Shown: positions 1 through 64,000 of the stretch, piece after piece
Layout: every line of letters begins with the position of its first letter
Position numbering within the stretch: position 1 is the stretch's first letter
Assembly: GCA_041650615.1 (NCBI GenBank)
Contig: JBAZKU010000001.1
Span: 91,763-155,762 of the forward strand
Length of the DNA stretch: 64,000 nucleotides
Reading direction: 5' to 3'
Source of the DNA: Minisyncoccota bacterium
Lineage (GTDB): Bacteria; Patescibacteriota; Minisyncoccia; Phycocordibacterales; UBA9973
Program-made: the position numbers and the translations under genes
The notes under the pieces: generated by a model
What the model was told of the DNA's origin: nothing
Database searches by the model: none
Seen by the model: the letters and a program-made list of their open reading frames with translations, nothing else

Positions 1-159
1 GATGTGCGAACAAAAGATCGCTTAAAATATTTAACAATTTTACAAGCATATCCATATACTTGCTGTTATTGCCAGAAAAAAATTGAAGCCTATTATTTAC
101 CCGAATGGGGATATAAGAAAATTGCCTGTGAAGAGTGTTATAAGCAGAATATAAATTAA
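1..159 (+). CDS. 3' end of a gene running in from upstream; the C-terminus carries CxxC...CxxC zinc-ribbon pairs (TCCYCQ...CEECYKQ)
   Basis: Open frame 1 from the window edge to TAA at 157-159. Cys-pair spacing resembles the C-terminal ribbons of the 162/6688/8543 paralogs. Confidence 0.3.
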   Translation, partial: DVRTKDRLKYLTILQAYPYTCCYCQKKIEAYYLPEWGYKKIACEECYKQNIN

Positions 160-161
160 TT

Positions 162-1874
162 ATGCAAAGCGAAATAAAAAATTGTCAGAACTGCAAAAAG
201 GATTTCGTGATTGAGCCGGAAGATTTTAATTTCTATGAAAAAATAAAAGTGCCTCCGCCGACTTGGTGTCCGGAATGTCGGATGATAAGGAGAATGATAT
301 TTAGAAACGAACGTGTTTTTTATAAAGATGTTTGTAGTTTATGTGGAAAAAATATAATTTCAATGTATAGCCCCAACAATCAATTAAAAATTTATTGTGA
401 TAAATGCTGGTGGGGAGATGGATGGGACGAAATGAATTACGGAATGGAATATGATTGGAATACACCCTTCTTTTCACAATGGATAAAATTATTTAAACAA
501 GTTCCTTTAATTCAAGCTTGGAAGTTTAACAACATTAATTCAGATTACATAAATTATGCCACTGACGATAAAAATTGTTATCTCTCATCTTCTATATTAG
601 ATTGTGAAAATGTTTATTACTCTTATGCTGTTGATAAAAGCCAGTATATATTTGATTCAATATATTCTAATAAGTCTTCTTTGTGTTATGAAAATATAGA
701 TTCTCAAAATAATTATAATAGTATTTTTTTAATAAATTGCAGTAATTGCATAGATTCTGCTTTGTTGTTTGATTGTGTAAATTGTCAAAATTGTTTTCTA
801 TCTTCTAACTTGCGTAATAAAAAATATATTTTCAAGAATATTCAGTATTCTAAACCAGAATATAAATCAAAAGTATCAGAAATAAAAACAGGGGATTTTT
901 CTACTTTGCGAAAATCATTGTCAGAATTTACTGAAATAAAAGAAAAAAAATCAATTCATAAATATATTCAAGTAATAAATGCAATTAAGTATTTGGGAAA
1001 TAATATTGAAAATTCTAAAAATATAATTTTTTCCTTTAATATTTATAATGCTGAAAATATTAAATATTCTGCCCGTGGAGCAAATGGTAAAGATATTATG
1101 GATGTTTATGGAGCAGGAGATTCGGAACTTGTTTATGAAGGCGTTGCTCCGTCATTTAAAGGATCGAACGCACAATTTTGTATAACGAACAGAGCTTCAC
1201 ATAATATAAAATATTCTTTTTTATGTTCTGCTTCCCAAAATCTCTTTGCCTGCATCGGTCTTCGCTCCAAATCCTACTGCATTCTCAACAAACAATATAC
1301 TAAGGAAGAATATGAAGAATTAGTACCGAAAATAATTAAACACATGAACGATATGCCTTATGTTGATAAAAAGGGTAGAGTCTACAAATACGGAGAATTC
1401 TTTCCTTCAGAATTAAGTCCATTTTGTTACAACGAAACCATAGCTCAAGAATACTTTCCTCTAACCAAAGAAGAAGCCTTCAAACAAGGATATAAGTGGA
1501 AAGAGAAAGAAGAAAGAAACTATCAAATAGATATTAAAAATGAAGAGATTCCGAATGATATTAAAGAGGTAGATGATTCAATCATTAATAAAGTGATAGA
1601 ATGCGAACATAAAGGAAAATGTAACGAACAATGCACCGAAGCCTTCAAAATCATTCCAGATGAACTGACTTTCTATAAACGAATGAATCTACCTTTACCT
1701 CATTTGTGTCCCAACTGCAGACATTATCAGAGACTAAAACAACGCAATCCTTTAAAACTCTGGCATAGAAAATGCATGAAAGAAGGATGCAATAATGAAT
1801 TTGAAACCAGCTACGCTCCAGATAGGCCGGAGATTGTTTACTGTGAAAGATGTTATCAACAAGAAGTGTATTAA
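162..1874 (+). CDS. Cys-rich multi-zinc-ribbon protein, paralog A (function unknown)
   Basis: 570-aa ORF. N-terminus has CxNC-x17-CPECR plus a second CxxC..CxxC. The centre has ~20-aa Cys/Ser/Asn-rich repeats (CxNCxDSxxLxDCxxCxNCF). The C-terminal ~200 aa is conserved with the ORFs at 6688 and 8543 (MPYxDKKGRxYKYGEFFP ... LCPNCR ... NEFETxYAPDRPEIVYCExCY). Confidence 0.85.
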   Translation: MQSEIKNCQNCKKDFVIEPEDFNFYEKIKVPPPTWCPECRMIRRMIFRNERVFYKDVCSLCGKNIISMYSPNNQLKIYCDKCWWGDGWDEMNYGMEYDWNTPFFSQWIKLFKQVPLIQAWKFNNINSDYINYATDDKNCYLSSSILDCENVYYSYAVDKSQYIFDSIYSNKSSLCYENIDSQNNYNSIFLINCSNCIDSALLFDCVNCQNCFLSSNLRNKKYIFKNIQYSKPEYKSKVSEIKTGDFSTLRKSLSEFTEIKEKKSIHKYIQVINAIKYLGNNIENSKNIIFSFNIYNAENIKYSARGANGKDIMDVYGAGDSELVYEGVAPSFKGSNAQFCITNRASHNIKYSFLCSASQNLFACIGLRSKSYCILNKQYTKEEYEELVPKIIKHMNDMPYVDKKGRVYKYGEFFPSELSPFCYNETIAQEYFPLTKEEAFKQGYKWKEKEERNYQIDIKNEEIPNDIKEVDDSIINKVIECEHKGKCNEQCTEAFKIIPDELTFYKRMNLPLPHLCPNCRHYQRLKQRNPLKLWHRKCMKEGCNNEFETSYAPDRPEIVYCERCYQQEVY

Positions 1875-2410
1875 TTTTTTACACTTTTAAGAAAAGCGAG
1901 ATTTGTTTCTTCGTCTAATTTATCGGTGACGATAATCATCAATTCGGTTCCCAACCCCAAATCTTTTTTGATGTTTGTAAAAAGATGTTCATACGGAAAA
2001 GGAGAAATCCAGACGGTATTTTTAATGCAAACGAAATCCGCTTTCTTTAAAAGATAACGCAGTGCTTCGCGTTCGTTTTTTCTTTCTTCTGGAATATCTA
2101 AAATTATAATTCTCCAAAAACCATCCCAAGTGGTGGATACAAGTGCGCCTTCTCCCTCAAGCTTAATGGAGTTTAGTTTATTTTTACCTTTTTTTGTTAA
2201 TTTTAAGTAGCTTTTATTATCAGACTGAATCATTTCAACACAGCCTGACTCAACTAAATTCTTTATAGAACGGGTAGTTGCATACATCCCCTCCTTGTTG
2301 AGGAGGGGGGTAGGGGTGGTGATTTTATTCTTTATTTCTTCTAAAGAAATAGCTGGTTTTTCGGCTAAAACTTTAAGAATTTTATTAGAATATTCTTTTC
2401 TGCTTGACAT
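1871..2410 (-). CDS. putative wHTH transcriptional regulator, PaaX-like C-terminal region (VWISPFP)
   Basis: 179-aa ORF with a 4-nt overlap with the upstream gene. The motif NTVWISP resembles PaaX_C. Family assignment is weak. Confidence 0.4.
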   Translation of the reverse strand: MSSRKEYSNKILKVLAEKPAISLEEIKNKITTPTPLLNKEGMYATTRSIKNLVESGCVEMIQSDNKSYLKLTKKGKNKLNSIKLEGEGALVSTTWDGFWRIIILDIPEERKNEREALRYLLKKADFVCIKNTVWISPFPYEHLFTNIKKDLGLGTELMIIVTDKLDEETNLAFLKSVKN

Positions 2411-2510
2411 GTGTCTATGTTATCATATATACTCTAATTATACAAGTTTTCAGTGGTCGCAAAATAGTCGTTAAATAAACATTATAAGTAATAAATATAA
2501 TAGTTAATTT

Positions 2511-4421
2511 ATGAGTAAAATAATAGGTATAGATTTGGGTACAACAAATTCGGCTGTCGCTATCATTGAAGGAGGAGCGCCGAAAATTATTGAAAATGTG
2601 GAAGGTAATCGCACTACGCCTTCTGTTGTGGCTATAACAAAAAATGGTGATCGTATCATCGGACTTCTGGCAAAAAGACAAGCAGTTACCAATCCGGAAA
2701 ATACAATTTCTGAAATGAAGCGCTATATGGGCCACCGTTTTGACGATCCCGGAGTACAAAAAGATAAAACTTCTGCTCCTTTTAAAATTGAAGCGGGAGA
2801 AGACGGCGGAGTAAAAGTAAAAATGTCCGATAAATTTTATCGTCCGGAAGAAATTTCTGCGATGGTTTTACAAAAAATAAAATCTGACGTTGAGGCTAAA
2901 TTAGGAGAAAAAATAACTGAAGCAGTTATCACGGTTCCTGCATATTTTAATGATGCGCAAAGAAAAGCGACCAAAGATGCGGGACAAATTGCCGGTCTTG
3001 ATGTAAAACGTATTATTAATGAACCGACGGCTGCCGCTCTTGCTTATGGATTTAATAAAAAGAAAAATGAAAAAATAGTTGTCTACGATTTCGGTGGAGG
3101 AACTTTTGATATATCGGTGCTTGAAATTGGCGATGATGTTATTGAAGTAAAATCAACCGATGGCGACTCGCATATGGGTGGAGGAGATATTGATAGGAAA
3201 GTTATTGCTTGGATTGCCGAAGAGTATAAAAAGGAATCAGGAATTGATATTAGAAAAGATCCGCTTGCTCATCAAAGATTAAAAGAAGCGGCTGAAAAAG
3301 CGAAACATGAACTTTCCACTACCTTGGAAGCGGAAATAAATATTCCGTTCATTACTTCCGATTCTGGAGGACCGAAACATTTACTGATGAAAATGACCCG
3401 AGCCACGCTGGAATCTTTAGCCAAAGAATATATTGATCGTTCTATTGAAATAACTAAAAGAGCGCTTGAGGCATCTCCGTTTAAGATGAATGAAATAAAT
3501 GAGATTGTAATGGTGGGCGGACAAACTAGAATGCCAATGATGGTAGAAGCGGTAAAAAATCTTTTCGGTAAAACGCCGAATATGACCATTAATCCTGATG
3601 AAGTTGTAGCCTTGGGTGCTGCCGTGCAAGGAGGTGTCTTAGCCGGAGATGTGCGGGATGTATTGCTCTTGGACGTGATACCGCTTTCTCTTGGTATTGA
3701 GACATTGGGAGGGGTAGCTACAAAATTAATTGATAGAAATACAACTATTCCAGCTTCTAAATCTCAAGTATTTTCAACAGCAGCTGATAATCAGACTTCT
3801 GTGGAAATTCATATAGTACAAGGGGAACGCCCGATGGCATCCGATAATAAATCTCTCGGTAGATTTATTTTAGATGGGATTCCACCAGCTCCTCGCGGTA
3901 TACCGCAAGTGGAAGTTACTTTTGATATTGACGTGAATGGAATATTAAATGTAAAAGCGATGGATAAAGCTTCTGGCAAAGCCCAGTCAATTAAAATAGA
4001 AGCAAGTTCGGGATTGAAAGAGGAAGATATTAAAAGAATGCAAGCGGATGCCGAATCGCATGCTGAAGAAGATAAAAAGAAAAAAGAAATTGTGGATGTA
4101 AAAAATACGGCGGAAATGATTATTTACACTGCTGAAAAGGCATTGAAAGACAATGAAGCAAAAATTCCAACCGATGTGAAAGAAAGTGTCAACACAAAAA
4201 TAACTGCTTTGCGCGGAGTAAAAGATGGCACTGATACGGAAGCAATTAAAAAAGCTACCGAAGAACTTTCCAATGAAATGTCTAAAATCGGCGAAGCCAT
4301 GAGCAAGGCCGGAGGAACACCTCCTCCAGGTGCTTCAGCTCCCGAAGAGCAGGGGCCAGAAGTTCATGATGCAGAATTCAAGGAGGGGGATAAAGGTAAA
4401 GAAGAACCTCCGAAACAGTAA
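2511..4421 (+). CDS. dnaK: molecular chaperone DnaK (Hsp70)
   Basis: 636 aa with [39 protein letters not shown] and a charged C-terminal tail. Confidence 0.97.
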
Positions 4422-4430
4422 ATAATTTTT

Positions 4431-4470
4431 CCCGGACACCTTCCGGACACCTGGTGTCCGGAACCAAAAC
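4431..4470. repeat. 23-bp perfect palindrome TTCCGGACACC-T-GGTGTCCGGAA preceded by a direct half-site CCCGGACACC
   Basis: Read directly. The half-site ACCTGGTGTCCGGA is identical to 14 nt of the TWCPEC-coding motif at 8642..8655. Confidence 0.7.
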
Positions 4471-4500
4471 AAAAAGCCCTTTTAAAAGGGCTTTTTGTTT
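4471..4500 (+). terminator. rho-independent terminator after dnaK
   Basis: Stem AAAGCCCTTT / AAAGGGCTTT with a TTAA loop, followed by TTTTTGTTT. Confidence 0.7.
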
Positions 4501-4528
4501 TGATAAAAATTTAATTTTAGGGTATAAT
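4500..4528 (+). promoter_or_regulatory. promoter TTGATA-17-TATAAT, 8 nt upstream of ATG 4537 (leaderless)
   Basis: TTGATA at 4500..4505, TATAAT at 4523..4528, ATG at 4537. Confidence 0.5.
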
Positions 4529-4536
4529 TTACCCGT

Positions 4537-6624
4537 ATGGAGTTGCACGAGTTACCTAAAAATAAAGAAATAACATATATTGGTTATACCACTTACCGGG
4601 ATAAAAATCAGCTTTTTGGCATAAAACGCAAAGATAGGCGTCAGCATGTTTATATCCTCGGAAAATCCGGTACCGGTAAATCTGCGTTGATGTTCAATAT
4701 GATTATTCAGAATATTGAAAACGGCGACGGAGTTTGCATGGTTGACCCGCACGGGGAAAATGTGGAAGCAATTTTATCAGCTATTCCGCCGCACCGCATG
4801 AAAGATGTCGTTTATTTCAATCCGGCAGATACAGATTTTCATATTGGATTTAATGTTTTGGAACTCATTGACCCAAAATACAAACACTTAGTGGCTTCAG
4901 GGCTTATGGGTATTTTCACAAAAATTTGGGCGAACGCTTGGAGCGCTCGAATGGAATACATTTTAAATAATGCGATTTTAGCATTACTTGATACTCCAGG
5001 TTCAACTCTTCTCGGTATTCCTAGAATGCTAGTGGACAAAGATTATCGACAAAAAATAATCACCAATTTAAAAGACCCTGTAATCAAGGCTTTCTGGGTG
5101 CATGAATATGAGGCCTGGCAGGATAAATTCAGAAACGAAGCTATCGCGCCGATTCAAAATAAAGTCGGACAATTTCTTTCCACTTCCATTATCAGAAATA
5201 TTGTCGGTCAATCTATCAGTACCATAAATATTTTTGACATAATGAATGAAGGCAAGATTTTTCTGGTGAATGTTTCCAAGGGGCGTATCGGTGAAGACAA
5301 TTCTTCGCTCTTGGGAGGAATGATCATTACCAAAATTCAGTTGGCGGCTATGGAACGCGTGCGTATCCCGGAAGAAGTCAGAAAAGATTTCTATCTTTAT
5401 GTGGATGAATTTCAAAATTTCGTAACTGATGCTTTCGCTGGTATTTTGTCTGAAGCCAGAAAATATAGATTAAATCTTACGGTGGCCCATCAATACACCG
5501 CTCAACTTATTACGGAAAAAAATTCGAGTGTTCGAGATGCTATTTTTGGAAACGTCGGAACGATGATAGTTTTTAGAGTCGGAGCTGATGATGCGGAATT
5601 TTTGGAAAAAGAATTTGAACCGGAGTTTACCCCTCAAGATATTGTCAATTTGCCAAACTTTAAAGTCTATTTGAAATTAATGATAGATGGTGTATCATCT
5701 CGTCCGTTTTCCGCCAAGACTCTTCCGCCGATGGTAAAATCAGGCAATAAAGAAGTGGAAGAAGAAGTTATAAAAACTTCTCGCGCCCTTTATTGCAGGC
5801 CGAGAGAAGTAGTGGAAAGAGAAATAAATGATTGGAGCGGAATGTCCATCGGTGATGATAGTAATTCCGGTGGCGTAGAAAAATTTCCGGCTATATGCTC
5901 CAATTGCGGAAAAGAAACGACAGTGCCTTTCAAACCGGAGCCGGGCAGGGCAGTATATTGTAAGGATTGTATAGCCAAAATAAAATCTGGAGAAATAAAA
6001 CCGATTGCCGGAGCCACAAAACAAATCAAACAAGATGAGACCAAGTTTTATAAACCCTTGGCTGATTTAGGGATAGAGTTTAAATCAAAAGATGGAACTA
6101 ATGGTATTAATGGAGAAGCAGAAAGATATCCGGAAAGATTAGGTAAGGCCGTACCGCATGATTTTGATAAAAAAATTCCAACTTCCGCAGGAAATGCTTC
6201 ATTTGCGCGTCCGCGAATATTTTCAACAATTAAGAAAGTTTTTACTAAAGGCACTACGAATGAAAAAGCAGCTCCAGTAAAAACAGTGAGAGAAAATCCA
6301 GGGTTAAAAGAGATTTTAAATAAAGCGCTATCTGAAAATAAACCTTCTGTTTCAACACCCATTAAAACTCCAACCCCTGTTTCTGTTCCCACACCAGCCC
6401 CGATTTCTCTTGATGCTCTTAAAACAGTACCTTCAAAACCTGCCCGCAGTGCTACACATGGCGTTGCAGGCGGGGACCGCGCAGCTAGTGCTGAAGATAT
6501 GGATAAATTAAAGAATCTTATTTCAGAGAAAGTTCCCGCGTCCGCGAATAAAGCAAAAGCTTCGCCCGTAGGGACACAGCCGAGGGAAGTTCCGGAAGAT
6601 GTTTTGAGAAAAATTTTAGAGTAA
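4537..6624 (+). CDS. soluble FtsK/HerA/TraD (type IV coupling-protein)-like P-loop ATPase with C-terminal CxxC-x17-CxxC zinc ribbon and Pro/Ala/Lys-rich tail
   Basis: 695 aa. Walker A ILGKSGTGKS, then DPHGE, then Walker B FYLYVDEFQNF. No N-terminal TM segment. Paralog of the ORF at 10477. Confidence 0.75.
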   Translation: MELHELPKNKEITYIGYTTYRDKNQLFGIKRKDRRQHVYILGKSGTGKSALMFNMIIQNIENGDGVCMVDPHGENVEAILSAIPPHRMKDVVYFNPADTDFHIGFNVLELIDPKYKHLVASGLMGIFTKIWANAWSARMEYILNNAILALLDTPGSTLLGIPRMLVDKDYRQKIITNLKDPVIKAFWVHEYEAWQDKFRNEAIAPIQNKVGQFLSTSIIRNIVGQSISTINIFDIMNEGKIFLVNVSKGRIGEDNSSLLGGMIITKIQLAAMERVRIPEEVRKDFYLYVDEFQNFVTDAFAGILSEARKYRLNLTVAHQYTAQLITEKNSSVRDAIFGNVGTMIVFRVGADDAEFLEKEFEPEFTPQDIVNLPNFKVYLKLMIDGVSSRPFSAKTLPPMVKSGNKEVEEEVIKTSRALYCRPREVVEREINDWSGMSIGDDSNSGGVEKFPAICSNCGKETTVPFKPEPGRAVYCKDCIAKIKSGEIKPIAGATKQIKQDETKFYKPLADLGIEFKSKDGTNGINGEAERYPERLGKAVPHDFDKKIPTSAGNASFARPRIFSTIKKVFTKGTTNEKAAPVKTVRENPGLKEILNKALSENKPSVSTPIKTPTPVSVPTPAPISLDALKTVPSKPARSATHGVAGGDRAASAEDMDKLKNLISEKVPASANKAKASPVGTQPREVPEDVLRKILE

Positions 6625-6638
6625 AATTGGCGGGGAAA

Positions 6639-6670
6639 GGTCTTGCCTTAAGGGAGTTCAAGGCAAGACC
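6639..6670 (+). terminator. 11-bp perfect stem-loop (GGTCTTGCCTT...AAGGCAAGACC) between the ATPase and paralog B; no U-tract
   Basis: Inverted repeat read directly. A terminator or processing site is possible. Confidence 0.35.
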
Positions 6671-6687
6671 TTGAGAAGCCAAGATAT

Positions 6688-8415
6688 ATGAATAATGCTA
6701 GTGAAAAGAAAATATGTCAAAACTGTCATGCTGAATTTACCATTGAGCCTGAAGATTTTAAATTTTATGAAAAAATAAAAGTTCCACCACCGACTTTTTG
6801 TCCTGAATGCCGAACGGTTCGGCGTTTATGCTGGAGAAATGAAATGTCTCTTTTTAAGAGAAAATGTGATGCAGAAGGACATGACGAAAATGTTATTACC
6901 ATCTATCACCCCGACGAAAAACTCACAGTATATGATATAAAATCTTGGTGGGGAGATAAATGGAATGCTGTTTTACACGGAAAAGATTATGACTTCTCCA
7001 AACCATTTTTTCAGCAATGGAAAGAGTTGCGCGACAGCATCCCGCTTCAATGTCTTTCGAATTCAAAAGCAACAAATAGCGATTATTGCAATGTTGCCGA
7101 AGAAAGTAAAGATAGTTATATGTCTTCAGCTTCCTGGAAAATAGAAAAGACATTTTATTCAAATAGGATAGGAGAAACCAAAGAATCTTCAGATCTTTAC
7201 GTAGTTCATAAGTCTGAGCTTTGTTATGAAGATATATTTTGCACGGATTGTTATCATACTTTGTATTCCCTAAAGTGCAAAAATTGTGTAGATTCATATT
7301 TTTTGTATGATTGTAACGGTTGCATAGATTGTTTCGGATGTAGTAATCTTCGAAGTAAGTCATATTGCATGTGGAATGAACAGCTTACAAGGGAAGAATA
7401 TATGAACCGTTTGGCGAAACTGGATCTTAAAAGTTACAAAACGATACTTGAATCAAAAAAGAAATTTGACGAGCTTTACCTAAAATCAATTCATCGTTTT
7501 GCCAACCAGATTAGAATAATAAATTCTACCGGCGATAATCTTGATGGAGCAAAGAACTGTAAGGCATGTTTTGATACATTTGACCAAGTGGAAGATTGTA
7601 AATATTCTCATTGGAACATACGCGTGAAAGATGCATATGATTCAGGCCCAGGGGGTGGAGAAGGAGAATTGATGTATGAAATATTTGACACTGGACTGGG
7701 TAATTTTCGCAATTTATTTACTAATGTAGTTTATAGTTCTAATGACATTGAATATTCTTTTTATTGTTATGGTTGCTCATATTTATTTGGATGTATCGGT
7801 ATAAGAAATAAAAATTATTGCATTTTAAATAAACAATATACAAAAGAATCCTTCGAGGAACTCAGGACAAAAATCAAAGAGCAGATGAATGAAATGCCAT
7901 ATATTGATAAAAGAGGAATTGTCTATAAATACGGAGAATTTTTTCCAGCTGAAATTTCTCCATTTTGCTACAATGAAACTCAAGCGCAAGATTATTTTCC
8001 ATTAACCAAAGAAGAAGCGCTTAAGAGAGGGTATAGATGGCGGGATAGAAAAACTAGTGATTATGTAACGACAATACAGGCCGAAGATCTTCCAGATAGC
8101 TTGGATGATACTCCAGATTCTATTACTGAAGAGATTATAGGTTGCTTGCATAAAGGAAAATGTAAAGATCGCTGTTTAGGGGCCTTTAAAATAACAGAGA
8201 ACGAGTTTAGATTATATCACCAACTCGGAGTACCACTGCCACGCCTTTGTTTTATTTGTCGTCACGAAGCCAGATTAAGAAAACGCAACCCTATGAAATT
8301 ATGGCGCCGAAAGTGTATGAAACCTGGTTGTTCCAATGAATTTGAAACAACTTACGCTCCCGATAGGCCGGAAATAATTTACTGCGAGAGTTGTTATAAT
8401 AAAGAGGTGTATTAG
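6688..8415 (+). CDS. Cys-rich multi-zinc-ribbon protein, paralog B
   Basis: 575 aa with the same N-terminal CxNC..CPECR ribbon and the same conserved C-terminal domain as the ORF at 162. Confidence 0.85.
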   Translation: MNNASEKKICQNCHAEFTIEPEDFKFYEKIKVPPPTFCPECRTVRRLCWRNEMSLFKRKCDAEGHDENVITIYHPDEKLTVYDIKSWWGDKWNAVLHGKDYDFSKPFFQQWKELRDSIPLQCLSNSKATNSDYCNVAEESKDSYMSSASWKIEKTFYSNRIGETKESSDLYVVHKSELCYEDIFCTDCYHTLYSLKCKNCVDSYFLYDCNGCIDCFGCSNLRSKSYCMWNEQLTREEYMNRLAKLDLKSYKTILESKKKFDELYLKSIHRFANQIRIINSTGDNLDGAKNCKACFDTFDQVEDCKYSHWNIRVKDAYDSGPGGGEGELMYEIFDTGLGNFRNLFTNVVYSSNDIEYSFYCYGCSYLFGCIGIRNKNYCILNKQYTKESFEELRTKIKEQMNEMPYIDKRGIVYKYGEFFPAEISPFCYNETQAQDYFPLTKEEALKRGYRWRDRKTSDYVTTIQAEDLPDSLDDTPDSITEEIIGCLHKGKCKDRCLGAFKITENEFRLYHQLGVPLPRLCFICRHEARLRKRNPMKLWRRKCMKPGCSNEFETTYAPDRPEIIYCESCYNKEVY

Positions 8416-8451
8416 TAAAAATTAATGAACGAAGTGAATATAATTTTTTTA

Positions 8452-8514
8452 ACCCTGTTAAATAATTTTTTATAAAAATTGTTCAAAGGACATTTAACAG
8501 GGTAATGATTTTAA
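8452..8514. repeat. 12-bp perfect inverted repeat ACCCTGTTAAAT / ATTTAACAGGGT with a 39-nt loop between paralogs B and C
   Basis: Read directly. Confidence 0.6.
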
Positions 8515-8542
8515 TACTCATTTCTTTCATTTAAAATCAATT

Positions 8543-10318
8543 ATGCAAGCTGAAACAAAAAATTGTCAGAATTGTAAAAAGGATTTCGTGATTGAACCGG
8601 AAGATTTTAAATTTTACGAAAAAATAAAAGTTCCTCCACCGACCTGGTGTCCGGAGTGTAGGCTTATTCGGCGGCTTGTCTATCGTGAAGATAGACCTCT
8701 GTATAAAGATAAATGTGATAAATGCGGTAAAGATATTATAAGTATTTTTTCTCCAGGAAATCCTTTTGTAGTTTATTGTCAACCTTGTTGGTTTGGAGAT
8801 TCCTGGGATGGAAAAGATTATGGTAGAGATTATGATTTTTCAAAACCGTTTTTTGAACAATTTTATGAATTACAAAAAGTTGTTCCTAACCAGGCCACTG
8901 GTTCAAAAAATTCAGAAAATTGTAATTACTCAAATGGTAATATTCGTTGCAAGAATTGCACTTTAACCTTTGACGGTTATGAATCAATTAACTGTTACAA
9001 CTGTCAAACCCCTGGTTTTGTTCGTGATTCAATAGATTCAGATATTTTAATAAATGGTGATCATTGTTATGAGACCGTAAATTCAAATAATGTGTATAAT
9101 ACAAGATTTACTTATTTTTCTAATGATTGTTTAGATTCCTCTTTTCTTTTTAATTGTATGGGATGTTCAAATTGTTTTTGTTGTGTGAATTTAAGAAATC
9201 AAAAGTATCAAATTTTTAATAAACAATACACAAAAGAGGAATATAGAAAAGAAATAGAAAAATGGGATTTGGGAAGTTATGAAATTACCCAAGAGGCAAA
9301 AGAGAAATTCTGGAAATTTTGCAGTAAAATTCCCAGACGCTTTTCTTTAATTGTAAATTCTAAGAACGTTACAGGTGAGGATATAAAAAATACAAAAAAT
9401 TGTCAAAATTGTTTTTCTACCCTTATGGGTGTAGAAAATTGTAAATACATATTACTTTGTGGTTTATTATTGAAAGACAGTTATGATGTTACCTTAGGTG
9501 GGGGTACTTCAGAACTTTATTATGAAAATTCCGGCGGAATGCAGTCTCAAAGATGTTTTTTTGGTCGTGCCCCTTATAATTCAAAAGATATTGAATATTC
9601 GGAAAAAGTTTACAATTGTTCAAATTGTTTTGGCTGCACAAAATTAAAGAATAAACAATATTGTATCTTAAATAAACAATATACAAAAGAAGAGTATGAA
9701 AAATTAATTCCTAAAATTAAAAAACACATGGATGATATGCCTTATATTGATAAAAAAGGCAGAACCTATAGATATGGCGAATATTTTCCAAGTAAATTTT
9801 CTTTGTGGGCATACAATGAAACGTGGGCGCAAAAATATTTCCCTTTGACAAAAAAAGAAGCATTGGAAAAAGGTTTTAACTGGTATGACGAAGAAGGGAG
9901 AGATTATAAAATAACAATTAAAGCACAAAATTTACCGGACAATATTGTAGATGTCCCCGATTCTATTTTAGAAGAAATTATAGAGTGCGAACATAAAGGA
10001 ACTTGCAATGAACAATGCACAACAGCCTTTCGTATATTACCCAATGAATTGCAATTTTACAGACAAATGAATTTGGCTTTACCTCATTTATGTCCGAGTT
10101 GTCGTTATGGGCAACGTATTAAAAAGAAAAATCCACCGAGATTATGGCATAGAAAATGTATGTGTAATGGGGTAGAATCAGAAGGAGGTATTTATAAAAA
10201 TACTATTAAACATTCTCATGGGGACGGTGAGTGTAAAAACGAGTTTGAGACGGCGATAGGGCCGGAGAGAAAAGAAATAGTATATTGCGAGAAGTGTTAT
10301 CAAGCTGAATTTGTATGA
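8543..10318 (+). CDS. Cys-rich multi-zinc-ribbon protein, paralog C
   Basis: 591 aa with NCQNCKKDFVIEPEDFKFYEKIKVPPPTWCPECR at the N-terminus and the family C-terminal domain. A -10-like TAAAAT lies 6 nt upstream of the ATG. Confidence 0.85.
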   Translation: MQAETKNCQNCKKDFVIEPEDFKFYEKIKVPPPTWCPECRLIRRLVYREDRPLYKDKCDKCGKDIISIFSPGNPFVVYCQPCWFGDSWDGKDYGRDYDFSKPFFEQFYELQKVVPNQATGSKNSENCNYSNGNIRCKNCTLTFDGYESINCYNCQTPGFVRDSIDSDILINGDHCYETVNSNNVYNTRFTYFSNDCLDSSFLFNCMGCSNCFCCVNLRNQKYQIFNKQYTKEEYRKEIEKWDLGSYEITQEAKEKFWKFCSKIPRRFSLIVNSKNVTGEDIKNTKNCQNCFSTLMGVENCKYILLCGLLLKDSYDVTLGGGTSELYYENSGGMQSQRCFFGRAPYNSKDIEYSEKVYNCSNCFGCTKLKNKQYCILNKQYTKEEYEKLIPKIKKHMDDMPYIDKKGRTYRYGEYFPSKFSLWAYNETWAQKYFPLTKKEALEKGFNWYDEEGRDYKITIKAQNLPDNIVDVPDSILEEIIECEHKGTCNEQCTTAFRILPNELQFYRQMNLALPHLCPSCRYGQRIKKKNPPRLWHRKCMCNGVESEGGIYKNTIKHSHGDGECKNEFETAIGPERKEIVYCEKCYQAEFV

Positions 10319-10441
10319 TAAAAAAAATAAAAGCAAAATTAGAATATTTTAAACAAGTTCTACCAATGATTTGGCAAGTAATTAAATTTCGCGTTAAAGT
10401 CTGGTGGCATAATGTTTTTTAAATTACCCTAAAGAAGTTTA

Positions 10442-10470
10442 TTGAAAATAAGGTAAAAATATGCTAAAAT
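10442..10470 (+). promoter_or_regulatory. promoter TTGAAA-17-TAAAAT, 6 nt upstream of ATG 10477
   Basis: Positions read directly. Confidence 0.5.
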
Positions 10471-10476
10471 AACCAT

Positions 10477-11982
10477 ATGCCGAAAGCAAATCGGGTGCAA
10501 ATAATCAAATACGGTCCGCCTCCGCCAGAATTGCCGGTGTTTGGAAAAGTTAAGCCGGAAGAGGCTTCTTTTATTGGACGTACCAATTATGTCGCTTCTC
10601 TTGAAGAAAAGAAATTTATTTTCGGTATTAAACGCATAGACCGCAGACGACATCTTTATATTGTTGGAAAATCCGGAGTTGGAAAAAGTAAATTACTTGA
10701 GCTTCTTATGCGTCAAGATATAACCTATGGTCATGGTTTGTGTTTTATTGACCCGCACGGAGATGTCATAGAAGCTATGCTTGATTACATACCTAAAGAA
10801 CGCATAGAAGATGTTTGCATGATAGACCCAGGAGATGTTGACTTTCCGGCTTCTTTCAATCCGCTAGCCAATGTTGACCCGATGTTTAAATTTCAATTGA
10901 CTCAAGGATTGATTGAAGTTTTACAGAAACAATTCGGAGCCAACTGGACGCCTCGTTTGGAACACGTTTTTCGTTTTACTTGCTTGGCTTTGCTTGATTA
11001 TCCGCATGCTACGATGCGCGGAATGATTTCAATGCTGACAGACAGAAATTACAGACAGAAAGTGGTTGAATATATTACCGACGATATGGTCAAAAGATTC
11101 TTCGCTATAGAATTCGCCGACTGGTCCGAGAAATTTGATACGGATGCTATTATTCCGCTGGTCAACAAACTTGGGCAATTTTTATCCGACCCATTACTGC
11201 GAAATATTTTCGGTCAGAAACAAAATAAAATAGATATAAGCGAATTGATGGACCAAGGCAAACTGATTTTCATAAATCTTTCAAAAGGACGTATTGGGGA
11301 AGAAAATTCAAGCTTCTTCGGTTCAATGTTTTTGACCAAAATAAAACAAGCAGGAATGGAGCGGGCGACTATTCCCGAAGAAGAACGCCGAGATTTTTAT
11401 TTATACATAGATGAGTTTCATAACATTGTTACCCAAACATTTGAAAATATTTTATCTGAAGCTAGAAAATATGCTCTCAATCTTACAATCGCTCACCAAT
11501 ATATCGGTCAACTTATTCCGCAAGTACAACACGCAGTGCTTGGAAATACCGGAAGCTTGATTTGTTTCAGAGTCGGGGGAGAGGACGCAGTTAAATTGAA
11601 ACCGGAATTTGAGCCATTATTCGGTGTTAAAGATATGATTAATTTGGCAGTAGCGGAATTTTATATCAAAATGACGATTGACGGGGAATCTTATGATCCA
11701 TTTTCGGCGGAAACTCTGCGGGTCTTGCCTCCAACCCATGTTTCTTATCGAAAAGAAATCATCGAGGCTTCACGTAGAAAGTATTCAATATCAAAAGATG
11801 ATGCGCAGAAACTAATAGAAGAGGAAGAAGCATCAATTATCCGAAGCGCGGAAGAGAAAGCAATTATAGAAGGTAAGGGAAAGAAAAAAGAAGGCGAAGA
11901 AGAGACAGGAGAAAATAAAGAGGAAAATAAAAAAGAAGAAGTAAAAGGTAAGGTTTCTCAAGAGGCCGAACCTATGATATAA
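10477..11982 (+). CDS. FtsK/HerA/TraD-like P-loop ATPase, paralog 2 (Glu/Lys-rich C-terminal tail)
   Basis: 501 aa with Walker A IVGKSGVGKS, DPHGD and Walker B FYLYIDEFHNI; collinear with the ORF at 4537. Confidence 0.75.
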   Translation: MPKANRVQIIKYGPPPPELPVFGKVKPEEASFIGRTNYVASLEEKKFIFGIKRIDRRRHLYIVGKSGVGKSKLLELLMRQDITYGHGLCFIDPHGDVIEAMLDYIPKERIEDVCMIDPGDVDFPASFNPLANVDPMFKFQLTQGLIEVLQKQFGANWTPRLEHVFRFTCLALLDYPHATMRGMISMLTDRNYRQKVVEYITDDMVKRFFAIEFADWSEKFDTDAIIPLVNKLGQFLSDPLLRNIFGQKQNKIDISELMDQGKLIFINLSKGRIGEENSSFFGSMFLTKIKQAGMERATIPEEERRDFYLYIDEFHNIVTQTFENILSEARKYALNLTIAHQYIGQLIPQVQHAVLGNTGSLICFRVGGEDAVKLKPEFEPLFGVKDMINLAVAEFYIKMTIDGESYDPFSAETLRVLPPTHVSYRKEIIEASRRKYSISKDDAQKLIEEEEASIIRSAEEKAIIEGKGKKKEGEEETGENKEENKKEEVKGKVSQEAEPMI

Positions 11983-11991
11983 ATAAAAATT

Positions 11992-13086
11992 ATGAGTAAA
12001 GATTATTACAATATTTTGGGCGTAAATAAAGGCGCTTCTAAAGATGAAATAAAGAAGGCTTTTTATAAATTGGCGCATAAATATCATCCTGATAAAAAAG
12101 AGGGGAATGAAGCAAAATTTAAAGAAGTAAACGAAGCTTACCAAGTGCTTTCGGATGACACTAAACGTTCAAAATACGACCAATTTGGGTCCGGTTTTGA
12201 AAATATGGGGCAAGGATATGGAGGAGCCAGACAGAGTGGTTTTGAAGGTTTCGATTTTTCTGGTTTTCAAAATGGCGGTGCGGATTTTGACTTTGGTAAT
12301 TTAAATGATATTTTTAGTGATTTCTTTACTGGTGGAATGGGTGGGGGAAGTAGAAGAGAAGCGAGACGCGGACGTGATATCTCTACTGAAATACAGATTT
12401 CTTTTTCTGAATCTGTTTTTGGAACCAGTAGAAAAATTTTAATTACTAAAACCTCAAATTGTGCCGTTTGCGAAGGTTCCGGCGCAAAACCCGGTACCAA
12501 AATGGAAACTTGTAAGTATTGCAATGGTCAGGGAAAAATTCGCGAAGCAAAAAGAACGATTCTTGGTACTATCTCGAGCACAAAAATTTGCGAGGAATGT
12601 CTGGGTTCCGGAGAAGTACCGAAAGAAAAATGCGAAAATTGTAAAGGCAAAGGAGTATTGCGCCGTGAAGAAGAAATTTCTGTAAATATACCAGCCGGAA
12701 TGCGAGATGGAGAAATGATTAGAATGTCGGGAATGGGCGAAGCGGTTTCAAAGGGAACTGCCGGAGACTTGTATATAAAAGTAAATGTAGCAGCGCACCC
12801 TGTATTTAAACGAGAGGGAAATGACTTAGTAATGAATCTGGAATTAAAATTATCCGATGCTATGCTCGGTACGGAATATCCAATCCAGACTTTGGATGGA
12901 GAAATAAGCGTCAAAATTCCGGAAGGCGTATCTATCAACGAAATTCTTCGAGTAAAGGGAAAGGGCGTACCTATTTCAAAAAGCAAGCGCGGGGATTTGT
13001 TAATTAAGCTCAAAATAAAACTTCCTAAAAAACTTTCCCATAAATCCCGCGAGATTATTGAACAGCTCAAAAAAGAGGGGATATAA
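11992..13086 (+). CDS. dnaJ: chaperone DnaJ
   Basis: J-domain YHPDK, a G/F-rich region and four CxxCxGxG zinc motifs; 364 aa. Confidence 0.95.
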
Positions 13087-13165
13087 AATACCTGTCCCGT
13101 ACTAAATTTTTGTGTAAAACAAATGACCACTATTATTAACAGTTTAAAATTTTAGTACTGGGATG
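13084..13165 (+). repeat. stop-to-start intercistronic palindromic element, type II (CCCGTACTAAATTTTT ... AAAATTTTAGTACTGGGATG)
   Basis: Begins at the dnaJ TAA and ends with the ATG of the next gene at 13163. About 90% identical to the reverse complement of 55014..55093. Confidence 0.8.
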
Positions 13166-13753
13166 CTTCCTGAAAATATAATTTTTGTTGGGGTTTTGGT
13201 AAACTTGCTTGCCTCTCTTTGGTATATCAAAACTATTTTCCACGGGAATACTAAACCAAACTTGGTTTCTTGGGTTATTTGGATGCTAGCACCTTTTATT
13301 GGTTTTTTCTTGCAAATAAAGGCTGGAGCTGGAATATCTACCCTGCCAGTATTTATGGCAGGTTTTGGACCTTTTTTGGTGATTATTTTTTCTTTATTCA
13401 AAAAAAATGCCTTTTGGAAAATACAACCTTTTGATTTACTTTGCGGACTTTTTTCCATTCTGGCTCTCATTATTTACATAACTACAAGTAATCTAGGAAT
13501 TTCGGTTTTCTTTGCCGTTTTAAGCGATTTATTAGCCTATATCCCAACTTTTATAAAATCTTGGAAATTTCCGGAAACCGAATCATCGTCCACTTACTCA
13601 GCAAGTATATTTAGCAATGTTTTGTCTTTACTCGTCATAAAAAATTGGATTTTTGCAATATATTCATTTCCAATTTATCTTATATTGGCAAATTTACTTG
13701 AAGTTTATTTCATTTTTCACAAAAGAATTTTTAAGAAAGTAATTTCTTTTTGA
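13163..13753 (+). CDS. hypothetical polytopic membrane protein
   Basis: 196 aa, strongly hydrophobic. Confidence 0.6.
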   Translation: MLPENIIFVGVLVNLLASLWYIKTIFHGNTKPNLVSWVIWMLAPFIGFFLQIKAGAGISTLPVFMAGFGPFLVIIFSLFKKNAFWKIQPFDLLCGLFSILALIIYITTSNLGISVFFAVLSDLLAYIPTFIKSWKFPETESSSTYSASIFSNVLSLLVIKNWIFAIYSFPIYLILANLLEVYFIFHKRIFKKVISF

Positions 13754-14618
13754 ATTTCCGCGTTAGCATTTTATAGCAAATTAAAGCGGCGCCAAATTCC
13801 GTAAGCACTGAATCGCGTTGAGGCGAAACTTCTACAATATCCGCGCCTATTAATTCCTTTTCATCTATCGCTTTTTCAATCAAATCAAGTCCATAATACC
13901 ATTCCAAACCACCCTGTACTGGCGTACCGGTTCCCGGCATATATGCAGGGTCAAATCCATCCACATCAACCGTGATATAGATTTTTTTGGTTTTAATTGA
14001 TTTCAATATTTCTTTTATGGAAACCTCTTTTTTATCCCACTCAAAAACAGTGATTGTTTTTTTATTTTTTTGCCAATATTCATACTCATATTTTGAATAT
14101 GTTCTAATACCCACTTGCACGATAGGGAAGCCGAGTTCATGTATTCTGCGCATTGTGCACGAATGCGCAAATCTTTCATGTTCTTCACTGTAATCACTAT
14201 TATCATCACGAAGATCTTGATGGGCATCTATTTGGAGAACAGTTATCTCTTTCGGATTTTCTTTTTTTGAGATAGCTTCCATTGCTCCGACTGAGACAGT
14301 ATGTTCTCCGCCTAACATAATCATAAATTTTCCGCTATTAAATAATTCTCTATATTCGAAACTTATTTTTTGTACTGCTTTTTCCGGGACAAGTTTTTCC
14401 ATATCGGATATTTCTCTATGAGCAGTTTTTAATATTTTTGCCGGTTCGCAATGCAATTCAACATCAAAAAGTTCCAGGTTGCTATTTAAACAATCTAATA
14501 TTTCCTTGGGAGCTTTGGAAGTGCCTCCCATAAAAGAAACGCTATTTTCATAAGGGGCGCTTAATATAACTGCATCAGCTTCCTCTATATTTTTTGTATT
14601 TACAACCTTGTCTATCAT
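13731..14618 (-). CDS. arginase-family hydrolase (agmatinase / formimidoylglutamase-like)
   Basis: Mn-binding motifs IDAHQDL and VDVDGFDPAYMPGTGTPVQGGL. Confidence 0.8.
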   Translation of the reverse strand: MIDKVVNTKNIEEADAVILSAPYENSVSFMGGTSKAPKEILDCLNSNLELFDVELHCEPAKILKTAHREISDMEKLVPEKAVQKISFEYRELFNSGKFMIMLGGEHTVSVGAMEAISKKENPKEITVLQIDAHQDLRDDNSDYSEEHERFAHSCTMRRIHELGFPIVQVGIRTYSKYEYEYWQKNKKTITVFEWDKKEVSIKEILKSIKTKKIYITVDVDGFDPAYMPGTGTPVQGGLEWYYGLDLIEKAIDEKELIGADIVEVSPQRDSVLTEFGAALICYKMLTRKFKKKLLS

Positions 14619-14624
14619 AATAAT

Positions 14625-15980
14625 TTACATTTTATTTATTTTATATCCATCTCCTCCGTCCTTTATTTCGTATCCCAGAGAGTTTATTTTAACTCGCAAT
14701 TCGTCGGATTTTTTGAAGTCTTTATTTTTGCGGACCCGTTCTCGCTCCTCCGCCAATTTTAAAATTTCTTCCGGAATTTCTTCTTCTTTTATATTTTCAA
14801 AACCGAGCCCTAATACTTTATCAAAATCAAGAATAGTGGCTTTTTTATCGGCAGGGGAAATGATTTCGTCTTTTACTACGTCCCAAACTAAAGCTAAAGC
14901 TCTCGGAGTGTCTAGGTCGTCTTCTAGGTATTCTTTGAACTTTTGCTGGTATTCGCTACTTATTTTACCCACCTTGCTCCCAAGCTCAATATAGAGCTTA
15001 TAAAGCCGTTTTAGGGCTATATCTGCGCCTTCTAGCGCATCCCAGACGAAGTTTACCCTAGTCCTATAACTAGCCATTAAAAGCCAAAATCTATAGGAAA
15101 TTGGGCTAATTCCTTTATCCGAAACATCCTTTAAAGTGTAAAAATTATGCTCCGATTTTGCCATTTTCTTCTGATCAACCAAGACCCATTCATTGTGCAT
15201 CCAATATTTTACAAATTGTTTGCCGGTCGCGCCTTCGGATTGAGCGATTTCATTTTCATGGTGGGGAAATATATTATCCACCCCACCTGTGTGCAAGTCT
15301 ATTTGTTCTCCTAAATTTGACATGGACATCGCAGAGCATTCAATATGCCAGCCGGGTCGTCCTTTTCCCAATTCGTTTTCCCAAAAAACATCTCCATCTT
15401 TTTCATCCCAAGCTTTCCAAAGAGCAAAATCTTGAATATTATCTTTTTCATATTCGTCCGTTTTTATTCTTCCGGCCGCATTTTCTTTTTGTTCTTCCAA
15501 GACAAGATGAGAAAGTTTTCCATAATTTTTGAATTTTTTTATATCAAAATAAATGCTATTGTCATTGCTTTTATAAGCTAGGCCATTTTTCATTAATTTT
15601 TTTATAAGATCAACCATTTCATCAATATAATCCGTAGCCTTCGTAAACTTAGTCGGTTTTAAAATATTGAGCTTTTTTTCATCTTCCAAAAAAGCTTCAG
15701 TATAAAACTCCGTAAATTCCTTCAATGTTTTTTTTGCTTTTTGCGAATCTCTTATAGTCTTATCGTCAATATCAGTCAAATTCATTATGTGTTTTACTTT
15801 AAAACCCTCATACAGCAAAACGCGCTTTAATATATCGGCAAAAATATAAGCGCGGTAATTTCCGATATGAGGATAATTGTAAACGGTAGGCCCACAGGAA
15901 TAAAAACTGACATTAGGAGGGTCAATCGGAGTAAAAATCTCTTTTTCTCTTGTCAGTGTATTGTAAAATCTTAAAGGCAT
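14625..15980 (-). CDS. cysS: cysteinyl-tRNA synthetase
   Basis: CGPTVYNYPHIGN (HIGH motif) and KMAKS (KMSKS motif); 451 aa. Confidence 0.9.
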   Translation of the reverse strand: MPLRFYNTLTREKEIFTPIDPPNVSFYSCGPTVYNYPHIGNYRAYIFADILKRVLLYEGFKVKHIMNLTDIDDKTIRDSQKAKKTLKEFTEFYTEAFLEDEKKLNILKPTKFTKATDYIDEMVDLIKKLMKNGLAYKSNDNSIYFDIKKFKNYGKLSHLVLEEQKENAAGRIKTDEYEKDNIQDFALWKAWDEKDGDVFWENELGKGRPGWHIECSAMSMSNLGEQIDLHTGGVDNIFPHHENEIAQSEGATGKQFVKYWMHNEWVLVDQKKMAKSEHNFYTLKDVSDKGISPISYRFWLLMASYRTRVNFVWDALEGADIALKRLYKLYIELGSKVGKISSEYQQKFKEYLEDDLDTPRALALVWDVVKDEIISPADKKATILDFDKVLGLGFENIKEEEIPEEILKLAEERERVRKNKDFKKSDELRVKINSLGYEIKDGGDGYKINKM

Positions 15981-15994
15981 TTTATTTTTTCAGT

Positions 15995-17017
15995 TTATAA
16001 AGATATATTTTGCTTGAATTCATTTCTATATATTGAAATAAGAGTGTAGAGCAAACTTATGGTTAAAGGTCCTATTAAAATACCAATCGGACCCAAAAGA
16101 GAGATTCCACCTAAGACAGAAAATAGGATTAAAAGGGGAGGCAAGTTTATTTTATTGCCTACAATAATTGGATTCAATATATTGTCTATAGTTCCAACAA
16201 TTGCTACTGCCCAAATCAAAAGCCCTATGGATTCCATTGTATTTCCTGTCATAAAGAGAAATATTATAGCCGGTATGGAAACAAGCCCAGTTCCAATAGT
16301 GGGAATGAGAGCTGCTATCATGGCTACCAATCCCCAAAGCGCCGGATTTGGTATTCCAAAAAATGCAAATCCGAGACTTATTAATGTTCCTTGGATAAGA
16401 GCAACAAGAAGATATCCTTTAAGAATACCATTTACCGCGCGCGCAAGTTTTTTTATTATTTTTTCATCATCAACATCCGAAAGTGGGCTTAATACTTTTA
16501 TTGCTTTTTTCCAGTGTGTGCCATCCTTCAAAAAATAAAAAATAGATAAAAGAGTAAGAATTGAAGAAAGAATAGCAGACAATGTAGAAGTAAAGATATT
16601 TGCTATATTATTTGTTATAAAAGAAATAAAACTTGAAATTTTTTCATATAAGTCAAAAGAAACACCCTCAGGCAGTATTCTATTTATTGAATTATTTATT
16701 GAATCTATAAAAGACAAAGAGTGAACATTATTAATTATCATTTGATAAGCATCTTGACTTTGATTAAAAACCAGCAAACTTATGCCAAAAAGAGGAATAC
16801 CAATTATTATTATAAAAAAAAGTACAGTGAGGAATGAAGATAACCAATCCGGCAATTTTCTTTTATTGAACCATTCATAAACCGGATAAAGTACTATGGA
16901 AAAAGAAATACCGAGTACCAGTACTATCCAAAAAGGGCGAAAAATCAAAAAAGAAAAAATAAAAACAGCGAATAGTAAAATAAAGAAAAAATATCTTTCA
17001 ATAATTTTTGATTGCAT
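15995..17017 (-). CDS. AI-2E family (UPF0118/PerM-like) transporter
   Basis: 340-aa polytopic protein with the conserved segment GILKGYLLVALIQG...IPTIGTG. Confidence 0.75.
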   Translation of the reverse strand: MQSKIIERYFFFILLFAVFIFSFLIFRPFWIVLVLGISFSIVLYPVYEWFNKRKLPDWLSSFLTVLFFIIIIGIPLFGISLLVFNQSQDAYQMIINNVHSLSFIDSINNSINRILPEGVSFDLYEKISSFISFITNNIANIFTSTLSAILSSILTLLSIFYFLKDGTHWKKAIKVLSPLSDVDDEKIIKKLARAVNGILKGYLLVALIQGTLISLGFAFFGIPNPALWGLVAMIAALIPTIGTGLVSIPAIIFLFMTGNTMESIGLLIWAVAIVGTIDNILNPIIVGNKINLPPLLILFSVLGGISLLGPIGILIGPLTISLLYTLISIYRNEFKQNISL

Positions 17018-17094
17018 ATGTCAAATATTATAGACTATAAATCTATAAATTACAACCATATTTTGACACAGGGTTGCCTTTTTCAAAAATTTCA

Positions 17095-17100
17095 TATAAT
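17095..17100 (+). promoter_or_regulatory. -10 box TATAAT, 9 nt upstream of the rplU ATG
   Basis: Read directly. Confidence 0.4.
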
Positions 17101-17109
17101 ATAGATTCT

Positions 17110-17427
17110 ATGAAATTTGCGGTTATACAAACAGGCGGAAAACAATACAAAGTCTCTAAAGACGGCTTCCTTTCCATTGAAAAGATAATAGGGGAATATA
17201 AAGTCGGGGATAAAGTTTCCTTTGATAAGGTTCTCTTAGTTGACGACGGCAAGAATACCACCATTGGCACGCCTTATATTGAAGACGCTAAAGTAAATGC
17301 GGAAATTGTAGAAATCGGCCGTTCTAGAAAAGTTTTGGTTATGAAATACAAGCAGAAATCTCGCTACCTCCGTCGCAACGGCCACCGCCAGCCATTCTTT
17401 AAAGTAAAAATTCTTGATATAAAATAA
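17110..17427 (+). CDS. rplU: ribosomal protein bL21
   Basis: MKFAVIQTGGKQYKV...RRNGHRQPFFKVKI. The start is 36 nt inside the tracked ORF. Confidence 0.9.
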   Translation: MKFAVIQTGGKQYKVSKDGFLSIEKIIGEYKVGDKVSFDKVLLVDDGKNTTIGTPYIEDAKVNAEIVEIGRSRKVLVMKYKQKSRYLRRNGHRQPFFKVKILDIK

Positions 17428-17431
17428 AAAA

Positions 17432-17464
17432 AACATCCCGATTTAAATTAGGATGTTTTTTTTG
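17432..17464 (+). terminator. rho-independent terminator after rplU
   Basis: Stem AACATCC/GGATGTT followed by T9. Confidence 0.7.
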
Positions 17465-17493
17465 TGAAAAACCCAAGAATAATGTTTTTAAGG

Positions 17494-18205
17494 GTGTACA
17501 TAGGAGTGTACATAGGAGTTTCCTATGTATTTGTATCACTAAAGTTAAGCCATTCAAATAGTTCCTTTTTATGATCAATTAATTTTTTAAAATAAATAGG
17601 GAATTGTGATGGATTTAGGATTTGAAATTTTTGCTCAGTATATTCTTTTATGCTTGAATAAGGATATTTTAGAACGTAATTTAGTAAATTAGTTCTATTA
17701 TTATTTTTACTCTCTCGCCAATTTTTATTTATCAATTTTGCTGGATTTAAATGTATATATGAATAAATATATTTTAAATAATTATCTTTATCTATATGAA
17801 TTGATTTAAATACACCCTCATACAATTTACCAGTTCTTTTATATTTTTTATTAAAATACATTGAATATCCAGTTAACAATTTACGCATATATGTAGAAAT
17901 GCCGTTTTCTTTTTTTTCGCGGACAAGAATATGGAAATGATTTGGCATTAAACAATATGCTCCAACATCAACGATTGTTTCTTCTCTATTAAAAAATTTA
18001 TCAATTTCTCTTAGAATGATACTTTTTTCTGTATTACAAAGATACATCAGAAATAGAAAATGTTCATAGTCTTTTTTATCTAAAAATATTATTCTTTTTT
18101 CTGTGCCACGATTATATAAATGATAGTATTCATTTATCGAGAAGGATTGTTTTCTCAGAGCCATAATTTAAGTATAACACATACATAGGAAACTCCTATG
18201 TATTA
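17494..18205 (-). mobile_element. IS200/IS605-like (REP-associated tyrosine transposase) element with hairpin ends
   Basis: Left end: GTACATAGGAG x2 then ACATAGGAGTTTCCTATGT (17496..17529). Right end: ACATAGGAAACTCCTATGT (18183..18201), its exact reverse complement. Confidence 0.7.
17523..18164 (-). CDS. HUH tyrosine transposase (RAYT / TnpA-IS200-like)
   Basis: YHLYNRG, LMPNHFHILV (HuH) and a C-terminal YSYIHLNP motif; 213 aa. Confidence 0.75.
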   Translation of the reverse strand: MALRKQSFSINEYYHLYNRGTEKRIIFLDKKDYEHFLFLMYLCNTEKSIILREIDKFFNREETIVDVGAYCLMPNHFHILVREKKENGISTYMRKLLTGYSMYFNKKYKRTGKLYEGVFKSIHIDKDNYLKYIYSYIHLNPAKLINKNWRESKNNNRTNLLNYVLKYPYSSIKEYTEQKFQILNPSQFPIYFKKLIDHKKELFEWLNFSDTNT

Positions 18206-18331
18206 TGTATTATTTTTGTTGACAAGTTAAAATTTTTCTGCTATTCTATATATAGAGATATTCGTATAGAAAAAGTAATTATTGTTATTTGTTAAATCAA
18301 ACATTTTAACCAAATTTTTTTGGAGGTATTT

Positions 18332-18610
18332 ATGATTATCACCCATAATATACAGTACGACGGAAACGTACATATCATCAAGATTTTACAACCAAAAGGT
18401 ATTTTGGTAACTATGCGGATAATGTTACCTGGTCAATATGATTTTGGCGTAGTTGGGGCAGGGTCTAAACAAAAAATAACTGTAATCTATGGCCAAATGA
18501 GAATAAACGACAGTGTTTATTTTACCGGGCAAACATGCATTTTAGAATCGGGAAACCCGATTCTTGTTGTGACTATGGAACCATGTGGATACAAGTGTAT
18601 CTATGAATAA
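18332..18610 (+). CDS. ppnP: pyrimidine/purine nucleoside phosphorylase PpnP-like (DUF1255 cupin)
   Basis: 92 aa. MLPGQYDFG...EPCGYKCIY matches the YaiE/PpnP pattern. GGAGG lies 7 nt upstream of the ATG at 18332. Confidence 0.55.
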   Translation: MIITHNIQYDGNVHIIKILQPKGILVTMRIMLPGQYDFGVVGAGSKQKITVIYGQMRINDSVYFTGQTCILESGNPILVVTMEPCGYKCIYE

Positions 18611-18659
18611 ATATGATTGAATTTTTCTCCCAACGGATTGAGGTCCATTGGGAGATTTT

Positions 18660-19307
18660 TTATTGTCTATTTTTTAGGGCGTTTTTGAGAGTATCGTTAT
18701 CGGAATATTCAAGTTCAGTGCCGGTGGAGAGACCCCTGCCTAGTGAAGAAATCTTTATGCCTAAAGGTTCAGCAACAGGTTTTAACTGATTGCGAACATA
18801 TAAATCGGTATGATTACCTTGCGGACTTAAGGAAAAAGCTAGAACAATTTCCCCGCCTCGCGTCGACGAGTCTCCACGAGTCGAGGCGGGTTTTAAAAAA
18901 TCTCTTTTTATTTTTTCTATCAGCTCATTAATTCTTATTCTTTTATTTGTATTTTTTTCAACAATCGGCACCAGTCCTCCCAAAATAAAATATTTGCCGT
19001 TATAAACCCTGCTGGCATTTATACTTTCAAAATCGGAATCTTTTTCCACCACCATCAGAGTGGAAGAATCAATACTTTTATCGGCGCAAATTTCGCACAC
19101 TTTTTCTTTTTTGGATTCAGATATAAAAAATCTAAAACATTCAGAACATTGCATGGTATCTTTTCTTAATTCTTTAATTAAATCGGATAAATTAGAAGTG
19201 TAATCTAAATTTTTAGCCATCAAAAAATAAACAAAACGTTTTGCTTGTCTTTCTCCAATACCGGGAAATTCTTTAAAAATTTCAGTTAATTTTTCTATGG
19301 TGTTCAT
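18660..19307 (-). CDS. recR: recombination protein RecR
   Basis: HhH FPGIGERQAKR, a C4 zinc finger CSECFRF...CEICAD and a Toprim region. Carries the in-frame 39-bp palindrome (PASTRGDSSTRGG). Confidence 0.9.
   Translation of the reverse strand: MNTIEKLTEIFKEFPGIGERQAKRFVYFLMAKNLDYTSNLSDLIKELRKDTMQCSECFRFFISESKKEKVCEICADKSIDSSTLMVVEKDSDFESINASRVYNGKYFILGGLVPIVEKNTNKRIRINELIEKIKRDFLKPASTRGDSSTRGGEIVLAFSLSPQGNHTDLYVRNQLKPVAEPLGIKISSLGRGLSTGTELEYSDNDTLKNALKNRQ
18852..18890. repeat. 39-bp GC-rich palindromic element (CCCGCCTCG...CGAGGCGGG) inserted in frame in recR
   Basis: Differs by 1 nt from the reverse complement of 32375..32413; related to 33353..33391. Confidence 0.85.
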
Positions 19308-19355
19308 AATGTCTTGGGCGAAGTTCTTGCAAAGAATTTTTTGAAACTGCGCCCT

Positions 19356-20747
19356 CTAAAATTCCTCCAAATCTCCGCTTATTTTTGACTGGGAAAACTC
19401 ACTAAGGTTGCTTTTTTCAAGATTCAAGAAAGTAGTGGTTTTCTCGTCAAAATAAAGCTCCACTTTTCCAGTTGGACCGTTACGATGTTTTTCAATCAAG
19501 ATTTCAGCGATATTTGTTTTTTCTGATTCCTCTTTTCCTTTATCTTCTCGGTGAATAAACATAACCACATCCGCATCTTGTTCTATGGAACCGGAATCGC
19601 GAAGGTCTGAAAGTCTTGGCTTGCCACCGCGAGATTCCACGGCGCGAGAAAGTTGAGAAAGAGCCAATACCGGCACATCCAGTTCCTTTGCCAGGCTTTT
19701 TAATGACCTTGAAATTTCTGTCACTTGATTAACCATGGAATCATAATTCTTGGAAGTGGTCATAAGCTGCAAATAGTCAACAACAATGAGGTCCAATCCT
19801 TTTTCCGCTTTTAATCTGCGAGAAAGAGCTTTCATTCGAACTATGGAATTGCCTGGCTGGTCATCAATATAAATTTTAGCTTTAGCTAATTTATCCAAAG
19901 AATCTCGAAGTTGGGAAAAATCTCTATCGGAAGATAAATGTCCGGTACGCAAATTCCAAGCATTCACGCGCGATTGCGCCGACAGCATTCTGTCCACCAA
20001 TTGCTGAGAAGACATTTCCAAAGAAAATATTAAAACCGACTTATCGTGAGTGATTGAAGTCACACGGGCAATATCAAGGGCAAGTGTGGTTTTTCCCATA
20101 GAAGGTCTGGCCGCAATGATAACCAAATCGGATTTTTGCAAACCGGAAAGCGTATTGTCCAAATCTCGAAAACCGGTCGGCAATCCGCGAAGCGATCCTT
20201 TATGCTCATGTAATTTTTCTAGACGTTCCCATGCTTCTGGCAGGGCATCTTTCAGATTTGTGTATTTTTGACTTTTCGGAGACGATATCACACTAAATAT
20301 TTTCTTTTCAGCCATATCCAGAATGTCGTCCATATGGTCATCACCTTCTTCAAAACCAAGTTCGGAAACATAATCTGCCGCTTCTATCAAACTTCTCAAA
20401 ACATATTTTTTTTGAACAATTTCCGCATAATGTTTTACATTTGTGGAAGAGGGAACGATATTCACCAGTTCTGTCAGATATTCATTACCCCCGATTCTTT
20501 CCAACGCTTTTTGTTCACTTAACTTGGTGGAAAGCGAAAGCATATCTATCGGTTCATTTTTCAAGGACAGATCAAGCATCGCTTTGAAAATTATTTTATT
20601 TTTTTCAACATAGAAAGAATCTGGGCCTATAATGTCTTCCACTTCATGCATGGCTTCTTTGCGGAGCATTATAGAACCAAGTACCGCTTGTTCCGAAGGA
20701 ATGCTCTGAGGCGGGATGCGTACATCGGTTTTCTTAGTTTTTACCAT
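19356..20747 (-). CDS. dnaB: replicative DNA helicase DnaB
   Basis: 463 aa; Walker A AARPSMGKTT plus the DnaB N-terminal and RecA-like domains. Confidence 0.95.
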   Translation of the reverse strand: MVKTKKTDVRIPPQSIPSEQAVLGSIMLRKEAMHEVEDIIGPDSFYVEKNKIIFKAMLDLSLKNEPIDMLSLSTKLSEQKALERIGGNEYLTELVNIVPSSTNVKHYAEIVQKKYVLRSLIEAADYVSELGFEEGDDHMDDILDMAEKKIFSVISSPKSQKYTNLKDALPEAWERLEKLHEHKGSLRGLPTGFRDLDNTLSGLQKSDLVIIAARPSMGKTTLALDIARVTSITHDKSVLIFSLEMSSQQLVDRMLSAQSRVNAWNLRTGHLSSDRDFSQLRDSLDKLAKAKIYIDDQPGNSIVRMKALSRRLKAEKGLDLIVVDYLQLMTTSKNYDSMVNQVTEISRSLKSLAKELDVPVLALSQLSRAVESRGGKPRLSDLRDSGSIEQDADVVMFIHREDKGKEESEKTNIAEILIEKHRNGPTGKVELYFDEKTTTFLNLEKSNLSEFSQSKISGDLEEF

Positions 20748-20827
20748 TAGGACATTCTAGCACTTTTAAAAAATAGTCAAAGAAAAAAAATGCATAAATA
20801 TGTTATTAAAATGGGGACAATTCTTAA

Positions 20828-20917
20828 GCACATTTTGTGAAGGATTTTCGAAACTGCGCCCTCGGAGTCATAAGGGCAGGGGACCCACACGTTTCTTAAA
20901 ATCCTTCACAAAATGTG
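20828..20917 (+). repeat. diverged copy of the GC-rich promoter-proximal element (GCGCCCTCGGAGTC..GGGCAGGGGACCCAC), nested in a 21-bp inverted repeat (GCACATTTTGTGAAGGATTTT / AAAATCCTTCACAAAATGTGC)
   Basis: Lies directly upstream of the trpS promoter (TAATAT at 20919..20924, ATG at 20932). Confidence 0.7.
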
Positions 20918-20931
20918 CTAATATATTAAGT

Positions 20932-21882
20932 ATGTCTAAAAAAGTATTATTATCAGGCGTAAAACCAACCGGGGCACCGCATATTGGCAACTATTTCGGC
21001 GCGATGAAGCAGTTTGTGGACCTACAGAAAGATTATGATGGCTATGTTTTTATAGCCGATTATCACGCCTTGAATTTTATTCAAAATAAGGAAGAGATGG
21101 AAAAAAATATCATAGGGGTTTTGCTTGATTATTTGGCTATTGGTTTGGACCCAAAAAAATTAATCATATTCAAACAGTCTGATATTTCCGAACACACGGA
21201 ACTCACTTGGATTTTTGATGCTATTACCACTATGCCATACTTGATGCGCGCGCATGCCTTTAAAGACGCGGAAGCCAAAAATAAAGAAATTTGCGTGGGA
21301 ACTTTCAATTACCCGATGCTTATGGCTGCCGACATTTTGCTTTACGGTCCGGATATAGTACCCGTAGGGGCTGATCAAAAACAGCACGTTGAAATAGCGC
21401 GAGATACCGCCGAAAAATTTAATCATATTTTTGGAGAAACTTTTAAATTGCCGGAACCGATGATTATGAAAGATGTAGCAGTGGTGCCGGGAACTGACGG
21501 AAGAAAAATGTCCAAGAGCTACAATAATCATATTCCGCTTTTTGCCGAATACGAAGAAATAAAAAAATGCGTGATGAACATAGTTACTGATTCAAGCGGA
21601 GGAATTCCAAAAAATGTTTTTGCTATTCATAATCTGCTTCGCCCTGCTTCGGAACTTTTACCGATTTACGAAAGTAAAACAGGGAAATATAAAGAATTGA
21701 AAGAAATACTGATTGAAGATTTGGAAAAATTCATTGCGCCTATGAGGGAAAGACGAAAAGAATTTGCCAAAAATATTCCGGAAGCCTTGAAAATATTAAA
21801 AGCGGGCAGTGAAAAAGCAAAAAAAATAGCCGGAGTTAAAATGGAAGAAGTGCGAAAAAAAATCGGAGTGAGTGTATATTAA
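20932..21882 (+). CDS. trpS: tryptophanyl-tRNA synthetase
   Basis: KPTGAPHIGNY (HIGH motif) and KMSKS; 316 aa measured from the internal Met. Confidence 0.9.
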   Translation: MSKKVLLSGVKPTGAPHIGNYFGAMKQFVDLQKDYDGYVFIADYHALNFIQNKEEMEKNIIGVLLDYLAIGLDPKKLIIFKQSDISEHTELTWIFDAITTMPYLMRAHAFKDAEAKNKEICVGTFNYPMLMAADILLYGPDIVPVGADQKQHVEIARDTAEKFNHIFGETFKLPEPMIMKDVAVVPGTDGRKMSKSYNNHIPLFAEYEEIKKCVMNIVTDSSGGIPKNVFAIHNLLRPASELLPIYESKTGKYKELKEILIEDLEKFIAPMRERRKEFAKNIPEALKILKAGSEKAKKIAGVKMEEVRKKIGVSVY

Positions 21883-21991
21883 AATTATGTATTTTTAGTT
21901 CTTTCAAAAAGGAGGTGATTCCTATGGGATGGGATATAGATTGGTGGTTCTAAGGGCTGGCAGTAAAGCGACTTTGCCCATCGCGCAAAAT

Positions 21992-22043
21992 GGCGAATAT
22001 TCTCGAAAGAGAATATTCGCCATTTCTTTTTCTGCTTTTTTTA
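21992..22043 (+). terminator. strong rho-independent terminator (13-bp stem GGCGAATATTCTC, GAAA loop, T-rich tail)
   Basis: Read directly. Lies ~110 nt after the trpS stop. Confidence 0.75.
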
Positions 22044-22076
22044 TTTATTTATTCATGATAAAATACTTAGATACTT

Positions 22077-22144
22077 ATCCCGTTAGAAAATCAACGGGCT
22101 TGTATGAAAGATGAATTTTATTAGTTTAATTTTCTAATGGGATG
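22077..22144 (+). repeat. type I palindromic element (ATCCCGTTAGAA ... TTCTAATGGGATG) in the aspS leader
   Basis: The right arm ends in the aspS ATG at 22142. Confidence 0.75.
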
Positions 22145-23554
22145 CAAAATAGGGTTTATATAAAAGATTTAAAAGATAATATAGGTAAAGAAATAATTAT
22201 CGCCGGCTGGGTGAATATCAGACGCGACCAGGGGAAAATGGTTTTTTTTGATATGCGAGATATGACGGGCTTGGTGCAATGCGTAGTCTTGCCGAGTCAC
22301 GCCGAGGCCATAGAAAAAGCCAAAGAAATTCGCCCTGAATGGGTTTTAAAAATTACCGGTATGGTCAATAAGCGCCCGGACAAAAATGTAAAAGCTGGTG
22401 TCTTAAATGGTGAAGTAGAACTGGAAGTTACGGATATTGAGGTATTAAGCAAAGCAGAAACCCCAGCCATTGATGTATCAACTGATGGATATGAAATAGG
22501 GGAAGAACATAGGCTAGAACACAGATATCTTGATTTACGTAGAGGTCGCATGCAGAAAAATATTCGCAACAGACATAAAGTTGTAAAATTTATTCGTGAT
22601 TACTTGGATAAAGAAAATTTTATTGAGATAGAAACCCCTATACTTTCCAAATCGACAGCTGAAGGGGCTCGGGATTTTATTGTGCCTTCAAGATTGGACC
22701 AAGGAAAATTTTATGCATTACCTCAAGCTCCCCAGCAATATAAACAACTTTTAATGGCATCTGGTATAGAAAAATATTTCCAAATGGCAAAATGTATGCG
22801 TGATGAAGACTTACGAGGGGATCGTCAGCCGGAATTTACTCAACTTGATCTTGAAATGAGTTTTGTAGATCGCGAAGAAGTAATGTCTCTTAATGAAGAT
22901 TTATTGATAAAAATCGTAAAGAAACTGTATCCAGAAAAAGAAATACAAGAAATTCCTTTTCCCAGAATTGCCTACAAGGATGCAATGAAGAAATACGGGA
23001 GTGATAGGCCAGATTTAAGAAAAGATAAGAATAATAAAAATATTCTGGCTTTCTGTTGGGTTGTTGATTTTCCATTTTTCGAAAAAGCAAACAAAGATAA
23101 TAATCCACAGGCAGAAGGTGAATGGACTTTTACGCACAATCCTTTTTCAGCCACACAGCCGCAATTTCACGATGATTTATTAAATAAAAGAAATATTCCA
23201 AATATCCTTACAAATCAATATGATATTATTTTAAACGGTTTTGAAATTGGCGGTGGTTCAATCAGGAACCATGAACCTGAAGCGCTTCTTGCTGTTTATG
23301 AGATAATGGGTGTAAAAAAGGAACAAGTAGAAAAAAATCTATTCTATATGTTAGAAGCTTTTCGTTCCGGTACCCCTCCACATGGAGGTATCGCTTGGGG
23401 TTTTGATCGATTAATGATGGTACTTGAGAATGAATCGAATATCAGAGAAGTAATAGCATTTCCAAAAAATGGTGAAGGGAAAGACTTAATGATGAATTCT
23501 CCTTCAGAAATACCTGAAAAGCAATTGAAAGAATTGGGGATAAAATTAAAGTAA
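22142..23554 (+). CDS. aspS: aspartyl-tRNA synthetase (short, archaeal/non-discriminating-like length)
   Basis: 470 aa with class II motifs (FRDE-like CMRDEDLR, GGGSIRNH). Confidence 0.9.
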   Translation: MQNRVYIKDLKDNIGKEIIIAGWVNIRRDQGKMVFFDMRDMTGLVQCVVLPSHAEAIEKAKEIRPEWVLKITGMVNKRPDKNVKAGVLNGEVELEVTDIEVLSKAETPAIDVSTDGYEIGEEHRLEHRYLDLRRGRMQKNIRNRHKVVKFIRDYLDKENFIEIETPILSKSTAEGARDFIVPSRLDQGKFYALPQAPQQYKQLLMASGIEKYFQMAKCMRDEDLRGDRQPEFTQLDLEMSFVDREEVMSLNEDLLIKIVKKLYPEKEIQEIPFPRIAYKDAMKKYGSDRPDLRKDKNNKNILAFCWVVDFPFFEKANKDNNPQAEGEWTFTHNPFSATQPQFHDDLLNKRNIPNILTNQYDIILNGFEIGGGSIRNHEPEALLAVYEIMGVKKEQVEKNLFYMLEAFRSGTPPHGGIAWGFDRLMMVLENESNIREVIAFPKNGEGKDLMMNSPSEIPEKQLKELGIKLK

Positions 23555-26104
23555 AAAATCCTTTATATTTTTTCTATCTCTTTTGAGCCATTCAATATTG
23601 TTTTCCAATTGTTCTATTACTTGCTCCATAGAGCGTTCGGCGCCGGTGGCGCCACGGTGAGCAGCCGCAAATTTTTTAAAAAGCGATAAATGCCTTTTTT
23701 CAGCGCTTCTATCTATTATTTTAATGAGTCCCGCCAATGTATGGTTGCCATCTCCATAATGCGCTACTAATGTCTTCCAATTTTTTTTAACAAAATTTAA
23801 CCAAATATCGCGACCTGCCGGATTTATTCCAACTGACGAGATTATACTTATTACATCCTGTGCTCGAACATCTTTAGATAGCGCGAATTGACATGCTTTT
23901 GATAAAATTTTAGGTTCGGAGAAATATCCCAAGGCGCGACCAATACGCTCTTTTTCTTCGTGAAATTTTTCTTTTTTATACAGTTTTATGAAGGTTTGGT
24001 ATTCTTTCATACCTCCCCAAGTTGCTATTATTGCATAAATAGCGCCGCGAATGTCCGGATTGATATAACCACCTTTTTTCATTATGTTAAATTTCTTTTT
24101 TGCTTTAATTATGATTTTCTTATCCCCCAATCTTCCCAGTTTAGAAATTATAAGCGGTCTAAGAAGCGTATCGTTATATGATTCGGATTTTTTTTCTTCC
24201 CAGTCAAGGCGTTTAAAAGCAGGGGAGAATAGGTCAAATATTAGAAAATCCAGTTTTTCTTTCAATTCTGTTTTAGCCACAAGCTGTTCAAGTCGCGCCA
24301 GTCCGCCAGTAAGTTCAAACCACACAGTATAATTATTTTCATTTTTATATGCTTTTAAAAATTCCAAAGCATAACTGGTTGGAATATCACCCGATTCAGC
24401 CAAAGCGAAGAGGTCTCGGATAATGCCAAGTCTGTCGCAAGGAGAAAGAATTTTATTTTGAACCGGCTTAATTAAATTTTTCAGAAGTGTTTTTTCATAA
24501 GCTATTCTGAAAAATCCGTTTTCGCCTATGTTTATTTTTATCCACGGAAGAGAATTTGGAACGGATATTTTTTTATCCGAAAGAAAAACCATTTTTTTGT
24601 TTTTATCATTTCCGACAAAGACGGGGGTTTGCCAAACGGTTTTATCTTTTGCTTTAATTTTTGATTTAGCACTCATAAAAAATCTGTTTTGAGATAAAGC
24701 AAGCTTATCATTCACAATATCCGTTTTAATAACTGGATAGCCGGATTTAGAAGTCCAGTTATGCATAACACCGGCTACTGGTTTTTTGGAAACCTTTTCA
24801 AAGGCTTTCCATAAGTGAATCGTTTCCGTATTTTTATAACTATGTTTTTTCAAATAATATCTGAGTCCGTTTTTGAAATTTTTCTCGCCCAGATAACTTG
24901 CCAACATTTTTATAATTGCCGGTCCTTTGGAATATGAAATTCTGTCAAATATTTCTCCAATTTCGCTTGGATGACGCACTGTTATTTGAATAGGGTGAGT
25001 AGATAAAAGTGAATCTAATCTCAAAGCCATATTGGATGAAACACTTGTGCTATTGGCGGAAAATTGCGTCCAGATATCCCATTTTGGGAAAAGCTTATCC
25101 ACGGCCAAATATTCTATATATGAAGCGAAACCCTCGTTTAGCCATAAATGGGTCCACCATTCCATGGTAACCAAATTACCGAACCATTGATGGGCAAGCT
25201 CGTGTGCCACAACAAGGGCCACCCATTGCTTTTGGGATAAAGAGGAGTGATTTTCATCAATTAGAAGCGAAGTTTCGCGATAAGTAATTGCTCCCCAGTT
25301 TTCCATGGCGGCTGAAGCAAAATCCGGAATAGCTATCATGTCCAATGTTGGCAATGGGTAGGGAATGGCGAAATATTTCTCAAAAAATTCCAAAGTTTTT
25401 ACGGCGCAATCAAGAGCAAATTTTGCCTGATGTTTTTTGCCGGGAGTGGTAAAGACACGCACTAATTTACCGTTTTTGGTTTTTGATTCTAAATATTCAA
25501 AATCCCCAATAATGAATGCCAAGAGATAAGTGGACATTTTGGGAGTAGGGGAGAATTTTATAATTTCAAATCCGGCACTATGTTCGGCAACAGAGACAGG
25601 TAATGTGTTTGAAATCGCCGTTTTACCTTTCGGCACAATAAGTGATACATGAAAAACGGCTTTATGCGCCGGTTCATCAAAACAAGGGAAAGCTCGACGC
25701 GCATCGGTGGATTCAAACTGAGTGGTGGCCATATGATGTTCTTTACCTTCAAAATAATATTTGCTTCGGTAAAATCCCCGCATTTTTTCATTTAATATGC
25801 CTGCAAAAACAATAGTAAGTTTTATGTCTTTTTTAATGGGAATATATCTGGGGAATAAAAATATAGCTGTTTCGTTTTTATCATCGTAGGATATTTTTTT
25901 GGCAAATATTTTTTCTTTATCAATTACAATACTGGCGGTTTCTATTTCAAGTTCCTTAGAGTGAAGAATAATGGATTTTGTTTTCTTTAAAATAGAAAGG
26001 GTTATCGTCTCCATACCCTCAAAAGTAAAATTCTCCAAATCTGGTTGGAGTTGTATTTCGTATTTTGTTGGAATTACTTTTTTTGAAAGCCGAATATTTT
26101 GCAT
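23546..26104 (-). CDS. pepN: M1 family aminopeptidase N
   Basis: AAMENWG plus HELAHQWFGNLVTMEWW...NEGFASY; 852 aa. Confidence 0.9.
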   Translation of the reverse strand: MQNIRLSKKVIPTKYEIQLQPDLENFTFEGMETITLSILKKTKSIILHSKELEIETASIVIDKEKIFAKKISYDDKNETAIFLFPRYIPIKKDIKLTIVFAGILNEKMRGFYRSKYYFEGKEHHMATTQFESTDARRAFPCFDEPAHKAVFHVSLIVPKGKTAISNTLPVSVAEHSAGFEIIKFSPTPKMSTYLLAFIIGDFEYLESKTKNGKLVRVFTTPGKKHQAKFALDCAVKTLEFFEKYFAIPYPLPTLDMIAIPDFASAAMENWGAITYRETSLLIDENHSSLSQKQWVALVVAHELAHQWFGNLVTMEWWTHLWLNEGFASYIEYLAVDKLFPKWDIWTQFSANSTSVSSNMALRLDSLLSTHPIQITVRHPSEIGEIFDRISYSKGPAIIKMLASYLGEKNFKNGLRYYLKKHSYKNTETIHLWKAFEKVSKKPVAGVMHNWTSKSGYPVIKTDIVNDKLALSQNRFFMSAKSKIKAKDKTVWQTPVFVGNDKNKKMVFLSDKKISVPNSLPWIKINIGENGFFRIAYEKTLLKNLIKPVQNKILSPCDRLGIIRDLFALAESGDIPTSYALEFLKAYKNENNYTVWFELTGGLARLEQLVAKTELKEKLDFLIFDLFSPAFKRLDWEEKKSESYNDTLLRPLIISKLGRLGDKKIIIKAKKKFNIMKKGGYINPDIRGAIYAIIATWGGMKEYQTFIKLYKKEKFHEEKERIGRALGYFSEPKILSKACQFALSKDVRAQDVISIISSVGINPAGRDIWLNFVKKNWKTLVAHYGDGNHTLAGLIKIIDRSAEKRHLSLFKKFAAAHRGATGAERSMEQVIEQLENNIEWLKRDRKNIKDFLL

Positions 26105-26158
26105 ATATTTCCAGTATATCTTTTTTTTGTGAAAATGCTAATATATAAGAATAAATCT

Positions 26159-26971
26159 ATGCTAAAACCTTATTACGAAAAACCGAAATTTAAACTTTAT
26201 CATGCAAATTGCTTAGATATTCTTTCAAAAATTCCAGAGAATTCAGTTGATATGGTTTTTGCAGATCCACCTTACCTGCTTTCAAATGGTGGCTTTTCTG
26301 TTCATGCTGGGAAACGAGTAAGTGTTAATAAGGGGGAATGGGATAAAAGTAATGGTTTAAAAAAAGACTTTGAATTTCATCTTGAATGGATAAAAGCTGT
26401 TAAACGTGTGTTAAAACCAAGTGGGACAATTTGGATTAGTGGAACCTATCATTCAATTTATCAATGTGGTTTTGCACTTCAGGTCGCTGGATTTCATGTT
26501 CTTAATGATATCGCATGGTTTAAGCCAAATGCATCACCTAATTTAAGTTGTCGTTTTTTTACTGCTAGTCACGAGACCCTTGTTTGGGCACGAAAAGATA
26601 AAAAAGCAAAACATATTTTTAATTATAATTTAATGAAAAATGGTACTTGGCCGGAGGATGCACTAAAAAAACCAGGACTCCAAATGCGTTCTGTTTGGTC
26701 TTTAGGAACTCCTAAGCCAGTTGAAAAAAAATTTGGGAAACATCCTACACAAAAACCAGGAGATTTATTGAAGAGGATTATATTAGCAAGTACCAATAAA
26801 GGTGATTTAATAGTTGATCCATTTACAGGGAGTTCAACAACTGGAATCGTGGCACATTTCTATGGAAGAAATTTTATAGGAATTGATACTGAAAAAAAAT
26901 ATTTAGATTTATCAATAAAAAGGTTTAGGGAATTAGAGAAAAATTTAAAAAGTAAAAAGAAAAAAATATGA
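26159..26971 (+). CDS. beta-class DNA methyltransferase (N6-adenine or N4-cytosine)
   Basis: FADPPY (motif IV) lies N-terminal to DPFTGSSTTG (motif I). Start chosen at the internal Met to avoid overlapping pepN. Confidence 0.85.
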   Translation: MLKPYYEKPKFKLYHANCLDILSKIPENSVDMVFADPPYLLSNGGFSVHAGKRVSVNKGEWDKSNGLKKDFEFHLEWIKAVKRVLKPSGTIWISGTYHSIYQCGFALQVAGFHVLNDIAWFKPNASPNLSCRFFTASHETLVWARKDKKAKHIFNYNLMKNGTWPEDALKKPGLQMRSVWSLGTPKPVEKKFGKHPTQKPGDLLKRIILASTNKGDLIVDPFTGSSTTGIVAHFYGRNFIGIDTEKKYLDLSIKRFRELEKNLKSKKKKI

Positions 26972-27588
26972 AGATCATCACACGTACAGTAGCAATAAAA
27001 AATCTTAAAAAACACATTGGTAAAGATTTAAGAAAATTAGCTTTAGAACATAAAATTACAACTTATGAAACTGGTAAGCAAAATAAGGGATGGAAAGGGC
27101 TCGTTTTAGAAAGATTAGCTGGACTTGAAACAAATGTTTCAAAAGCGCCCAATGGTCTTTCCTGGGAGCTTAAATCGGTTGCTTTTCATTACGTTAAAAA
27201 TAAATTAGTACCAAAAGAAACTATGGCGATAACAATGATAAATCCAGAAGAACTAAAAGCTCACTCATTTTTTGAAAGTCATTGTTGGGCAAAATTAAAA
27301 GCTATTGTTTTTTGTGCTGTGCAATGGAATGGAGAAAATTCAAAAAGTGGTGAACTTTTAAAAGTTGCGAGTTTAGATTTTTCAGAAGATGATAAATTAA
27401 TAAAGGAAATAAAAGCTGATTATGATTTTATTCGTAATAAATTAATGACAAAGGGTTTCAAGTCCTTAACAGGGAAAGATGGTAAATGGATACAAGCACG
27501 AACAAAAGGTCCAGGACATGGTTCAACAAGTCGTGCTTTTTATGCACGAACAGCGTTAGTTAAGAAAATTTTTGAAATAGCTTCATAA
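26968..27588 (+). CDS. putative restriction endonuclease, MutH/Sau3AI-like
   Basis: NKGWKGLVLERLAG...SWELKSV resembles the MutH segment DKGWVGQLLE...GVELKT. Overlaps the MTase by 4 nt. Confidence 0.45.
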   Translation: MKIITRTVAIKNLKKHIGKDLRKLALEHKITTYETGKQNKGWKGLVLERLAGLETNVSKAPNGLSWELKSVAFHYVKNKLVPKETMAITMINPEELKAHSFFESHCWAKLKAIVFCAVQWNGENSKSGELLKVASLDFSEDDKLIKEIKADYDFIRNKLMTKGFKSLTGKDGKWIQARTKGPGHGSTSRAFYARTALVKKIFEIAS

Positions 27589-27615
27589 ATTATTAAAATA
27601 TGTTATAATAGATAT

Positions 27616-28632
27616 ATGTCAAAAACTGATTTAATTAAAAAAATTGAAGAAAAAAGAGGGTCAAAAGTTATTACTTATATTACAAGCGATAAACCAGGTC
27701 CAGTAAATGCTCGTGTAGCTATGGATATTATTCCGATTATCAGTGAACAACTTCGTAAAATAGGGAAAGTAAGTAAAATAGATCTCTTTCTTTATACAGC
27801 AGGTGGAGACACGATGGTTCCCTGGCGTTTAGTTTCTATGATTCGTGAATACTGTGATATTTTTTCCGTGCTTGTTCCTTATAAAGCTCATAGCGCAGGA
27901 ACGATGATAGCTTTAGGCGCTGACGAAATTGTAATGTCCGACCTTTCAGAAATTTCCCCAATTGATCCATCTACAGCAAATGTTTTCAATCCCAATGACC
28001 CAAATAATCCTCAAGCGAAAATTCCAATTTCTGTGGAAGACGTAATTGCATATTTTGATTTAGCTAAAAATAAATTTGGTATAAAAACTGATGAAGATTT
28101 AACAAAAATATTTAATAAATTTACAGAATCAAATCCACAGATCCATCCTCTGGCTCTAGGGAATGTTAACAGAACCCATAATTTAATTCGCTTACTTGCA
28201 AAGCGACTATTAAAAAGCCATGTAGATCCCATAAAAGAAGATCAGATTGAAAAAATAGTTGAATTCTTTACTGAAAAACTTTATTCACATCAATATTTTA
28301 TTGGGAGAAAGGAAGCCAAAGAAGAATTAGGGGTTAAATCGGTTGTTGATGCTGACTCTGAACTTTCGAAGTTAATGTCTGATTTATATACAGAATATGT
28401 GAAAGAAATGGAATTAGGAAGTCCTGTTTGGAATCTTGAAAATGAATTAGGTTTTAATAATAGTCAAAACAAGAAAGAATATAAAATTGCTTTCGTTGAA
28501 AGTAGTTTATTGTCAAAGTTTTATAAAATTACTATGGAATTTCGTCGACAACAGGTAATGATTAATCAAAATGGTATCCAAGTTCCACAAGAGCAAATAG
28601 CCCAACGAGTAGTGGAACAGGGGTGGAAATAA
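27616..28632 (+). CDS. ClpP/crotonase-fold serine protease (SDH-family-like)
   Basis: VPYKAHSAGTMIALGADEIVM...ISPIDPS; 338 aa. TATAAT lies 6 nt upstream of the ATG. Confidence 0.5.
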   Translation: MSKTDLIKKIEEKRGSKVITYITSDKPGPVNARVAMDIIPIISEQLRKIGKVSKIDLFLYTAGGDTMVPWRLVSMIREYCDIFSVLVPYKAHSAGTMIALGADEIVMSDLSEISPIDPSTANVFNPNDPNNPQAKIPISVEDVIAYFDLAKNKFGIKTDEDLTKIFNKFTESNPQIHPLALGNVNRTHNLIRLLAKRLLKSHVDPIKEDQIEKIVEFFTEKLYSHQYFIGRKEAKEELGVKSVVDADSELSKLMSDLYTEYVKEMELGSPVWNLENELGFNNSQNKKEYKIAFVESSLLSKFYKITMEFRRQQVMINQNGIQVPQEQIAQRVVEQGWK

Positions 28633-29261
28633 AGTTTATGCCGCAAACGAAATTTGATTTAAGAAAATATAATTTATTGGCTCTCATAATATTAGTATTT
28701 TTTGTTGGGTTTTTTGCCCATGAAGATCAAGGATTTATAGCCCTATCAAATTTTGTTAAGGATAATTTAGCAGTAATAGCCATTATTATTTCACCGATAA
28801 TAGCTTGGGGGGTTGCAGAAATAGTAAGAAAAAAAAGTGAAAGTAATAAGCAAAAGTATGAAGTTTTAAAAACCCTTATGTCTTATAGACATATTAAGGG
28901 TTCGCATGAATTTTTAAGTGCTTTAAATAGAATAAATCTTGTGTTTGATAGAGATTCTGAAATAAAAGATCTTGTAAAAAATCTTTGGAGATCTTATATT
29001 GATAAAGAAGAAAGAAAAGTAACTAATCAAAAAGAAATAGAATTAATTTATAAAATTTCCAAAAAAATGGGTTTTGATATTTCAGAATTTGAAATAGATA
29101 ATTTTTTTATCTCTGGAACTCAAATAATTCAACCTATTTCACAGAATCAAAATTCGAACAGTACAACTTCACAAAATCAAAGTAATTTATTTTCTCAAGA
29201 TATAAAAACTGATTCAATTACGGCAAATTCTTTTACATATAATCATGTTAGTTATGTGTAA
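28623..29261 (+). CDS. hypothetical membrane protein with an Asn/Gln/Ser-rich C-terminus
   Basis: Two predicted TM helices. Overlaps the protease gene by 10 nt. Confidence 0.6.
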   Translation: MEIKFMPQTKFDLRKYNLLALIILVFFVGFFAHEDQGFIALSNFVKDNLAVIAIIISPIIAWGVAEIVRKKSESNKQKYEVLKTLMSYRHIKGSHEFLSALNRINLVFDRDSEIKDLVKNLWRSYIDKEERKVTNQKEIELIYKISKKMGFDISEFEIDNFFISGTQIIQPISQNQNSNSTTSQNQSNLFSQDIKTDSITANSFTYNHVSYV

Positions 29262-29384
29262 TTTATTAATGCCCCCTTTCACCAAAAAGTTTATGAGGTT
29301 GTTAGAAAAATTCTCAAGAAAGCTAGTTTTGCATATTAACTGTGGTATAATATTATTATTAGCCATAATTAGATTATAAAATAT

Positions 29385-29798
29385 ATGTCAATTTTTTTTG
29401 AATGGGAAGAGAATATGTCTGTCGGTGAAGAGACCATAGATTCTCAACATAAAAAATTATTAGCGCAAGTAAATAAGATTATCAATGCTTTAGCTTTTGG
29501 AGTGCATTCAAAAGAGCTGGAAGAAGTGATTAAATTTTTTGACGAATATATAAAAGAGCATTTTGCTTATGAGGAAGGATATATGTCAAAAATTGGCTAT
29601 CCTAAAATAGAAGAACATAAAAAACTGCATCATAATTTTTTTGAAAACTATATTAAATTTAAAAAAGAATTTGAGCAAAATCTTAATAAAGATATTTTAG
29701 CGGCCGATATTGAAAGATATATTGGGGATTGGTGGTTGGAACATATAGGAAAAGAGGATAAAAAATATCGATTATTTGTAGAAAGTAAAAAATCATAG
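29385..29798 (+). CDS. hemerythrin-like metal-binding protein
   Basis: His/Glu ligand pattern H..KK...EHF.YEE...HKKLHH...WWLEH. Confidence 0.7.
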   Translation: MSIFFEWEENMSVGEETIDSQHKKLLAQVNKIINALAFGVHSKELEEVIKFFDEYIKEHFAYEEGYMSKIGYPKIEEHKKLHHNFFENYIKFKKEFEQNLNKDILAADIERYIGDWWLEHIGKEDKKYRLFVESKKS

Positions 29799-29865
29799 AA
29801 AAGATTTTGTGGGTTAATTATGCTATAATAGAAACATATTATTAATTAATAGAAGTAAAAATAAC

Positions 29866-37278: not shown

Positions 37279-38694
37279 ATGGAAAAGAAAGTTGTTACAA
37301 GATTTGCGCCCAGTCCGACGGGTTTTATGCATGTTGGAGGCATTCGCACTGCTTTATACGCATATTTATGGGCGAAGAAAAATAAAGGCACTTTTATATT
37401 AAGAATTGAAGATACGGATAAGGAAAGGGAAGTGAAGGGTTCAATAGACCATATTATTGAATCATTAAAATGGTTAGGGATTAATTGGGACGAAGGACCA
37501 AATATTGGAGGCCCACATAGTCCTTATTTACAATCAGAAAGGCTGGATTTATATAAAAAATACGCGAAAATTCTTATTGATAAAGGATTAGCATACCCTG
37601 ATCCATACACCGAAGAAGAAGTAGGGATTTTCCGCGATACGGCAGAATTAGCAAAAAAGCCGTTTTTATATAGGGAACACAGACCCGAGAAATTTGAAGA
37701 ATGGGATGGAACAAAACCGCTTCGTTTTAAAGTGTCTGAAATAAAAAGTTATAAATGGAACGATCTTGTTTATGGCGATTTATCTGCCGGACCTGAAGCG
37801 TTAGATGATTTTATTTTAATAAAAAGCGATGGTTATCCGACATATAATTTTGCGCATATTATAGACGATATTGAAATGGGTGTTACTTATGTCATGCGCG
37901 GTCAAGAATTTATCTCTTCCACTCCTAAATTTTTATCTATCTATGAAGCTTTAGGTATAAAACCGCCGCTTTATGCCACCTTGCCTCCAATAATGGCGGA
38001 TGGCGGAAAGAAAAAATTAGGCAAAAGAGATGGAGCAAAGGATATTTTAGAATATAGAAATGAAGGTTATTTGCCGGAAGCGATTATCAATTTCTTGGCT
38101 CTTTTAGGCTGGAACCCTGGCGATGACAGAGAAATTTTCACAATGAATGAGCTTATTGAGGTTTTTGATATTTCTCGTGTTGGACATTCTGGAGCGCAGA
38201 TGAATTTGGAGAAACTTGATTGGATAAATAAAGAGCACATCAAAAAACTTTCGACTGAAGAATTAAAAAAAGAAATTTTTAAATATTTGCCGGAAGAATT
38301 AAAAATAGAAAAAATTATTCCAGTAATATCGGAGAGAATCTCCAAATGGAGCGATATAAAAGATATGGTGGGAAGGGGAGACCTGGATTTCTTTTTTAAA
38401 CAGCCCAAATACGAAAAGGGGAAATTAATTTATAAAAACACAGCGGCTGAAAAAATCTCTCAGAATCTAACTGAAGCGATAAATGAATTGAACAAACTGG
38501 AAGAAAAAGATTTTAATCAAGAAAATATAAAAAATGTTTTGATGGAAATAGCTAATAAACTGGAAAGCAGGGGAGAATTATTGCATCCTGTCCGATACGC
38601 TTTATCGGGGCTTGATAAGTCTCCGGATCCGTTTATTATTGCCGAAATTTTAGGAAAAAATGAAACTTTGTCACGGCTACAGAAAACTATATAA
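37279..38694 (+). CDS. gltX: glutamyl-tRNA synthetase
   Basis: RFAPSPTGFMHVGG and KLGKRDG; TAAAAT lies 6 nt upstream of the ATG. Confidence 0.9.
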   Translation: MEKKVVTRFAPSPTGFMHVGGIRTALYAYLWAKKNKGTFILRIEDTDKEREVKGSIDHIIESLKWLGINWDEGPNIGGPHSPYLQSERLDLYKKYAKILIDKGLAYPDPYTEEEVGIFRDTAELAKKPFLYREHRPEKFEEWDGTKPLRFKVSEIKSYKWNDLVYGDLSAGPEALDDFILIKSDGYPTYNFAHIIDDIEMGVTYVMRGQEFISSTPKFLSIYEALGIKPPLYATLPPIMADGGKKKLGKRDGAKDILEYRNEGYLPEAIINFLALLGWNPGDDREIFTMNELIEVFDISRVGHSGAQMNLEKLDWINKEHIKKLSTEELKKEIFKYLPEELKIEKIIPVISERISKWSDIKDMVGRGDLDFFFKQPKYEKGKLIYKNTAAEKISQNLTEAINELNKLEEKDFNQENIKNVLMEIANKLESRGELLHPVRYALSGLDKSPDPFIIAEILGKNETLSRLQKTI

Positions 38695-39970
38695 GATAAC
38701 GTTTTTGTTTTTTTTAGGAGTTTTAATAATTATTCCTTTTGTTTTTTCTTATGCGCAGACAGTTCAGGAACTGAATAATAAAATAAATCAAAGAAATGCC
38801 GATATAGATAAATTAGAACAGGAAATAGCTCAGTATCAGACAGAACTTGATAGCTTAGGACAGCAGAAAGATTCTCTAAATACATCTTTAAAACAGCTTG
38901 ATTTAACCAGGAAAAAATTGGTAGCTAATATCTCCGTCACCCAAAATAAAATAGATAAAACGAATCTTAAAATACAAGAATTGAGTTTGCAAATAAACGA
39001 TAGGCAGGGTTCTATAACAAATAATACAGATGCCTTATCTCTAAGTATCAAAAACATGAATGAGCTTGAACAAAGCGATATATTAACAATGATATTGTCA
39101 GAAAATGGTTTTAGCTTGATTTGGAATGATATAGACAATATGGCTACCATAAATGATACGATTAGAGAAACAACTATTAAAGTAAGGCAAGCAAAAAGCA
39201 GTTTAGAAGATACTAAAGAAGAAACAACAGTCGCAAAGAATGAACTTGTCGCGCTTAAGGGGAGTCTTGCCGACCAGAAAAAGATTGTAGACCAAAATAC
39301 GGCAGAAAAAAAGGAACTTCTAGCACAAACAAAAAATAACGAATCTAATTATCAAAAATTACTAAAAGACAGATTAGCAAAAAAAGATGCATTTGAGAAA
39401 GAATTAAATGATTATGAATCCCAATTAAAATATATTCTTAATCCTTCTCTGCTTCCTAAGGGGGGAGTATTAAGTTGGCCGCTTGATTATGTATATATAA
39501 CTCAATTATTTGGTGTAACTAAGGATTCTAAACGTCTTTATGCTTCTGGTTCTCACAATGGTGTGGATTTTAGAGCTTCTGTGGGTACTCCTGTTAAAGC
39601 AATGGCTGATGGAATAGTTCTTGGAATCGGGGATACGGATATAACTTGCCCAGGCGCTTCTTTTGGAAAATTTGTTTTTATACAATACAACAATGGCCTT
39701 TCAAGCACTTATGGTCATCTTTCTTTAATTAAGGTTTCTAAGGGACAAAAGGTTTCAAGAGGAGAGATAGTAGGTTATTCCGGCAATACCGGTTACTCCA
39801 CCGGTCCACATCTACATGTATCAGTCTATGCTTCGGACGCGGTTAAAATGGAATCCAGGCCGAGTCAAGCCTGTGTAGGACGCACTTATACTATGCCTAT
39901 CGCCCCGATAGATGGTTATCTTGACCCGATGTATTATTTGCCCCCGACAACGGCAGATATGTTTAAATAG
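38660..39970 (+). CDS. M23 family peptidoglycan endopeptidase with N-terminal coiled coil (EnvC/LytM-like)
   Basis: HNGVDF and GPHLHVSV motifs. The 5' end overlaps gltX, so the true start may be downstream. Confidence 0.8.
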   Translation: MKLCHGYRKLYKITFLFFLGVLIIIPFVFSYAQTVQELNNKINQRNADIDKLEQEIAQYQTELDSLGQQKDSLNTSLKQLDLTRKKLVANISVTQNKIDKTNLKIQELSLQINDRQGSITNNTDALSLSIKNMNELEQSDILTMILSENGFSLIWNDIDNMATINDTIRETTIKVRQAKSSLEDTKEETTVAKNELVALKGSLADQKKIVDQNTAEKKELLAQTKNNESNYQKLLKDRLAKKDAFEKELNDYESQLKYILNPSLLPKGGVLSWPLDYVYITQLFGVTKDSKRLYASGSHNGVDFRASVGTPVKAMADGIVLGIGDTDITCPGASFGKFVFIQYNNGLSSTYGHLSLIKVSKGQKVSRGEIVGYSGNTGYSTGPHLHVSVYASDAVKMESRPSQACVGRTYTMPIAPIDGYLDPMYYLPPTTADMFK

Positions 39971-40013
39971 CGTAGTGTTGTCTTGAATGAATATTTTATG
40001 GTAAAATGTGAGA

Positions 40014-40086
40014 TGAATCCCGTTAGAAATTCAACTGACGGGGAGTATAGTATAATTATTAATTAATATAAATTTCTAACGGGATG
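40014..40086 (+). repeat. type I palindromic element
   Basis: TGAATCCCGTTAGAAATTC ... AATTTCTAACGGGATG; its ATG opens a 48-codon ORF. Confidence 0.8.
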
Positions 40087-40230
40087 GATAATAATATAAA
40101 AAATAAACAAGGCGGGTTTTTGAAATTGATAATTCTAATTGTTGTCATTTTGTTTTTGTTAAGTTATTTTCATGTTTCGGTAAGCCAAGCAATAGATTGG
40201 GTCATAAATACAATAAAAAGTGTTTTTTAA
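40084..40230 (+). CDS. 48-aa single-TM micro-protein (below the ORF-track cutoff)
   Basis: The ATG is supplied by the right arm of a type I element, as for ftsW, murG and aspS. It has a hydrophobic core LKLIILIVVILFLL. Confidence 0.4.
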   Translation: MDNNIKNKQGGFLKLIILIVVILFLLSYFHVSVSQAIDWVINTIKSVF

Positions 40231-40248
40231 CATTTATTTAACATTAAA

Positions 40249-40572
40249 ATGACAAAATTCAAAAAAGAAAGAGGAGGAATAAGTATTATCGGAATTTTAC
40301 TTTTTGGATTTGTTGTCATATTAGTGCTTAGTTATTTTAAAATAAGCGTCAGATCAGTGGTAGAAAGTCCTACCGGACAGGACAATATAAGCTATGTCGG
40401 GGGAGGGACTAGAAGTTTATGGAATGATTACCTCAAAGAACCGGCATCATATCTTTGGAATGATATTTTTATAGATATTTTTTGGAAATCTTTTATAAAT
40501 AATATGGAGCGAATTAGAGATGGTGAACCGACGGACTATGAGATGAATGCTCCTGTTGTAAACAGGCAATAG
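40249..40572 (+). CDS. hypothetical membrane-anchored protein
   Basis: 107 aa with an N-terminal TM helix. Confidence 0.55.
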   Translation: MTKFKKERGGISIIGILLFGFVVILVLSYFKISVRSVVESPTGQDNISYVGGGTRSLWNDYLKEPASYLWNDIFIDIFWKSFINNMERIRDGEPTDYEMNAPVVNRQ

Positions 40573-40627
40573 GGAATAGCCTTTTTGTCAACATTGCTAG
40601 GTTAATACCACGTCGCACAATATATGT

Positions 40628-40668
40628 TTGGGGTAGTATAATACTACCCCAAACATTGCGCAGATTGT
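40628..40668. terminator. bidirectional terminator candidate: 16-bp perfect stem ATGTTTGGGGTAGTAT-AA-ATACTACCCCAAACAT between convergent genes
   Basis: Flanked by the direct repeat ACGTCGCACAAT at 40611 and 40681. Confidence 0.5.
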
Positions 40669-40711
40669 ACGAGCATTAAAACGTCGCACAATCTGCTTTA
40701 GGTATGGTTTA

Positions 40712-41164
40712 TTATCTACACGAACTAGAAAGCACATAACCTGCACTCTCCGCTTCTGTAGATGTTGCAAAATAAATTCTATTTTCTTGTTTGATAGTTT
40801 TTCCAGCAGAACAACTTATGGAATAATATTTACTCCCCTTACTTGAAGCAAAAAAATTCCCTGAAGTTGATTTTGACGTATTTATTGAATTTTGGTCTAT
40901 AGAACTTATTACATTGGCTTCTTGACCCTCATATTCTCCTGCCTGCGCAGGCAGGATTTTTATACCTGAGTTTGTGTCACTTTTAGATAGTCTACCTAGC
41001 TCAAATGAGCCTAAACCAACCAAAATTATGATAATAATGACCAAAATATCCTTACCCTTATCGCTTTCTACGAATTGCTTGACCCCGTTAAAGACAGGGG
41101 GTCGCTGCGAGCCCTCGCGGTCTTTAACGGGGTTGATTTTTTTTGAGGGATAGTGTAAACTCAT
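40712..41164 (-). CDS. hypothetical secreted/anchored protein carrying two in-frame palindromic insertions
   Basis: 150 aa with an N-terminal TM. Contains the 18-bp palindrome (LPAQAG) and a 50-bp palindrome at 41083..41132. Confidence 0.6.
   Translation of the reverse strand: MSLHYPSKKINPVKDREGSQRPPVFNGVKQFVESDKGKDILVIIIIILVGLGSFELGRLSKSDTNSGIKILPAQAGEYEGQEANVISSIDQNSINTSKSTSGNFFASSKGSKYYSISCSAGKTIKQENRIYFATSTEAESAGYVLSSSCR
40938..40955. repeat. 18-bp palindrome CCTGCCTGCGCAGGCAGG, in frame (LPAQAG)
   Basis: One of four copies. Confidence 0.85.
41083..41132. repeat. ~50-bp GC-rich palindrome CCCCGTTAAAGAC ... GTCTTTAACGGGG inside a CDS
   Basis: Read directly. Confidence 0.6.
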
Positions 41165-41196
41165 ATTGTTTATAAATTATATCATAAAAACAACAT

Positions 41197-41469
41197 ATGG
41201 CACATAGAAAAGCCGGCGGAACAGCGAAAAACTTAAGAGATTCAAATCCAAAGTACCTTGGTACTAAGCTTACGGATGGCCAAAAGGCAGAATCCGGCTC
41301 TATTATCATCCGCCAACGTGGTACGGTCATTATGGCTGGTAATAATGTCTCTATGGGTAAGGACCATACTCTTTTTGCCCTAAAACCTGGTATAGTTAAA
41401 TTTGGCTCTAGACGCAAAATCTCCTTTAATGGTAGGACGGTAATCAAAAAGACTGTTAGTGTAATTTAA
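41197..41469 (+). CDS. rpmA: ribosomal protein bL27
   Basis: [22 protein letters not shown]...IIIRQRGT. Confidence 0.95.
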
Positions 41470-41476
41470 AAAAGCA

Positions 41477-41932
41477 TTATTCTGCTTTTTTTATTTCTTC
41501 TATGATAAGCTTAAACGAAGATTTTTTGCCTTTTATTAGAATTGGGATTTCAAACTCCCCTATTTCTTTAATTGGTTTTTCCAGAACAATAAATTTTTCA
41601 TCTATTTGGACATGGCATTCTTCATTCATGGCGTCTACTATCATTTTTTCATGAATGGCGGAAAAAAGATGACCCTTTTCATCCGCTTTTGCCTTTATAG
41701 TAATAGTCTTACCCTTTATCTCTTCTAAATTTTTTTCCAAAAGATCTTCTTGCACTTCCCTTTCAATTACGATTTCTTTTTTATGTATTTCAACTTCCGC
41801 TATGGCTTTCGGAGTTGCAAGTGTTGCCCATTTTTTGGGGAATAAAAAATTTAAAGCATAGCCATCATTTATTTCTTTTATATCATATTTTCTGCCTACT
41901 TTCGGTATATCTTGTAAAAGGATTATTTTCAT
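41477..41932 (-). CDS. rplI: ribosomal protein bL9
   Basis: MKIILLQDIPKVGRKYDIKEINDGYALNFLFP. Confidence 0.9.
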   Translation of the reverse strand: MKIILLQDIPKVGRKYDIKEINDGYALNFLFPKKWATLATPKAIAEVEIHKKEIVIEREVQEDLLEKNLEEIKGKTITIKAKADEKGHLFSAIHEKMIVDAMNEECHVQIDEKFIVLEKPIKEIGEFEIPILIKGKKSSFKLIIEEIKKAE

Positions 41933-41935
41933 ATT

Positions 41936-43162
41936 TTATTTAATACCCGGCCAATTAATTAATAAATCTACCGCTTTATTTAACTGAGGGTCTATTTTAT
42001 TATTAATATCTTTTTGAGTAATAGATGCCTTGTAATCCGGGGTTAATCCTTTTTCAGAAATGGAATTGCCATTTGGGGTTAACCACTTGGCCACAGTAAT
42101 CTTTAAAATAGTATCTTGAGTTACATTTACAACTTCTTGAACGGAACCTTTTCCATAACTCTGTTCTCCTACTAGTAAAGCCTTTTTATAATCTTGCATT
42201 GCCCCGGCAAGTATTTCAGACGCTGATGCAGAACCGTTATCTATTAAAATTACAAATTTTAATTTATCTGTAAATACATTATATCCTTCACTCCTATATA
42301 TTTTGGGTTTTGAATTATTTCCGTAATCTTCCGTTACGACGGGTTTTCCTCCTTCTAAAAACCAACTTGACATACTAACAGCCGCATCCAAATATCCTCC
42401 CGGATTCCCTCTCAAATCAAGTAATAATTTATCGGACCCCGATATGGAAAATTCTTTAAGCGCACTTTGGAAAAGCCTAGCTGAGCTTGCGGAGAAACTA
42501 TAAAGTTTTATCACAAAAATTCCGTCTTTTCTCAATTCCGTATCAAGAGTCGGTATTTCTATAGTGTCTCGCACGATTTTTATTTCTTTTGGTTTTTTAT
42601 CTCCATCGCGCAAAATTGTAAGCGTTACTGTCGTACCCGCTTTTCCTCTAATGAAACTTATTGCCTTCTCTACGCTCAAACCGGAAGTGGCCATATTATC
42701 AATCTTAAGAATTTGGTCGCCCGATTTTATATCAGCTTTATAAGCGGGGGTATCTTTGAGAGGGGCAATTACTGTAAGCACTTTATCTTTCATACCCACT
42801 TCCATACCGACTCCTTCAAAATTTCCCTGTATATTGCCCTCAAACAACTCAGTTTCTTCTGGGGTGAAAAATATGCTATATGGGTCATTTAAGGAGCCCA
42901 CAAGCCCAGAAATAGCCCCATATATCTTCTCTTGGTCTGTTATCTTGCTGACATTTGGGTATTTATCGTTTATACTGTTCCAAACTTTCCAAAATGGAGA
43001 GAAATCAGCCTGGGTTGCAACTGCAGTCTCTTTGCCTAATATATTGACAACTTTATCTATTTCTGGTCCATTATGAAATCCTACATAAACACCAAAACCA
43101 AAAAAAACAGCTACAAGTAAAATTGTGGCTTGCGTGCGTCTCATTTTAAGGTATTCCAACAT
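41936..43162 (-). CDS. ctpA: S41 C-terminal processing peptidase
   Basis: PDZ domain plus DLRGNPGGYL; N-terminal TM anchor. Confidence 0.85.
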   Translation of the reverse strand: MLEYLKMRRTQATILLVAVFFGFGVYVGFHNGPEIDKVVNILGKETAVATQADFSPFWKVWNSINDKYPNVSKITDQEKIYGAISGLVGSLNDPYSIFFTPEETELFEGNIQGNFEGVGMEVGMKDKVLTVIAPLKDTPAYKADIKSGDQILKIDNMATSGLSVEKAISFIRGKAGTTVTLTILRDGDKKPKEIKIVRDTIEIPTLDTELRKDGIFVIKLYSFSASSARLFQSALKEFSISGSDKLLLDLRGNPGGYLDAAVSMSSWFLEGGKPVVTEDYGNNSKPKIYRSEGYNVFTDKLKFVILIDNGSASASEILAGAMQDYKKALLVGEQSYGKGSVQEVVNVTQDTILKITVAKWLTPNGNSISEKGLTPDYKASITQKDINNKIDPQLNKAVDLLINWPGIK

Positions 43163-43185
43163 AAGATTTTATTATATCACTAAAT

Positions 43186-43458
43186 TTATTTTTTATTTAA
43201 TTTGACTTGTTCTTCCAAGTTTATCTCAATTTCATTAAAATTATTATTTTCGGAAAAATTATCGAAGGTTTTTTCTTCTGTCTCCCCTGCTTTAAAATCC
43301 CTGTATAGCATATAACCGAAACAAATAATTGCCAGGCCGGAGATTGAAAAGAGTATATTCTTAAAAGAATATGGAAAACCTAAATATGGCAATACCGCTA
43401 CCCAAACACCTAATCCAAAAATTATTTTCACTTTAGTCATTTTTATATTATATAGCAT
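43186..43458 (-). CDS. small membrane protein
   Basis: 90 aa with two TM helices. Confidence 0.5.
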   Translation of the reverse strand: MLYNIKMTKVKIIFGLGVWVAVLPYLGFPYSFKNILFSISGLAIICFGYMLYRDFKAGETEEKTFDNFSENNNFNEIEINLEEQVKLNKK

Positions 43459-43510
43459 TTAAATAAGCAAAACAATACTTTTTCACGGACCGAAAAAAGC
43501 ATTGTTTTGC

Positions 43511-45205
43511 TTATTTAAAATACTCCGGAGTATTTATGGACATCCAATCCAAAAGTTGACGCATGACGGAAGATGCGCCTACGCTATTCGAAGATGGTCC
43601 TGCTTCCATCATTATAGTGAACGCATATTTGGGATTTTCATAAGGGAAAAACCCTATAATCCAAGAGTTAACTTTATTTTTATTTACCCCGAGCTGAGCG
43701 GTCCCGGTTTTAGAAGCGACTTGCACATAAGGCACATTTATTAGTGAGGAAGTTCCTACCAAAACGCTTTGTCTCATTCCTTCATGAACAACATCAAAAT
43801 ATTCTCTTTTTAAATCCAAGATTGAAATTTTATTTTCCTTTTCCACATCTCCTAAAACATAATGCGGAGTAATCAATGTACCATAATTCGCGATAGCAGA
43901 TACCGCACGCGTCATTTCTATAGGAGTTACTTGAAATCCATATTGTCCGATAACAGTATTATAAGTATCTCCTACGCGCCATGGTTCACCCTTAAAGTTT
44001 TTTATTTTCCATTCAGGACTTGGAATTACTCCTCCTTTTTCATCCGGCAAATCCACTCCGGTTTTTTCTCCAATGCCGAAAAGTTTTGCATATTTTTCAA
44101 TATTAACTATACCCAAACCTTTTTGGTCTTCAAATCCACCGCCGATTTCATAAAAATAAATGTCGCTGGATACGGCCAAAGCTTGCCGCATATCTACCCA
44201 TCCATGCGCTTTCCAGTCTTTAAAAACAGTCTTCTGGTCCGGGAAATATGGATTTGGTATTGAAATAGAATCTGTAGATAATATTTTTTTCAAGGGATCA
44301 ATTACGCCTTCTGTCAGCGCTCCTATGGCAAAAAATGGCTTTACGATAGAACCTGGCGTATAAAGTCCGGAGATGGTTTTATCTAAAAAAACTTTTCTTT
44401 TATCATTTAAATAATCTTGAATTGTTTTAGTATCTTTACCCAGAGAAAGGATTTCAGAATTATATTCCGGGAAACTGACAGAAGCTAATACTTCCCCGTT
44501 ATTAACATCCATTAATATGCCTGCTCCACCCGAAAAAGAATTGCTTTGTGATAGATTCTGAATCAGGGTATATAACTCTTTTTGAATACGCGAATCAATT
44601 GTTGTTACCAGGTCAACGCCGCGCAATGGAGCATTTACTATATTTTCTGAATGGACTATCTTATGTGCATCTATTTCTACTATTTTTGAGCCATTGGTTC
44701 CTTCCAGTGATTGATTATATTGTTTTTCCAACCCATCTTTGCCTATAAAATTGCTTTGCCAATAGTTTCCGGATTTATCTTGCATTGGATAACTTACGTA
44801 GCCCAAAAGATGTGAAAATCCTGGAGATAAATATGAGCGAATTGAGGTAGGTAAATCGGCATTTTTTGTGTTCCAAGCAAGTTCTTTTTTATTTCTGTCA
44901 TAAATAATTCCCCTATCGCTGAAAATAATTTGTTTTTCTAAGACATTGTTTTGGCTTCTATTTAAATATGCCTCACCTTTTTGTATTTGAAGATAACCAA
45001 GTCTGACAGAAAATATTCCTACAAATAATAAAAAAAAAGCGCCGATAAAGGAGATGGTTTTTTTAGAAATTGGTTTTTCTATTCGGCCTTCAAATTGCTG
45101 GCGGTCGAAATTTTGTAAATTTTTAGAATCAAGAAAAATCTCATCGGGCTCTACGAAGAAGTTGGCATTTTTAATTTTTCTTTTCCTTAACATTTTTCTA
45201 ATCAT
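43511..45205 (-). CDS. class B penicillin-binding protein (PBP2/FtsI-type transpeptidase)
   Basis: SIVKP (SxxK), SSD (SxN) and KTGTA (KTG) motifs; N-terminal TM. Confidence 0.85.
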   Translation of the reverse strand: MIRKMLRKRKIKNANFFVEPDEIFLDSKNLQNFDRQQFEGRIEKPISKKTISFIGAFFLLFVGIFSVRLGYLQIQKGEAYLNRSQNNVLEKQIIFSDRGIIYDRNKKELAWNTKNADLPTSIRSYLSPGFSHLLGYVSYPMQDKSGNYWQSNFIGKDGLEKQYNQSLEGTNGSKIVEIDAHKIVHSENIVNAPLRGVDLVTTIDSRIQKELYTLIQNLSQSNSFSGGAGILMDVNNGEVLASVSFPEYNSEILSLGKDTKTIQDYLNDKRKVFLDKTISGLYTPGSIVKPFFAIGALTEGVIDPLKKILSTDSISIPNPYFPDQKTVFKDWKAHGWVDMRQALAVSSDIYFYEIGGGFEDQKGLGIVNIEKYAKLFGIGEKTGVDLPDEKGGVIPSPEWKIKNFKGEPWRVGDTYNTVIGQYGFQVTPIEMTRAVSAIANYGTLITPHYVLGDVEKENKISILDLKREYFDVVHEGMRQSVLVGTSSLINVPYVQVASKTGTAQLGVNKNKVNSWIIGFFPYENPKYAFTIMMEAGPSSNSVGASSVMRQLLDWMSINTPEYFK

Positions 45206-45213
45206 ATTGCTGT

Positions 45214-45477
45214 TTAATTTGAAACTCTGATTTTCTTTTTTAATAATTCAATTATTATCAAAACTAAAAAGGAAACGATTAAAGAAACAAAAAATATATT
45301 GAAAAATCGAGCTTCACTCACTCCATAAAGTAAATCCGAAAGGAAGAATAAAACGACACTTTCCCAAAAAAAAGAGAAATAGACCATTCCTGCCAAGGCC
45401 AGTATAATGGATACCCAAAAAGGCATAAAAAGTATAGATAATAGCAGTATCAAAAAGGCTGAAATTCGGAGTACCAT
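45214..45477 (-). CDS. small polytopic membrane protein, possibly MreD-like
   Basis: 87 aa with three TM helices, immediately upstream of the PBP2 gene. Assignment rests on position only. Confidence 0.3.
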   Translation of the reverse strand: MVLRISAFLILLLSILFMPFWVSIILALAGMVYFSFFWESVVLFFLSDLLYGVSEARFFNIFFVSLIVSFLVLIIIELLKKKIRVSN

Positions 45478-45508
45478 AATCCTATTTTACACGCTTAAAT
45501 TTAAAAAG

Positions 45509-46318
45509 CTAGAAAAAGAAATTCCAAATAAAACGCAAAATTAAAAAAGCAATAATAGCCAAAACGCCATAAAATAAAATTTTATTATTGAGAATAAATG
45601 AAGAAATTGTAAGGAAAAATAATTCCACATATTTTAGCGGTTGTAATATGGAATTTTGAGGGACTTCTTCTTTTGGCGTAGTGGTAGTATTAGCCAAAGC
45701 CTTTATTTCTTTTTGTACTTCTGTTTTTTTACTATCAGACGCAATATTTATATTTGTTCGAAATTGTTCCAAGGCGTTTACGGCAGAAATTATGGGTTCT
45801 GTGATAAAACTTGGCGTTTTTTCTGTTATAGTTTTTTCTATATCTGAAATAGATGTAAAAGTGGAATTTGCGCCAGTATCGGTGGATTGGGAAGTTATTT
45901 TTTTAGAAACGGTGCGGGAACTTTTTTCTGTTTGATTTTCAGTGAGAGATACCGTTTCATAATTTCCATTTGATAATAAGAATTTGGCGTTTTCAATCTG
46001 ACCGAAAATTGTATGGTCTCCGGCAGTGACCGTCCAATTAATAGAAATAGTGCTTGTAGCATTAGCAGCTACCGTAAAGTCTTTTTTACCCAATAAAATA
46101 GTATTATCGAAAAAATTTACCGTGCCGGATAATTGCCTATTGTCGGGGTTAAAAACAAATGTATAAATCTTGATCTTATCCCCTTCTATAAATGGGTCTT
46201 TGGAATACCAAATATTAGCCGAGACAAAACCGGTATTCGCGCTTTGGGCGAATATTTTTTGGATTGGAAATAAAGAAAATATTAAAAATAAAATTATTCC
46301 GATTTTTTTAAGAGTCAT
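45509..46318 (-). CDS. hypothetical surface protein (signal peptide, Ser/Thr-rich linker, C-terminal TM)
   Basis: 269 aa. Confidence 0.6.
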   Translation of the reverse strand: MTLKKIGIILFLIFSLFPIQKIFAQSANTGFVSANIWYSKDPFIEGDKIKIYTFVFNPDNRQLSGTVNFFDNTILLGKKDFTVAANATSTISINWTVTAGDHTIFGQIENAKFLLSNGNYETVSLTENQTEKSSRTVSKKITSQSTDTGANSTFTSISDIEKTITEKTPSFITEPIISAVNALEQFRTNINIASDSKKTEVQKEIKALANTTTTPKEEVPQNSILQPLKYVELFFLTISSFILNNKILFYGVLAIIAFLILRFIWNFFF

Positions 46319-46395
46319 AGGAATATTATATCAGATTTTACCACAAGTCAGACATGTGAGTTATCCCACATGTCTGACTTGTGGAATGACTTCTG

Positions 46396-47628
46396 TTATT
46401 CATACCTTAGTGCATCAATAGGATTTTTCTTACCAGCCTTACGAGCTGGATAGATTCCGAAAGCAAGGCCAGCAATACTGGATACCGCTAGCCCCAAAAT
46501 TACGGCCGAGATAGGAAAAGCAAAAACCCAGCCAATAGAAAAAAAAGTTATAAGAATAAAGTATGCCAGACCCACAGTACCTGCTCCTATAATAATACCT
46601 ATTATGCCACCTATAGAAGTTAGTAAAATTGATTCAATCATAAATTGTTTTAAAATATCGTTATCTGTTGCGCCGACTGCCTTGCGAAGACCTATCTCTC
46701 GCGTTCGTTCCGTAACGGATACCAACATAATATTCATAATACCGATACCGCCAACCACTAAAGAGATAGCAGCAATTGCCGATAAAAATATGGTGAGCAT
46801 AGACATGATATTACCGAGCATATTTAATGTTTCGTCCATTGATGTGACCATAAAGTCGTCTTTTGTTGGGTCTGTAATATGGTGAGATGTCCGGAGAACC
46901 GAAATAACTCTTGATTTAACAAACTCTGAATCATATGTGGGATCAAACTGAATGTTCAGTTCCTGGTAATAATCAATACCGCGGAGTTGTTTCTGTCCGA
47001 CAGAGAGTGGTATTATTGCATATTCGTCCATACTAAATATACCAGTACCTTTGGTTTCAAGGACTCCGATGACACGAAAGCTTGTGTCGCTGAAGCGAAT
47101 AGATTTACCAACCGGTTCTATATCCCCGAACAGTGAGTCTGCGATCTTTGAACCAAGGACAACGACATGTCTATATGCATTCTCATCCGCGTTGGTGAAT
47201 CCATACCCGCTGGAGAAATTAAGGTTCGTCATTTTGAAAATGTTTGGAGTTGTTGCTACCCAAATAGTTGACTTACTTTTGTTTTCGTAGACGATGCGAG
47301 ACTCCCCAACGACATTCGGCGCCACATTTGTAATGGACGGTTCCCGTTCCAGAGCTTCAACATCTCGTTTAGTAAGTGTCTTAATAACAATACCCATTGC
47401 AGATGATGGTGCGCCACCCATTACTGGAGCGCCAGGCTGCACATTAACCATATTGGGCGCCATGGATTGGATCTGACCCACGATGTATTGTTCTGCTGAA
47501 GCACTTAGCGACATAATGACGATTACCGAGGCAATACCAATAACAATACCCAACATCGTTAAAATTGAACGCATTTTGCCATGCGTAAGACTTCGGGTAG
47601 CGGTTTTGAATGCGTCTCTAAAAAGCAT
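46396..47628 (-). CDS. ABC transporter permease, MacB/FtsX-like
   Basis: MacB_PCD-like periplasmic region plus the C-terminal FtsX domain. Confidence 0.85.
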   Translation of the reverse strand: MLFRDAFKTATRSLTHGKMRSILTMLGIVIGIASVIVIMSLSASAEQYIVGQIQSMAPNMVNVQPGAPVMGGAPSSAMGIVIKTLTKRDVEALEREPSITNVAPNVVGESRIVYENKSKSTIWVATTPNIFKMTNLNFSSGYGFTNADENAYRHVVVLGSKIADSLFGDIEPVGKSIRFSDTSFRVIGVLETKGTGIFSMDEYAIIPLSVGQKQLRGIDYYQELNIQFDPTYDSEFVKSRVISVLRTSHHITDPTKDDFMVTSMDETLNMLGNIMSMLTIFLSAIAAISLVVGGIGIMNIMLVSVTERTREIGLRKAVGATDNDILKQFMIESILLTSIGGIIGIIIGAGTVGLAYFILITFFSIGWVFAFPISAVILGLAVSSIAGLAFGIYPARKAGKKNPIDALRYE

Positions 47629-47629
47629 A

Positions 47630-48337
47630 TTATTTTAAATTCTCGCGATGATGACGATTTGCGATAATTTGTTTATCGCTTTCTATCATCCCGTCTTTTA
47701 TTTTAATAATGCGATTGGCGAATTCAGCTGTTTGAGTTTCATGCGTTACCAGCACCACAGTATGGCCTTTGTCATTAAGTGATTCAAGTATTTCCATCAC
47801 TTGCAAGCCCGATTGTGAATCAAGATTACCGGTTGGTTCATCGGCAAAAATAATATCCGGCTTAGTCACCAGCGCTCGAGCAATAGCCACGCGCTGTTTT
47901 TGCCCGCCGGAAAGTTTACCTGCCGCGGTATATAATTTTTCTTTAAGTCCGACCGATTGAACAGCTTCTTCCACTAGTGTGGCGCGTTTCTTTGGAGAAA
48001 TGTCGGAATAAAGAAGCGGTATTTCAACATTTTCATATACCGTCAATCGAGAAAGCAGGTTGAATGACTGGAAGACGAAACCCATGTCTTTATTTCGTGC
48101 ATAAGCAAGTTCCTTGTCTGTCATCTCATCAATACTTTTTCCTTGAAATTTATAAGAGCCTCCAGTGGGTCGGTCAAGAAAACTTAATATATGAAGAAGA
48201 GTTGATTTACCTGAACCCGAAGGACCCATAATAGAAACAAATTCTCCTTTTTCAACAGAAAAAGTTACCCCGCACAAAGCTTTTGTCGGTGTTTCTTCTT
48301 CCCAATATTCCTTTTTTAAATCATTTACCTCTATCAT
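47630..48337 (-). CDS. ABC transporter ATP-binding protein (MacB/LolD-like)
   Basis: [24 protein letters not shown] and [11 protein letters not shown]. Confidence 0.9.
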
Positions 48338-48459
48338 CCCGTTAGAGGCAGGTCGCGGTCTTCCACTTCCTTGCCATTTATTGGTTATTATAATAATTTT
48401 TTACTAAATATTAATTTTATTGAATCCAAATGAAGCGACCGCGGCCTCTAACGGGATCA
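48335..48459 (-). repeat. type I stop-to-start palindromic element (adaptor gene to ABC ATPase, minus strand)
   Basis: The minus-strand stop TGA at 48457..48459 lies in the left arm; the start ATG at 48335..48337 lies in the right arm. Confidence 0.85.
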
Positions 48460-49887
48460 TTGCGCTTTGAGTCCGATATTGAGAACTTGTTCTCCTTCTG
48501 AGACGCCAGAAATTATTTCAACATTTCCTTCTTTGTCTTGTATACCAAGTGTCACTGGGTTTTCTTTGATAACATTATTTTCAAGCGTTTGTATAAACGC
48601 TCCTTCATCATTTTGTAAAATAGCATACTGCGGAAGGATCAATACATTATCTTTGCGTTCGGTTTCTATATCAAGATTAGCCGTGAGTCCGCTTTTTAAT
48701 CGCGGATCAGGTTGATCAAAAGAAATTTTAATTTTGAAACTAATAACTCCTTGGACATTTGTGTCTGCCGGAGCAATATAGAATACTGACCCTGTAAATG
48801 TTTCATTAGGAAAAGCGTCAAGGGTCATTGAAACCTTATCGCCAATTGAAATTTTTCCAATATCGGTTTCAGAAACGCCTGCATCTACCTCATAACCGCT
48901 ATTTGATATTATGGAGACAAGAGGCACGCTTGAAGACGCAAGCTGTCCCACTTTTGCGTCAAATTGAGTAACGGTACCGCTAATAGGAGCAACAATTTGG
49001 GCATTTAGTATTTTTGCTTTTGCGCTATCTACACTTGCTTGCGCTTGCGCGACTTGTGCATCAACTACTGAAGAAGAATCAATGGTTCCTACGCTTGCTT
49101 GTGCATCGGCAATAGCTTTATTACGAGTTTCAAGCGCTAGTTGATAAGCATTGTAATTAGTTAAATAATCTGAAGCTTTCTTATTTGGGATTTCAATATC
49201 CCAGTCATAAATATTTATGACAGAAGAAGAACATTTAATATACAAACCTGAATCACCTAACGGTTGAGGTAAAATTGTGTTGCAAGATCCACTGCCATTA
49301 GAAAGACCGGATATATTAAAGCTTATACCGCTAGAACTGTAATAAAATTTAACTTTTATTACACCTTCTTTGTTCAAATTGTAATTACCGCTAATTACCG
49401 GAGCGATGTAATCGCTTGAGCTATCGTGCGGAACTGCCTCGGGGGTTGAATTAAGAAGATTGCGATAAGCGTTTTGAACCAGGATATCCTGTTGAGCGGT
49501 AACGTTTGTGACATTACTTTTTGAAACAGACGCATTTTGCTGGGCAATTACAAGACTTGCCTCTGCGCTGTGTAATTGGGCTAGAAGATCATTCATATTA
49601 AGTTCTGCCAGTACTTGCCCTTTATTTACTTGTTTTCCAAGGTCGGAGTAGATATTGGAAACTATACCGCTGTTACCAAAGGTCAGAGAGACGCTTTGTA
49701 AAGGCGTGGTGTTGCCGGTCAGAGAAACAGTTTGCGTAATGGAACCATTTTGCACGGTTATATATTGATATGTTGGATCTTTATGAAAAAGAAAATATCC
49801 ACCTACTCCGAGAATCAGCAAGATTACTATTCCAATCGTCCATTTGGATTTTAAAAAATTTGGTATTTTAGCTAAAAGTGGTTGCAT
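48457..49887 (-). CDS. periplasmic adaptor / membrane-fusion protein (HlyD/MacA-like)
   Basis: N-terminal TM, coiled-coil and beta-barrel regions; 476 aa. Confidence 0.7.
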   Translation of the reverse strand: MQPLLAKIPNFLKSKWTIGIVILLILGVGGYFLFHKDPTYQYITVQNGSITQTVSLTGNTTPLQSVSLTFGNSGIVSNIYSDLGKQVNKGQVLAELNMNDLLAQLHSAEASLVIAQQNASVSKSNVTNVTAQQDILVQNAYRNLLNSTPEAVPHDSSSDYIAPVISGNYNLNKEGVIKVKFYYSSSGISFNISGLSNGSGSCNTILPQPLGDSGLYIKCSSSVINIYDWDIEIPNKKASDYLTNYNAYQLALETRNKAIADAQASVGTIDSSSVVDAQVAQAQASVDSAKAKILNAQIVAPISGTVTQFDAKVGQLASSSVPLVSIISNSGYEVDAGVSETDIGKISIGDKVSMTLDAFPNETFTGSVFYIAPADTNVQGVISFKIKISFDQPDPRLKSGLTANLDIETERKDNVLILPQYAILQNDEGAFIQTLENNVIKENPVTLGIQDKEGNVEIISGVSEGEQVLNIGLKAQ

Positions 49888-49981
49888 GGCGTTTATTTTT
49901 TCTATAATTTATAATTTTTTGTATAACAAAATATAGTATAGCACAATTAAGCTTAGAAACAAAGCTTAAATTTACAGAAAA

Positions 49982-50284
49982 TTATACTTTTGGTTTATCT
50001 AATTTTTCTATTCTCAGAATTTTAAATCCGAAATAGACAACGAATGCTACTATTAAAAAATCTATCACTACGCTTATTAAATCACCGTAAAGAATTTGAA
50101 CTGAGCCCATTCCAAACGAAGCGGTTTTTAATTCGCCGGTTACGCCAATAATTATGCTAAGAATCGGATTGATAATATCTGTTACCAAAGCACTAACTAC
50201 TTTAGAAACAGCTCCTCCTAAAATAAAACCTATAGCTAAACCAACCACTCCTTGCTCTCTAATGAAATCTATAAATCCTTTCAT
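49982..50284 (-). CDS. mscL: large-conductance mechanosensitive channel
   Basis: GLAIGFILGGAVSKVVSALVTDIINP. Confidence 0.9.
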   Translation of the reverse strand: MKGFIDFIREQGVVGLAIGFILGGAVSKVVSALVTDIINPILSIIIGVTGELKTASFGMGSVQILYGDLISVVIDFLIVAFVVYFGFKILRIEKLDKPKV

Positions 50285-50381
50285 ATTTTTTATATTACGT
50301 TAGTAATTTTTTGATATGGGAACAATAACACCTACTATTATAATCACTGCAATTAAAACTATGAATATTATCAACATAATT

Positions 50382-50831
50382 TTATACTAAATTTAATTGC
50401 TTATCTAGAGGAGGATATGAAAAATATACTCTTACGTTTTCTCCCTTTTTATATAATTCTATCATTTCAAAATTATCTCTTGGAATAAGCGAAAAGCCAG
50501 GTTTTTTGAGATATTTTTCTTTAAAGGAAGGATAATTTGAAACGGTAAAATCAGCATCTCCACGCTCTGGTTTCGTAGGGTCGGGCTGTCTGATTCTAAG
50601 AAGTTGTAATTTACCGGCAACAGTTTCAATAGGAGAAATTTTAAATAATAAACTGTTGGGTCTTTTTTCTATTACTGTTCCTAATCTATGAGTTTCTTTT
50701 TGAAATTTATAATATTCTTCTTCTGACTGGCAAAAAATGCAGGTATAATTAACAGGAATATTTTTCTGGTCCGTGTATTTATCCTTCAAAATTTCCGCAT
50801 CCCTAACTATATTTTGGATTAAAACCCTCAT
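50382..50831 (-). CDS. hypothetical protein
   Basis: 149 aa with no recognised motif. Confidence 0.5.
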   Translation of the reverse strand: MRVLIQNIVRDAEILKDKYTDQKNIPVNYTCIFCQSEEEYYKFQKETHRLGTVIEKRPNSLLFKISPIETVAGKLQLLRIRQPDPTKPERGDADFTVSNYPSFKEKYLKKPGFSLIPRDNFEMIELYKKGENVRVYFSYPPLDKQLNLV

Positions 50832-50880
50832 AAATTTATTGTCCCCAATCTACTAATTTAATTTTTAAATCACTATTTAA

Positions 50881-51588
50881 TTAAAAACGAAAATCAAAAG
50901 TTTTTTTAAACTCGCCCTTCGACATATTGATTTTTTCTATAATATCATTCCTAATCTCTAGAGTGATTTTTTCTATTTCGTTGTTAATATTTTCAGCATC
51001 TTTTAATATATTGTCTATATTATCTAAAGTTTTATTTTTAAAAAGAGGATCTTTAAGGACTTCAATATTTTTACTATAGTTAAGAGCTATGGTTGCATAG
51101 CTGGTTGCCATTTGACTTAACTTGTCCTGTAGATTATTCCATTTCAAATTTTGTTCTGGGAAGTATGTGTCTATATATGTTGCTACTAAATCCATTCCGC
51201 CTTCCACATCTTTTTTAGACATTGTTTCATTAGTATCCTCATAAAATAGCTTAGAATTTAGTATTTTTTTATGCATCTTTATACCTTCAAGATAAATATA
51301 ACTTTTACTTTTTATACTTATTAATTTAGATATCACTTTTAAACCTTTATCTTCAATTGATTCAATAAGTCTTAAATTGTATGCATATTTTTTATCTTTT
51401 GAAGATTGAATTAAACTAAGAAAAAGTGCCATCACAGTAAAAAATCCTATAATAAAATTTGGATCAATTCCTTGGATTTCAAGAAATAATCTAAATTTAG
51501 TACAAAAAATATAAAAAACTAATAATGTTATTACAATTATTAAACCAATATGAATAATATAATTCTTAAGTTTTTTTATTTTATCCAT
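50881..51588 (-). CDS. hypothetical membrane protein with a coiled-coil C-terminal half
   Basis: 235 aa with two N-terminal TM helices. Confidence 0.55.
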   Translation of the reverse strand: MDKIKKLKNYIIHIGLIIVITLLVFYIFCTKFRLFLEIQGIDPNFIIGFFTVMALFLSLIQSSKDKKYAYNLRLIESIEDKGLKVISKLISIKSKSYIYLEGIKMHKKILNSKLFYEDTNETMSKKDVEGGMDLVATYIDTYFPEQNLKWNNLQDKLSQMATSYATIALNYSKNIEVLKDPLFKNKTLDNIDNILKDAENINNEIEKITLEIRNDIIEKINMSKGEFKKTFDFRF

Positions 51589-51592
51589 TTTG

Positions 51593-51663
51593 CTGGGAGA
51601 CTTGGAATCGAACCAAGATTCACGGCTTCAAAGGCCGCTGTCCTACCGTTAGACGATCTCCCA
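51593..51663 (-). tRNA. tRNA-Gln (anticodon UUG)
   Basis: Folded by hand: 7-bp acceptor TGGGAGA/TCTCCCA, U8, D-arm, anticodon stem GCGGC/GCCGT with loop CTTTGAA, T-arm CTTGG-TTCGATT-CCAAG, discriminator G. CCA is not encoded. Confidence 0.85.
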
Positions 51664-51669
51664 ATATTT

Positions 51670-52764
51670 TTACTGAACAGCTTTATCTTGCCCCAAAATC
51701 TTCACCAACGCAAGCTCCAACGGAAGCTCGGAAACAAAAGCTCGATCTATGTCATTATAAGCCTCAAGGAGAATTGAAAGCGCTGGAGAACGAAGAATAC
51801 CTTCTTTGTCGGACTTCACTAAACCCTTCAAGAATTCCAAATCTTCTTCTCCTAAATCCCCTACCATTCCTGCCTGCGCAGGCAGGTCTTTTTCTAATTT
51901 AGGTGCATATTTTAAAATTATAGCCATACGAAACTTCTCTATGATTAATTTGGAATAAAGTTTCATATCTAAACTTTCTCCTGCCGCTTTGCGAATAGTC
52001 ATAATCCCCTCTTCTAAATTTTTATTAGCGATAGCGGAAATGAAATCATTTACCAAGACTGTTTTCGGCGCGCCGGTTATTTTTTCTATATCTTCTCGTT
52101 TTACCAGCCTCGCCGAGTCTAGGCGGGTTTTTTTATCTCTACCGGAGAAATTTAAAACTTTTTGCAACGTGCCTAAGGCATCGCGGAATGAACCATCGCC
52201 CAAAATAGCTATCAATTCAGCTCCGCCGGCATCCAATTCAAAGCCTTCTTTTTTAGAAACTTCCAAAACCATTTTTTTAGAAGCAATATCGGAAGCCTTT
52301 CTAAAAGTGAAAACCTGACAGCGGGAGATAATGGTTTCCGGCACTTTATGAATTTCGGTTGTGGCTAAAATAAAAATAACATGCTTTGGCGGTTCTTCTA
52401 AGGTCTTCAGCAAAGCACCCCAAGCATCCTTGGAGAGCATATGTACTTCATCTATAATATAAACCTTATATTTTGAATCAAAAGGCAGAACCCTCGCCCC
52501 ATCCCGAAGCGCTCTGATATCTTCAATTCCCCTATTAGAAGCGGCATCTATTTCATAAAGGTCATTTTCTGAAACCCCTATATCTTTGGCAAAAATTCTA
52601 GCCACAGAAGTTTTGCCTGTGCCCCTAGAGCCCACAAAAAGGTAAGCATGCGAAACTTTATTAGTCTCTACGGAGCTTTCCAGCACTTTTACTATATGGT
52701 CTTGCCCGATGACTTCCTGAAAGGTTTTAGGTCTGTATTTTCTATATAATGCCAAATCATGCAT
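51670..52764 (-). CDS. dnaX: DNA polymerase III subunit gamma/tau (short form)
   Basis: YRPKTF..VIGQ, GSRGTGKTS, EIDAASNRGIEDIR, DEVHMLS, SRCQ. Contains the 18-bp palindrome (LPAQAG). Confidence 0.9.
   Translation of the reverse strand: MHDLALYRKYRPKTFQEVIGQDHIVKVLESSVETNKVSHAYLFVGSRGTGKTSVARIFAKDIGVSENDLYEIDAASNRGIEDIRALRDGARVLPFDSKYKVYIIDEVHMLSKDAWGALLKTLEEPPKHVIFILATTEIHKVPETIISRCQVFTFRKASDIASKKMVLEVSKKEGFELDAGGAELIAILGDGSFRDALGTLQKVLNFSGRDKKTRLDSARLVKREDIEKITGAPKTVLVNDFISAIANKNLEEGIMTIRKAAGESLDMKLYSKLIIEKFRMAIILKYAPKLEKDLPAQAGMVGDLGEEDLEFLKGLVKSDKEGILRSPALSILLEAYNDIDRAFVSELPLELALVKILGQDKAVQ
51869..51886. repeat. 18-bp palindrome CCTGCCTGCGCAGGCAGG, in frame in dnaX
   Basis: Read directly. 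Confidence 0.85.
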
Positions 52765-52800
52765 GGTTTGATTATAACCCGTGATAAAAGAAATTCAAAG

Positions 52801-52870
52801 AATTTTAAGAGTCGTGGGTTCCCTGTCCTCACGGACTCCGAGGGCGAAGGCTCAGAAATTTTTTGAATTT
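52801..52870 (-). repeat. GC-rich promoter-proximal element (reverse-complement copy) upstream of dnaX
   Basis: Sense with respect to dnaX. TTATAAT lies 6 nt before the dnaX ATG. Confidence 0.85.
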
Positions 52871-52906
52871 CTTTTATTAAAAAAACTCAAGAATTAATGT
52901 TTTTGC

Positions 52907-52972
52907 CGGTACGGATTTTTTGAAGCTTAAAAAATCCTGAAGTTTTCGCGCCGTCGCGCTCAAAACCCCTTA
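52907..52972. repeat. double-hairpin repeat, second copy
   Basis: Over 90% identical to 30168..30240. Confidence 0.8.
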
Positions 52973-54037
52973 AAACATTATTCTTGAGTTTTTTTTATTG
53001 AGAAAATCATTTATGATTTTCTCTACTTCTTTGGCATTTTTTGTTTTCATTAATTTTACCCGCAATTCTTTGGCTCCTTTAAAGTCATTTACATATGCCT
53101 TAAAATGTTTTTTCATAACGGAAAAATTTTTATGCTTAGGTTTTGAAAGTTCTTTCTCAAAAATTTGGGTGTGTTCTACAAGAACTTCTAATTTTTCCTG
53201 AATAAAACTGAACTCTCTTAAATTTTTTGTCCCCGAGGGTCCCACGGCGACCTCGCCGGGATCGGCGAAGGGCGCAGGGGCAGAAAATTTAAGAGAGTGA
53301 GGTTTTTGATTAAAAAACCATGGATTACCAAAAACCGCTCTCCCAATCATTATTCCATCGCAACCAGTTTCTCTTACTTTTTGTTTAGCTTCTTCCAGAC
53401 TTTGAACATCACCATTTCCTATTATCAGAGTTTTATATCCTAATTCATCGCGAATTTCCACGATTCTTTTCATTAATTCCCAATGCGCGGGGCCATTAGA
53501 CATTTCCTTGCGAGTTCGCAGATGTATAATCAATGCCGCTAAATTTTCTTTTAAAAGTCCTTTTACCCAAGTTTCAATTTCATTTTTATTATAGCCAATG
53601 CGAGTTTTGACCGAAACAGGCAATCCTTTTCCATCTTTCTGGACTGTGTGAATAATTTCTCGCGCTAATTTTAAATTTTTCATCAAGGCTGCGCCTGCCC
53701 CTTGCTTCTCAATTGATTTATCCGGACAGCCCATATTTATATCTATGCCGTCAAAGCCCAGTTTTTTACAAAGAGCGGAAGCTTTTCTCATATTTTCCGT
53801 ATTTGAACCAAATAATTGCACCACTATTGGATGTTCTTTTTTAGAAAATTTTAAATCAATTAGAAGTTTATCCTTCCCTTTTGCGTGAACAAGACCGTTA
53901 GCAGAAACAAATTCCGTCCAGATTACATCTGGTTTTCCATGTTGGGCTATCATCTGTCTGAAAGCGCAATCGGTGACATCCGACATCGGAGCTAGGCAGA
54001 AAAATGGTTTATTTAATTTTTTCCAAAAGTTGTTCAT
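52970..54037 (-). CDS. dus: tRNA-dihydrouridine synthase
   Basis: CLAPMSDVTDCAFR and IDINMGCP. Has an internal GC-rich low-complexity insert at 53228..53285 (APAPFADPGEVAVGPSGT). Confidence 0.85.
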   Translation of the reverse strand: MNNFWKKLNKPFFCLAPMSDVTDCAFRQMIAQHGKPDVIWTEFVSANGLVHAKGKDKLLIDLKFSKKEHPIVVQLFGSNTENMRKASALCKKLGFDGIDINMGCPDKSIEKQGAGAALMKNLKLAREIIHTVQKDGKGLPVSVKTRIGYNKNEIETWVKGLLKENLAALIIHLRTRKEMSNGPAHWELMKRIVEIRDELGYKTLIIGNGDVQSLEEAKQKVRETGCDGIMIGRAVFGNPWFFNQKPHSLKFSAPAPFADPGEVAVGPSGTKNLREFSFIQEKLEVLVEHTQIFEKELSKPKHKNFSVMKKHFKAYVNDFKGAKELRVKLMKTKNAKEVEKIINDFLNKKNSRIMF

Positions 54038-54063
54038 AAATCTTCCAAACTAAGAAAATTAAA

Positions 54064-54133
54064 AATTTTAAGAGTCGTGGGTCCCCTGTCCTCACGGACT
54101 CCGAGGGCGAAGGCTCAGAAATTTTTGAATTTT
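54064..54133 (-). repeat. GC-rich promoter-proximal element (reverse-complement copy) upstream of dus
   Basis: Read directly. Confidence 0.85.
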
Positions 54134-54146
54134 TTAGTTTGATATT

Positions 54147-55016
54147 TTACTTGAATTTGTAATATACCTTATTCCCAAACCGAAGGTCAATATAAAGGAG
54201 TGAAGAATATTTATTTTTAAAATCTGATTTAAAGGGTTCCGTGCCAAGCACCGTTTGCAGATTTTCTGCCACTTTTTCAAAATCGGAATCTGTTTTTAAA
54301 ATTATTTTCGGTCCCAACTGTGATTCTGATGTGGAAGAGAGAAACATTTCTATATCTCCATTATCTTGTACATAAAATATTACCGGTTTTATTGCAATTT
54401 TTTCAAGTGTTTCTTTAAGTAATATTAATTTGCCAAAAATTGGTTGGGAAAAATAAGAGCCAAATGAAGCAGTTCCATAAAACTTCAAATAAACTTCTCC
54501 GGAGAAATAAGGAGCCTCATCAAAAATATAACCGCTATCATCCATAAAATAACATTTATTATTGTTTTGAATTTCAATCTCTGAATTATTTAACTCTGGT
54601 GGCATAGTACCACAATATGTATATAGCGCGGTTCTCTCGGTTAAAGAAATATCCAATGTTTGCAGATTTTTGATACTAATGGAAATATCTTTCAATCTTT
54701 TGAATTTATCAGCCAATTCTTTTTTTATTTCCCCTTTGGGATAAAGTAAAAAATTTGTTTTTGGCAAAACCCATAAAAAGTTACCGGCAATTTTTTCTTT
54801 TGCAATATCTTCAATCATTTTGGTTTCCACTACCTTGTTGCCCGAAATTTGGATATTATTTATATTTACTTTTTCCCATTTAGAGAGAAAAGACAGACCA
54901 ACCAAAACTAAAATAAGCAAAAAAACCAAAAAAAATATTTTTCTTCTTAAAATTTTACGTTGTTTTCTTTTTAATTCTAAAAGACGAGGAGAATTTAAAA
55001 CATTTTGATTTTTCAT
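54147..55016 (-). CDS. FtsQ/DivIB-like cell-division protein (N-terminal TM plus POTRA-like region)
   Basis: 289 aa. Similarity to the FtsQ POTRA pattern (..ISGN....E......G.N........L...P.IK...I.......L.I.V.ER.A) is weak. Confidence 0.4.
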   Translation of the reverse strand: MKNQNVLNSPRLLELKRKQRKILRRKIFFLVFLLILVLVGLSFLSKWEKVNINNIQISGNKVVETKMIEDIAKEKIAGNFLWVLPKTNFLLYPKGEIKKELADKFKRLKDISISIKNLQTLDISLTERTALYTYCGTMPPELNNSEIEIQNNNKCYFMDDSGYIFDEAPYFSGEVYLKFYGTASFGSYFSQPIFGKLILLKETLEKIAIKPVIFYVQDNGDIEMFLSSTSESQLGPKIILKTDSDFEKVAENLQTVLGTEPFKSDFKNKYSSLLYIDLRFGNKVYYKFK

Positions 55017-55093
55017 CCCAGTACTAAAATTTTAAGTTGTTAATAATCGTGGTCATTTCTCTTACTCAAAAATTTAGTACGGGACAGGTATTA
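55014..55093 (-). repeat. type II stop-to-start palindromic element (serS to FtsQ-like gene)
   Basis: The serS stop TAA (55091..55093 on the minus strand) lies in the left arm; the downstream ATG (55014..55016) ends the right arm. Confidence 0.85.
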
Positions 55094-56356
55094 CTTGATG
55101 AATTCTTTTCCACCCATGTATTTTTTCAAAACTTCCGGAATTTTTACAGTGCCATCCGCCTGTTGATAATTTTCTAGGATAGCTGCCGGCAATCTTGAGG
55201 TAGCGCAAGCGGTGTTATTTAGAGAATGAACATATTTTGATTTTCCCTCTCTGTCTTTATATTTAATATTTAATCTGCGAGCTTGAAAATCATGAAAATA
55301 GGAAGAGGAGTGAGTTTCGCGATATTTGTTTTGAGAAGGCATCCAAGCTTCTATATCATATTTCTTTACTTGACCCAAACCGAGGTCGCCTCCGCAGTTG
55401 GCAACCACACGATATGGAATTTTTAATTCCTGCATTAAGTGTTCCACATGGTTTGTTATTTCTTCATGCAGTTTGGCAGATTCTTCATGGCTGGCTTCGC
55501 ATAATAAAACTTGTTCAAGTTTAAAAAATTCATGCACTCTAATTATTCCTTTCACATCTTTTCCATGACTTCCTGCTTCTCGCCTAAAACAAGGAGAAAA
55601 AGCGATAAACTTTTTAGGAAGCGAATCTTTTGGCAAAATTTCTCCCGAATAATAAGACATAGCCGCAACTTCTGCAGTACCGGCAAAATATTCTCCGTCT
55701 TGTGTCTTATACAAATCATCTTCACCTTGAGGCAAATATCCCGTACCCATTAATGTTTCTTTTCTTACAAGCGATGGCACAATCATCGGAATGTATCCTT
55801 TGTTTACAAAATAATCTAAAAAGTACTGCCAAAGCGCAAAAAATAATAAAGCCCCGTCATTTTTCATAAAGTATCCGCGAAAACCGGAAACTTTTGTGCC
55901 TCGCTCAAAATCAACCAAGTCAAGATTTTCCACAATTGCCACATGGTCTTTAGGAGTAAAATTAAATACGGGTCTTTCTCCCCAAGCCCTCACTTCAAGA
56001 TTTTCTTCATCACTTTTCCCATTAGGAACAGAAATGTCTGGAATATTTGGAACTTGCAACATAATCTTTTGCCATTCTTCCATTATTTTTCTTAATTTTT
56101 CCTCTTTTTCTTTTATATCTTCTTTTACCGCGCGCATTTCTTCAATTAGTTGCATCTTATGAGCGCTGTCTTGATTGCGAGAAATATCATTTGAAACTTT
56201 GTTTACTTCACCTCTCAAATCTTCCACTTCTTTGAGTTGTTTTAAACGTTCATCATCTAACGCAATAAGTTTTTCAATATCAACTTCTATGAATTTCTTT
56301 TTTGCGCCTTCTTTCACTATTTCTTTGTTTTCACGAATGAATTTGATGTCTAACAT
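55091..56356 (-). CDS. serS: seryl-tRNA synthetase
   Basis: N-terminus MLDIKFIREN plus the class II core. The start is set at the internal Met; the tracked ORF extends 120 nt further. Confidence 0.9.
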   Translation of the reverse strand: MLDIKFIRENKEIVKEGAKKKFIEVDIEKLIALDDERLKQLKEVEDLRGEVNKVSNDISRNQDSAHKMQLIEEMRAVKEDIKEKEEKLRKIMEEWQKIMLQVPNIPDISVPNGKSDEENLEVRAWGERPVFNFTPKDHVAIVENLDLVDFERGTKVSGFRGYFMKNDGALLFFALWQYFLDYFVNKGYIPMIVPSLVRKETLMGTGYLPQGEDDLYKTQDGEYFAGTAEVAAMSYYSGEILPKDSLPKKFIAFSPCFRREAGSHGKDVKGIIRVHEFFKLEQVLLCEASHEESAKLHEEITNHVEHLMQELKIPYRVVANCGGDLGLGQVKKYDIEAWMPSQNKYRETHSSSYFHDFQARRLNIKYKDREGKSKYVHSLNNTACATSRLPAAILENYQQADGTVKIPEVLKKYMGGKEFIK

Positions 56357-56379
56357 ATTTGTATTATATACTATAGCGT

Positions 56380-57261
56380 ATGAAAATTCAAAAGCTCCCC
56401 AAAAATAAATTCCCGAGAGCCCTTTTGGAAATTCCGCAACCGCCGGAAGATCTTTGGATAATCGGCAACCTGCCAAAACCTGCCTGCGCAGGCGGGGAAA
56501 ACCTAATTTATTTATGTGTGGTGGGCTCGCGTAAATTTACTTCCTACGGAAAAGAAGCTTGTGAAAAGATAATTGCTGGTTTGAAAGGATATCCAATCGC
56601 CATAGTTTCCGGTTTTGCCATGGGTATAGACACCATAGCTCACAAGAAAGCGATGCAAGTCGGATTAAAAACGATAGTTTTTCCGGGTTCCGGGCTTTCA
56701 GATGAAGCGATGTATCCAAAAATGAATGTTCGCTTAATGAGAGAGGTGGTGGAAAAAGGCGGGTGCTTGATTTCCGAATTTGAACCCGATTTCAAAGCAA
56801 CTCAGTGGAGTTTCCCTATGCGCAATCGCCTAATGGCTGGTATTTCCAAATCCGTGCTGATAATAGAAGCGGAGGAAAAATCCGGTACTCTTATTACTGC
56901 CAGATTGGCTACAGAATACAATAGAGATGTGCTTGTTGTCCCTGGATCAATTTCTTCACCGTCTTCCAAAGGTACCAATAAATTAATCAAACAAGGCGCA
57001 ACGCCTGTAACCTGCGCGGAAGATGTACTGGAAGCTTTGGGATTTGAGTTAAAAAAAGATAAAGAAAAACAGCAAAAACTTTTTGAAGATTTGTCACCGG
57101 AAGAACAAAAAGTAGTAAAACTTCTTCGTGAACCGATTCCCCGCGATGATTTAATTCGCGCCATGAAAATGCCGACTCCTAACGCCAATGCGATACTTTC
57201 CATTATGGAAATAAAAGAACTGATAAAAGAAGAATTAGGTGAGATTAGGCTAGGTACCTAA
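56380..57261 (+). CDS. dprA: DNA processing protein DprA (Smf)
   Basis: VVGSRKFTSYG....IVSGFAMGIDTIAH; contains a 1-mismatch copy of the 18-bp palindrome. Confidence 0.8.
   Translation: MKIQKLPKNKFPRALLEIPQPPEDLWIIGNLPKPACAGGENLIYLCVVGSRKFTSYGKEACEKIIAGLKGYPIAIVSGFAMGIDTIAHKKAMQVGLKTIVFPGSGLSDEAMYPKMNVRLMREVVEKGGCLISEFEPDFKATQWSFPMRNRLMAGISKSVLIIEAEEKSGTLITARLATEYNRDVLVVPGSISSPSSKGTNKLIKQGATPVTCAEDVLEALGFELKKDKEKQQKLFEDLSPEEQKVVKLLREPIPRDDLIRAMKMPTPNANAILSIMEIKELIKEELGEIRLGT
56479..56496. repeat. 18-bp palindrome, 1-mismatch copy (CCTGCCTGCGCAGGCGGG), in frame in dprA (PACAGG)
   Basis: Read directly. Confidence 0.8.
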
Positions 57262-57407
57262 TCGCAAGGCCGGAGCACGACGGTGCGAGGCGAGCTCAAC
57301 AGAATTTTTTAGTAGAAAAATATCTGGAGAGATTAAATTGGCTTGACCCTTCTTTTCATCAGGACAAGTTTGCAAAAAAAAACTATTTCGTGTAATACTT
57401 AGCAAAT

Positions 57408-59672
57408 ATGAAATTATTAATCGTTGAATCGCCATCAAAAGCAAAGACCATTGAGAAATATCTCGAGGGTGTTTATACTGTGCGCGCATCTGTCGGGCAT
57501 ATCCGCGATTTACCGAAATCAAATAAGCAAGCGATAGACATAGAAGGCGGGTTCATACCGCATTATGAAGTTTCCAAAGGCAAGGAAAAAATTATACATG
57601 AACTCCGATCTCTTGGAGAAAAAGCTAGTGAAATACTTTTAGCCACAGACCCTGATCGCGAAGGAGAAGCGATAGCTTGGCATATTGAAGAATTATTGAA
57701 TAAAGATCCCGAAGGAAAGCAAGTTTCCTACGGGGCGGGTAAAAAAAAAGCTTCTATAAAAAGAGTTAGATTTTATGAAATAACCGAGGAAGCAGTAAAA
57801 GAAGCCTTGAAGTACCCTGAAGAAATTGATATGAAGCTAGTAAAAGCTCAAGAAGCTAGACGAGTATTAGACAGACTTGTCGGTTATGATCTTTCGGGAC
57901 TTATTTGGAAAAAAGTACGTTATGGACTTTCTGCAGGGCGAGTTCAATCCCCTGCGCTTCGCATAATAATGGAACGCGAACGTGAGATTCGCGCTTTTGT
58001 TCCGGAACAGTATTGGAAATTATTCGGTCTCTTTGAAACTCAAAAAAAGGGAAAATTGACCCTTTTTTGTTCAGAAGAACCTAAAAATGAAAAATTGGTT
58101 GAAAAAATACTTGAAGAAGGGAAAAAAGGAAATTGGCTGGTAAAAGAAGTAAAAGAATCCGAACAAAAAAGAATTCCTCGGGCTCCATTCACTACTTCTA
58201 CTTTGCAACAAACAGCAAGCTCACGGCTTGGTTATTCCCCTTCTAGAACAATGCAAATAGCGCAAAAACTTTATGAAGCTGGACATATTACATATATGAG
58301 AACGGATAGTACAAATCTGTCCTCGGCCGCGCAAGCGCAAATCGTTTCCCTTATTAATAAAAAATATGGAAATGAATATGCTTTACCACGAGCTTATAAG
58401 GCTAGATCTAAAAATGCCCAAGAAGCGCATGAAGCAATTCGCCCGACCCATATAGAAAATTTAGGAGCTGGTACTGAGGAGCAGCAAAGACTTTACAAAT
58501 TGATTTGGGAACGCGCTGTATCTTCACAAATGGCTGATGCAAAATTATTAAAAACAAAAATAAACGCAAATATTTCTCCAGATGCACCTATTCCTGATTT
58601 TACAGCTACCGGTTCACGGATTCTTTTTCCCGGATGGCTTCTTGTGGATAAAGATAGTGTGGGAGAGGACATAGAATTGCCGGAAGTAAAGAAAGGAGAA
58701 AAATTAAAATTGTTGAATCTGATAAAAGAAGAAAAATTTACTGAGCCACCTAATAGATACAGTGAAGCGGGCCTAATAAAGGAACTGGAGGCGAGAGATA
58801 TAGGCCGGCCATCTACATATGCTTCCATAATGAAAACACTGGAAGACAGAGAATATGTAAAAAAAGAAGGTAAAACTCTCTACCCTACCGATGTCGGCGA
58901 AGTCGTATCTGATTTTCTGGAAAAATATTTTGCTAATTATATTTCCGATACTTTTACAGCAGAAATGGAAGATGAATTGGATGAAATTTCCAGAGGTGAA
59001 CGCGAATATGAAAAAACACTTAAAGATTTTTATGGACCATTTTCCAAAGATGTAAAATCAAAAGAAAAATTAGAAAAAGCGACTAATTTGGGCGATGCCC
59101 CGGAAAATATAAAATGTCCAAAATGTGGAAGTAAAATGATTATTAAACTTTCCCGCGGAGGCAAGTTTTATTCTTGTTCAAGATATCCTGATTGCGACGG
59201 CGCATTAATGATAGATGGAACGGAGTTAAAGGGTCCGAAAGAAACAGGAGAAATGTGTCCGCTATGCGGCCTGCCTGCGCAGGCAGGAGAAAAAAAGAAA
59301 AAAAACTATGGTGGTAAACTTATTATCCGAGAAAGACGCGATGGAAGCGGAACTTTTATTTCTTGTTCACGTTATCCAAAATGCAAGTTTATTAAAAAAG
59401 ATGAAGCAGAAGAAGCCAAAAAAAGGACAGGTATTATTTGTCCTTTGTGTAAAAAGGGAGATATAACTGAACGGCGCGGAAGGTTCGGTATATTTTATTC
59501 TTGTTCAAATTATCCCGATTGTAAATTTGCCATGAAAGCAAAACCTACCGGTAGAATATGCGACAAATGCGGTTCTTTAATGATGGAGGGAACAAAAACT
59601 ATCCCCGAAAGATGCAGTAACAAGTCTTGCTCAAACCATAATCCTCATAAAATATCAAAAATTGATAAATAA
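57408..59672 (+). CDS. topA: DNA topoisomerase I with four C-terminal C4 zinc ribbons
   Basis: Toprim MKLLIVESPSKAKTI and the active-site region. The 18-bp palindrome sits between zinc ribbons. Confidence 0.95.
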   Translation: MKLLIVESPSKAKTIEKYLEGVYTVRASVGHIRDLPKSNKQAIDIEGGFIPHYEVSKGKEKIIHELRSLGEKASEILLATDPDREGEAIAWHIEELLNKDPEGKQVSYGAGKKKASIKRVRFYEITEEAVKEALKYPEEIDMKLVKAQEARRVLDRLVGYDLSGLIWKKVRYGLSAGRVQSPALRIIMEREREIRAFVPEQYWKLFGLFETQKKGKLTLFCSEEPKNEKLVEKILEEGKKGNWLVKEVKESEQKRIPRAPFTTSTLQQTASSRLGYSPSRTMQIAQKLYEAGHITYMRTDSTNLSSAAQAQIVSLINKKYGNEYALPRAYKARSKNAQEAHEAIRPTHIENLGAGTEEQQRLYKLIWERAVSSQMADAKLLKTKINANISPDAPIPDFTATGSRILFPGWLLVDKDSVGEDIELPEVKKGEKLKLLNLIKEEKFTEPPNRYSEAGLIKELEARDIGRPSTYASIMKTLEDREYVKKEGKTLYPTDVGEVVSDFLEKYFANYISDTFTAEMEDELDEISRGEREYEKTLKDFYGPFSKDVKSKEKLEKATNLGDAPENIKCPKCGSKMIIKLSRGGKFYSCSRYPDCDGALMIDGTELKGPKETGEMCPLCGLPAQAGEKKKKNYGGKLIIRERRDGSGTFISCSRYPKCKFIKKDEAEEAKKRTGIICPLCKKGDITERRGRFGIFYSCSNYPDCKFAMKAKPTGRICDKCGSLMMEGTKTIPERCSNKSCSNHNPHKISKIDK
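59270..59287. repeat. 18-bp palindrome CCTGCCTGCGCAGGCAGG, in frame in topA (LPAQAG)
   Basis: Read directly. Confidence 0.85.
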
Positions 59673-59689
59673 GGAGGCCATAGTATAAT
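59662..59689 (+). promoter_or_regulatory. promoter TTGATA-16-TATAAT, 6 nt upstream of the rel ATG
   Basis: Read directly. Confidence 0.5.
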
Positions 59690-59695
59690 AAAACT

Positions 59696-61162
59696 ATGGC
59701 AAGTGTAAAAGAAATAACGGACCTTATGAAAGGAGGAGTAAATAAAGGAGAGGAAGAGCTCATAAAAAAGGCTTATGAATTGGCGGAGCGCGCGCACTCG
59801 GGGCAAAAAAGAATGAGTGGAGAGCCATATTTTATCCATGTTTTTGAAACAGCCAAAACACTGGCTAAATTCGGGATGGATACTCCGACTATAGTTGCCG
59901 GACTTTTACATGATGTGTTGGAAGATACAAAAATTACCGAAGAAGAGATGAGAAAAGAATTCGGAGAAGATATTGTTTTTTTAGTAAAAGGGGTAACTAA
60001 ACTGGGAACTCTGAAGTATCACGGACACGAACAGCATGTGGAAAGTTTAAGAAAATTTTTCGTGGCAATGACGAACGATTTACGGGTAGTTATTATAAAA
60101 TTTGCTGACAGATTACATAATTTGCAAACCCTTCAATTCATACCGGAAGAAAAAAGAAAAAGAATAGCCATGGAATCAATAGAAGTCTATGCTCCATTAG
60201 CTAACCGTTTGGGAATGGGAAAATTGAAAGGTGAAATAGAAGATGCCGCCTTCCCTTTCGCTTTTCCGAAAGAATACGCGCAAATAGAAGAAATAATAGA
60301 GAAAGGAAAAAAAATATATGAAAAAAATTTGGAAGAAATTCATCGGGAACTTAAAAAAGAATTATATAAAAACAAAGTGAAAGTGGTTGAAATTAATTAT
60401 CGGATGAAACATAAATACAGTTTGTGGAAAAAACTTCTCAAACGTGAAATGGATATAGAAAAAATTTACGATATAGTGGCCCTTCGCGTAGTAGTAGAAA
60501 GTGTGGAAGAATGTTATAGAGTTTTGGGTATTATCCATTCCATTTGGAGGCCTCTGCCAGGCAGAATTAAGGATTATATAGCCGTGCCAAAACCCAATGG
60601 TTATCGTTCCATTCATACTACTATTTTTACCGGCGCGGGAGGAGTAGCGGAAATTCAGATAAGAACTAAAGAAATGCATGCCGAAGCGGCTTATGGTGTT
60701 GCCGCGCATTTTGCTTACAAAGAAAAAGGTAAAAAAATTCATGATGAAAAATCAAAGTTTAAATGGATTGAAGAATTAAAGAATTTTAATCATGAATTTA
60801 ATGAACCCAAAAAGTATTTAGAACACTTAAAAACGGATTTTTTCAATAATCGCATTTTTATTTTTACTCCTAAGGGTGATGTTATTGATTTGCCGGAAGA
60901 TTCCAGTCCGATAGATTTTGCTTATTCCATTCACTCGGATATTGGCGATCACATTTCTGGAACAAAAGTAAACGGTAAAATAGCCCCGATTCTTTCAAAA
61001 TTAAAAAATGGGGATATTGTGGAAATAATAACTAAAAAAGATTCACATCCGTCCAGTAAATGGTTGGAATATTCAAAAACGAATATAGCCAAAAAGAATA
61101 TAAGATCTTATGTGGAAAAAAATAGCTTACTTTCCAAACTTAAGTCCTTCGGTAGTAGTTAA
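59696..61162 (+). CDS. rel: bifunctional (p)ppGpp synthetase/hydrolase, short RelA/SpoT homologue (HD + synthetase + TGS, no ACT)
   Basis: HD motif LLHDVLEDT, synthetase motif YRSIHTTI and a TGS domain; 488 aa. Confidence 0.85.
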   Translation: MASVKEITDLMKGGVNKGEEELIKKAYELAERAHSGQKRMSGEPYFIHVFETAKTLAKFGMDTPTIVAGLLHDVLEDTKITEEEMRKEFGEDIVFLVKGVTKLGTLKYHGHEQHVESLRKFFVAMTNDLRVVIIKFADRLHNLQTLQFIPEEKRKRIAMESIEVYAPLANRLGMGKLKGEIEDAAFPFAFPKEYAQIEEIIEKGKKIYEKNLEEIHRELKKELYKNKVKVVEINYRMKHKYSLWKKLLKREMDIEKIYDIVALRVVVESVEECYRVLGIIHSIWRPLPGRIKDYIAVPKPNGYRSIHTTIFTGAGGVAEIQIRTKEMHAEAAYGVAAHFAYKEKGKKIHDEKSKFKWIEELKNFNHEFNEPKKYLEHLKTDFFNNRIFIFTPKGDVIDLPEDSSPIDFAYSIHSDIGDHISGTKVNGKIAPILSKLKNGDIVEIITKKDSHPSSKWLEYSKTNIAKKNIRSYVEKNSLLSKLKSFGSS

Positions 61163-62127
61163 ACGTTGAAACTGGAAATATCATAAAGTTTGGAGTCATC
61201 TTCTTTTATTTCTTCTTTTGTTCTATCGTCTAGGGGAGTTTCGCTTATTTCAGTATTCTTAGCAATATAATTCTCCAACATTTCCCCCGGTTTCTTTTCA
61301 GTGACTGATTTATTTATTAAGTCTAAAATTTGACGCAAATCTTCGGTGGAGAAAAAATCTATTTTAATTTGTCCCCCTAGTTCTTTTCTATCTATATGAA
61401 CGCGAGTACCTAACTTATCTTGAAATTCTTCTTCTAGTTCTGTTATTTCCGGGTCTGGTATAAATTCTTTCTTGCGCACGCGATCATAAGCTATTTTTCT
61501 AGCTAATCTTTCTGCCTCACGCACAGTTATTTTTTTGTATAGAATTTCTTTAAATAAAACTATTTGCTCTTCAGGGTGGTCAGCAAGCATTAAGATTGGT
61601 CGAGTATGGCCTTCAGTAATTTTACCCTCGCCTAAAGCGCTTAATATTTCTTCAGATAAAGACAAGATACGCAAAGTATTTGAAACATATTCTCTGCTTC
61701 TGCCTATTTTTTTAGCAATTTCGCTATGAGTAAATTTAAATTCATTTGCCAATCTAAAAAAAGCGCGAGCGCGATCAACTACGTTTAGATCTTCACGTTG
61801 TAAGTTTTCTATGATAGCAAGTTCAAGTTTCATCATAGAAGTATCCCCTGTACGGATTATGACTGGTATTTGTAATACTTGAGCTATCTTAGCCGCGCGA
61901 AGCCTGCGTTCCCCGGCGATAAGTTCATATTCCGTATTTAAACCGCCATCTTCTTTTTCCAATTCTACACGAGAAACTATCAACGGCTGAAGTACTCCGT
62001 ATTGTTTTATGGAATCAGCCAAATCTTGCAAACGAGCCTCGTCAAAATCTCGCCTTGGTTGATATGGATTTGGTTTTACTTTGTCAGTATCAATCCAGAA
62101 AATTGAGTTGGAATATAAGTTAGACAT
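61159..62127 (-). CDS. parB: chromosome partitioning protein ParB/Spo0J
   Basis: GERRLRAAK plus an HTH; 322 aa. Confidence 0.85.
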   Translation of the reverse strand: MSNLYSNSIFWIDTDKVKPNPYQPRRDFDEARLQDLADSIKQYGVLQPLIVSRVELEKEDGGLNTEYELIAGERRLRAAKIAQVLQIPVIIRTGDTSMMKLELAIIENLQREDLNVVDRARAFFRLANEFKFTHSEIAKKIGRSREYVSNTLRILSLSEEILSALGEGKITEGHTRPILMLADHPEEQIVLFKEILYKKITVREAERLARKIAYDRVRKKEFIPDPEITELEEEFQDKLGTRVHIDRKELGGQIKIDFFSTEDLRQILDLINKSVTEKKPGEMLENYIAKNTEISETPLDDRTKEEIKEDDSKLYDISSFNV

Positions 62128-62212
62128 TGTTCTATTCTAGCATATTAAAAATTTTTTATTAAATTGATTTTTAAACCTTTTTTGTGTAAAATGTGTGAAT
62201 TGCTCTTGTTTT

Positions 62213-62296
62213 GCCCAGGTGGCGGAATTGGTAGACGCGATAGACTCAAAATCTATTGATGGCAACATCATGAGAGTTCAATTCTCTCCCTGGGCA
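62213..62296 (+). tRNA. tRNA-Leu (anticodon CAA)
   Basis: Acceptor GCCCAGG/CCTGGGC, anticodon loop CTCAAAA, long variable arm, T-arm GAGAG-TTCAATT-CTCTC. Confidence 0.85.
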
Positions 62297-62328
62297 CTAA
62301 ACTGAAAGTTTTGTGAGTCCGCAAATAT

Positions 62329-63660
62329 ATGAAAAAGATAAAAGAAACCGAAAATAAAATAATAGATTTTAAAATTACCGGAGGAAAGCAATTACACGGC
62401 GGTATTACCACCGGTTTTTCCAAAAACGGATCCGTCGGACTTTTATGCGCTTCTCTTTTAAATAAAGGAACAACAACCTTACATGGTATTGCTTGTATTG
62501 AAGAAACGCATAGAGTAATTGAAATTTTAAAAAGTATCGGAGTCTCCATTAAGTGGGTTGGTAAAAATTCAGTTAAAATTGTTCCACCCAGAATTTTCGA
62601 TATGAAGAAAATAAACCGGGAATCCGCCATAAAAACCCGTTCTATTATTATGTTCCTAGGCCCCCTGGTTCATGTCTTAAAGAGTTTTTATTTGCCTCAT
62701 GCCGAAGGATGCAAGCTTGGAAAAAGAACTATCAGCGCTCACAGTTATGCTCTGGAAGAGCTTGGTATAAAAATAAAAACAACCAACACAAGTTATAATG
62801 TTTCTTTGAGAAAACTTAAACCGGCAAATATTGTAATGTATGAATCTGGCGATACCGCTTGCGAAAACGCTCTGATGGTAGCCGCTAAAATCCCAGGCAG
62901 AACTATTATAGAATGCGCCAGTGGAAATTATATGGTTCAGGAAATATGTTTTTTTCTGCAAACTTTGGGTGTAAAAATTGAAGGCATCGGTACTGGAACT
63001 TTAATAATTGATGGAATTGCGGAAATCAATAAAAATATTGAATATTCAAACAGTGAAGACCCGATTGAATCAATGATGTTCATTTCTGCCGCTATCGTTA
63101 CGGATTCGCATCTCAAAATTAAAAGGTGTCCAATAGATTTCCTCACTCTTGAGCTTTATAAATTAAAAAAAATGGGTTTGAAATATAAAACCCTAAAAAA
63201 ATATTTTTCGTATAATGGAAAAACAAAACTAATTGATATTGAAATTTTTCCAAGCAAATTAAAAGCGCCGCCGGACAAAATTCACGCTAATCCGTATCCG
63301 GGAATAAATATTGACAATCTTCCTTTTTTTGTCCCTATTGCTGTTCGGGCAAAAGGTACCACGCTTATTCATGATTGGTTTTATGAAAATCGGGCAATAT
63401 ATTCCACCGAATTAAATCGCCTAGGAGCAGATGTCACTTTAGCTGATCCTCATCGAATTTATGTTCAAGGTGGAACACCTTTAAAATCTGCCCAAGTAGT
63501 TTGTCCACCTGCCTTGCGTCCATCGATGGTAATCCTCATATCAATGCTTGCTGCCGAAGGTACATCAATACTCCGTAATGTTTATATGATTAATCGCGGT
63601 TATGAAGAAATAGCTAAGCGCCTAAACTCCATAGGCGCGAATATTAAAATCTTGAAATAA
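62329..63660 (+). CDS. murA: UDP-N-acetylglucosamine 1-carboxyvinyltransferase
   Basis: 443-aa EPSP-synthase-fold protein; KITGGKQLHGG... Confidence 0.9.
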   Translation: MKKIKETENKIIDFKITGGKQLHGGITTGFSKNGSVGLLCASLLNKGTTTLHGIACIEETHRVIEILKSIGVSIKWVGKNSVKIVPPRIFDMKKINRESAIKTRSIIMFLGPLVHVLKSFYLPHAEGCKLGKRTISAHSYALEELGIKIKTTNTSYNVSLRKLKPANIVMYESGDTACENALMVAAKIPGRTIIECASGNYMVQEICFFLQTLGVKIEGIGTGTLIIDGIAEINKNIEYSNSEDPIESMMFISAAIVTDSHLKIKRCPIDFLTLELYKLKKMGLKYKTLKKYFSYNGKTKLIDIEIFPSKLKAPPDKIHANPYPGINIDNLPFFVPIAVRAKGTTLIHDWFYENRAIYSTELNRLGADVTLADPHRIYVQGGTPLKSAQVVCPPALRPSMVILISMLAAEGTSILRNVYMINRGYEEIAKRLNSIGANIKILK

Positions 63661-63696
63661 AACAAGTGAGGATATATTTTAATCATTTTTTGAAAA

Positions 63697-64000
63697 ATGA
63701 AAAAAGTTATTGTAATATTAGGACTTACAGCCACCGGGAAAAGCGACTTAGCGGTTAAAATAGCCAAAAAAGTTGACAGCGAGGTTATTTCGGCTGATTC
63801 TAGACAAGTTTACAAAGGACTTGATATTGGTACAGGGAAAATCACTAAGAAAGAGATGAAGGGAATTCCTCATTATTTGCTTGATGTAGTAAACCCTAAA
63901 CGTAAATTTACCGTTGCAGAATATCAAAAAAAAGCCATCTACGCTATTGCTGAGATTATAAAAAAAGGCAAAATTCCAATTATTTGCGGAGGTGCCGGAT
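63697..64000 (+). CDS. miaA: tRNA dimethylallyltransferase (5' partial; runs off the window)
   Basis: ILGLTATGKSDLA...ISADSRQVYKGLDIGTGK. Confidence 0.8.
   Translation, partial: MKKVIVILGLTATGKSDLAVKIAKKVDSEVISADSRQVYKGLDIGTGKITKKEMKGIPHYLLDVVNPKRKFTVAEYQKKAIYAIAEIIKKGKIPIICGGAG

Follow-up and report, generated by a model that had tools for sequence, protein, structure and literature searches.

Two paralogous T4CP-like ATPases and a copy-number-variable family of Cys-rich proteins at the dnaK-dnaJ locus of a Parcubacteria-type bacterium

Gene content and sequence features of the locus

The window, i.e., the whole 64-kb stretch of DNA analysed here, contains a locus of three paralogous Cys-rich ORFs and two paralogous soluble ATPases, placed around dnaK and dnaJ and in the interval between these. 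On the plus strand, the order is CysA (162-1874; 570 aa, 30 Cys; a member of an uncharacterised Parcubacteria family), the flanking gene dnaK (2511-4421; HSP70, E 2e-244), ATP1 (4537-6624; 695 aa), CysB (6688-8415; 575 aa, 35 Cys, with a degenerate second N-terminal finger), CysC (8543-10318; 591 aa, 40 Cys, with 20 aa inserted into the last finger), ATP2 (10477-11982; 501 aa, with an acidic tail) and dnaJ (11992-13086), which starts 9 nt past the stop codon of ATP2 and is therefore probably co-transcribed with it. The CysB-CysC spacer holds an imperfect 40-nt inverted repeat (I1; 8424-8531, plus strand, z -4.6). These seven ORFs are all present where the original prediction had placed them, but its gene order overlooked a minus-strand gene in the CysA-dnaK interval (1871-2410), divergent from dnaK, which codes for a small PaaX_M-like regulator of 179 aa (PF20803, E 4e-19). 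The ATPase and Cys genes share a common strand and tight spacing, every Cys gene of the window falls within the ATPase locus, and no T4SS genes were found in the window.

The locus had been thought to occupy the place where grpE normally sits; however, grpE is not displaced and is found upstream of dnaK as usual, beyond the window, in the order grpE-CysX-CysA-(PaaX_M)-dnaK. Here CysX is a fourth Cys paralogue, directly after grpE, whose start overlaps the grpE stop codon. The PaaX_M-like gene also precedes dnaK in 35 related loci, and its product is probably a regulator of dnaK, a neighbour rather than a part of the module. A conserved palindromic element (2442-2471, plus strand), just downstream of a dnaK promoter-like site (2404-2433), occurs a single time in the 64-kb window, with 0 matches expected by chance, and is absent before ATP1 and before grpE; it is a candidate operator of dnaK outside the ATPase/Cys operon. 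Two strong hairpins 3' of the dnaK stop codon (inverted repeat I4; 4432-4502, plus strand; dG -49 kcal/mol, z -7.5), the second having a stem of 17 bp and then a U-rich run, set dnaK apart from the ATPase operon by what resembles a terminator. Directly upstream of ATP1 is a sigma-70-like promoter match (4500-4528, plus strand; TTGATA-17-TATAAT, 11/12), a consensus match only, in a region whose total promoter count is not above chance.

An alignment over 440 aa with 46% identity (E 3e-136) bears out the description of the two ATPases as mutually collinear paralogues; also confirmed are the Walker A (GKSGTGKS and GKSGVGKS), DPHG and Walker B (VDEFQN and IDEFHN) motifs, and a 19-residue hydrophobicity scan found no TM segment in either. 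In ATP1 the ATPase core (residues 1-440) is followed by a zf_Tbcl_2 finger (449-481; nt 5881-5979) of the form CxxC-x17-CxxC (PF23477, E 7.6e-14; TIGR04272, 55.7 bits against a cut-off of 36) and by a disordered, low-complexity, basic (+11) tail of ~210 aa. Thus, the predicted C4 ribbon exists in one ATPase but is not C-terminal. The acidic tail of ATP2 terminates in a near-invariant SQEAEPMI, and C-terminal extensions are likewise known from some T4CPs such as TraD and DotL. ATP1 exceeds the Pfam gathering cut-offs for TrwB_AAD_bind, T4SS-DNA_transf and TraG-D_C, matches shared with T4CPs, and TrwB is the nearest PDB sequence to the ATPases. NCBIfam returns weak matches to the DNA-translocating CedD and TraD, with scores far under all equivalog cut-offs (e.g., 42.9-48.1 vs 366 bits for the SXT_TraD model). 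These profile and PDB searches agree with the earlier placement of the ATPases as soluble members of the T4CP/HerA/FtsK clade and, by sequence criteria, assign them to the VirD4/TrwB coupling-protein (T4CP) clade. Like TrwB of R388, VirD4, TraD, DotL/IcmO and Cag-beta, they have a RecA-like NBD with Walker A/B motifs and an all-alpha insertion. Unlike T4CPs, they lack an N-terminal transmembrane domain, have no adjoining virB4, relaxase or mating-pair genes, and form a conserved paralogue pair in the core genome with 83-97% identity across species.

Full-length identity among CysA, CysB and CysC is 47-50%, making them paralogous as proposed, though at 570-591 aa they are not the "giant" proteins they had been called. 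Their architecture comprises a Zn-finger pair, a ~147-aa beta-solenoid unit in two copies, a C-terminal domain and a second Zn-finger pair. Within the Cys proteins, hhalign matches residues 95-241 to 244-391 (E 8e-22) and residues 9-83 to 489-565 (E 8e-12). The internally duplicated, solenoid-like array is thereby upheld, but not its supposed ~20-aa period: the short repeat is of ~12 residues (6+6; multiples of 3) with Cys, Asn and Ser at regular spacing. Similarly, the predicted N-terminal CxNC-x17-CPECR ribbon conflates two elements, the first finger being really CxxC-x24-CPxC and the x17 spacing belonging to the second (C58..C82), which is lost in CysB. The termini and CxxCxxCFGC motifs are conserved and the solenoid body is variable. 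The proteins have no signal peptide and are neutral to acidic overall (pI 5.7-7.8), and are therefore unlike general nucleic-acid binders.

The Cys family comprises at least 7989 clusters at 90% identity, all named "hypothetical". For this family, Pfam and NCBIfam yield no match at E<=0.01, Foldseek retrieves nothing from the PDB at E<0.38, PADLOC and PHROG give zero matches, and phage and viral collections have no member of it; as originally noted, neither it nor the ATPase family falls in a named system. Its structural neighbours are solenoids only, typical of adhesins or fibres. The ~12-residue period recalls narrow Cys-laddered beta-solenoids (Tenebrio antifreeze 1ezg, left-handed beta-helix acyltransferases, curli CsgA, phage phi29 gp12), a likeness of generic fold class only, without sequence relationship. 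Consistent sub-threshold finger matches were obtained among 57 family members to zf_Tbcl (PF13451; 23/57) and zf_Tbcl_2 (8/57), a finger type thus common to the Cys proteins and to ATP1, which is a full member of TIGR04272/PF23477. Compared with these treble-clef finger families, the Cys family differs in having its fingers as terminal modules in multidomain proteins of ~575 aa. [quoted passage not shown]

Conservation of the ATPase/Cys linkage in two clades

In a sample of 80 Nomurabacteria-like genomes, 55 loci of which have both ATPases, the genes keep to a fixed backbone, dnaK-ATP1-[0-4 Cys genes]-ATP2-dnaJ: ATP1 follows dnaK in 40 of 43 loci and dnaJ follows ATP2 in 74 of 78, making the position between dnaK and dnaJ a real and conserved feature of this clade. 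Between the ATPases there are no Cys genes in 14 of the 55 loci, one in 16, two in 20, three in 3 and four in 2, i.e., at least one in 41; further, at least one lies within 10 kb of ATP2 in 62 of the 80 loci and none in 18. This variable copy number leaves no 1:1 ATPase:Cys unit, contrary to the duplicated pairing or "tandem paralogous module" once envisaged. Instead, ATP1 and ATP2 represent an ancient paralogue pair in fixed order, each with its own set of orthologues, accompanied by a copy-number-variable client or adaptor array. Orthologue identity is 83-97% for ATP1 (55 genomes) and 85-97% for ATP2 (80 genomes); with medians of 89% and 88%, respectively, against 85% for DnaK and 45% for the Cys genes, the ATPases show at least DnaK-level conservation and the Cys genes are far below it. 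Lone Cys genes occur elsewhere in genomes, beside RNR, in a Wzy/polysaccharide cluster and beside a tRNA_edit gene. The contig of one Cys-family-bearing relative (locus L090) also carries a ClpB-type gene.

Candidatus Uhrbacteria, a different NCBI candidate phylum, is the second clade sampled, both clades being within the Parcubacteria group. Its gene order is secDF-DUF8128-ATP1-ATP2-tandem Cys genes, with bacA also among the flanking genes, and the DUF8128-ATP1-ATP2-Cys array is present in 6/6 loci with enough sequence. The arrays run up to 6-7 or more tandem Cys genes, with at least 7 in one array, and are interspersed with unrelated HTH_5, Peptidase_S51, Bro-N and bAvd-like genes. Identities are 56-59% for ATP1, 49-51% for ATP2 and 22-28% for the Cys proteins, which have lost most finger cysteines but kept the surrounding FY..PP..P..R motif. 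Neither dnaK nor dnaJ is found near these loci; therefore, it is the link between ATPases and Cys genes that is ancient, not the one to the chaperone genes, the place inside grpE-dnaK-dnaJ being a lineage-specific arrangement and not a defining feature. In both clades the module adjoins protein-export or folding genes (secD/secF, or grpE/dnaK/dnaJ).

The Uhrbacteria DUF8128 protein, encoded immediately upstream of ATP1, is a single-pass membrane protein. A third ATPase paralogue carries a DUF8128 domain fused at its N-terminus, and the stand-alone protein is homologous to the N-terminal extension, with its N-terminal TM segment, of such fused members. As DUF8128 thus adjoins or is fused to the ATPases, the motor is probably tethered at the inner membrane face. 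Near ATP1/ATP2, the window itself has no DUF8128 homologue, and neither do 79 of the 80 related loci.

Overall, the original interpretation holds for T4CP-clade ATPases of an unnamed system and for the Cys/ATPase co-occurrence beyond this genome, which extends even to a different candidate phylum; it is not supported for the duplicated module, the grpE site and a functional tie to dnaK/dnaJ, given the missing linkage in Uhrbacteria and, before ATP1, the double hairpin and promoter-like site.

A putative motor with candidate clients

The ATPase/Cys combination recurs in a candidate phylum far removed from the first clade, pointing to an ATP-driven machine not described before. We tentatively favour, at somewhat less than even confidence, the reading that ATP1, ATP2 and the Cys-rich proteins constitute one functional module of Parcubacteria-type CPR bacteria with the Cys proteins as exported clients of the motor. 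ATP1 and ATP2, as paralogues of hexameric RecA-type translocation ATPases with intact Walker motifs, would probably form a hetero-oligomeric motor which has no membrane anchor of its own and would be held at the inner membrane face by a DUF8128-type tether; in the present genome, we infer a tether of this kind. The Cys-rich proteins might then physically interact with the motor through their conserved termini and be handed on to the cell surface, or into a host cell through a separately encoded T4SS. Their copy number (0 to at least 7) and 45% median identity, as against 88-89% for the ATPases, are client-like traits, and so are the conserved termini beside a variable solenoid body, structural neighbours limited to solenoids and the finger type shared with ATP1. 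Such a mechanism would resemble that of VirD4 with the XVIPCD effectors of the bacteria-killing T4SS of Xanthomonas/Stenotrophomonas, or of EssC/EccC with T7SS substrates. Unlike those systems, the Cys family has no sequence similarity to XVIPCD, WXG or LXG proteins and no toxin or immunity domains, and the locus has no secretion channel genes. Also counting against clients, or the module as such, are the loci lacking Cys genes (14/55 and 18/80), the lone Cys genes, the missing DUF8128 and T4SS genes nearby, and a degree of ATPase conservation above that usual in effector-recognising T4CPs. Cys4 zinc fingers are typically found in cytoplasmic proteins, and export would require their unfolding. 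Additionally, the T4CP homologue of Southlakia (Saccharimonadia) is reported as non-essential (PMC12102498).

By analogy with DotN/IcmSW on DotL and TraM on TraD, the Cys-rich proteins could instead be cytoplasmic adaptors, specificity factors or regulators of ATP1/ATP2, with the motor acting on another substrate, most plausibly DNA in uptake, transfer or segregation. DNA is the canonical T4CP substrate (TrwB/TraD), and the zinc finger and strongly basic tail of ATP1, the weak CedD and TraD matches and the housekeeping-level conservation of the ATPases all agree with this. The Cys4 fingers, with the zinc binding of the M. mazei domain (PMC12704099), favour a cytoplasmic location. However, the pI range of the Cys proteins, the cost of at least seven tandem 575-aa adaptors to a ~1 Mb genome and the absence of adjacent relaxase or competence genes make us consider it a rather unlikely solution. 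It is more doubtful still that there is no functional link, with the Cys family expanding at a permissive site and the adjacency being inherited synteny. That would suit a Cys copy number between the ATPases that drops to zero, the solitary genes in unrelated contexts and the unrelated genes inside the Uhrbacteria arrays, but the adjacency outlasts Cys divergence to ~25% identity and complete replacement of the flanks, the genes are tightly spaced and codirectional, and a finger type is common to ATP1 and the Cys proteins.

The embedding in grpE-dnaK-dnaJ across at least 80 genomes, the CysX-grpE overlap, the 9-nt ATP2-dnaJ spacing and the fact that DnaJ is also a Zn-finger protein might suggest a part in Hsp70 proteostasis, with ATP1/ATP2 as unfoldases or disaggregases working with DnaK/DnaJ/GrpE and the Cys proteins as Zn-dependent co-chaperones or obligate clients. 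We regard this as improbable: Uhrbacteria lack the linkage, two strong hairpins stand between dnaK and ATP1, the candidate dnaK operator is missing before ATP1 and grpE, at least one Cys-family-bearing relative has a ClpB-type gene, and no chaperone is known among members of the T4CP fold family. A defence system against phages, with a HerA/FtsK-type ATPase at its core, would account for PADLOC mad8 matches (E 3.7e-15, 3.4e-12), weak HerA matches and homologues in Bacillus phages and phrog_5156. It is very improbable, since the near-universal, fixed core-genome position and 83-97% ATPase identity are the opposite of a patchy defence-island distribution, nuclease, Sir2 and methylase partners are all missing, and the Cys family is unmatched in PADLOC, PHROG and the phage and viral collections.

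The ATPase family itself is already known as abundant T4CP homologues without virB4 linkage (PMC12102498, Microb Genom 2025). The passages of that study on T4CP, VirD4 and DnaK make no mention of how the family splits into ATP1 and ATP2, nor of a DUF8128 partner, Cys-rich arrays or the position between dnaK and dnaJ. From 2,918 Patescibacteria genomes they report 5,713 VirD4-like T4CP homologues (~2 per genome), of which only 148 lie close to virB4 and for which the authors suggest exaptation; ATP1 and ATP2 are almost certainly the same genes as the orphan homologues counted there.

Gene content of the dnaK-dnaJ locus

Examination of the open reading frames bears out every gene of the original prediction at its predicted place: CysA (162-1874, 570 aa; WC447_00530 of a Candidatus Paceibacterota MAG), dnaK (2511-4421), ATP1 (4537-6624, 695 aa), CysB (6688-8415, 575 aa), CysC (8543-10318, 591 aa), ATP2 (10477-11982, 501 aa) and dnaJ (11992-13086), where CysA, CysB and CysC are paralogous Cys-rich proteins and ATP1 and ATP2 are paralogous soluble ATPases resembling type IV coupling proteins (T4CPs; VirD4/TraD/TrwB). 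The gene list was incomplete, having overlooked a PaaX_M-like regulator of 179 aa (PF20803, E 4e-19) encoded on the minus strand at 1871-2410, divergently from dnaK. The prediction had also placed the insertion where grpE normally sits; a displacement of grpE is rejected, as the gene is seen within the 10-kb stretch that precedes the window (L094). The order there is rpsM...rpsI-grpE-CysX-CysA, with CysX being a divergent fourth Cys paralogue (552 aa, 32% identity to CysA; L094 7751-9998, together with grpE), and grpE therefore occupies its usual position, just upstream of CysX and CysA. The grpE stop codon and the start of CysX overlap by 20 nt, whilst CysA begins 3 nt beyond CysX. The chaperone operon is accordingly broken at two places, by CysX-CysA-PaaX_M and by ATP1-CysB-CysC-ATP2.

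Elsewhere in the window 20 other ORFs were scanned, and nearly all are housekeeping genes, encoding CysRS, DnaB, RecR, several aminoacyl-tRNA synthetases, PepN, FtsW, MurG, a PBP, TopA, RelA and a glycosyltransferase family 4 protein (MraY-type); one has no Pfam match and one, amid the housekeeping genes, is an IS200-like Y1 transposase (17523-18164, minus strand; PF01797, E 2.5e-8). None of the 20 is a T4SS or pilus gene, and the remaining ~51 kb of the window contains no additional Cys or ATPase paralogue.

The paired ATPases and their genomic neighbours

ATP1 and ATP2 share 46% identity over 440 aa (E 3e-136). Both possess the RecA-type nucleotide-binding domain of T4CPs, with Walker A and B motifs GKSGTGKS and VDEFQN in ATP1 and GKSGVGKS and IDEFHN in ATP2, as well as the all-alpha domain inserted into it (TrwB_AAD_bind). 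Their matches to the Pfam models TrwB_AAD_bind, T4SS-DNA_transf, DUF87 and TraG-D_C are modest and mostly above the gathering cut-offs, e.g., 27.9 and 26.0 bits against 20.1 for T4SS-DNA_transf, and TrwB is their sole sequence relative in the PDB (E 7e-4). The AF2 model of ATP2 was of low confidence on account of a shallow alignment (pLDDT 59.7) and served for fold-class assignment only. Further, ATP1 contains a four-Cys finger of the form CxxC-x17-CxxC at residues ~448-482, which scores above the cut-offs of TIGR04272 (55.7 against 36 bits) and PF23477 (zf_Tbcl_2; 51.6 against 27).

Other hallmarks of T4CPs are lacking. Walker A begins at residue ~42-64 and neither protein contains a hydrophobic 19-mer that could form an N-terminal transmembrane anchor. 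The curated NCBIfam equivalog and subfamily cut-offs (TraD, VirD4-like, TrbC) are unreached, the best scores being 42.9 and 48.1 against 366 bits (TIGR03743), and scores against the remaining NCBIfam conjugation models are likewise far below cut-off. No virB4, T4SS or relaxase gene was found among 28 scanned ORFs of the 64-kb window, a scan that left out ORFs below 150 aa and about 20 of at least 150 aa. The same holds for T4SS and relaxase genes among the called genes of six more distant loci described below (L090, L092, L093, L095 and L096 by precomputed Pfam annotation, L087 by a scan of 10 ORFs); for the 80 related loci, L004-L083, the mapping was confined to proteins of the window and a profile for DUF8128. 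The transmembrane anchor, T4SS linkage and curated cut-offs all speak against bona fide T4CPs, so the module would operate in the manner of a coupling ATPase without being a canonical one.

Beyond the core, the two proteins diverge in their C-termini. ATP1 continues past its core into the finger and then a basic tail (residues 486-695, charge +11; 5995-6624), and ATP2 ends in an acidic tail (residues 446-501, charge -7; 11812-11982) with a near-invariant C-terminal SQEAEPMI. The charges of the two tails are opposite. Distant homologues finish in similar ExEPxI-like peptides, a hint that the terminal peptide may be a docking motif.

Among the 1.84 billion cluster representatives searched, 21,470 are relatives of the ATPases, and 5,457 of these reach E<=1e-30. 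The best 150 of the 21,470 fall into three architectures: ATP2-like proteins that are short (~440-470 aa), ATP1-like proteins extended at the C-terminus, some of them with the finger, and proteins whose N-terminal domain of ~290-400 aa often opens with a TM helix. The last match phrog_5156 (E 5e-63), a PHROG family without assigned function that has an N-terminal region of ~385 positions. Large Bacillus phages, namely phage G (gp156; JN638751), CP-51, JL and Shanette, encode proteins distantly homologous to the ATPase core (22-29% identity); scans of viral contigs with two distant ATP2-like proteins returned no match.

To survey the neighbourhood within the same clade, a collection of genomes was scanned with ATP2, yielding 80 Nomurabacteria-like loci, each from a different species-level genome, whose genes were mapped by tblastn. 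ATP1 directly follows dnaK in 40 of 43 loci and dnaJ directly follows ATP2 in 74 of 78. At least one Cys gene is present in 62 of the 80; of the 55 loci that have both ATPases, 14 carry no Cys gene between the two, 16 carry one, 20 carry two, 3 carry three and 2 carry four, and the slots filled by CysA, CysB and CysC orthologues differ between genomes. Median identities to the window proteins are 89% for ATP1, 88% for ATP2, 85% for DnaK, 77% for DnaJ, 61% for PaaX_M and 45% for Cys proteins (best paralogue). The adjacencies and identities therefore define a conserved backbone, dnaK-ATP1-ATP2-dnaJ, in which the Cys genes are the fast-evolving part of variable copy number. This does away with the duplicated 1:1 ATPase:Cys module first proposed, the Cys number varying from 0 to 4 between fixed, highly conserved ATPases. 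Several MAGs whose ATP2 and Cys genes are near-identical bear the label 'uncultured Candidatus Saccharibacteria' or 'Burkholderiales bacterium' (titles of L006-L083; P0074/P0107), and these contigs are probably mislabelled or mis-binned Paceibacteria.

A metagenome scan with P0262, a distant ATP2-like protein (42% identity to ATP2), led to six loci assigned by the names of their Cys homologues to Candidatus Uhrbacteria, which NCBI ranks as a separate candidate phylum of the Parcubacteria group. Here ATP1 and ATP2 are 56-59% and 49-51% identical to the window proteins, and ATP2 is immediately followed by 2 to at least 5 tandem full-length Cys genes (22-28% identity to CysA/B/C). Annotated contigs bear this out and add to it: L093 reads secD-secF-DUF8128-ATP1(zf_Tbcl_2)-ATP2-HTH_5-Cys-Cys-S51-HTH_5-Cys-Cys-Cys-Cys-bacA, and L096 secD-secF-DUF8128-ATP1-ATP2-Cys-Cys-BroN-Cys-Cys-Cys-Cys-bAvd-like-bacA; L095 has at least 7 Cys genes of ~575 aa spaced by 1-2 nt, in an array of up to about 14 kb. 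In these three loci the arrays (6 to at least 7 genes of ~575 aa) always lie between ATP2 and bacA. The genes interrupting Uhrbacteria arrays encode small HTH_5 (ArsR/SmtB-type) regulators, a Peptidase_S51, a Bro-N protein and a bAvd-like (23S_rRNA_IVP) protein. SecD of these loci contains an embedded PPIC-type peptidyl-prolyl isomerase domain (L087 3080-5158; L093 1-1885; L096 1-1599).

The gene directly 5' of ATP1 in six of these further loci (L085-L087, L089, L093, L096) encodes a DUF8128 protein (PF26449; L087 6165-7865, L093 2806-4551, L096 2688-4349) of ~550-580 aa with one N-terminal TM helix; the name comes from precomputed annotations, the N-domain itself being unmatched in a Pfam scan. 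The protein shows homology (E 1e-28 to 6e-42) with the N-terminal extensions that the fused ATPase relatives P0257 and P0263 carry, and the fused form places the DUF8128 domain on the ATPase, i.e., cytoplasmic, side. DUF8128 is an additional partner of the pair in one clade and a fusion elsewhere; as a possible anchor in trans it is confined to genomes other than that of the window. A profile built from 66 N-domains detected, by hmmsearch, no DUF8128 beside or fused to an ATPase in the window or in L005-L083, so tethering to the membrane is, for the genome of the window itself, an inference; across L004-L083 the one match, in L004 (15186-17933), belongs to a third paralogue of fused form, which has 916 aa and lies 3 kb 3' of dnaJ. 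No full-text literature was found under the name 'DUF8128'.

The Cys-rich family and the possible role of the module

CysA, CysB and CysC are 47-50% identical to each other over their full length. By profile search the family comprises at least 7,989 clusters at 90% identity, all named 'hypothetical', and the members among the matches listed are all from Nomurabacteria, Paceibacterota or Patescibacteria. No significant family was found in Pfam, NCBIfam, PADLOC, PHROGs or the PDB, and neither the phage collection nor the viral contigs scanned with the Cys alignment gave a match; fingers recur below threshold, with zf_Tbcl in 23 and zf_Tbcl_2 in 8 of 57 members scanned, at 15-16 bits. Profile self-comparison of CysA revealed internal duplications (95-241 with 244-391, E 8e-22; 9-83 with 489-565, E 8e-12). 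Its architecture consists of an N-terminal finger pair (CxxC-x24-CPxC, then CxxC-x17-CxxC), two copies of a central unit of a helix, a beta-solenoid and CxxCxxCFGC..NLRNK.Y...N.QYTKEEY, a conserved alpha/beta region (residues ~393-478) and a C-terminal finger pair (Cx3C-x24-CPxC, then Cx4C-x17-CxxC). The short repeat has a period of 12 residues, with multiples of 3. The AF2 model (pLDDT 77.7, pTM 0.77) gave a best Foldseek E-value of only 0.38, and a PDB profile search no match. Zinc is bound by a CxxC-x17-CxxC domain in small proteins of M. mazei (PMC12704099). CysA/B/C are near-neutral to acidic (pI 5.7-7.8) and, as read from the ORF sequences, start without a hydrophobic leader, the first zinc finger beginning at residue 8.

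A joint alignment shows that both clades have in common two CxxCxxCFG(C) motifs, the Y/F...N.QY..EEY segments, the last CxxC-x17-C finger and the treble-clef motif FY..VPP..P..R, which the Uhrbacteria proteins keep despite having lost most treble-clef cysteines. An enzymatic role of the region at 393-478 (CysA numbering) was ruled out because it is unconserved in Uhrbacteria. Metallothionein-like zinc storage was likewise rejected: the Cys content is just 5-7%, and aromatics and the solenoid structure are conserved.

The conserved ATP1/ATP2 pair belongs to the T4CP clade, and we tentatively favour the Cys proteins as export clients, with the ATPases acting as what would be a membrane-associated motor. 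This is suggested by the variable Cys copy number, the contrasting evolutionary rates of the Cys proteins and the ATPases, the conservation of the Cys termini around a variable solenoid body, the absence of a visible hydrophobic N-terminal leader and the protein-export or folding genes adjoining in both clades. However, the Cys4 zinc fingers, together with the finger in common with ATP1, point to the cytoplasm, secretion channel genes are absent nearby and the ATPases are unusually conserved. Cys proteins serving as adaptors of a DNA-handling motor are the alternative, which we consider rather unlikely.

The other explanations are less likely than either of these. Cys genes do occur apart from the ATPases, e.g., as a pair beside a class II RNR, as a solitary gene in the same Uhrbacteria genome (L092) and as another on a metagenome contig (L090); the linkage of ATP1/ATP2 to arrays of this one novel family is nevertheless deep and context-independent, and mere coincidence of synteny is distinctly unlikely. 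A chaperone-linked role, to which the position in the window would point, appears improbable: dnaK and dnaJ are absent from the flanks of the Uhrbacteria loci, and the embedding is lineage-specific. A defence role is the most improbable of all, in that PADLOC matches the ATPases alone (mad8, HerA), without a partner gene or a complete system with an effector, and their fixed core-genome position and very high conservation are atypical of defence islands. Extending the export-client reading, it is possible, albeit doubtful, that Parcubacteria-type CPR bacteria possess a chromosomally fixed, unrecognised protein-translocation machine, in which ATP1 and ATP2 would dock on DUF8128 as a membrane anchor, and zinc-finger/beta-solenoid proteins, a large family in rapid diversification, would be the dedicated substrates, exported to the surface or injected into host cells. 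If so, the Cys family would be the main host-interaction repertoire of these episymbionts, and a role would be explained for ~2 orphan 'coupling proteins' per Patescibacteria genome.

A T4SS is essential for epibiotic growth in the sole genetically tractable member of the Patescibacteria. For the T4SS of Southlakia, coupling and relaxase proteins were reported to be unrecognisable (PMC10633639). PMC12102498 counts 5,713 VirD4-like T4CP homologues across 2,918 genomes of Patescibacteria, of which homologues no more than 148 lie near virB4, and proposes possible exaptation. The ATPase family is thus already known, as orphan T4CP homologues; what is new is the family of partners that accompanies these coupling ATPases in one module. 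In the literature searched, no description was found of the pairing of ATP1 with ATP2, of DUF8128 as a partner, of the Cys-rich family or of their conserved linkage, and among the titles listed none was relevant to Cys-rich CPR protein families. Thousands of VirD4-like ATPases without known role and unlinked to a T4SS here resolve into a fixed pair as conserved as DnaK, with Cys arrays alongside across candidate phyla, which turns the orphan-T4CP question into a testable hypothesis with named partners. Additionally, the Cys family, being very large, without a database family and arrayed over as much as about 14 kb (L095), is flagged for structural and localisation work.

Transcription signals around dnaK and ATP1

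The totals of predicted promoters and terminators do not exceed chance, so the individual sites serve as positional hints only. Upstream of dnaK is a sigma-70-like site (11/12, TTGACA-18-TATACT; 2404-2433), followed at 2442-2471 by a palindrome, ACAAGTwTTTnGTGGTCrCnAAAwAnTTGT, which occurs once in the window, neither before ATP1 nor before grpE, and is conserved in most of 35 related PaaX_M-dnaK spacers. As it is not CIRCE, the palindrome and the PaaX_M-like protein are, for this CPR clade, candidates for a new pair of heat-shock operator and repressor. The solitary Cys gene of L090 lies within a polysaccharide/Wzy cluster flanked by two PaaX_M-like genes (3722-4231, 13465-13959), which echoes the CysA-PaaX_M adjacency of the window.

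Two strong hairpins 3' of dnaK (dG -49 kcal/mol, z -7.5), a promoter-like site (11/12; 4500-4528) immediately before ATP1 and the start of dnaJ 9 nt past ATP2 together point to ATP1-CysB-CysC-ATP2-dnaJ as a likely transcription unit apart from dnaK. Within it, an imperfect inverted repeat of 40 nt, whose arms are 75% complementary, lies in the CysB-CysC spacer (8424-8531) and folds more stably than shuffled sequences (z -4.6).

Follow-up and report, generated by a model that had tools for sequence, protein, structure and literature searches.

A palindromic module inserted directly before start codons in Nomurabacteria/Paceibacteria

What fills the gap between dnaJ and the gene behind it in this Minisyncoccota genome, and what is it doing directly against a start codon? 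An earlier note on this DNA had claimed two copies of ~80 bp, about 90% identical, at the dnaJ and serS junctions, and a repeat search of the window (the whole stretch of 64,000 nt analysed here) confirmed them: 13087-13165 and 55014-55092 form a 79-nt inverted match that is 92% complementary. The copies lie on opposite strands, so that each is co-oriented with its own gene, and each occupies the whole stop-to-ATG gap (dnaJ to a 196-aa gene, and serS to ftsQ). The note had the element running from stop codon to ATG; it does fill the junction, but the unit itself, type II, measures 73 nt (ACCTGT...CTGGG, with ~90% identity between the two copies) and its flanks belong to the host (Table 1). Among the flanking genes, those for DnaJ, SerRS and a POTRA/FtsQ-type protein were identified. 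Downstream of copy 1, the 196-aa gene has no Pfam match, and its N-terminus (MLPE) is common to orthologues that lack the element.

Table 1. Coordinates of the two type II copies and of their immediate surroundings in the window.
Feature	Position	Strand	Basis or remark
dnaJ stop TAA (13084-13086) and 3-nt host spacer AAT	13084..13089	+	outside the element; L241 empty site
Type II copy 1, subtype B, 73 nt, ACCTGT + CCCGTACTAAATTTTT ... AAAATTTTAGTAC-T-GGG	13090..13162	+	ends set by L241 empty site
Copy 1 5' leader ACCUGU	13090..13095	+	UGU pairs with AUG 13163-13165 (U-A, G.U, U.G); pair counts
Copy 1 5' arm CCCGUACUAAAUUUUU	13096..13111	+	alignment, predicted fold
Copy 1 loop mini-ORF AUG..UAG, MTTIINSLKF (putative)	13123..13155	+	sequence alone
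Copy 1 3' arm AAAAUUUUAGUAC-U-GGG, bulged U at 13159	13146..13162	+	alignment, predicted fold
Start codon of conserved 196-aa gene	13163..13165	+	A and U within hairpin closing pairs
serS stop TAA (55093-55091) and 1-nt host spacer T	55090..55093	-	L243 empty site TAG-T-ATG
Type II copy 2, subtype B, 73 nt	55017..55089	-	orthologous to the serS-ftsQ copy in L006
Copy 2 loop mini-ORF MTTIINNLKF, stop UAG (putative)	55024..55056	-	sequence alone
FtsQ-like (POTRA) gene start codon	55014..55016	-	Pfam-type assignment of downstream gene

Comparison with relatives indicates how the copies came to lie where they do. At the copy 1 junction, the orthologous empty site in L241 (GGGGATATAA-AAT-ATGCTTCCTGAA) reads TAA-AAT-ATG where the filled site reads TAA-AAT-(73 nt)-ATG, and no target duplication accompanies the insert. 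Exact empty sites were found for both window junctions and for ~40 other orthologous junctions, and relatives' junctions without the element are tight, with 1-14 nt between stop and start. Judging from these empty orthologous junctions, the element is an exact insertion without target-site duplication, present at some junctions only. The left flanks of copies are variable, and one and the same junction can hold subtype A or subtype B, depending on the species. The end of the upstream stop codon falls 7-10 nt before CCCG in 56 of the 83 copies that follow an ORF, a narrow distance that is the trivial outcome of inserting beside an ATG where the junction was tight to begin with. Roughly one copy in six lies behind a promoter rather than a stop codon, and in ~20 copies a -10 box is placed for transcription to start at the A of ACYTGT. 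Neighbouring junctions hold other families of palindromic inserts, some of them in both orientations.

The type II consensus, ~73 nt long, reads 5'-ACYTGT-CCCGTACTAAA...TTTAGTAC(Y)GGG-3', CCCGTACTAAA and TTTAGTAC(Y)GGG being its inverted arms. A single hairpin covers the whole unit, with an AU-rich stem of ~20-22 bp that contains a U.U mismatch and a bulge, and in the predicted fold its closing pairs (UGU:AUG) take in the start codon. Sense-strand folding energies are -16.7 and -22.2 kcal/mol for copies 1 and 2 (z of -2.7 and -5.1), against -15.4 and -15.2 kcal/mol (z of -1.7 and -2.3) for the antisense strand of the same copies. The consensus pairing probability is 0.99 for the A and 0.94 for the U of the AUG, and 97.7% of cells are paired when sense-strand pairing is followed across copies. 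Between positions -1 and +1 the copies show 121 U-A and 2 C-G pairs, with L145 providing a third C-G case; covariation links the base preceding CCCG to the start codon's first base, the two being paired C-G in 3/3 GTG starts (Fisher p = 6e-7), and L118, which starts with ATT, has an A:U pair there. Compensatory double changes occur in L147 and L208, and covariation within the arms is sparse because the arms scarcely vary. Deviations from consensus pairing comprise 20 G.U against 6 A.C, which favours the mRNA sense strand. Type II copies are discrete modules forming an mRNA-sense hairpin in which the start codon is paired, and we regard the predicted hairpin of both window copies as genuine.

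Loops fall into two discrete types, A and B. The 10-codon frame of subtype B recurs in 34 of the 46 copies classed as B by regular expression (~38 canonical B copies by our own reading of the list); its encoded peptide has no clear codon-position pattern, its ATG has become ATA in a few B-like copies, and its stop in copy 1 lies within the 3' arm, 7 nt upstream of the main AUG. Subtype A contains instead an internal decoy, UACGGGG, predicted to be able to pair with the 5' arm in a structure of -13.7 kcal/mol, compared with -20.1 kcal/mol for the full hairpin. The two differ in setting as well: B copies with the mini-ORF stand behind ORFs only (37/37), while subtype A is also found behind promoters, and 20 of the 83 other copies have no upstream ORF.

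The earlier note had further read the element as a principle of this particular genome. The family is real but lineage-wide, occurring in at least 65 assemblies: with an arms-only pattern, 65 Nomurabacteria/Paceibacteria assemblies yield at least 122 copies, 1-7 per assembly among the matches listed, and beyond the window the arms recur in no fewer than 118 other public-genome stretches. The loop, whose conservation in other genomes the note had wanted checked, was recovered too, as its pattern matches at least 118 metagenome stretches, and a loop-seeded sample added 91 metagenome copies in which the arms are near-invariant and 91/91 are followed by ATG. Matches this widespread put the likeness far beyond chance. 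The similarity thus extends well past the two loci, to at least 122 plus 91 copies, and has pairing support. Loop identity is 0.80-0.84 within genomes and 0.79 between genomes, and the window copies have their closest relatives in other genomes, which excludes recent intragenomic duplication or concerted evolution. On these sequence comparisons, type II is a lineage-wide family in Nomurabacteria/Paceibacteria and not a local duplication. Its termini are its best-conserved part, and the sibling families CCCGTTAGA and CCCGTACGAA possess the same stem foot and bulged Y. Copies truncated at the 5' end retain loop and 3' arm, and a search for decayed copies with nhmmer returned only a handful of truncated remnants (e.g. 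L068, L214 and L122). A phage origin was dismissed after 0 matches in viral contigs.

The position of type II is as constrained as its sequence. ATG directly follows the element in 208/213 copies and GTG in 2 more; within the arms-pattern set the corresponding figures are 117/122 and 2/122. Every copy is co-oriented with its gene; of 122 hairpins, 111 fall at an ORF start when read in sense and 0 when read in reverse. The stop-to-start architecture, paired stem and conserved loop proposed in the note thus hold for the family, whose copies abut ATG, fold and share their loop. The proposal that this is the general rule for the genome's junctions survives only in part, since the family is recurrent but start-abutting hairpins are found at 8 of ~57 junctions in the window (2 type II and 6 of the related CCCGTTAGA family), as insertions at some of them. 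A rule by which any hairpin adjoins an ATG was abandoned because AT-rich stems arising by chance overwhelmed a naive scan; under a stricter scan, ATG abutment is confined to families with a CCCGT...ACGGG foot. Nor does type I share the architecture, as had been supposed: between each of its three copies and the ATG there are 17-26 nt, and GGGATG is absent.

How genes are started in these genomes bears on what such an insert could do. No Shine-Dalgarno (SD) enrichment was found upstream of ORF starts in the window and loci, and the distance from the end of an extended -10 box to the ATG is exactly 6 nt for 9 of the window's 68 ORF starts and for 63 of 964 across the loci, a placement regarded as a leaderless signature (PMC6028130). 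From the loci analysed, in which the 16S 3' end is absent, Nomurabacteria appear to translate without ribosome-binding sites and to bear this leaderless signature. Default junctions are overlaps or short gaps together with leaderless promoters. Genes downstream of the element are diverse housekeeping genes (ribosomal protein, replication, division, secretion), and for essential ones (rpsB, gyrB, dnaB, secY, ftsA and others) the element is the entire upstream region, so that it must permit initiation. A regulon or riboswitch leader was rejected on the grounds that downstream genes are heterogeneous and presence varies at orthologous junctions, and an intrinsic terminator because the AU-rich stem is followed by AUG and coding sequence, not by a U tract.

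The reading that we favour, at a probability of roughly 40%, is that type II propagates as a palindromic module and that its hairpin, in the mRNA, would form a bridge between the AUG and either the stop codon or the 5' end, keeping reinitiation or leaderless-type translation in place. That the hairpin acts in translation, and the manner in which it does so, we infer. The module would spread by precise insertion, always landing directly 5' of a start codon, either at a tight intra-operon stop-start junction or at the +1 of a leaderless gene, and would be transcribed in sense as part of the mRNA, giving a hairpin that is long, rich in AU and clamped by CCCG/(Y)GGG. If host translation starts only at a 5'-terminal AUG or by reinitiation beside a stop codon, the hairpin could make the 73-nt insert topologically invisible, by keeping either the stop codon, which lies 5-14 nt ahead of the stem, or the transcript's 5' end close up against the AUG. 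On terminating upstream, a ribosome would then reach the stem foot, melt the weak closing pairs and possibly reinitiate. In subtype B the mini-ORF, ending 7 nt before the main AUG, could relay ribosomes, and in subtype A pairing of the decoy with the 5' arm would free the AUG. Copies close to a promoter lack an upstream ribosome, which means that coupling cannot be the mode for all, and the A-type decoy may be the answer for the promoter-proximal ones. Against bridging stands the predicted pairing of the AUG, which would normally inhibit initiation. Near-invariance of arms and loop also exceeds what a bridging hairpin needs, which points to a sequence-specific partner such as a nuclease, RNA-binding protein or recombinase.

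Such a partner is at the centre of a serious rival to bridging, in which the hairpin would be RNA punctuation: a putative endoribonuclease specific for sequence and structure would cut at GGG|AUG, at the 3' foot of the stem, turning operon-internal or leadered genes into leaderless mRNAs, the form that this organism would translate by default, and leaving a protective 3' hairpin on the upstream message. It would resemble the way in which tRNA punctuation gives leaderless mitochondrial mRNAs. We consider this unlikely, yet it would account for much with one mechanism. It would cover the stop-codon and promoter contexts alike and suit the leaderless, SD-less background, and under it the zero spacing to ATG in 208/213 copies, the strict sense orientation, the strong conservation of arms and loop, the near-invariant stem foot with its bulged Y common to CCCGTTAGA and CCCGTACGAA, and the tolerance of the element by essential genes would all be expected. 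Cleavage would, however, need neither the conserved UGU:AUG pairing nor the B mini-ORF, a promoter-proximal copy would add nothing to an already leaderless gene unless it is a tolerated parasite, and Rfam holds no matching ribozyme or processing motif.

The precise indels without duplication, gained, lost and replaced (A versus B) at the same junctions, would be expected of a purely selfish DNA element of REPIN- or IS200/IS605-like kind, inserted beside ATG/CAT by a putative single-strand transposase or recombinase, host-encoded or since lost, that would recognise the hairpin foot. Selection would purge all insertions except those before a start codon in a non-lethal orientation, and the RNA hairpin would merely be tolerated. 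Several copies per genome, the most-conserved termini, the related families with the same foot, the remnants L068, L214 and L122, and the other palindromic inserts at neighbouring junctions, some in both orientations, are consistent with this reading, which we nevertheless rate as quite improbable. Hardly any decayed copies turned up, loop conservation is as high between species as within a genome (unlike the interiors of neutral MITEs), and the element must support translation of essential genes. The excess of G.U (20) over A.C (6) favours the sense strand, whereas an IS200/IS605 element with a fixed ATG side predicts the antisense. In 1.84 Mb of loci, neither a longer element bounded by these ends nor a transposase was seen.

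It is very unlikely that type II is an operator at which a putative global RNA-binding regulator, comparable to one acting on an iron-responsive element, gates a sequestered AUG. A conserved hairpin with a bulged pyrimidine and loop, an AUG held within the stem and two discrete loop types are what such an operator would present, but the downstream genes form no coherent regulon and their set differs by species, a difference that follows from the insertion polymorphism. Least credible of all is a portable promoter cassette, with the -10-like box of the A loop, TAAAAT in the 3' arm and TTGATT as -35. The loop of some A copies (e.g. those at ftsA) does contain a perfect TGnTATAAT, that of related CCCGTTAGA copies contains TGTTATAAT followed by 6 nt and ATG, and 5'-truncated copies keep loop and 3' arm; against this, the majority loop box, CATAAA, lacks the key T's, TTGATT spacings are unfit in most copies, B copies have no such box, and stem covariation with the start codon and zero spacing to ATG are left unexplained. 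A CsrA-like GGA site, initiator-tRNA mimicry, a BHB intron and an attC site were considered and dropped for lack of any supporting feature.

Type II apparently represents a family undescribed so far within the known class of small palindromic mobile repeats. A full-text literature search by topic and by arm sequences returned chance primer matches only; in Rfam, the window gave two tRNAs only at the gathering threshold, and scans of type I and of one copy each of subtypes A and B returned nothing above noise (E >= 0.04) at permissive E-values. The ERIC (enterobacterial repetitive intergenic consensus) elements, reportedly described by Hulton 1991, Wilson & Sharp 2006 and De Gregorio 2005, are ~127 bp long, occur in both orientations and are not fixed to a start codon, in SD-using Enterobacteria. 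Type II resembles them in being a small imperfect palindrome in transcribed intergenic regions of operons, conserved across species, with presence and absence at orthologous junctions and an RNA hairpin able to affect neighbouring cistrons, and ERIC likewise has no known transposase; it differs in its 73-nt length, strict orientation and fixation to the start codon, and the two have unrelated sequences. In Neisseria, Correia/NEMIS elements have a TA target duplication, either orientation, variable distance to genes and IS-like ancestry, and are cut by RNase III. As in these and in MITEs, type II is a non-coding inverted repeat of ~100 bp in several copies, with insertion polymorphism and a co-transcribed hairpin, and it has the terminal inverted repeats, small size and copy number of a classical MITE without the target-site duplication. 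Unlike Correia elements it inserts without target duplication, in strict orientation and at zero spacing to ATG, and the occurrence in both orientations typical of Correia and ERIC is not seen (111 sense and 0 reverse at ORF starts).

REP/REPIN-RAYT systems share with type II a hairpin, two inverted arms, an extragenic location of all copies and insertion without target duplication, but in type II one hairpin spans the unit instead of two subterminal ones, copy number is low (at least 1-7 seen per genome) and no GTAG-type head is visible in the consensus. Elements derived from IS200/IS605 likewise lack target duplication and insert beside a fixed short sequence (here ATG/CAT); the separate left and right subterminal hairpins of such elements are replaced in type II by a single one, and type II differs further in a wobble bias that favours the mRNA sense strand. 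In REPINs and IS200/IS605-derived elements, as in type II, long-term vertical persistence keeps sequences conserved. Rickettsia palindromic elements are translated, being inserted in frame within ORFs; they too are palindromic mobile repeats of small host-dependent genomes that survive where compatible with gene function, whereas type II lies between a stop codon or transcription start and a start codon. As analogies only, mitochondrial tRNA punctuation and T7 RNase III sites offer structured intercistronic spacers that are cut out or bypassed, and Cas6/Csy4-type enzymes cleave at a stem base, cleavage in our case being hypothetical; RNase III-type sites that are cut in vivo comprise ~20 bp or more of double-stranded RNA with an internal distortion, and the predicted stem of type II has ~20-22 bp with a U.U mismatch and a bulge. 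The CaMV ribosome shunt, the T4 gene 60 bypass and rpmI-rplT coupling by unmasking also involve a structured spacer between cistrons or between 5' end and AUG, and the type II layout, with a stop codon a few nt ahead of the stem foot and a potential landing site behind it, resembles shunting. Type II differs from all these processing and bridging analogies in being a repeated, mobile and sequence-conserved bacterial element.

Candidate Phyla Radiation bacteria are uncultured and, to our knowledge, essentially nothing has been established about how their translation starts. More than 200 copies that abut the AUG with zero spacing in SD-less genomes with a leaderless signature provide a handle on initiation. 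A tentative and rather doubtful extension is that type II serves as a portable translation-initiation adaptor for an SD-less bacterium, either by cutting at the 3' foot to give leaderless mRNAs or by shunting across the stem; if true, such an adaptor would be a bacterial gene-expression mode new to description, carried on a start-codon-targeting mobile module. The element also marks true start codons in Nomurabacteria annotation, accounts for 70-80-nt intergenic gaps in otherwise compact operons, and is a compact cassette for the study of SD-independent initiation. Candidate readers are a reinitiating or shunting ribosome, a hairpin-specific RNase and a start-codon-targeting recombinase, and whatever the reader proves to be, it must be central to how this lineage expresses its genes or to the dynamics of its genomes.

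The earlier note had described two similar stretches, one between dnaJ and a membrane-protein gene and one between serS and an ftsQ-like gene, as a second family of stop-to-start elements (type II), and both are present at those positions in the window. A repeat search of the window showed that 13087-13165 matches 55014-55092 in inverted orientation over 79 nt, with 92% complementarity, so each copy is co-oriented with its own genes. Pfam identifies DnaJ upstream of copy 1; copy 2 lies between genes for SerRS (upstream) and a POTRA/FtsQ-type protein (downstream), again by Pfam. The 196-aa gene that follows copy 1 has no Pfam match and is conserved among several hundred Paceibacteria proteins. 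The sense strand of each copy folds into a single long hairpin (-16.7 and -22.2 kcal/mol; z -2.7 and -5.1), the antisense fold being weaker (-15.4 and -15.2 kcal/mol; z -1.7 and -2.3).

That these copies belong to a wider family was confirmed by two scans. An arms-only pattern (CCCGTACTAAA N30-60 TTTAGTACNGGG) matched at least 118 stretches of species-representative genomes, all of the matches listed being Nomurabacteria, Paceibacterota or Patescibacteria MAGs. At least 65 assemblies carry type II, with 1-7 copies per assembly among the matches listed; in the 122 copies listed the 5' flank A-C-Y-T-G-T is conserved and the element is followed directly by ATG (117 copies) or GTG (2). Because this pattern had fixed the arms, metagenomes were scanned with the commonest loop (TTTTGATTACGGGRYATAA) alone, leaving the arms unconstrained, which gave at least 91 distinct intact copies; in the 91 among the matches listed, each arm position is 95-100% conserved and ATG follows directly in every case. 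No matches were found in viral contigs, and literature searches by topic and by sequence returned nothing relevant to type II. Loop identity is similar within (0.80-0.84) and between (0.79) genomes, which rules out recent copying and indicates that the whole sequence is constrained.

Type II is a conserved, oriented sense-strand hairpin with the start codon inside it, comprising ACYUGU / CCCGUACUAAA-U-UUUU(G) ... loop ... (U)AAAA-U-UUUAGUAC-Y-GGG and then AUG. Standard pairs fill 97.7% of cells in the 20-pair helix of a 123-sequence alignment. Classical covariation is sparse because the arms barely vary; positions that do vary change as pairs would. Before CCCG stands U in 121 copies with ATG starts and C in the only two with GTG starts (Fisher p = 6e-7 over all copies, indicative only given their kinship). 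A third GTG-start copy (L145) also has C, L118 has ATT at the start position with a compensating A, and within the arms of L147 and L208 changes occur in compensating pairs. In the unbiased loop-only sample, pairs that depart from consensus comprise 20 G.U and 6 A.C, and three of the consensus pairs are sense-strand G.U. Selection on the structure thus acts on the mRNA-sense strand, and the structure takes in A and U of the start codon, with predicted consensus pairing probabilities of 0.99 and 0.94. Orientation is absolute: of 122 hairpins, 111 lie at an ORF start when read in sense and none when read from the other strand.

Across loci with homologous gene pairs, many junctions are filled in some and empty in others (TAATATG, TAATTATG, TAAATG, TAATTTATG or ATGA overlaps), a precise insertion polymorphism, and one junction can hold subtype A in one species and subtype B, the other loop type, in another. 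The empty dnaJ junction of L241 reads ...AAAAAAGAGGGGATATAA-AAT-ATGCTTCCTGAA and the filled window junction ...AAAAAAGAGGGGATATAA-AAT-[ACCTGT...CTGGG]-ATGCTTCCTGAA; the gap is 1-10 nt in other relatives. Between serS and ftsQ the gap is 1-46 nt in five relatives retaining dprA-serS-ftsQ-dus synteny, L243 having TAG-T-ATG vs TAA-T-[73 nt]-ATG in the window, whose filled state is common to L006. Comparison of empty and filled junctions thus defines a 73-nt unit, inserted without target duplication and always flush with ATG. In L237 a B copy precedes the same 196-aa gene with another gene upstream. Decayed copies are rare, limited to a few 5'- or 3'-truncated remnants: those deleted at the 5' end retain loop, 3' arm and ATG, and one deleted at the 3' end retains only the 5' arm and decoy hairpin. 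No long element bounded by type II ends was seen in 1.84 Mb of loci. L243 and L244 have nothing inserted between ftsQ and dus, a junction that holds unrelated palindromic inserts in other genomes, gene junctions of this lineage being hot spots for several such families.

Subtype A, the majority, has a -10-like box in its loop and an internal UACGGGR predicted to pair with UGUCCCGUA, an alternative fold of -13.7 kcal/mol vs -20.1 for the full hairpin. An A-type variant has a ~10-nt insertion in the 5' arm (CCCGTAACGGCTTCGCCTAAT for CCCGTACTAAAT) and is still flush with ATG. Subtype B (motif AAAUGACCAY), which includes both window copies, has a fixed 10-codon putative mini-ORF, M[TV][TIN]I[IN][NK]NLKF, in 34 of 46 copies classed B by regex (~38 being canonical B by our reading). 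Its UAG stop falls in the 3' arm, leaving 7 nt to the main AUG; in two indel variants the stop is the UGA of an AUGA overlap. An ORF precedes every one of the 37 mini-ORF-bearing B copies and is absent before 20 of 83 other copies (p = 4e-4, indicative only as copies are not independent).

The genomic background is SD-less and leaderless. No peak of SD-like motifs occurs upstream of ORF starts in the window and loci, and no Shine-Dalgarno motif was seen anywhere in the window. At 9 of 68 ORF starts in the window, and at 63 of 964 in the loci, exactly 6 nt separate the end of TGnTAnnnT from ATG. Leaderless transcription is marked by a Pribnow box at a distance of 6-8 nt from the start (PMC6028130), and these genomes carry that signature. 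Window examples, with an extended -10 box TGnTAnAAT at the exact 6-nt spacing, are 10477, 27616, 30457, 37279, 47628(-) and 52764(-). At ordinary operon junctions, adjacent genes overlap or lie a few nt apart. By mechanical ORF calls, a same-strand ORF precedes 83 of 121 type II copies, and in 56 of the 83 the distance from the end of its stop codon to CCCG is 7-10 nt. Some other copies have an upstream ORF that runs into the 5' arm and terminates there. About 20 copies have a -10 box (mostly extended) ending 12-13 nt before CCCG, so that transcription is predicted to begin at the A of ACYTGT. The genes downstream are housekeeping genes with no relation to one another (ftsA, pilC-like, obg, nusG, rpsB, rpsP, rpsN, rpsU, rplO, secY, gyrB, dnaB, clpB, lepA, pyrG, atp genes, ribE, folA, metK, murA, a sigma factor, ftsQ and ftsW), and a regulon was therefore rejected.

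In these genomes only families with the foot CCCGU.../...ACGGG-AUG have hairpins that abut a start: type II, CCCGTTAGAR (six window copies) and CCCGTACGAA. In other genomes the CCCGTTAGA family has the ACTTGT leader of type II and a loop with TGTTATAAT + 6 nt + ATG, at which a mini-ORF begins that runs to a UGA overlapping the main AUG. The CCCGTTAGAR hairpins (CCCGTTAGAR...YTCTAA(A)CGGG-ATG) abut starts of AsnRS/LysRS-type, TspO, FtsW and MurG genes, a 53-aa ORF (start 40084) and gene 47630-48337, three having a second GC-rich inner stem (GCCGCGGTCGC/GACCGCGACC); members in other genomes have the ACTTGT leader and this kind of loop mini-ORF (L025 4321, L026 6229). The earlier note had given type I, its other stop-to-start family, the same architecture, which does not hold: its copies stop 17-26 nt before ATG and lack GGGATG. 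One type I spacer is a leaderless promoter (GTTATAAT + 6 nt + ATG at 52764), and the true start after the copy ending at 32186 is the ATG at 32205; Rfam has no match for type I. Two families of GC-rich palindromes, every copy within long open reading frames, resemble the RPE-type palindromes that insert in frame in Rickettsia. Three paralogues without a Pfam match share 61-76% DNA identity between stretches of copies; their homologues flank type II copies in L041, L059, L118 and L237, and junction 8416-8542 holds its own hairpin (TTAACCCTGTTAAAT/ATTTAACAGGGTAA).

Coordinates of type II copies and of other repeats and genes (L-numbers, loci fetched from other genomes or metagenomes)
Feature	Location	Strand	Remarks
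Type II copy 1	window 13090-13162	+	subtype B
Type II copy 2	window 55017-55089	-	subtype B
Type II truncated remnant	L068 531-573	-	same in L165, L197
Type II truncated remnant	L214 about 2190-2290		
Type II truncated remnant	L122 about 2009	-	
A-type variant with 5'-arm insertion	L137, L226, L144, L156		metagenome loci
Junction with GC-rich insert	L242 2644-2806		ftsQ-dus junction
Junction with the same roughly 150-nt element	L245 2671-2847; L246 2656-2816	opposite orientations	ftsQ-dus junction
ftsQ-dus junction with type I	window 54038-54146		
Type I repeat	window 32106-32186(+), 52790-52870(-), 54055-54134(-)		about 80 nt, 89-93% identical, gene-co-oriented
CCCGTTAGAR hairpins	window 22079-22141(+), 30821-30922(+), 34798-34874(+), 35984-36105(+), 40019-40083(+), 48338-48455(-)		
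GC-rich perfect palindromes	window 18852-18890, 32375-32413, 33353-33391, 52103-52131; also 40937-40961, 51868-51892, 59269-59293		two families (CCCGCCTCG...CGAGGCGGG; TCCTGCCTGCGCAGGCAGG)
Three paralogous proteins	window 162-1874, 6688-8415, 8543-10318	+	570-591 aa

Since type II is the whole upstream region of some essential genes, we infer that it must permit initiation in an organism whose only other start sites are 5'-terminal AUGs and those beside stop codons. The most economical reading of the hairpin is a bridge, in which the stem would fold the stop codon or 5' end back onto the AUG and a terminating ribosome would arrive at the weak closing pairs, releasing the AUG. The main rival, a putative hairpin-specific nuclease cutting GGG/AUG to yield a leaderless mRNA, would account better than the bridge for both contexts and for the sequence invariance. 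Purely selfish DNA would explain mobility, yet leaves the sense-strand wobble bias and conserved loops unexplained. Among known systems the element is most like the co-transcribed palindromic repeats ERIC, Correia and REPIN, and its logic also recalls tRNA punctuation or ribosome shunting. It differs in a defining feature from classical MITEs (no target duplication), from Correia and ERIC (one orientation only), from IS200/IS605 derivatives (a single hairpin) and from Rfam families (no match at any threshold), and we therefore file type II with the small palindromic mobile repeats, as a new variant.

Follow-up and report, generated by a model that had tools for sequence, protein, structure and literature searches.

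RAYTs are the best-studied example of a transposase turned long-term genomic resident. The window analysed here (the whole 64-kb stretch of DNA) carries one gene for an enzyme of this type with a short hairpin at either end, which raises the question of whether gene and hairpins form a mobile insertion sequence, as the initial annotation proposed in calling them an intact IS200/IS605-like RAYT element, or a resident module whose enzyme acts on the palindromes beside it. The evidence points to the second answer: the locus is probably a REPtron-like module, that is, a vertically inherited, single-copy class 2 Y1 gene bracketed by inverted palindromes that its enzyme recognises.

The enzyme, its flanking hairpins and its candidate promoter

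The locus comprises the following features:
17110-17427: rplU neighbour coding for L21 (Pfam, 119 bits).
17497-17506: additional half-site TACATAGGAG on the outer side, repeating one arm of the hairpin with a 12-nt period relative to 17509-17518.
17509-17529: 3' hairpin TACATAGGA-GTT-TCCTATGTA, with a 9-bp perfect stem, an inverted copy of the 5' hairpin that overlaps the stop codon.
17523-18164, minus strand: gene for a 213-aa single-strand DNA endonuclease of the Y1 HUH/Tyr group (class 2, RAYT-type), identified by Pfam, motifs and fold.
18171-18179, minus strand (the gene strand): candidate extended -10 box, read from the sequence as TGTTATACT and located 6 nt upstream of the ATG.
18181-18203: 5' (promoter-side) hairpin ATACATAGGA-AAC-TCCTATGTAT, whose perfect stem has 10 bp and whose end lies 16 nt upstream of the ATG.
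18204-18210: short outer partial repeat TATGTAT of 18197-18203, recognised by eye from the sequence.
18332-18610, plus strand: PpnP-like gene of 92 aa, a weak match to Pfam Ppnp (27.4 bits; cut-off 25); it fills the slot of variable content that separates recR from the Y1 gene.

The region 17494-18205 holds a single ORF, the Y1 gene, of which the window has one copy; it lies, as annotated, between rplU and the PpnP-like gene, and the motifs originally recognised in it are all present in the 213-aa product, namely YHLYNRG at residues 14-20, HFHILV at 76-81 and YIHLNP from Y136. Residues 63-138 match the Pfam Y1_Tnp profile (PF01797) over positions 39-119 of its 121, with 34.5 bits against a cut-off of 23, and the NCBIfam RayT equivalog model REP_Tyr_transpos (NF047646) gives 40.9 bits, below its cut-off of 80. 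Among 54 diverse homologues (37-72% identical), H76 and H78 of the H76-F77-H78 motif and N140 are invariant, the catalytic tyrosine, Y136 of YIHLNP, is conserved in at least 90%, and there is a conserved tail motif, Y169-S170-S171. The HUH and Tyr motifs, on whose survival in alignments the initial annotation had made its reading depend, are also aligned by the homologue profile to HMH and Y-IYINP of E. coli TnpA-REP (4ER8), and the HUH motif to HVH of ISDra2 TnpA, the matches to solved Y1 enzymes being marginal (E = 0.07-0.17); PDB sequences gave nothing relevant when searched with this protein alone or with a shallow profile. The AlphaFold model is of moderate confidence (pLDDT 62; about 65-87 in the core), and a Foldseek search with it places 4er8_A, the complex of TnpA-REP with a REP hairpin, at the top (E = 3.3e-5), followed by 2ec2, 2f4f, 2vjv and 2xm3 at probability 1.00, with the IS200, IS608 and ISDra2 transposases ranking after 4ER8. 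The identification of the protein as an HUH/Tyr Y1 enzyme of the class 2 (RAYT) type is supported.

The tyrosine motif, Y136-IHL-N140-P141, has the Y-x3-NP form that is the signature of class 2 (RAYT-like) enzymes, as against the Y-x3-Q of IS200 transposases (PMC6006769, Table 1). Within class 2, the motif combination NHFH, FQ, Y[IV]HLNP and SS tail matches subclass 2.1 (Quentin et al. 2018; Group 1 of Bertels; TIRYT of Di Nocera et al.), whose published signature consists of NH[YF]H, either W[EQ] or FQ, Y[IV]HLNP and SS in the tail (PMC6006769). Specifically, NHFH, YIHLNP and the SS tail are present in the window's protein, as compared with the published motif table only, and FQ occurs in most family members, the window's protein having YE there; a length of about 210-240 aa and a low copy number are further likenesses. 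Conversely, subclass 2.1 as published has C-terminal HTH/DnaA-C-like domains and GGGG[AT][CG]A[CG] inverted repeats, whereas here a C-terminal HTH or Bac_DnaA_C-like domain gave no Pfam match at E <= 0.1 and terminal inverted repeats of that form were not seen on reading the flanks by eye. Moreover, no REP-like sequences were found near members of the subclass (PMC6006769), whereas here cognate hairpins flank the gene.

The palindrome TACATAGGA-N3-TCCTATGTA occurs twice in the 64 kb, and these two copies bracket the Y1 gene. The 19-mer ACATAGGAGTTTCCTATGT is found at positions 17510-17528 and, as an exact reverse complement, at 18183-18201, just as the initial annotation had described the flanking hairpins, and a search with up to three mismatches returns only those two copies, 0.02 being expected by chance; the tandem repeat that it had also reported is the half-site TACATAGGAG, found at 17497-17506, outside the 3' hairpin, and then at 17509-17518. 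Folded as single-stranded DNA, both hairpins reach -6.5 to -8.2 kcal/mol, with z values of -4.1 to -5.3 against shuffled sequence; their loops are of 3 nt and their feet read AATA/CATAGG and GTGTA/CATAGG. The window has many terminator-like palindromes, and its GC-rich palindromes were considered as a dispersed substrate of the enzyme and rejected, their sequence being unrelated to the flanking hairpins, in agreement with the earlier remark that the RAYT hairpin sequence is not shared by the other palindromes of the window (there is no third copy of the 19-mer within three mismatches).

In most homologous loci, the 5' hairpin is followed, 5-9 nt upstream of the ATG, by a TATAAT-like box that often has TG in front of it, and no Shine-Dalgarno sequence is present. 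The candidate box of the window was not listed by a consensus promoter scan because it has no -35 match, and its distance of 6 nt from the ATG predicts an mRNA with little or no leader. The 5' hairpin would occupy the -35/spacer position, outside the transcript, where it would be well placed as an operator; a role for it at the RNA level was rejected, since it lies upstream of the candidate -10 box and would thus not be in the mRNA. At the other end of the gene, the stop codon TAG (17523-17525) falls within the 3' hairpin, and the placement of the two hairpins, on promoter and stop codon, suggests a simple self-regulating unit.

In its layout, the locus resembles IS200 (subclass 1.1), being some 700 bp long with a single Y1 gene and a hairpin close to each end, and it might accordingly be read as an autonomous minimal IS200-like insertion sequence, a hairpin-to-hairpin unit of about 706 bp moving as single-stranded DNA by means of its own TnpA. 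Size, single-ORF layout and subterminal hairpins agree with such an element, but the Y-x3-NP motif is not the Y-x3-Q of IS200, and the 213-aa protein differs from the 152-aa, core-only protein of IS200. Furthermore, the left and right ends of IS200 differ from each other and lie on one strand, and there are several near-identical copies of the element; here the same palindrome is at both ends, and the window has one copy.

Inheritance of the gene and the variable block beside recR

The order DnaB-RecR-(variable slot)-Y1-rplU is kept in P0006 and P0009 (Y1 78-79% identical) and in L138 (82%). The amino-acid identities of the encoded proteins to those of the window are as follows:
DnaB: 91% in L138; 83-84% in L097/L100.
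L21: 87% in L138; 80-81% in L097/L100.
RecR: 78% in L138; 69% in L097/L100.
CysS: 61% in L138; 78% in L097/L100.
Y1: 82% in L138; 78-79% in L097/L100.

Against the syntenic orthologues, Y1 has a dN of 0.10-0.14, inside the range of DnaB, L21, RecR and CysS, with dS saturated for all genes, and a dN/dS of 0.07-0.11. By these comparisons, the Y1 gene is inherited vertically and, under purifying selection, diverges about as housekeeping genes do. A low copy number, vertical inheritance and housekeeping-like evolution are the traits described for RAYTs (Bertels et al. 2017), and the Y1 gene of the window has all of them. Synteny is confined to closer relatives: clustering of the neighbours of 80 species-level loci revealed no general synteny, and outside this lineage the Y1 gene is not linked to dnaB or recR. 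Among the matches listed, the places of P0048 share one common DnaB-RecR context, and those of P0002, which is 79% identical, one common transketolase context. Viral contigs yielded four matches to the hairpin and a single distant relative, 25% identical, with no sign of phage carriage.

The gene is nonetheless polymorphic in its presence, within a block that extends beyond the hairpins:
17432-18655: variable block of 1,224 bp, comprising the rplU terminator, the Y1 gene with its hairpins, and the PpnP-like gene with its promoter and terminator.

The sister strain L083 (Logan SRR22315506_441305) is 99.69% identical to the window over 15520-17431 (1,912 nt); there, 21 unrelated nt stand in place of the block and contribute to a short terminator hairpin that separates rplU from the convergent recR; the 3' end of recR follows at 100% identity. 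The junctions of this polymorphism, the only one of presence and absence that was found, lie 65 bp and about 450 bp outside the Y1 hairpins, so the absence in L083 does not reflect hairpin-guided excision. The strain without the block indicates that the Y1 module is dispensable and is gained or lost within a larger block, probably by homologous recombination. A 20-nt difference from the window in L221 was discarded as a scaffold gap of Ns.

These data bear directly on the reading as an IS200-like element. Its favourable points are that the context differs among distant homologues, that the 79%-identical P0002 sits elsewhere and that the gene is missing from a near-identical strain. Against them stand the single copy in the window, with genomes that have two homologues carrying divergent copies (43-54%) with different hairpins; the synteny with housekeeping neighbours, and divergence in step with them, in genomes where dS is saturated; the one common context that P0048 and P0002 each have, among the matches listed; the junctions of the empty site at 17432 and 18655, and not at 17497 and 18203; and the near absence of the family from viral contigs. 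An autonomous element of this sort is quite unlikely. By virtue of the Y-x3-NP motif, the single copy, the kept context, the housekeeping-like divergence, the same palindrome at both ends and the junctions away from the hairpins, the locus is not an IS200/IS605 insertion sequence. Of the initial designation, the RAYT-like part stands, given the Y-x3-NP motif and the 4ER8 fold, whereas the tyrosine motif, the single copy in the window, the synteny and the junctions leave the IS200/IS605-like part, and by implication an intact mobile element, unsupported.

The same inheritance could be that of a domesticated nuclease with a host role unrelated to the spread of hairpins (e.g., in replication or repair), whose palindromes would serve as operator and terminator only. 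The adjacency to dnaB and recR, the housekeeping-like divergence and synteny, the position of the hairpins at the promoter and stop codon, the lack of dispersed copies in the window and the report of subclass 2.1 enzymes without REPs (PMC6006769) are all in keeping with this explanation, but the linkage to dnaB and recR does not extend outside this lineage and the gene is dispensable in the sister strain. Indeed, any host function of the gene must be dispensable, since it is missing from a strain that is 99.7% identical. The hairpins themselves provide the remaining arguments against a nuclease of this kind, which is an unlikely explanation overall.

Hairpin pairs in homologous loci and hairpins away from the gene

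At E <= 0.001, the relatives of the Y1 protein form at least about 8,000 clusters at 90% identity, the best of which are 70-82% identical to it, with named sources that are Patescibacteria or unclassified bacterial MAGs, and at least 592 matching stretches occur in a collection with one genome per species. From these, 80 loci were fetched, and 78 genes could be tested for a hairpin upstream of the start and a stem-sharing hairpin near the stop. Matched pairs with at least six shared stem bases accompany 62 of the 78 homologous genes (79%), and the same criterion is satisfied at 1 of 375 control positions (0.3%) shifted by 1.4-3 kb in the same loci. The stems vary among loci and agree within a locus, and the hairpin type tracks the protein clade. 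In an alignment of 43 upstream hairpins with 3-nt loops, all 10 stem pairs have changed on both sides and 94.7% of the cells are paired, a count made on hairpins that had been picked for being hairpins; the stem top AGG...CCT is the only near-constant part, and GT[AG]G at the foot does not emerge as a consensus. Moreover, the 16 stem bases are identical across L138, L097, L100 and the window with synonymous sites saturated, which speaks for selection acting on the hairpin's own sequence.

The arrangement of the pairs follows a common plan with local variation. A hairpin at the 5' position is kept in most of the 78 homologous loci, and the start of the 3' hairpin ranges from -38 to +29 nt relative to the end of the stop codon. 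Of 68 homologous loci, 33 have their two loops inverted relative to each other and 31 have them in direct orientation, the window being of the inverted kind, and the orientation flips among close relatives; because the stems are perfect palindromes, such a flip changes the loop alone. Outer arm repeats like those of the window stand beside the hairpins of L138, L117 and L107. Many distant homologues contain their own hairpin a third time, within the ORF, whereas the window's gene has no internal hairpin, and some genomes have two divergent homologues with different hairpins (L007/L016, L020/L069; 43-54% identical to the query).

The hairpins might alternatively be ordinary transcription signals, such as bidirectional terminators insulating a foreign gene, without any specific relation to the protein. 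In favour of this, the 5' hairpin has a T-rich tail on the plus strand and is scored there as terminator-like, in a window with many other terminator-like palindromes; but the stems are short and AT-rich, the 3' hairpin lacks a T-run, the stems are identical at both ends, vary with the protein clade and are kept where synonymous sites are saturated, and the 5' hairpin precedes the candidate -10 box and would lie outside the mRNA. This explanation is most improbable. Similarly, the operator and terminator of a domesticated nuclease need not share sequence, yet the two hairpins match in 79% of the loci, and the loop flips and half-arm repeats suggest enzymatic processing. As for an IS200-like element, the ends of IS200/IS605 are distinct and lie on one strand, whereas here the same palindrome is found at both ends, in either relative orientation.

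Away from the Y1 gene, no hairpin copies occur in the 64-kb window, and 486 kb of homologue flanks contain only two hairpin copies far from the gene. In metagenome contigs, the pattern ACATAGGA-N3-TCCTATGT was found in at least 120 stretches, and only 10 of the 80 listed adjoin a Y1 gene. For a 16-base palindromic pattern in a very large collection, some chance matches are expected, and some of these must be such, because several contigs have 66-72% GC. The solitary matches nevertheless have stems extended by at least 1 bp in 73% of cases and by at least 2 bp in 45%, against 25% and 6% by chance, and their loops are concentrated in four classes.

Some of these hairpins lie within genes. In L143, an inverted doublet of the identical 19-mer is in frame in an M1 aminopeptidase gene, and the window's orthologue (23552-25603, 63% identical) is without exactly those 10 residues; in L114, a doublet is in frame in mnmA, the L160 orthologue being without it; and in L125 and L177, a single hairpin lies within recR, apparently in frame according to a hand translation of the flanks. 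Inverted doublets of the identical 19-mer in unrelated genes are also at odds with a nuclease whose palindromes serve only its own transcription. On the pattern of these copies, the hairpin appears REP/REPIN-like in its behaviour in related genomes, the doublet-bearing contigs being metagenomic and not tied to a genome that carries this Y1, and no dispersed copy of it lies in this window.

Proposed activity and comparison with known systems

For the REPtron-like module, the mechanism is inferred by analogy and from comparative patterns. The enzyme would bind the hairpin in single-stranded DNA and would cut and rejoin near its foot, as E. coli TnpA-REP and the IS608 and ISDra2 TnpA do, and the 5' hairpin may double as an autoregulatory operator at the predicted leaderless promoter. 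Acting in trans, the enzyme would copy, flip or disperse hairpins and inverted doublets in the manner of REPINs. The gene itself does not move as an insertion sequence and is gained or lost within a larger block.

The closest known counterpart is the RAYT/TnpA-REP REPtron (E. coli YafM, 4ER8; Pseudomonas RAYT-REPIN), with which the locus shares the Y1 HUH/Tyr fold and the Y-x3-NP motif, a single copy with housekeeping-like inheritance, and inverted cognate palindromes that bracket the gene; the several divergent copies per genome, each with its own palindrome, and the inverted doublets elsewhere are also alike. Unlike in that system, the window's hairpin lacks a GT[AG]G foot, its stem is AT-rich, of 9-10 bp, with a conserved AGG...CCT top, and it overlaps the gene's promoter and stop codon; there is no high-copy dispersal of the hairpin in this window, and the protein, at 213 aa and with a conserved tail at its C-terminus, is the longer one and falls below the NCBIfam RayT threshold. 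Subclass 2.4, in which REPs lie in frame within tnpA-REP, offers a parallel for palindromes in frame inside coding sequences, the relatives' doublets included, but it has YIxNNP where the window's protein has YIHLNP, and the window's gene contains no internal hairpin. What distinguishes the locus is the presence of cognate hairpins beside a Y1 gene with motifs of the subclass 2.1 type, in a form that departs from canonical RAYTs in foot, stems, placement and, within the window, dispersal. The hosts here are Patescibacteria, a group that, like Parcubacteria, is unmentioned in the survey of PMC6006769, and no description of this Y1 family in Patescibacteria was found in the literature searched.

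The locus and its many relatives form a natural series in which each enzyme variant adjoins its own short hairpin, so that the rules of recognition can be read from covariation and tested with oligonucleotides. In addition, palindromes are tolerated in frame inside coding sequences in the case of the Rickettsia palindromic elements, and the same hairpins in frame inside essential genes of the relatives bear on the tolerance of selfish DNA in small, gene-dense genomes.

A bolder proposal, that the Y1-hairpin module both seeds in-frame palindromes and doublets into Patescibacteria genes and marks a cassette-accretion hot spot beside recR, both of them undescribed, is doubtful as a whole; if true, it would provide the first link of subclass 2.1/Group 1 RAYTs to a REP-like substrate. 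The contents of the slot between recR and the Y1 gene are as follows:
Window: PpnP-like gene.
L138: empty.
L097/L100: unannotated 112-aa ORF.
L084: HEPN and inositol monophosphatase.

Cassettes bounded by repeats of recR are the expected outcome of repeated integration of a circular intermediate at one site. The window has one copy only of the recR 3' end, and duplications of it are found only in L084-L088/L152 and, diverged, in L097, where the cassettes (HEPN, inositol monophosphatase, the 112-aa ORF and Y1) are bounded by recR 3'-end direct repeats.

Hairpin copies within Y1 and other coding sequences

Many distant homologues of Y1, the RAYT-type nuclease gene, repeat the hairpin of their own flanks a third time, in frame within the open reading frame, approximately 154-185 nt into the ORF (related loci L012, L013, L018, L028, L039, L043, L047, L059, L064, and L077). 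The insertion site is the variable loop preceding the HUH strand (e.g., QGSTLE in L013), and the clade of the window's Y1 is devoid of this insertion. The same oddity, palindromes inside the element's own Y1 coding sequence, is reported for subclass 2.4 by Quentin et al. (PMC6006769).

Single copies of the Y1 hairpin are also harbored by recR in two more distant relatives that keep the DnaB-RecR synteny, approximately 90-110 nt upstream of the recR stop:
L125, 1403-1421, loop AAT
L177, 891-909, loop GTC

Both copies are in frame according to hand translation, encoding approximately YIGDSYV in L177, and no Y1 gene is present in the stretches of L125 and L177 examined. The M1-family aminopeptidase gene of the window (23552-25603), uninterrupted at approximately 24257-24277, represents the "empty site" for the hairpin doublet borne by its orthologue in L143.

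The related locus L006 holds a pair of Y1 homologues separated by 3 kb (4001-4619 and 7039-7677), the first of which is degraded or truncated at its N-terminus. At the PpnP-like gene, the seeming 20-nt difference between the window and the relative L221 (approximately 3909-3918) was discarded, being a run of Ns (scaffold gap) that also accounts for the shorter, 62-aa gene call in L221.

A GC-rich palindrome within window proteins

The 39-nt palindrome CCCGCCTCG-N21-CGAGGCGGG, unrelated in sequence to the Y1 hairpin, is present in three copies in the window versus none expected, with a GC content of 74-78% against approximately 35% for the genome:
18852-18890, in frame in RecR
32375-32413, in frame in ORF 32144-32815
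33353-33391, in frame in ORF 32799-33725

Two of the copies encode the peptide PASTRGDSSTRGG and one encodes GPPRVGEPLRVEAG, and the RecR orthologue of L088 lacks the palindrome-encoded residues present in the window RecR. These in-frame elements resemble the Rickettsia palindromic elements.

Repeats of the recR 3' end

The recR 3' end, whose coding sequence terminates in GTELEYSDNDTLKNALKNRQ and the stop, is present as direct copies bordering successive small cassettes:
L084, 1046-1128, 1476-1558, 2312-2342, and 3068-3133 (the same in L085-L088 and L152)
L097, approximately 2897-2950 and 4178-4230

These cassettes contain HEPN, inositol monophosphatase, or Y1 with its hairpins, and one copy begins 4 nt past the Y1 3' hairpin. 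Such an arrangement would be expected of repeated one-site integration; it is absent from the window, L138, and L100.

Other palindromes of the window

The window contains 30 perfect hairpins whose stem is 9 bp or longer, versus 2-5 in shuffled sequence. Five long near-perfect palindromes (16-25 bp stem) have no mutual sequence relation, and some of them are probably terminators:
4463-4504
21988-22025
40624-40656
43458-43519
46339-46386

A further palindrome, AAGGTCTTGCCTT-N10-AAGGCAAGACCTT, lies between genes (6637-6672) and has the look of two AGG-TCTTG-CCT-type hairpins in inverted arrangement; hairpins of this type flank the Y1 genes of another clade (e.g., L046, L031), none of which is present in the window. 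Lastly, the 25-nt palindrome GGATTTTTTGAAGCTTAAAAAATCC, around which no further repeat extends across the surrounding 600 bases, occurs twice (30178-30202 and 52913-52937), and the bases following both copies are alike.

Follow-up and report, generated by a model that had tools for sequence, protein, structure and literature searches.

How does one short, GC-rich palindrome come to sit inside three different genes of the same stretch of DNA, and is it part of those genes or an insertion into them? The initial annotation of the stretch analysed here (64 kb, called the window below) placed 39-bp GC-rich palindromes in recR, scpB and a DD-carboxypeptidase gene, and we recovered all three at the same coordinates (Table 1). 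Nearly the same sequence is present in 83 or more other genomes, often beside a small nuclease gene, which suggests a very small mobile element not described before. No description of the element in CPR was found by a full-text literature search, the coverage of which is incomplete, so that an earlier account is possible.

The 39-bp palindrome and related sequences in the window

Every copy in the window (3/3) is bounded by perfect 9-bp inverted repeats, CCCGCCTCG and CGAGGCGGG. Within their genes, the recR and scpB copies share one orientation, and they encode the same peptide, PASTRGDSSTRGG, from sequences that differ by 1 nt; the inverted-repeat termini, the 1-nt difference and the common peptide reported at first are thus borne out by the sequence. 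The copy in the carboxypeptidase gene is in the opposite orientation and differs from the other two at 4–5 nt. The GC content of the element is ~74%, compared with 35% for the window, and the hairpin energies of the copies range from -21.7 to -26.6 kcal/mol (z = -2.4 to -4.2). With up to three mismatches allowed, we observed 3 matches in the window versus 0.00 expected from 100 dinucleotide shuffles, which excludes a chance occurrence. Rfam has no family for the element or for the other GC-rich motifs in the window and 18 loci, where it matched only tRNAs, a single rRNA end and a single group I intron. The scpB start given in Table 1 follows database protein P0121 (203 aa), that of the mechanical ORF being 32144.

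Table 1. Positions in the window of the 39-bp copies, their host genes, an empty site and related palindromes
Feature	Position	Strand	Details
39-bp element in recR	18852..18890	-	Forward orientation on the - strand; encodes PASTRGDSSTRGG between ...DFLK and EIVLAFS
recR host gene	18660..19307	-	215 aa; Pfam RecR_C, Toprim_4, RecR_HhH
39-bp element in scpB	32375..32413	+	Encodes PASTRGDSSTRGG between QEKEN and EITLGT
scpB host gene	32204..32815	+	Pfam SMC_ScpB, 7.5e-34
39-bp element in S11 DD-carboxypeptidase gene	33353..33391	-	Reverse relative to host; encodes (G)PPRVGEPLRVEAG(A)
Peptidase_S11 (DD-carboxypeptidase) host gene	32799..33725	+	Pfam PF00768, 1.8e-35
Empty site in topA	58049..58050	+	L020 orthologue (~80% aa identity) has the 39-bp element exactly there
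24-nt element CCCGCCTAGACTCGGCGAGGCTGG in dnaX	52104..52127	-	8 codons, peptide TRLDSARL; sister subfamily
18-nt perfect palindrome CCTGCCTGCGCAGGCAGG in topA	59270..59287		Peptide LPAQAG; missing in L020 orthologue
18-nt palindrome CCTGCCTGCGCAGGCAGG in dnaX	51869..51886		Peptide LPAQAG
18-nt palindrome CCTGCCTGCGCAGGCAGG in ORF 40712-41164	40938..40955		Peptide LPAQAG

Palindromes of 18–41 nt with CCNGCC...GGCNGG termini form a superfamily that is widespread in Patescibacteria (CPR). The dnaX sequence first taken for a possible decayed copy is intact: it is 24 nt long and belongs to a sister subfamily (CCCGCCTAG...CGAGGCTGG). This dnaX-type subfamily recurs in unrelated loci, as a 24-mer identical to that of dnaX (L086) and as variants of 30 nt (L111), 32 nt (L044) and 38 nt (L115). 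At L111, an exact pattern for this subfamily matches two copies, and the sequence shows three tandem 30-nt units. The 18-nt palindrome CCTGCCTGCGCAGGCAGG also belongs to this related mini-palindrome superfamily.

Filled and empty sites

Alignment with orthologues, which the initial annotation had proposed as a check, gave the same answer for all three genes. Each of recR, scpB and the carboxypeptidase gene has close orthologues without exactly these 13 codons, and most orthologues are without the segment, so it is not ancestral. RecR has 215 aa in the window and 202–205 aa in most orthologues. The recR orthologue of L191 (83% nt identity) contains no element, while those of L188, L189 and L021 have it at the same site as the window and with 38 of 39 nt identical. 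The recR flanks of these three genomes are 75–78% identical to those of the window (55–63% at third codon positions), and a 38/39 match despite such flanks points to recent spread or homogenisation. Identical 39-mers are found in the recR of three genomes and the scpB of a fourth. The 5' part of the window's recR is closest to that of the element-less L191 (15% versus 27% divergence), and in the 40 codons upstream of the element the nearest sequence is that of the element-bearing L188 (12% versus 18.5%); this may represent a recombination mosaic around the recR copy, as judged from one gene and a few dozen sites.

An empty site in scpB occurs in L195 (87% aa identity), which reads GAA AAA GAA AAT/GAA ATT with the slash at the site. 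In L194 the element lies 6 nt upstream of the window's site, as an independent insertion; in L193 and L192 the window's site is occupied by another palindrome. The 13 codons of the carboxypeptidase gene are missing in the orthologues of L193, L194 and L195, and most of the 13 aligned columns are empty in 141 of 150 representative homologues, where the 2 filled ones contain an ambiguously placed ‘AG’. Compared with solved structures, the inserted peptides correspond to alignment gaps (3vdp_A for recR, 4i98_B, and 3mfd_A with a 16-residue gap at the carboxypeptidase peptide). The AlphaFold model of RecR is poor (mean pLDDT 55), and placement was read from these gaps.

The topA gene presents the reverse case, with the empty site in the window and the element in L020. 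The junction ...CAAAAAAAG/GGAAAATTG of the window corresponds to ...GAAAAGAAG[39 bp]AATAAACTA in L020, where the protein reads ETEKK[PASTRGDSSTRGG]NKLTL. Filled and empty forms can also be found in a single locus, as in L018, which has a filled tRNA fragment (GCCAAGCGG[E]TAAGGCA, with [E] the element) and an intact tRNA (GCCAAGCGGTAAGGCA); L044 and L084 (the latter on a 1.14-Mb Levybacteria chromosome, OY970292.1) have the same arrangement, and L007 and L039 contain truncated tRNA remnants beside intact genes. A mini-intron in functional tRNA genes was considered and rejected, with ARAGORN finding no tRNA across any copy and removal of the 39 nt restoring none.

The filled/empty pairs in the tRNA fragments, recR, scpB, the carboxypeptidase gene and topA are all exact and without target-site duplication. 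Among 107 flank pairs, 72 share 0 nt and the rest match at chance level, the four 7-nt matches lying inside heptamer tandem repeats. Junctions have a weak purine^pyrimidine preference, and in the tRNA sequence the element is inserted at G^T in the D-loop. What has been added is an exact 39-bp block, in either orientation, with neither target-site duplication nor deletion.

Distribution and coding of the copies

We scanned genomes using an exact pattern with 28 of the 39 nt fixed, and found 108 copies in 107 contig stretches of 83 assemblies, nearly all from Patescibacteria; viral contigs had 0 matches. The element, described at first as not expected in a CPR-like genome, is in fact widespread across Patescibacteria. 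Conservation within this set is partly due to ascertainment because 28 bases were fixed, while the recR and scpB comparisons were found through proteins and are free of this effect. Some taxon labels of the matching assemblies look wrong. Several loci come from CPR-rich groundwater such as that of the Hainich or Rifle sites.

When copies were counted and assigned to frames, 82 out of 111 (~74%) fell within ORFs that are 120 aa or longer, all six frames being represented, and the copies are thus not mainly intergenic. A total of 133 Pfam families are matched by the 78 host ORFs that reach 150 aa or more, SecA, class I aaRS, UvrD, TopA, ThyA, Obg and TruB among them. Landing sites comprise many unrelated housekeeping genes as well as non-coding DNA. 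Of these 78 long-ORF copies, 45 are coded forward and 33 reverse, and 36 encode PASTR..TRGG, a strong one-frame bias. This bias and the cross-phylum identity exceed what simple ‘tolerated junk’ would predict.

Identical sequences across lineages would be explained if the element were a host-beneficial DNA or RNA signal kept by selection, such as an uptake or recombination signal or a protein-binding hairpin. In line with this, the same 39-mer occurs in assemblies labelled Saccharibacteria, Woesebacteria and Parcubacteria, its conservation goes beyond coding constraint, and the recR copy may lie in a recombination mosaic. We nevertheless consider such a signal improbable: the density is low (3 copies per 64 kb in the window), presence and absence vary among close relatives, some lineages have decaying copies, the copies have no consistent position relative to genes, and sitting in essential proteins would be costly for a mere signal. 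For an insertion element, the copies would be either young or kept uniform, as they outlast their flanks in conservation and are identical across genes and differently labelled lineages. The pattern fits ongoing horizontal spread, presumably through both recombination at orthologous sites and new insertions.

Insertion in frame is automatic with a length of 39 nt; the informative features are the stop-free frames and the loop composition that follows the coding strand. All six frames are stop-free within the fixed 28 nt, each giving a hydrophilic peptide with abundant Pro, Gly, Ser, Arg and Thr, and no copy has a stop in its host frame. The loop hexamer is purine-rich on whichever strand codes, and its purine count is 4.58 when coded forward, 2.52 when coded in reverse and 2.10 when non-coding (p about 1e-10 to 1e-12, Mann-Whitney). 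Relatives with lengths other than 39 nt are multiples of 3 in 13 of 18 cases within long ORFs versus 3 of 14 in non-coding DNA, and decayed copies that have lost the hairpin keep the 39 nt and the frame (recR of L190; PARNA..DAGG forms). Loop purines, multiple-of-3 lengths and in-frame decay argue for translation rather than RNA removal. We infer that in-gene copies are transcribed and translated as 13-aa inserts in variable protein regions, and that selection probably filters them by length (multiple of 3), frame and purine richness of the loop on the coding strand.

The opposing view is that the peptide is never made, either because the copies are removed from RNA as mini-introns or because ribosomes bypass the hairpin. 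The hairpin is very stable, nucleotide conservation is far above that of the flanks even at third codon positions, and some copies lie within tRNA-like sequence. A precedent exists in the ‘byp’ GC-cluster inserts of Magnusiomyces mitochondria, which are skipped by the ribosome (PMC8811140). Byps, however, have lengths free of the multiple-of-3 constraint and carry stops, whereas the element and its intragenic relatives are mostly multiples of 3, leave the host frame open and have a loop adapted to the coding strand. Decayed copies keep length and frame after loss of the hairpin, and the tRNA contexts are truncated remnants beside an intact copy, with in-silico excision restoring no tRNA. Removal or bypass is therefore quite unlikely.

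Candidate partners and comparison with known systems

REPs are imperfect palindromes of about 20–40 bp inserted without duplication, and the element is similar in size and likewise has no target-site duplication. In addition, a Pfam Y1_Tnp match (E = 2.5e-08) is found in the ORF at 17523-18164, at a distance of 0.7 kb from the recR copy. Even so, a REP/RAYT-type origin, in which an IS200-like Y1 (HUH) transposase mobilises the palindromes, is highly unlikely. On either side of the Y1 gene, at ~17490-17530 and ~18180-18210, lie AT-rich palindromes of its own (TACATAGGAGTTTCCTATGTA type) with no relation to the element, and no Y1_Tnp family is present among the recurrent neighbour clusters of the 107 loci. 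Most copies of the element are intragenic (82/111) while REPs are extragenic, the conserved GTAG-like head is missing, and the mix of 45 forward and 33 reverse copies indicates that insertion is not strand-specific. The chance of an ancestral protein segment, a functional peptide motif or an assembly artefact is negligible: two proteins do have the same peptide, RGD tripeptide included, but most orthologues are without the segment and the empty sites effectively refute this origin, the sequence is used in six frames and occurs outside coding DNA as well, and copies come from 83 assemblies of many independent studies, at orthologous positions.

No transposase recurs near the copies in the 107 loci; the most recurrent neighbour family is GIY-YIG (Pfam PF01541, E = 4.9e-17, with invariant Y, Y, G, R, H and E columns). 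The protein is an ~80–82-aa catalytic domain alone, with no evident DNA-binding domain. Its gene is part of a cassette that consists, in order, of a duplicated tRNA 5' fragment, the GIY-YIG ORF and an intact tRNA gene (mostly tRNA-Gln), and the tRNA 5' fragment at the 5' border is regularly split by the element or a sister palindrome. In 12 loci, the element is directly 5' of the ~82-aa nuclease gene and inside the duplicated fragment, and for 12 of 17 GIY-YIG genes it is within 25 nt of, or overlaps, the called ORF start; the gene has the element on one side only. We also assembled an independent sample of 80 GIY-YIG homologues from metagenomes, chosen by protein similarity only. Among these, 27 lie immediately 5' of a tRNA gene. 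Sufficient sequence upstream is available for 24 of them, and in ~23 of the 24 a tRNA 5' fragment can be seen by eye, split by 1–3 GC-rich palindromes. The 39-mer or a close length variant is present in ~6 of the 80; the others have different palindromes.

Just 12 of the 111 element copies adjoin a GIY-YIG gene, and the 64-kb window contains no such gene. The association could simply reflect palindromes piling up in a neutral, hairpin-prone tRNA remnant, and we know of no GIY-YIG enzyme that transposes hairpins. A weaker suggestion from the neighbourhood data is that the ~82-aa nuclease acts in trans, either mobilising the element or making the breaks that receive it.

As a whole, we consider it probable that the 39-mer is a miniature, non-coding, GC-rich palindromic insertion element whose in-gene copies are translated, with trans mobilisation by the GIY-YIG nuclease as the weaker part of this explanation; the mechanism of mobilisation is deduced from sequence only. 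A more specific proposal, which we put forward as possible yet doubtful, is that the 39-mer and its sister palindromes are the non-coding half of a two-part mobile system and the tRNA-linked GIY-YIG nuclease is the other half. In such a system, the nuclease would either recognise or cut the hairpin or cruciform, or produce the breaks. Copying of the palindrome into these breaks would follow, and its passage from one genome to another would proceed by homing-like gene conversion at orthologous sites. Essential genes would be open to such a nuclease-driven ‘hairpin patch’ because all six frames are benign.

Ultra-small CPR genomes, usually deemed streamlined, thus carry a family of very small palindromic insertions, which sit in essential proteins, among them RecR, ScpB, SecA, LeuRS and TopA, and have identical sequences across differently labelled lineages. 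This explains many lineage-specific inserts of 6–13 aa in CPR proteins, and such inserts can mislead alignments, phylogenies and structure predictions. With 97% identity in the element versus about 75% in the flanks, the copies can be used to mark where uncultured CPR populations have recently exchanged DNA. The mobility of RPEs and mitochondrial GC clusters is a long-standing question, for which the cassette offers a cloneable candidate enzyme with defined substrates, namely the 39-mer and tRNA D-arm DNA.

Like REPs and MITEs, the element is small and non-coding, with terminal inverted repeats or a hairpin and many dispersed copies. REPs, however, are extragenic and tied to a REP-flanked Y1 transposase, and MITEs have target-site duplications and ends in common with autonomous IS; none of these features was found for the element in the window or at the 107 loci. 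The partner gene resembles free-standing GIY-YIG homing endonucleases (phage T4 Seg/Mob, organellar ORFs) as a small ORF beside a conserved target, and partial duplication of the tRNA target leaves the tRNA gene intact. Known homing endonucleases carry a DNA-binding domain, whereas the partner here is an ~80-aa catalytic domain with putative nuclease activity. To our knowledge, known GIY-YIG homing endonucleases do not seed short palindromes elsewhere in the genome.

The first reading of the element as RPE-like holds for its behaviour, an in-frame palindrome in unrelated proteins, but not for family membership. RPEs are palindromic repeats found in frame in unrelated housekeeping genes and in non-coding DNA, apparently compatible with protein function, and their transposase is not known (PMC10969869). 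The element likewise occurs in frame across unrelated genes and in non-coding DNA, with no known transposase. RPEs, however, are about 100–150 bp long and form about ten Rickettsia-specific families, each with a conserved peptide in a single frame, while the element has 39 bp, is read in six frames and is identical across Patescibacteria. Its length and its hosts, which are Patescibacteria MAGs, set it apart, and some of its loci are linked to the GIY-YIG/tRNA cassette.

The yeast mitochondrial GC clusters, including in-frame insertions in var1, and the tRNA-flanking palindromes of Neurospora mitochondria are short, GC-rich sequences in AT-rich, reduced genomes (PMC8811140). GC clusters have fast-varying loops, merge, nest and form tandem arrays, are linked to recombination or gene conversion and lie near tRNA genes (PMC8811140). 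The element shares these traits: it is a GC-rich palindrome in an AT-rich genome, polymorphic in frame in recR, scpB and topA, with a fast-varying loop, merging, nesting and tandem arrays, a link to recombination and proximity to tRNA genes. The GC clusters of yeast measure about 30–60 bp. In contrast to the GC clusters, which are organellar and have AG/TAG terminal repeats read as target duplications, the element has a bacterial host, no terminal direct repeat or duplication, and a candidate nuclease partner. If true, the two-part system would be a bacterial counterpart of mitochondrial GC clusters, and the first for which the enzyme is identified.

Insertions in recR, scpB and a carboxypeptidase gene

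In the window (35% GC) we found three 39-bp sequences, each bounded by perfect 9-bp inverted repeats CCCGCCTCG/CGAGGCGGG and with hairpin folding energies of -21.7 to -26.6 kcal/mol, and no further match at up to three mismatches (3 found versus 0.00 expected in shuffles). The recR and scpB copies have the same orientation relative to their host genes, differ by 1 nt and encode PASTRGDSSTRGG, while the carboxypeptidase copy is inverted relative to its gene, differs by 4-5 nt and encodes PPRVGEPLRVEAG. The window comes from a Candidatus Paceibacterota MAG, and its RecR matches a database entry at 100% identity.

Alignment with orthologues bore out the initial annotation's reading of these segments as lineage-specific in-frame insertions, since they are exact and relatives without them exist. 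Most recR orthologues are 202-205 aa long and read ...IK(R)E-K-NLKEI... opposite DFLK[PASTRGDSSTRGG]EI in the window, and the closest relative by recR DNA (locus L191, 83% identity) has no 39-bp block. The empty scpB site in L195 (87% aa identity) reads GAA AAA GAA AAT|GAA ATT, with the window's 39 bp placed between AAT and GAA. In L194 the 39-mer sits 6 nt upstream of the window's scpB site, which is an independent insertion, and L193 and L192 have a different palindrome (39/36 nt, CCTGCCCGCAATGC...GATGCAGGCGGG) exactly at that site. The 13 carboxypeptidase codons are absent in L193, L194 and L195, and among 150 representative homologues 141 fill just 2 of the 13 aligned columns, with an ambiguously placed 'AG'. 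topA presents the reverse case: in L020, syntenic with the window over 56-64 kb at about 80% aa identity, it contains the element (ETEKK[PASTRGDSSTRGG]NKLTL), and the window gene is empty at 58049|58050. Against the solved structures 3vdp_A (RecR), 4i98_B (ScpB) and 3mfd_A (DacB), the element peptides are alignment gaps. Window TopA also has ten extra residues near codon 100 that the L020 orthologue is missing.

Comparison of 107 distinct flank pairs shows no target-site duplication, and the sole junction preference is a weak one for purine at -1 and pyrimidine at +1; insertion is without duplication or deletion. Apparent 7-nt duplications in L008, L091, L017, L035, L069, L015 and L095 arise because the 39-mer sits there within 7-nt-period tandem repeats (for example AATTGAA or GCTTGTA many times over).

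Features of the window and of related loci (window coordinates unless a locus is named)
Feature	Position	Context
39-bp element	18852-18890	recR (18660-19307, - strand)
39-bp element	32375-32413	scpB (about 32204-32815, +)
39-bp element	33353-33391	Peptidase_S11 DD-carboxypeptidase gene (32799-33725, +)
24-nt palindrome CCCGCCTAGACTCGGCGAGGCTGG	52104-52127	dnaX; TRLDSARL
18-nt palindrome CCTGCCTGCGCAGGCAGG	40938-40955	in gene; LPAQAG
18-nt palindrome CCTGCCTGCGCAGGCAGG	51869-51886	dnaX; LPAQAG
18-nt palindrome CCTGCCTGCGCAGGCAGG	59270-59287	topA; LPAQAG
Imperfect relatives of CCTGCCTGCGCAGGCAGG	near 56461-56499 and 6438-6497	
Extra residues PEGKQVSYGA	near codon 100	TopA (57408-59672)
81% GC island	53223-53289	dus (- strand); APAPFADPGEVAVGPSGTK
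81% GC island	23618-23675	ORF 23546-26104
Motif of about 75 nt	32105-32180	
Motif of about 75 nt	52795-52870 (-)	
Motif of about 75 nt	54060-54135 (-)	
Motif of about 75 nt	20835-20910	diverged fourth copy (near 20853)
IS200-like Y1 transposase ORF	17523-18164 (-)	Pfam Y1_Tnp, 2.5e-08
AT-rich palindromes of type TACATAGGAGTTTCCTATGTA	about 17490-17530, 18180-18210	flanks of Y1 ORF
38-nt element variant	L012 6546-6583	long open frame
Palindrome tandem array	L111 1-90	30-nt unit x3
Group I intron	L086 438-661 (-)	Rfam Intron_gpI, 50.9 bits

Distribution, translation and age of the element

We searched one genome per GTDB species for the exact pattern CCCGCCTCGACTCG-N11-CGACGCGAGGCGGG, which gave 108 copies in 107 contig stretches from 83 assemblies (counted from accession prefixes); viral contigs had no match to this pattern. 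Labels of the matching records include Saccharibacteria, Woesebacteria, Levybacteria, Curtissbacteria, Doudnabacteria, Kuenenbacteria, Komeilibacteria, Buchananbacteria, Moraniibacteriota, Portnoybacteria, Kaiserbacteria, Zambryskibacteria, Nomurabacteria, Paceibacterota and Minisyncoccia. Where a matching record bears the label Gammaproteobacteria, Pseudomonadales, Burkholderiales or Bdellovibrionales, that label is probably wrong. The contig given as 'Burkholderiales' is the syntenic L020 (JAMPXW010000002.1, 33% GC), and other doubtful loci (e.g. uncultured Gammaproteobacteria, Pseudomonadales) have housekeeping proteins 50-60% identical to those of loci labelled as Patescibacteria (CPR).

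Inside ORFs of at least 120 aa lie 82 of 111 copies, using all six frames, with the peptides PASTR..TRGG (36 copies), PPRV(D/G)E..RVEAG (16), PASRR..ASRGG (11), RLAS..ESRR (8), PPRLA..RREAG (7) and ARLDS..DARR (4). Host proteins reaching 150 aa number 78 and hit 133 families in Pfam, among them SecA, class I aminoacyl-tRNA synthetases, UvrD helicases, TopA, ThyA, Obg and TruB. Orthologues of different genomes share insertion sites in SecA (L026/L065), LeuRS (L012/L042) and recR.

From these sequences we strongly infer that the element in genes is translated rather than removed. Its fixed 28 nt contain no stop codon in any frame. The 6-nt loop is GGAGAC, GGAGGC or GAAGGC in forward-coded copies (mean 4.58 purines) and TGTCGC or GTTCGC in reverse-coded and non-coding copies (means 2.52 and 2.10; p about 1e-10 to 1e-12 for the difference by coding orientation), and the coding strand is therefore purine-rich either way, with PASTRCRSSTRGG being avoided. 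Lengths of related CCNGCC... palindromes are multiples of three in 13 of 18 cases in long ORFs versus 3 of 14 non-coding ones, and decayed copies have lost the hairpin with length and frame kept (L190). Removal as a mini-intron, or ribosomal bypass as described for GC-cluster inserts of Magnusiomyces mitochondria (PMC8811140), is argued against by these stop-free frames, strand-dependent loops, multiple-of-three lengths and in-frame decay, and by the tRNA-associated copies, which lie in truncated tRNA remnants beside an intact gene. Residence inside functional tRNA genes was rejected, as removal of the 39 nt restores no tRNA. The variant in L012, one base short, could reflect a frameshifted gene, a sequencing error or a spurious ORF.

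The copies appear to be young or homogenised. The window's recR copy matches those of L188, L189 and L021 at 38/39 positions, with 75-78% identity over the remaining gene (55-63% at third codon positions), and L190 has a 44%-identical remnant of the same length. An identical 39-mer occurs in recR of three genomes and scpB of a fourth, and by centre sequence also in L016 (Saccharibacteria label), L053 (Woesebacteria) and L055 (Parcubacteria). Window recR itself reads as a mosaic: its 5' 112 codons are nearest to element-less L191 (45/300 differences versus 81/300 to L188), and the 40 codons upstream of the element are nearest to element-bearing L188 (14/117 versus 20/108). In this one gene, the pattern hints that recombination brought in the element together with flanking DNA.

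GIY-YIG genes, tRNA remnants and other repeats

All ORFs of the 107 element loci were clustered to find recurrent neighbours, the most recurrent being a GIY-YIG family (Pfam, E = 4.9e-17) whose members are about 82 aa long, come mostly from Patescibacteria and carry no annotation beyond 'GIY-YIG nuclease family protein' or 'putative endonuclease'. In 12 of 17 such genes the element lies at most 25 nt from, or overlaps, the start of the called ORF. The layout is constant from 5' to 3': a tRNA 5' fragment reaching the D-loop comes first, then the 39-mer and the 7-18 nt that follow in the tRNA; after these come the GIY-YIG ORF, frequently ending at the TAA or TAG of the D-loop, and an intact tRNA matching the fragment in kind (Gln in most cases, Asn or Glu in others). 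Among an independent sample of 80 metagenomic homologues picked by protein similarity alone, 27 are immediately followed by a tRNA gene (Gln, Leu, Arg, Ile, Gly, Ala, Asn, Ser or Pro). For 24 of them the upstream sequence is long enough to judge, and reading by eye shows in about 23 a duplicated tRNA fragment split by one to three GC-rich palindromes, either long (the 39-mer, 33- and 41-nt variants, a 30-nt unit in triple tandem) or of 18-21 nt, such as CCTGCCTGC(G/C)GCAGGCAGG and TCCGCC...GGCGGA. The candidate nuclease may make the breaks that receive palindromes or may mobilise them; alternatively, the tRNA remnant may be a neutral, hairpin-prone sink for them. The 64-kb window has no GIY-YIG gene of the cassette type, and the nuclease mechanism is a lead rather than established. 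In L086, the tRNA downstream of the cassette contains a group I intron.

The initial annotation had suggested a possible decayed 39-mer in dnaX; the segment is instead an intact 24-nt palindrome. L086 has an identical one, and L044, L111 and L115 have related forms of 30-38 nt. All three copies of the perfect 18-nt palindrome are intragenic, that in topA being a 6-codon insertion relative to the L020 orthologue. In L119 and L176, tRNA fragments upstream of GIY-YIG genes are split by this palindrome or by a 20-nt variant of it, and L177 has a 20-nt copy upstream of its GIY-YIG gene. The recR loop of other lineages has short inserts (among them RPSLGNE, TPKDGQ, KTVFGE and GSASGGKK; orthologues P0002-P0120), and other short insert types occur in the same loops of RecR and ScpB orthologues across lineages. 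A recurrent PAR(N/P)..S.(D/G)AGG form in both proteins suggests further element subfamilies. The two GC islands may be other in-frame GC-rich insertions.

The conserved 75-nt motif (approximate length; AAATTCAAAAAATTTyTGAGCCTTCGCCCTCGGAGTCCGTGAGGrCAGGGrACCCACGACTCTTAAAATT) precedes the scpB, dnaX and dus start codons by 30-45 nt, oriented with each gene. It has no Rfam match, and may act as a promoter or leader, or represent a further repeat family.

Comparison with known palindromic elements

Our full-text literature search found no description of this element in CPR, and its reading as an in-frame mobile palindrome is well supported. The proposed likeness to Rickettsia palindromic elements (RPE) holds for behaviour (PMC10969869) but fails for family membership, on size and host. 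REPs are extragenic and associated with RAYT transposases, and the element has neither feature; a link through the window's Y1 gene was rejected, as the AT-rich palindromes flanking that ORF are unrelated to the element and form a small mobile unit of their own with it. MITEs and GC clusters have target-site duplications, unlike the element, which belongs to none of the RPE, MITE, GC-cluster or REP families. Palindromes upstream of GIY-YIG genes in L120, L126, L131 and L167 are tandem, nested or multiple within one tRNA remnant, and these and the L111 array show the same merging behaviour as mitochondrial GC clusters. In behaviour, yeast mitochondrial GC clusters are a closer match than RPE (PMC8811140): the points of likeness are insertion in frame (there in var1), loops that change fast, merging and tandem arrays, ties to recombination, and palindromes close to tRNA genes.
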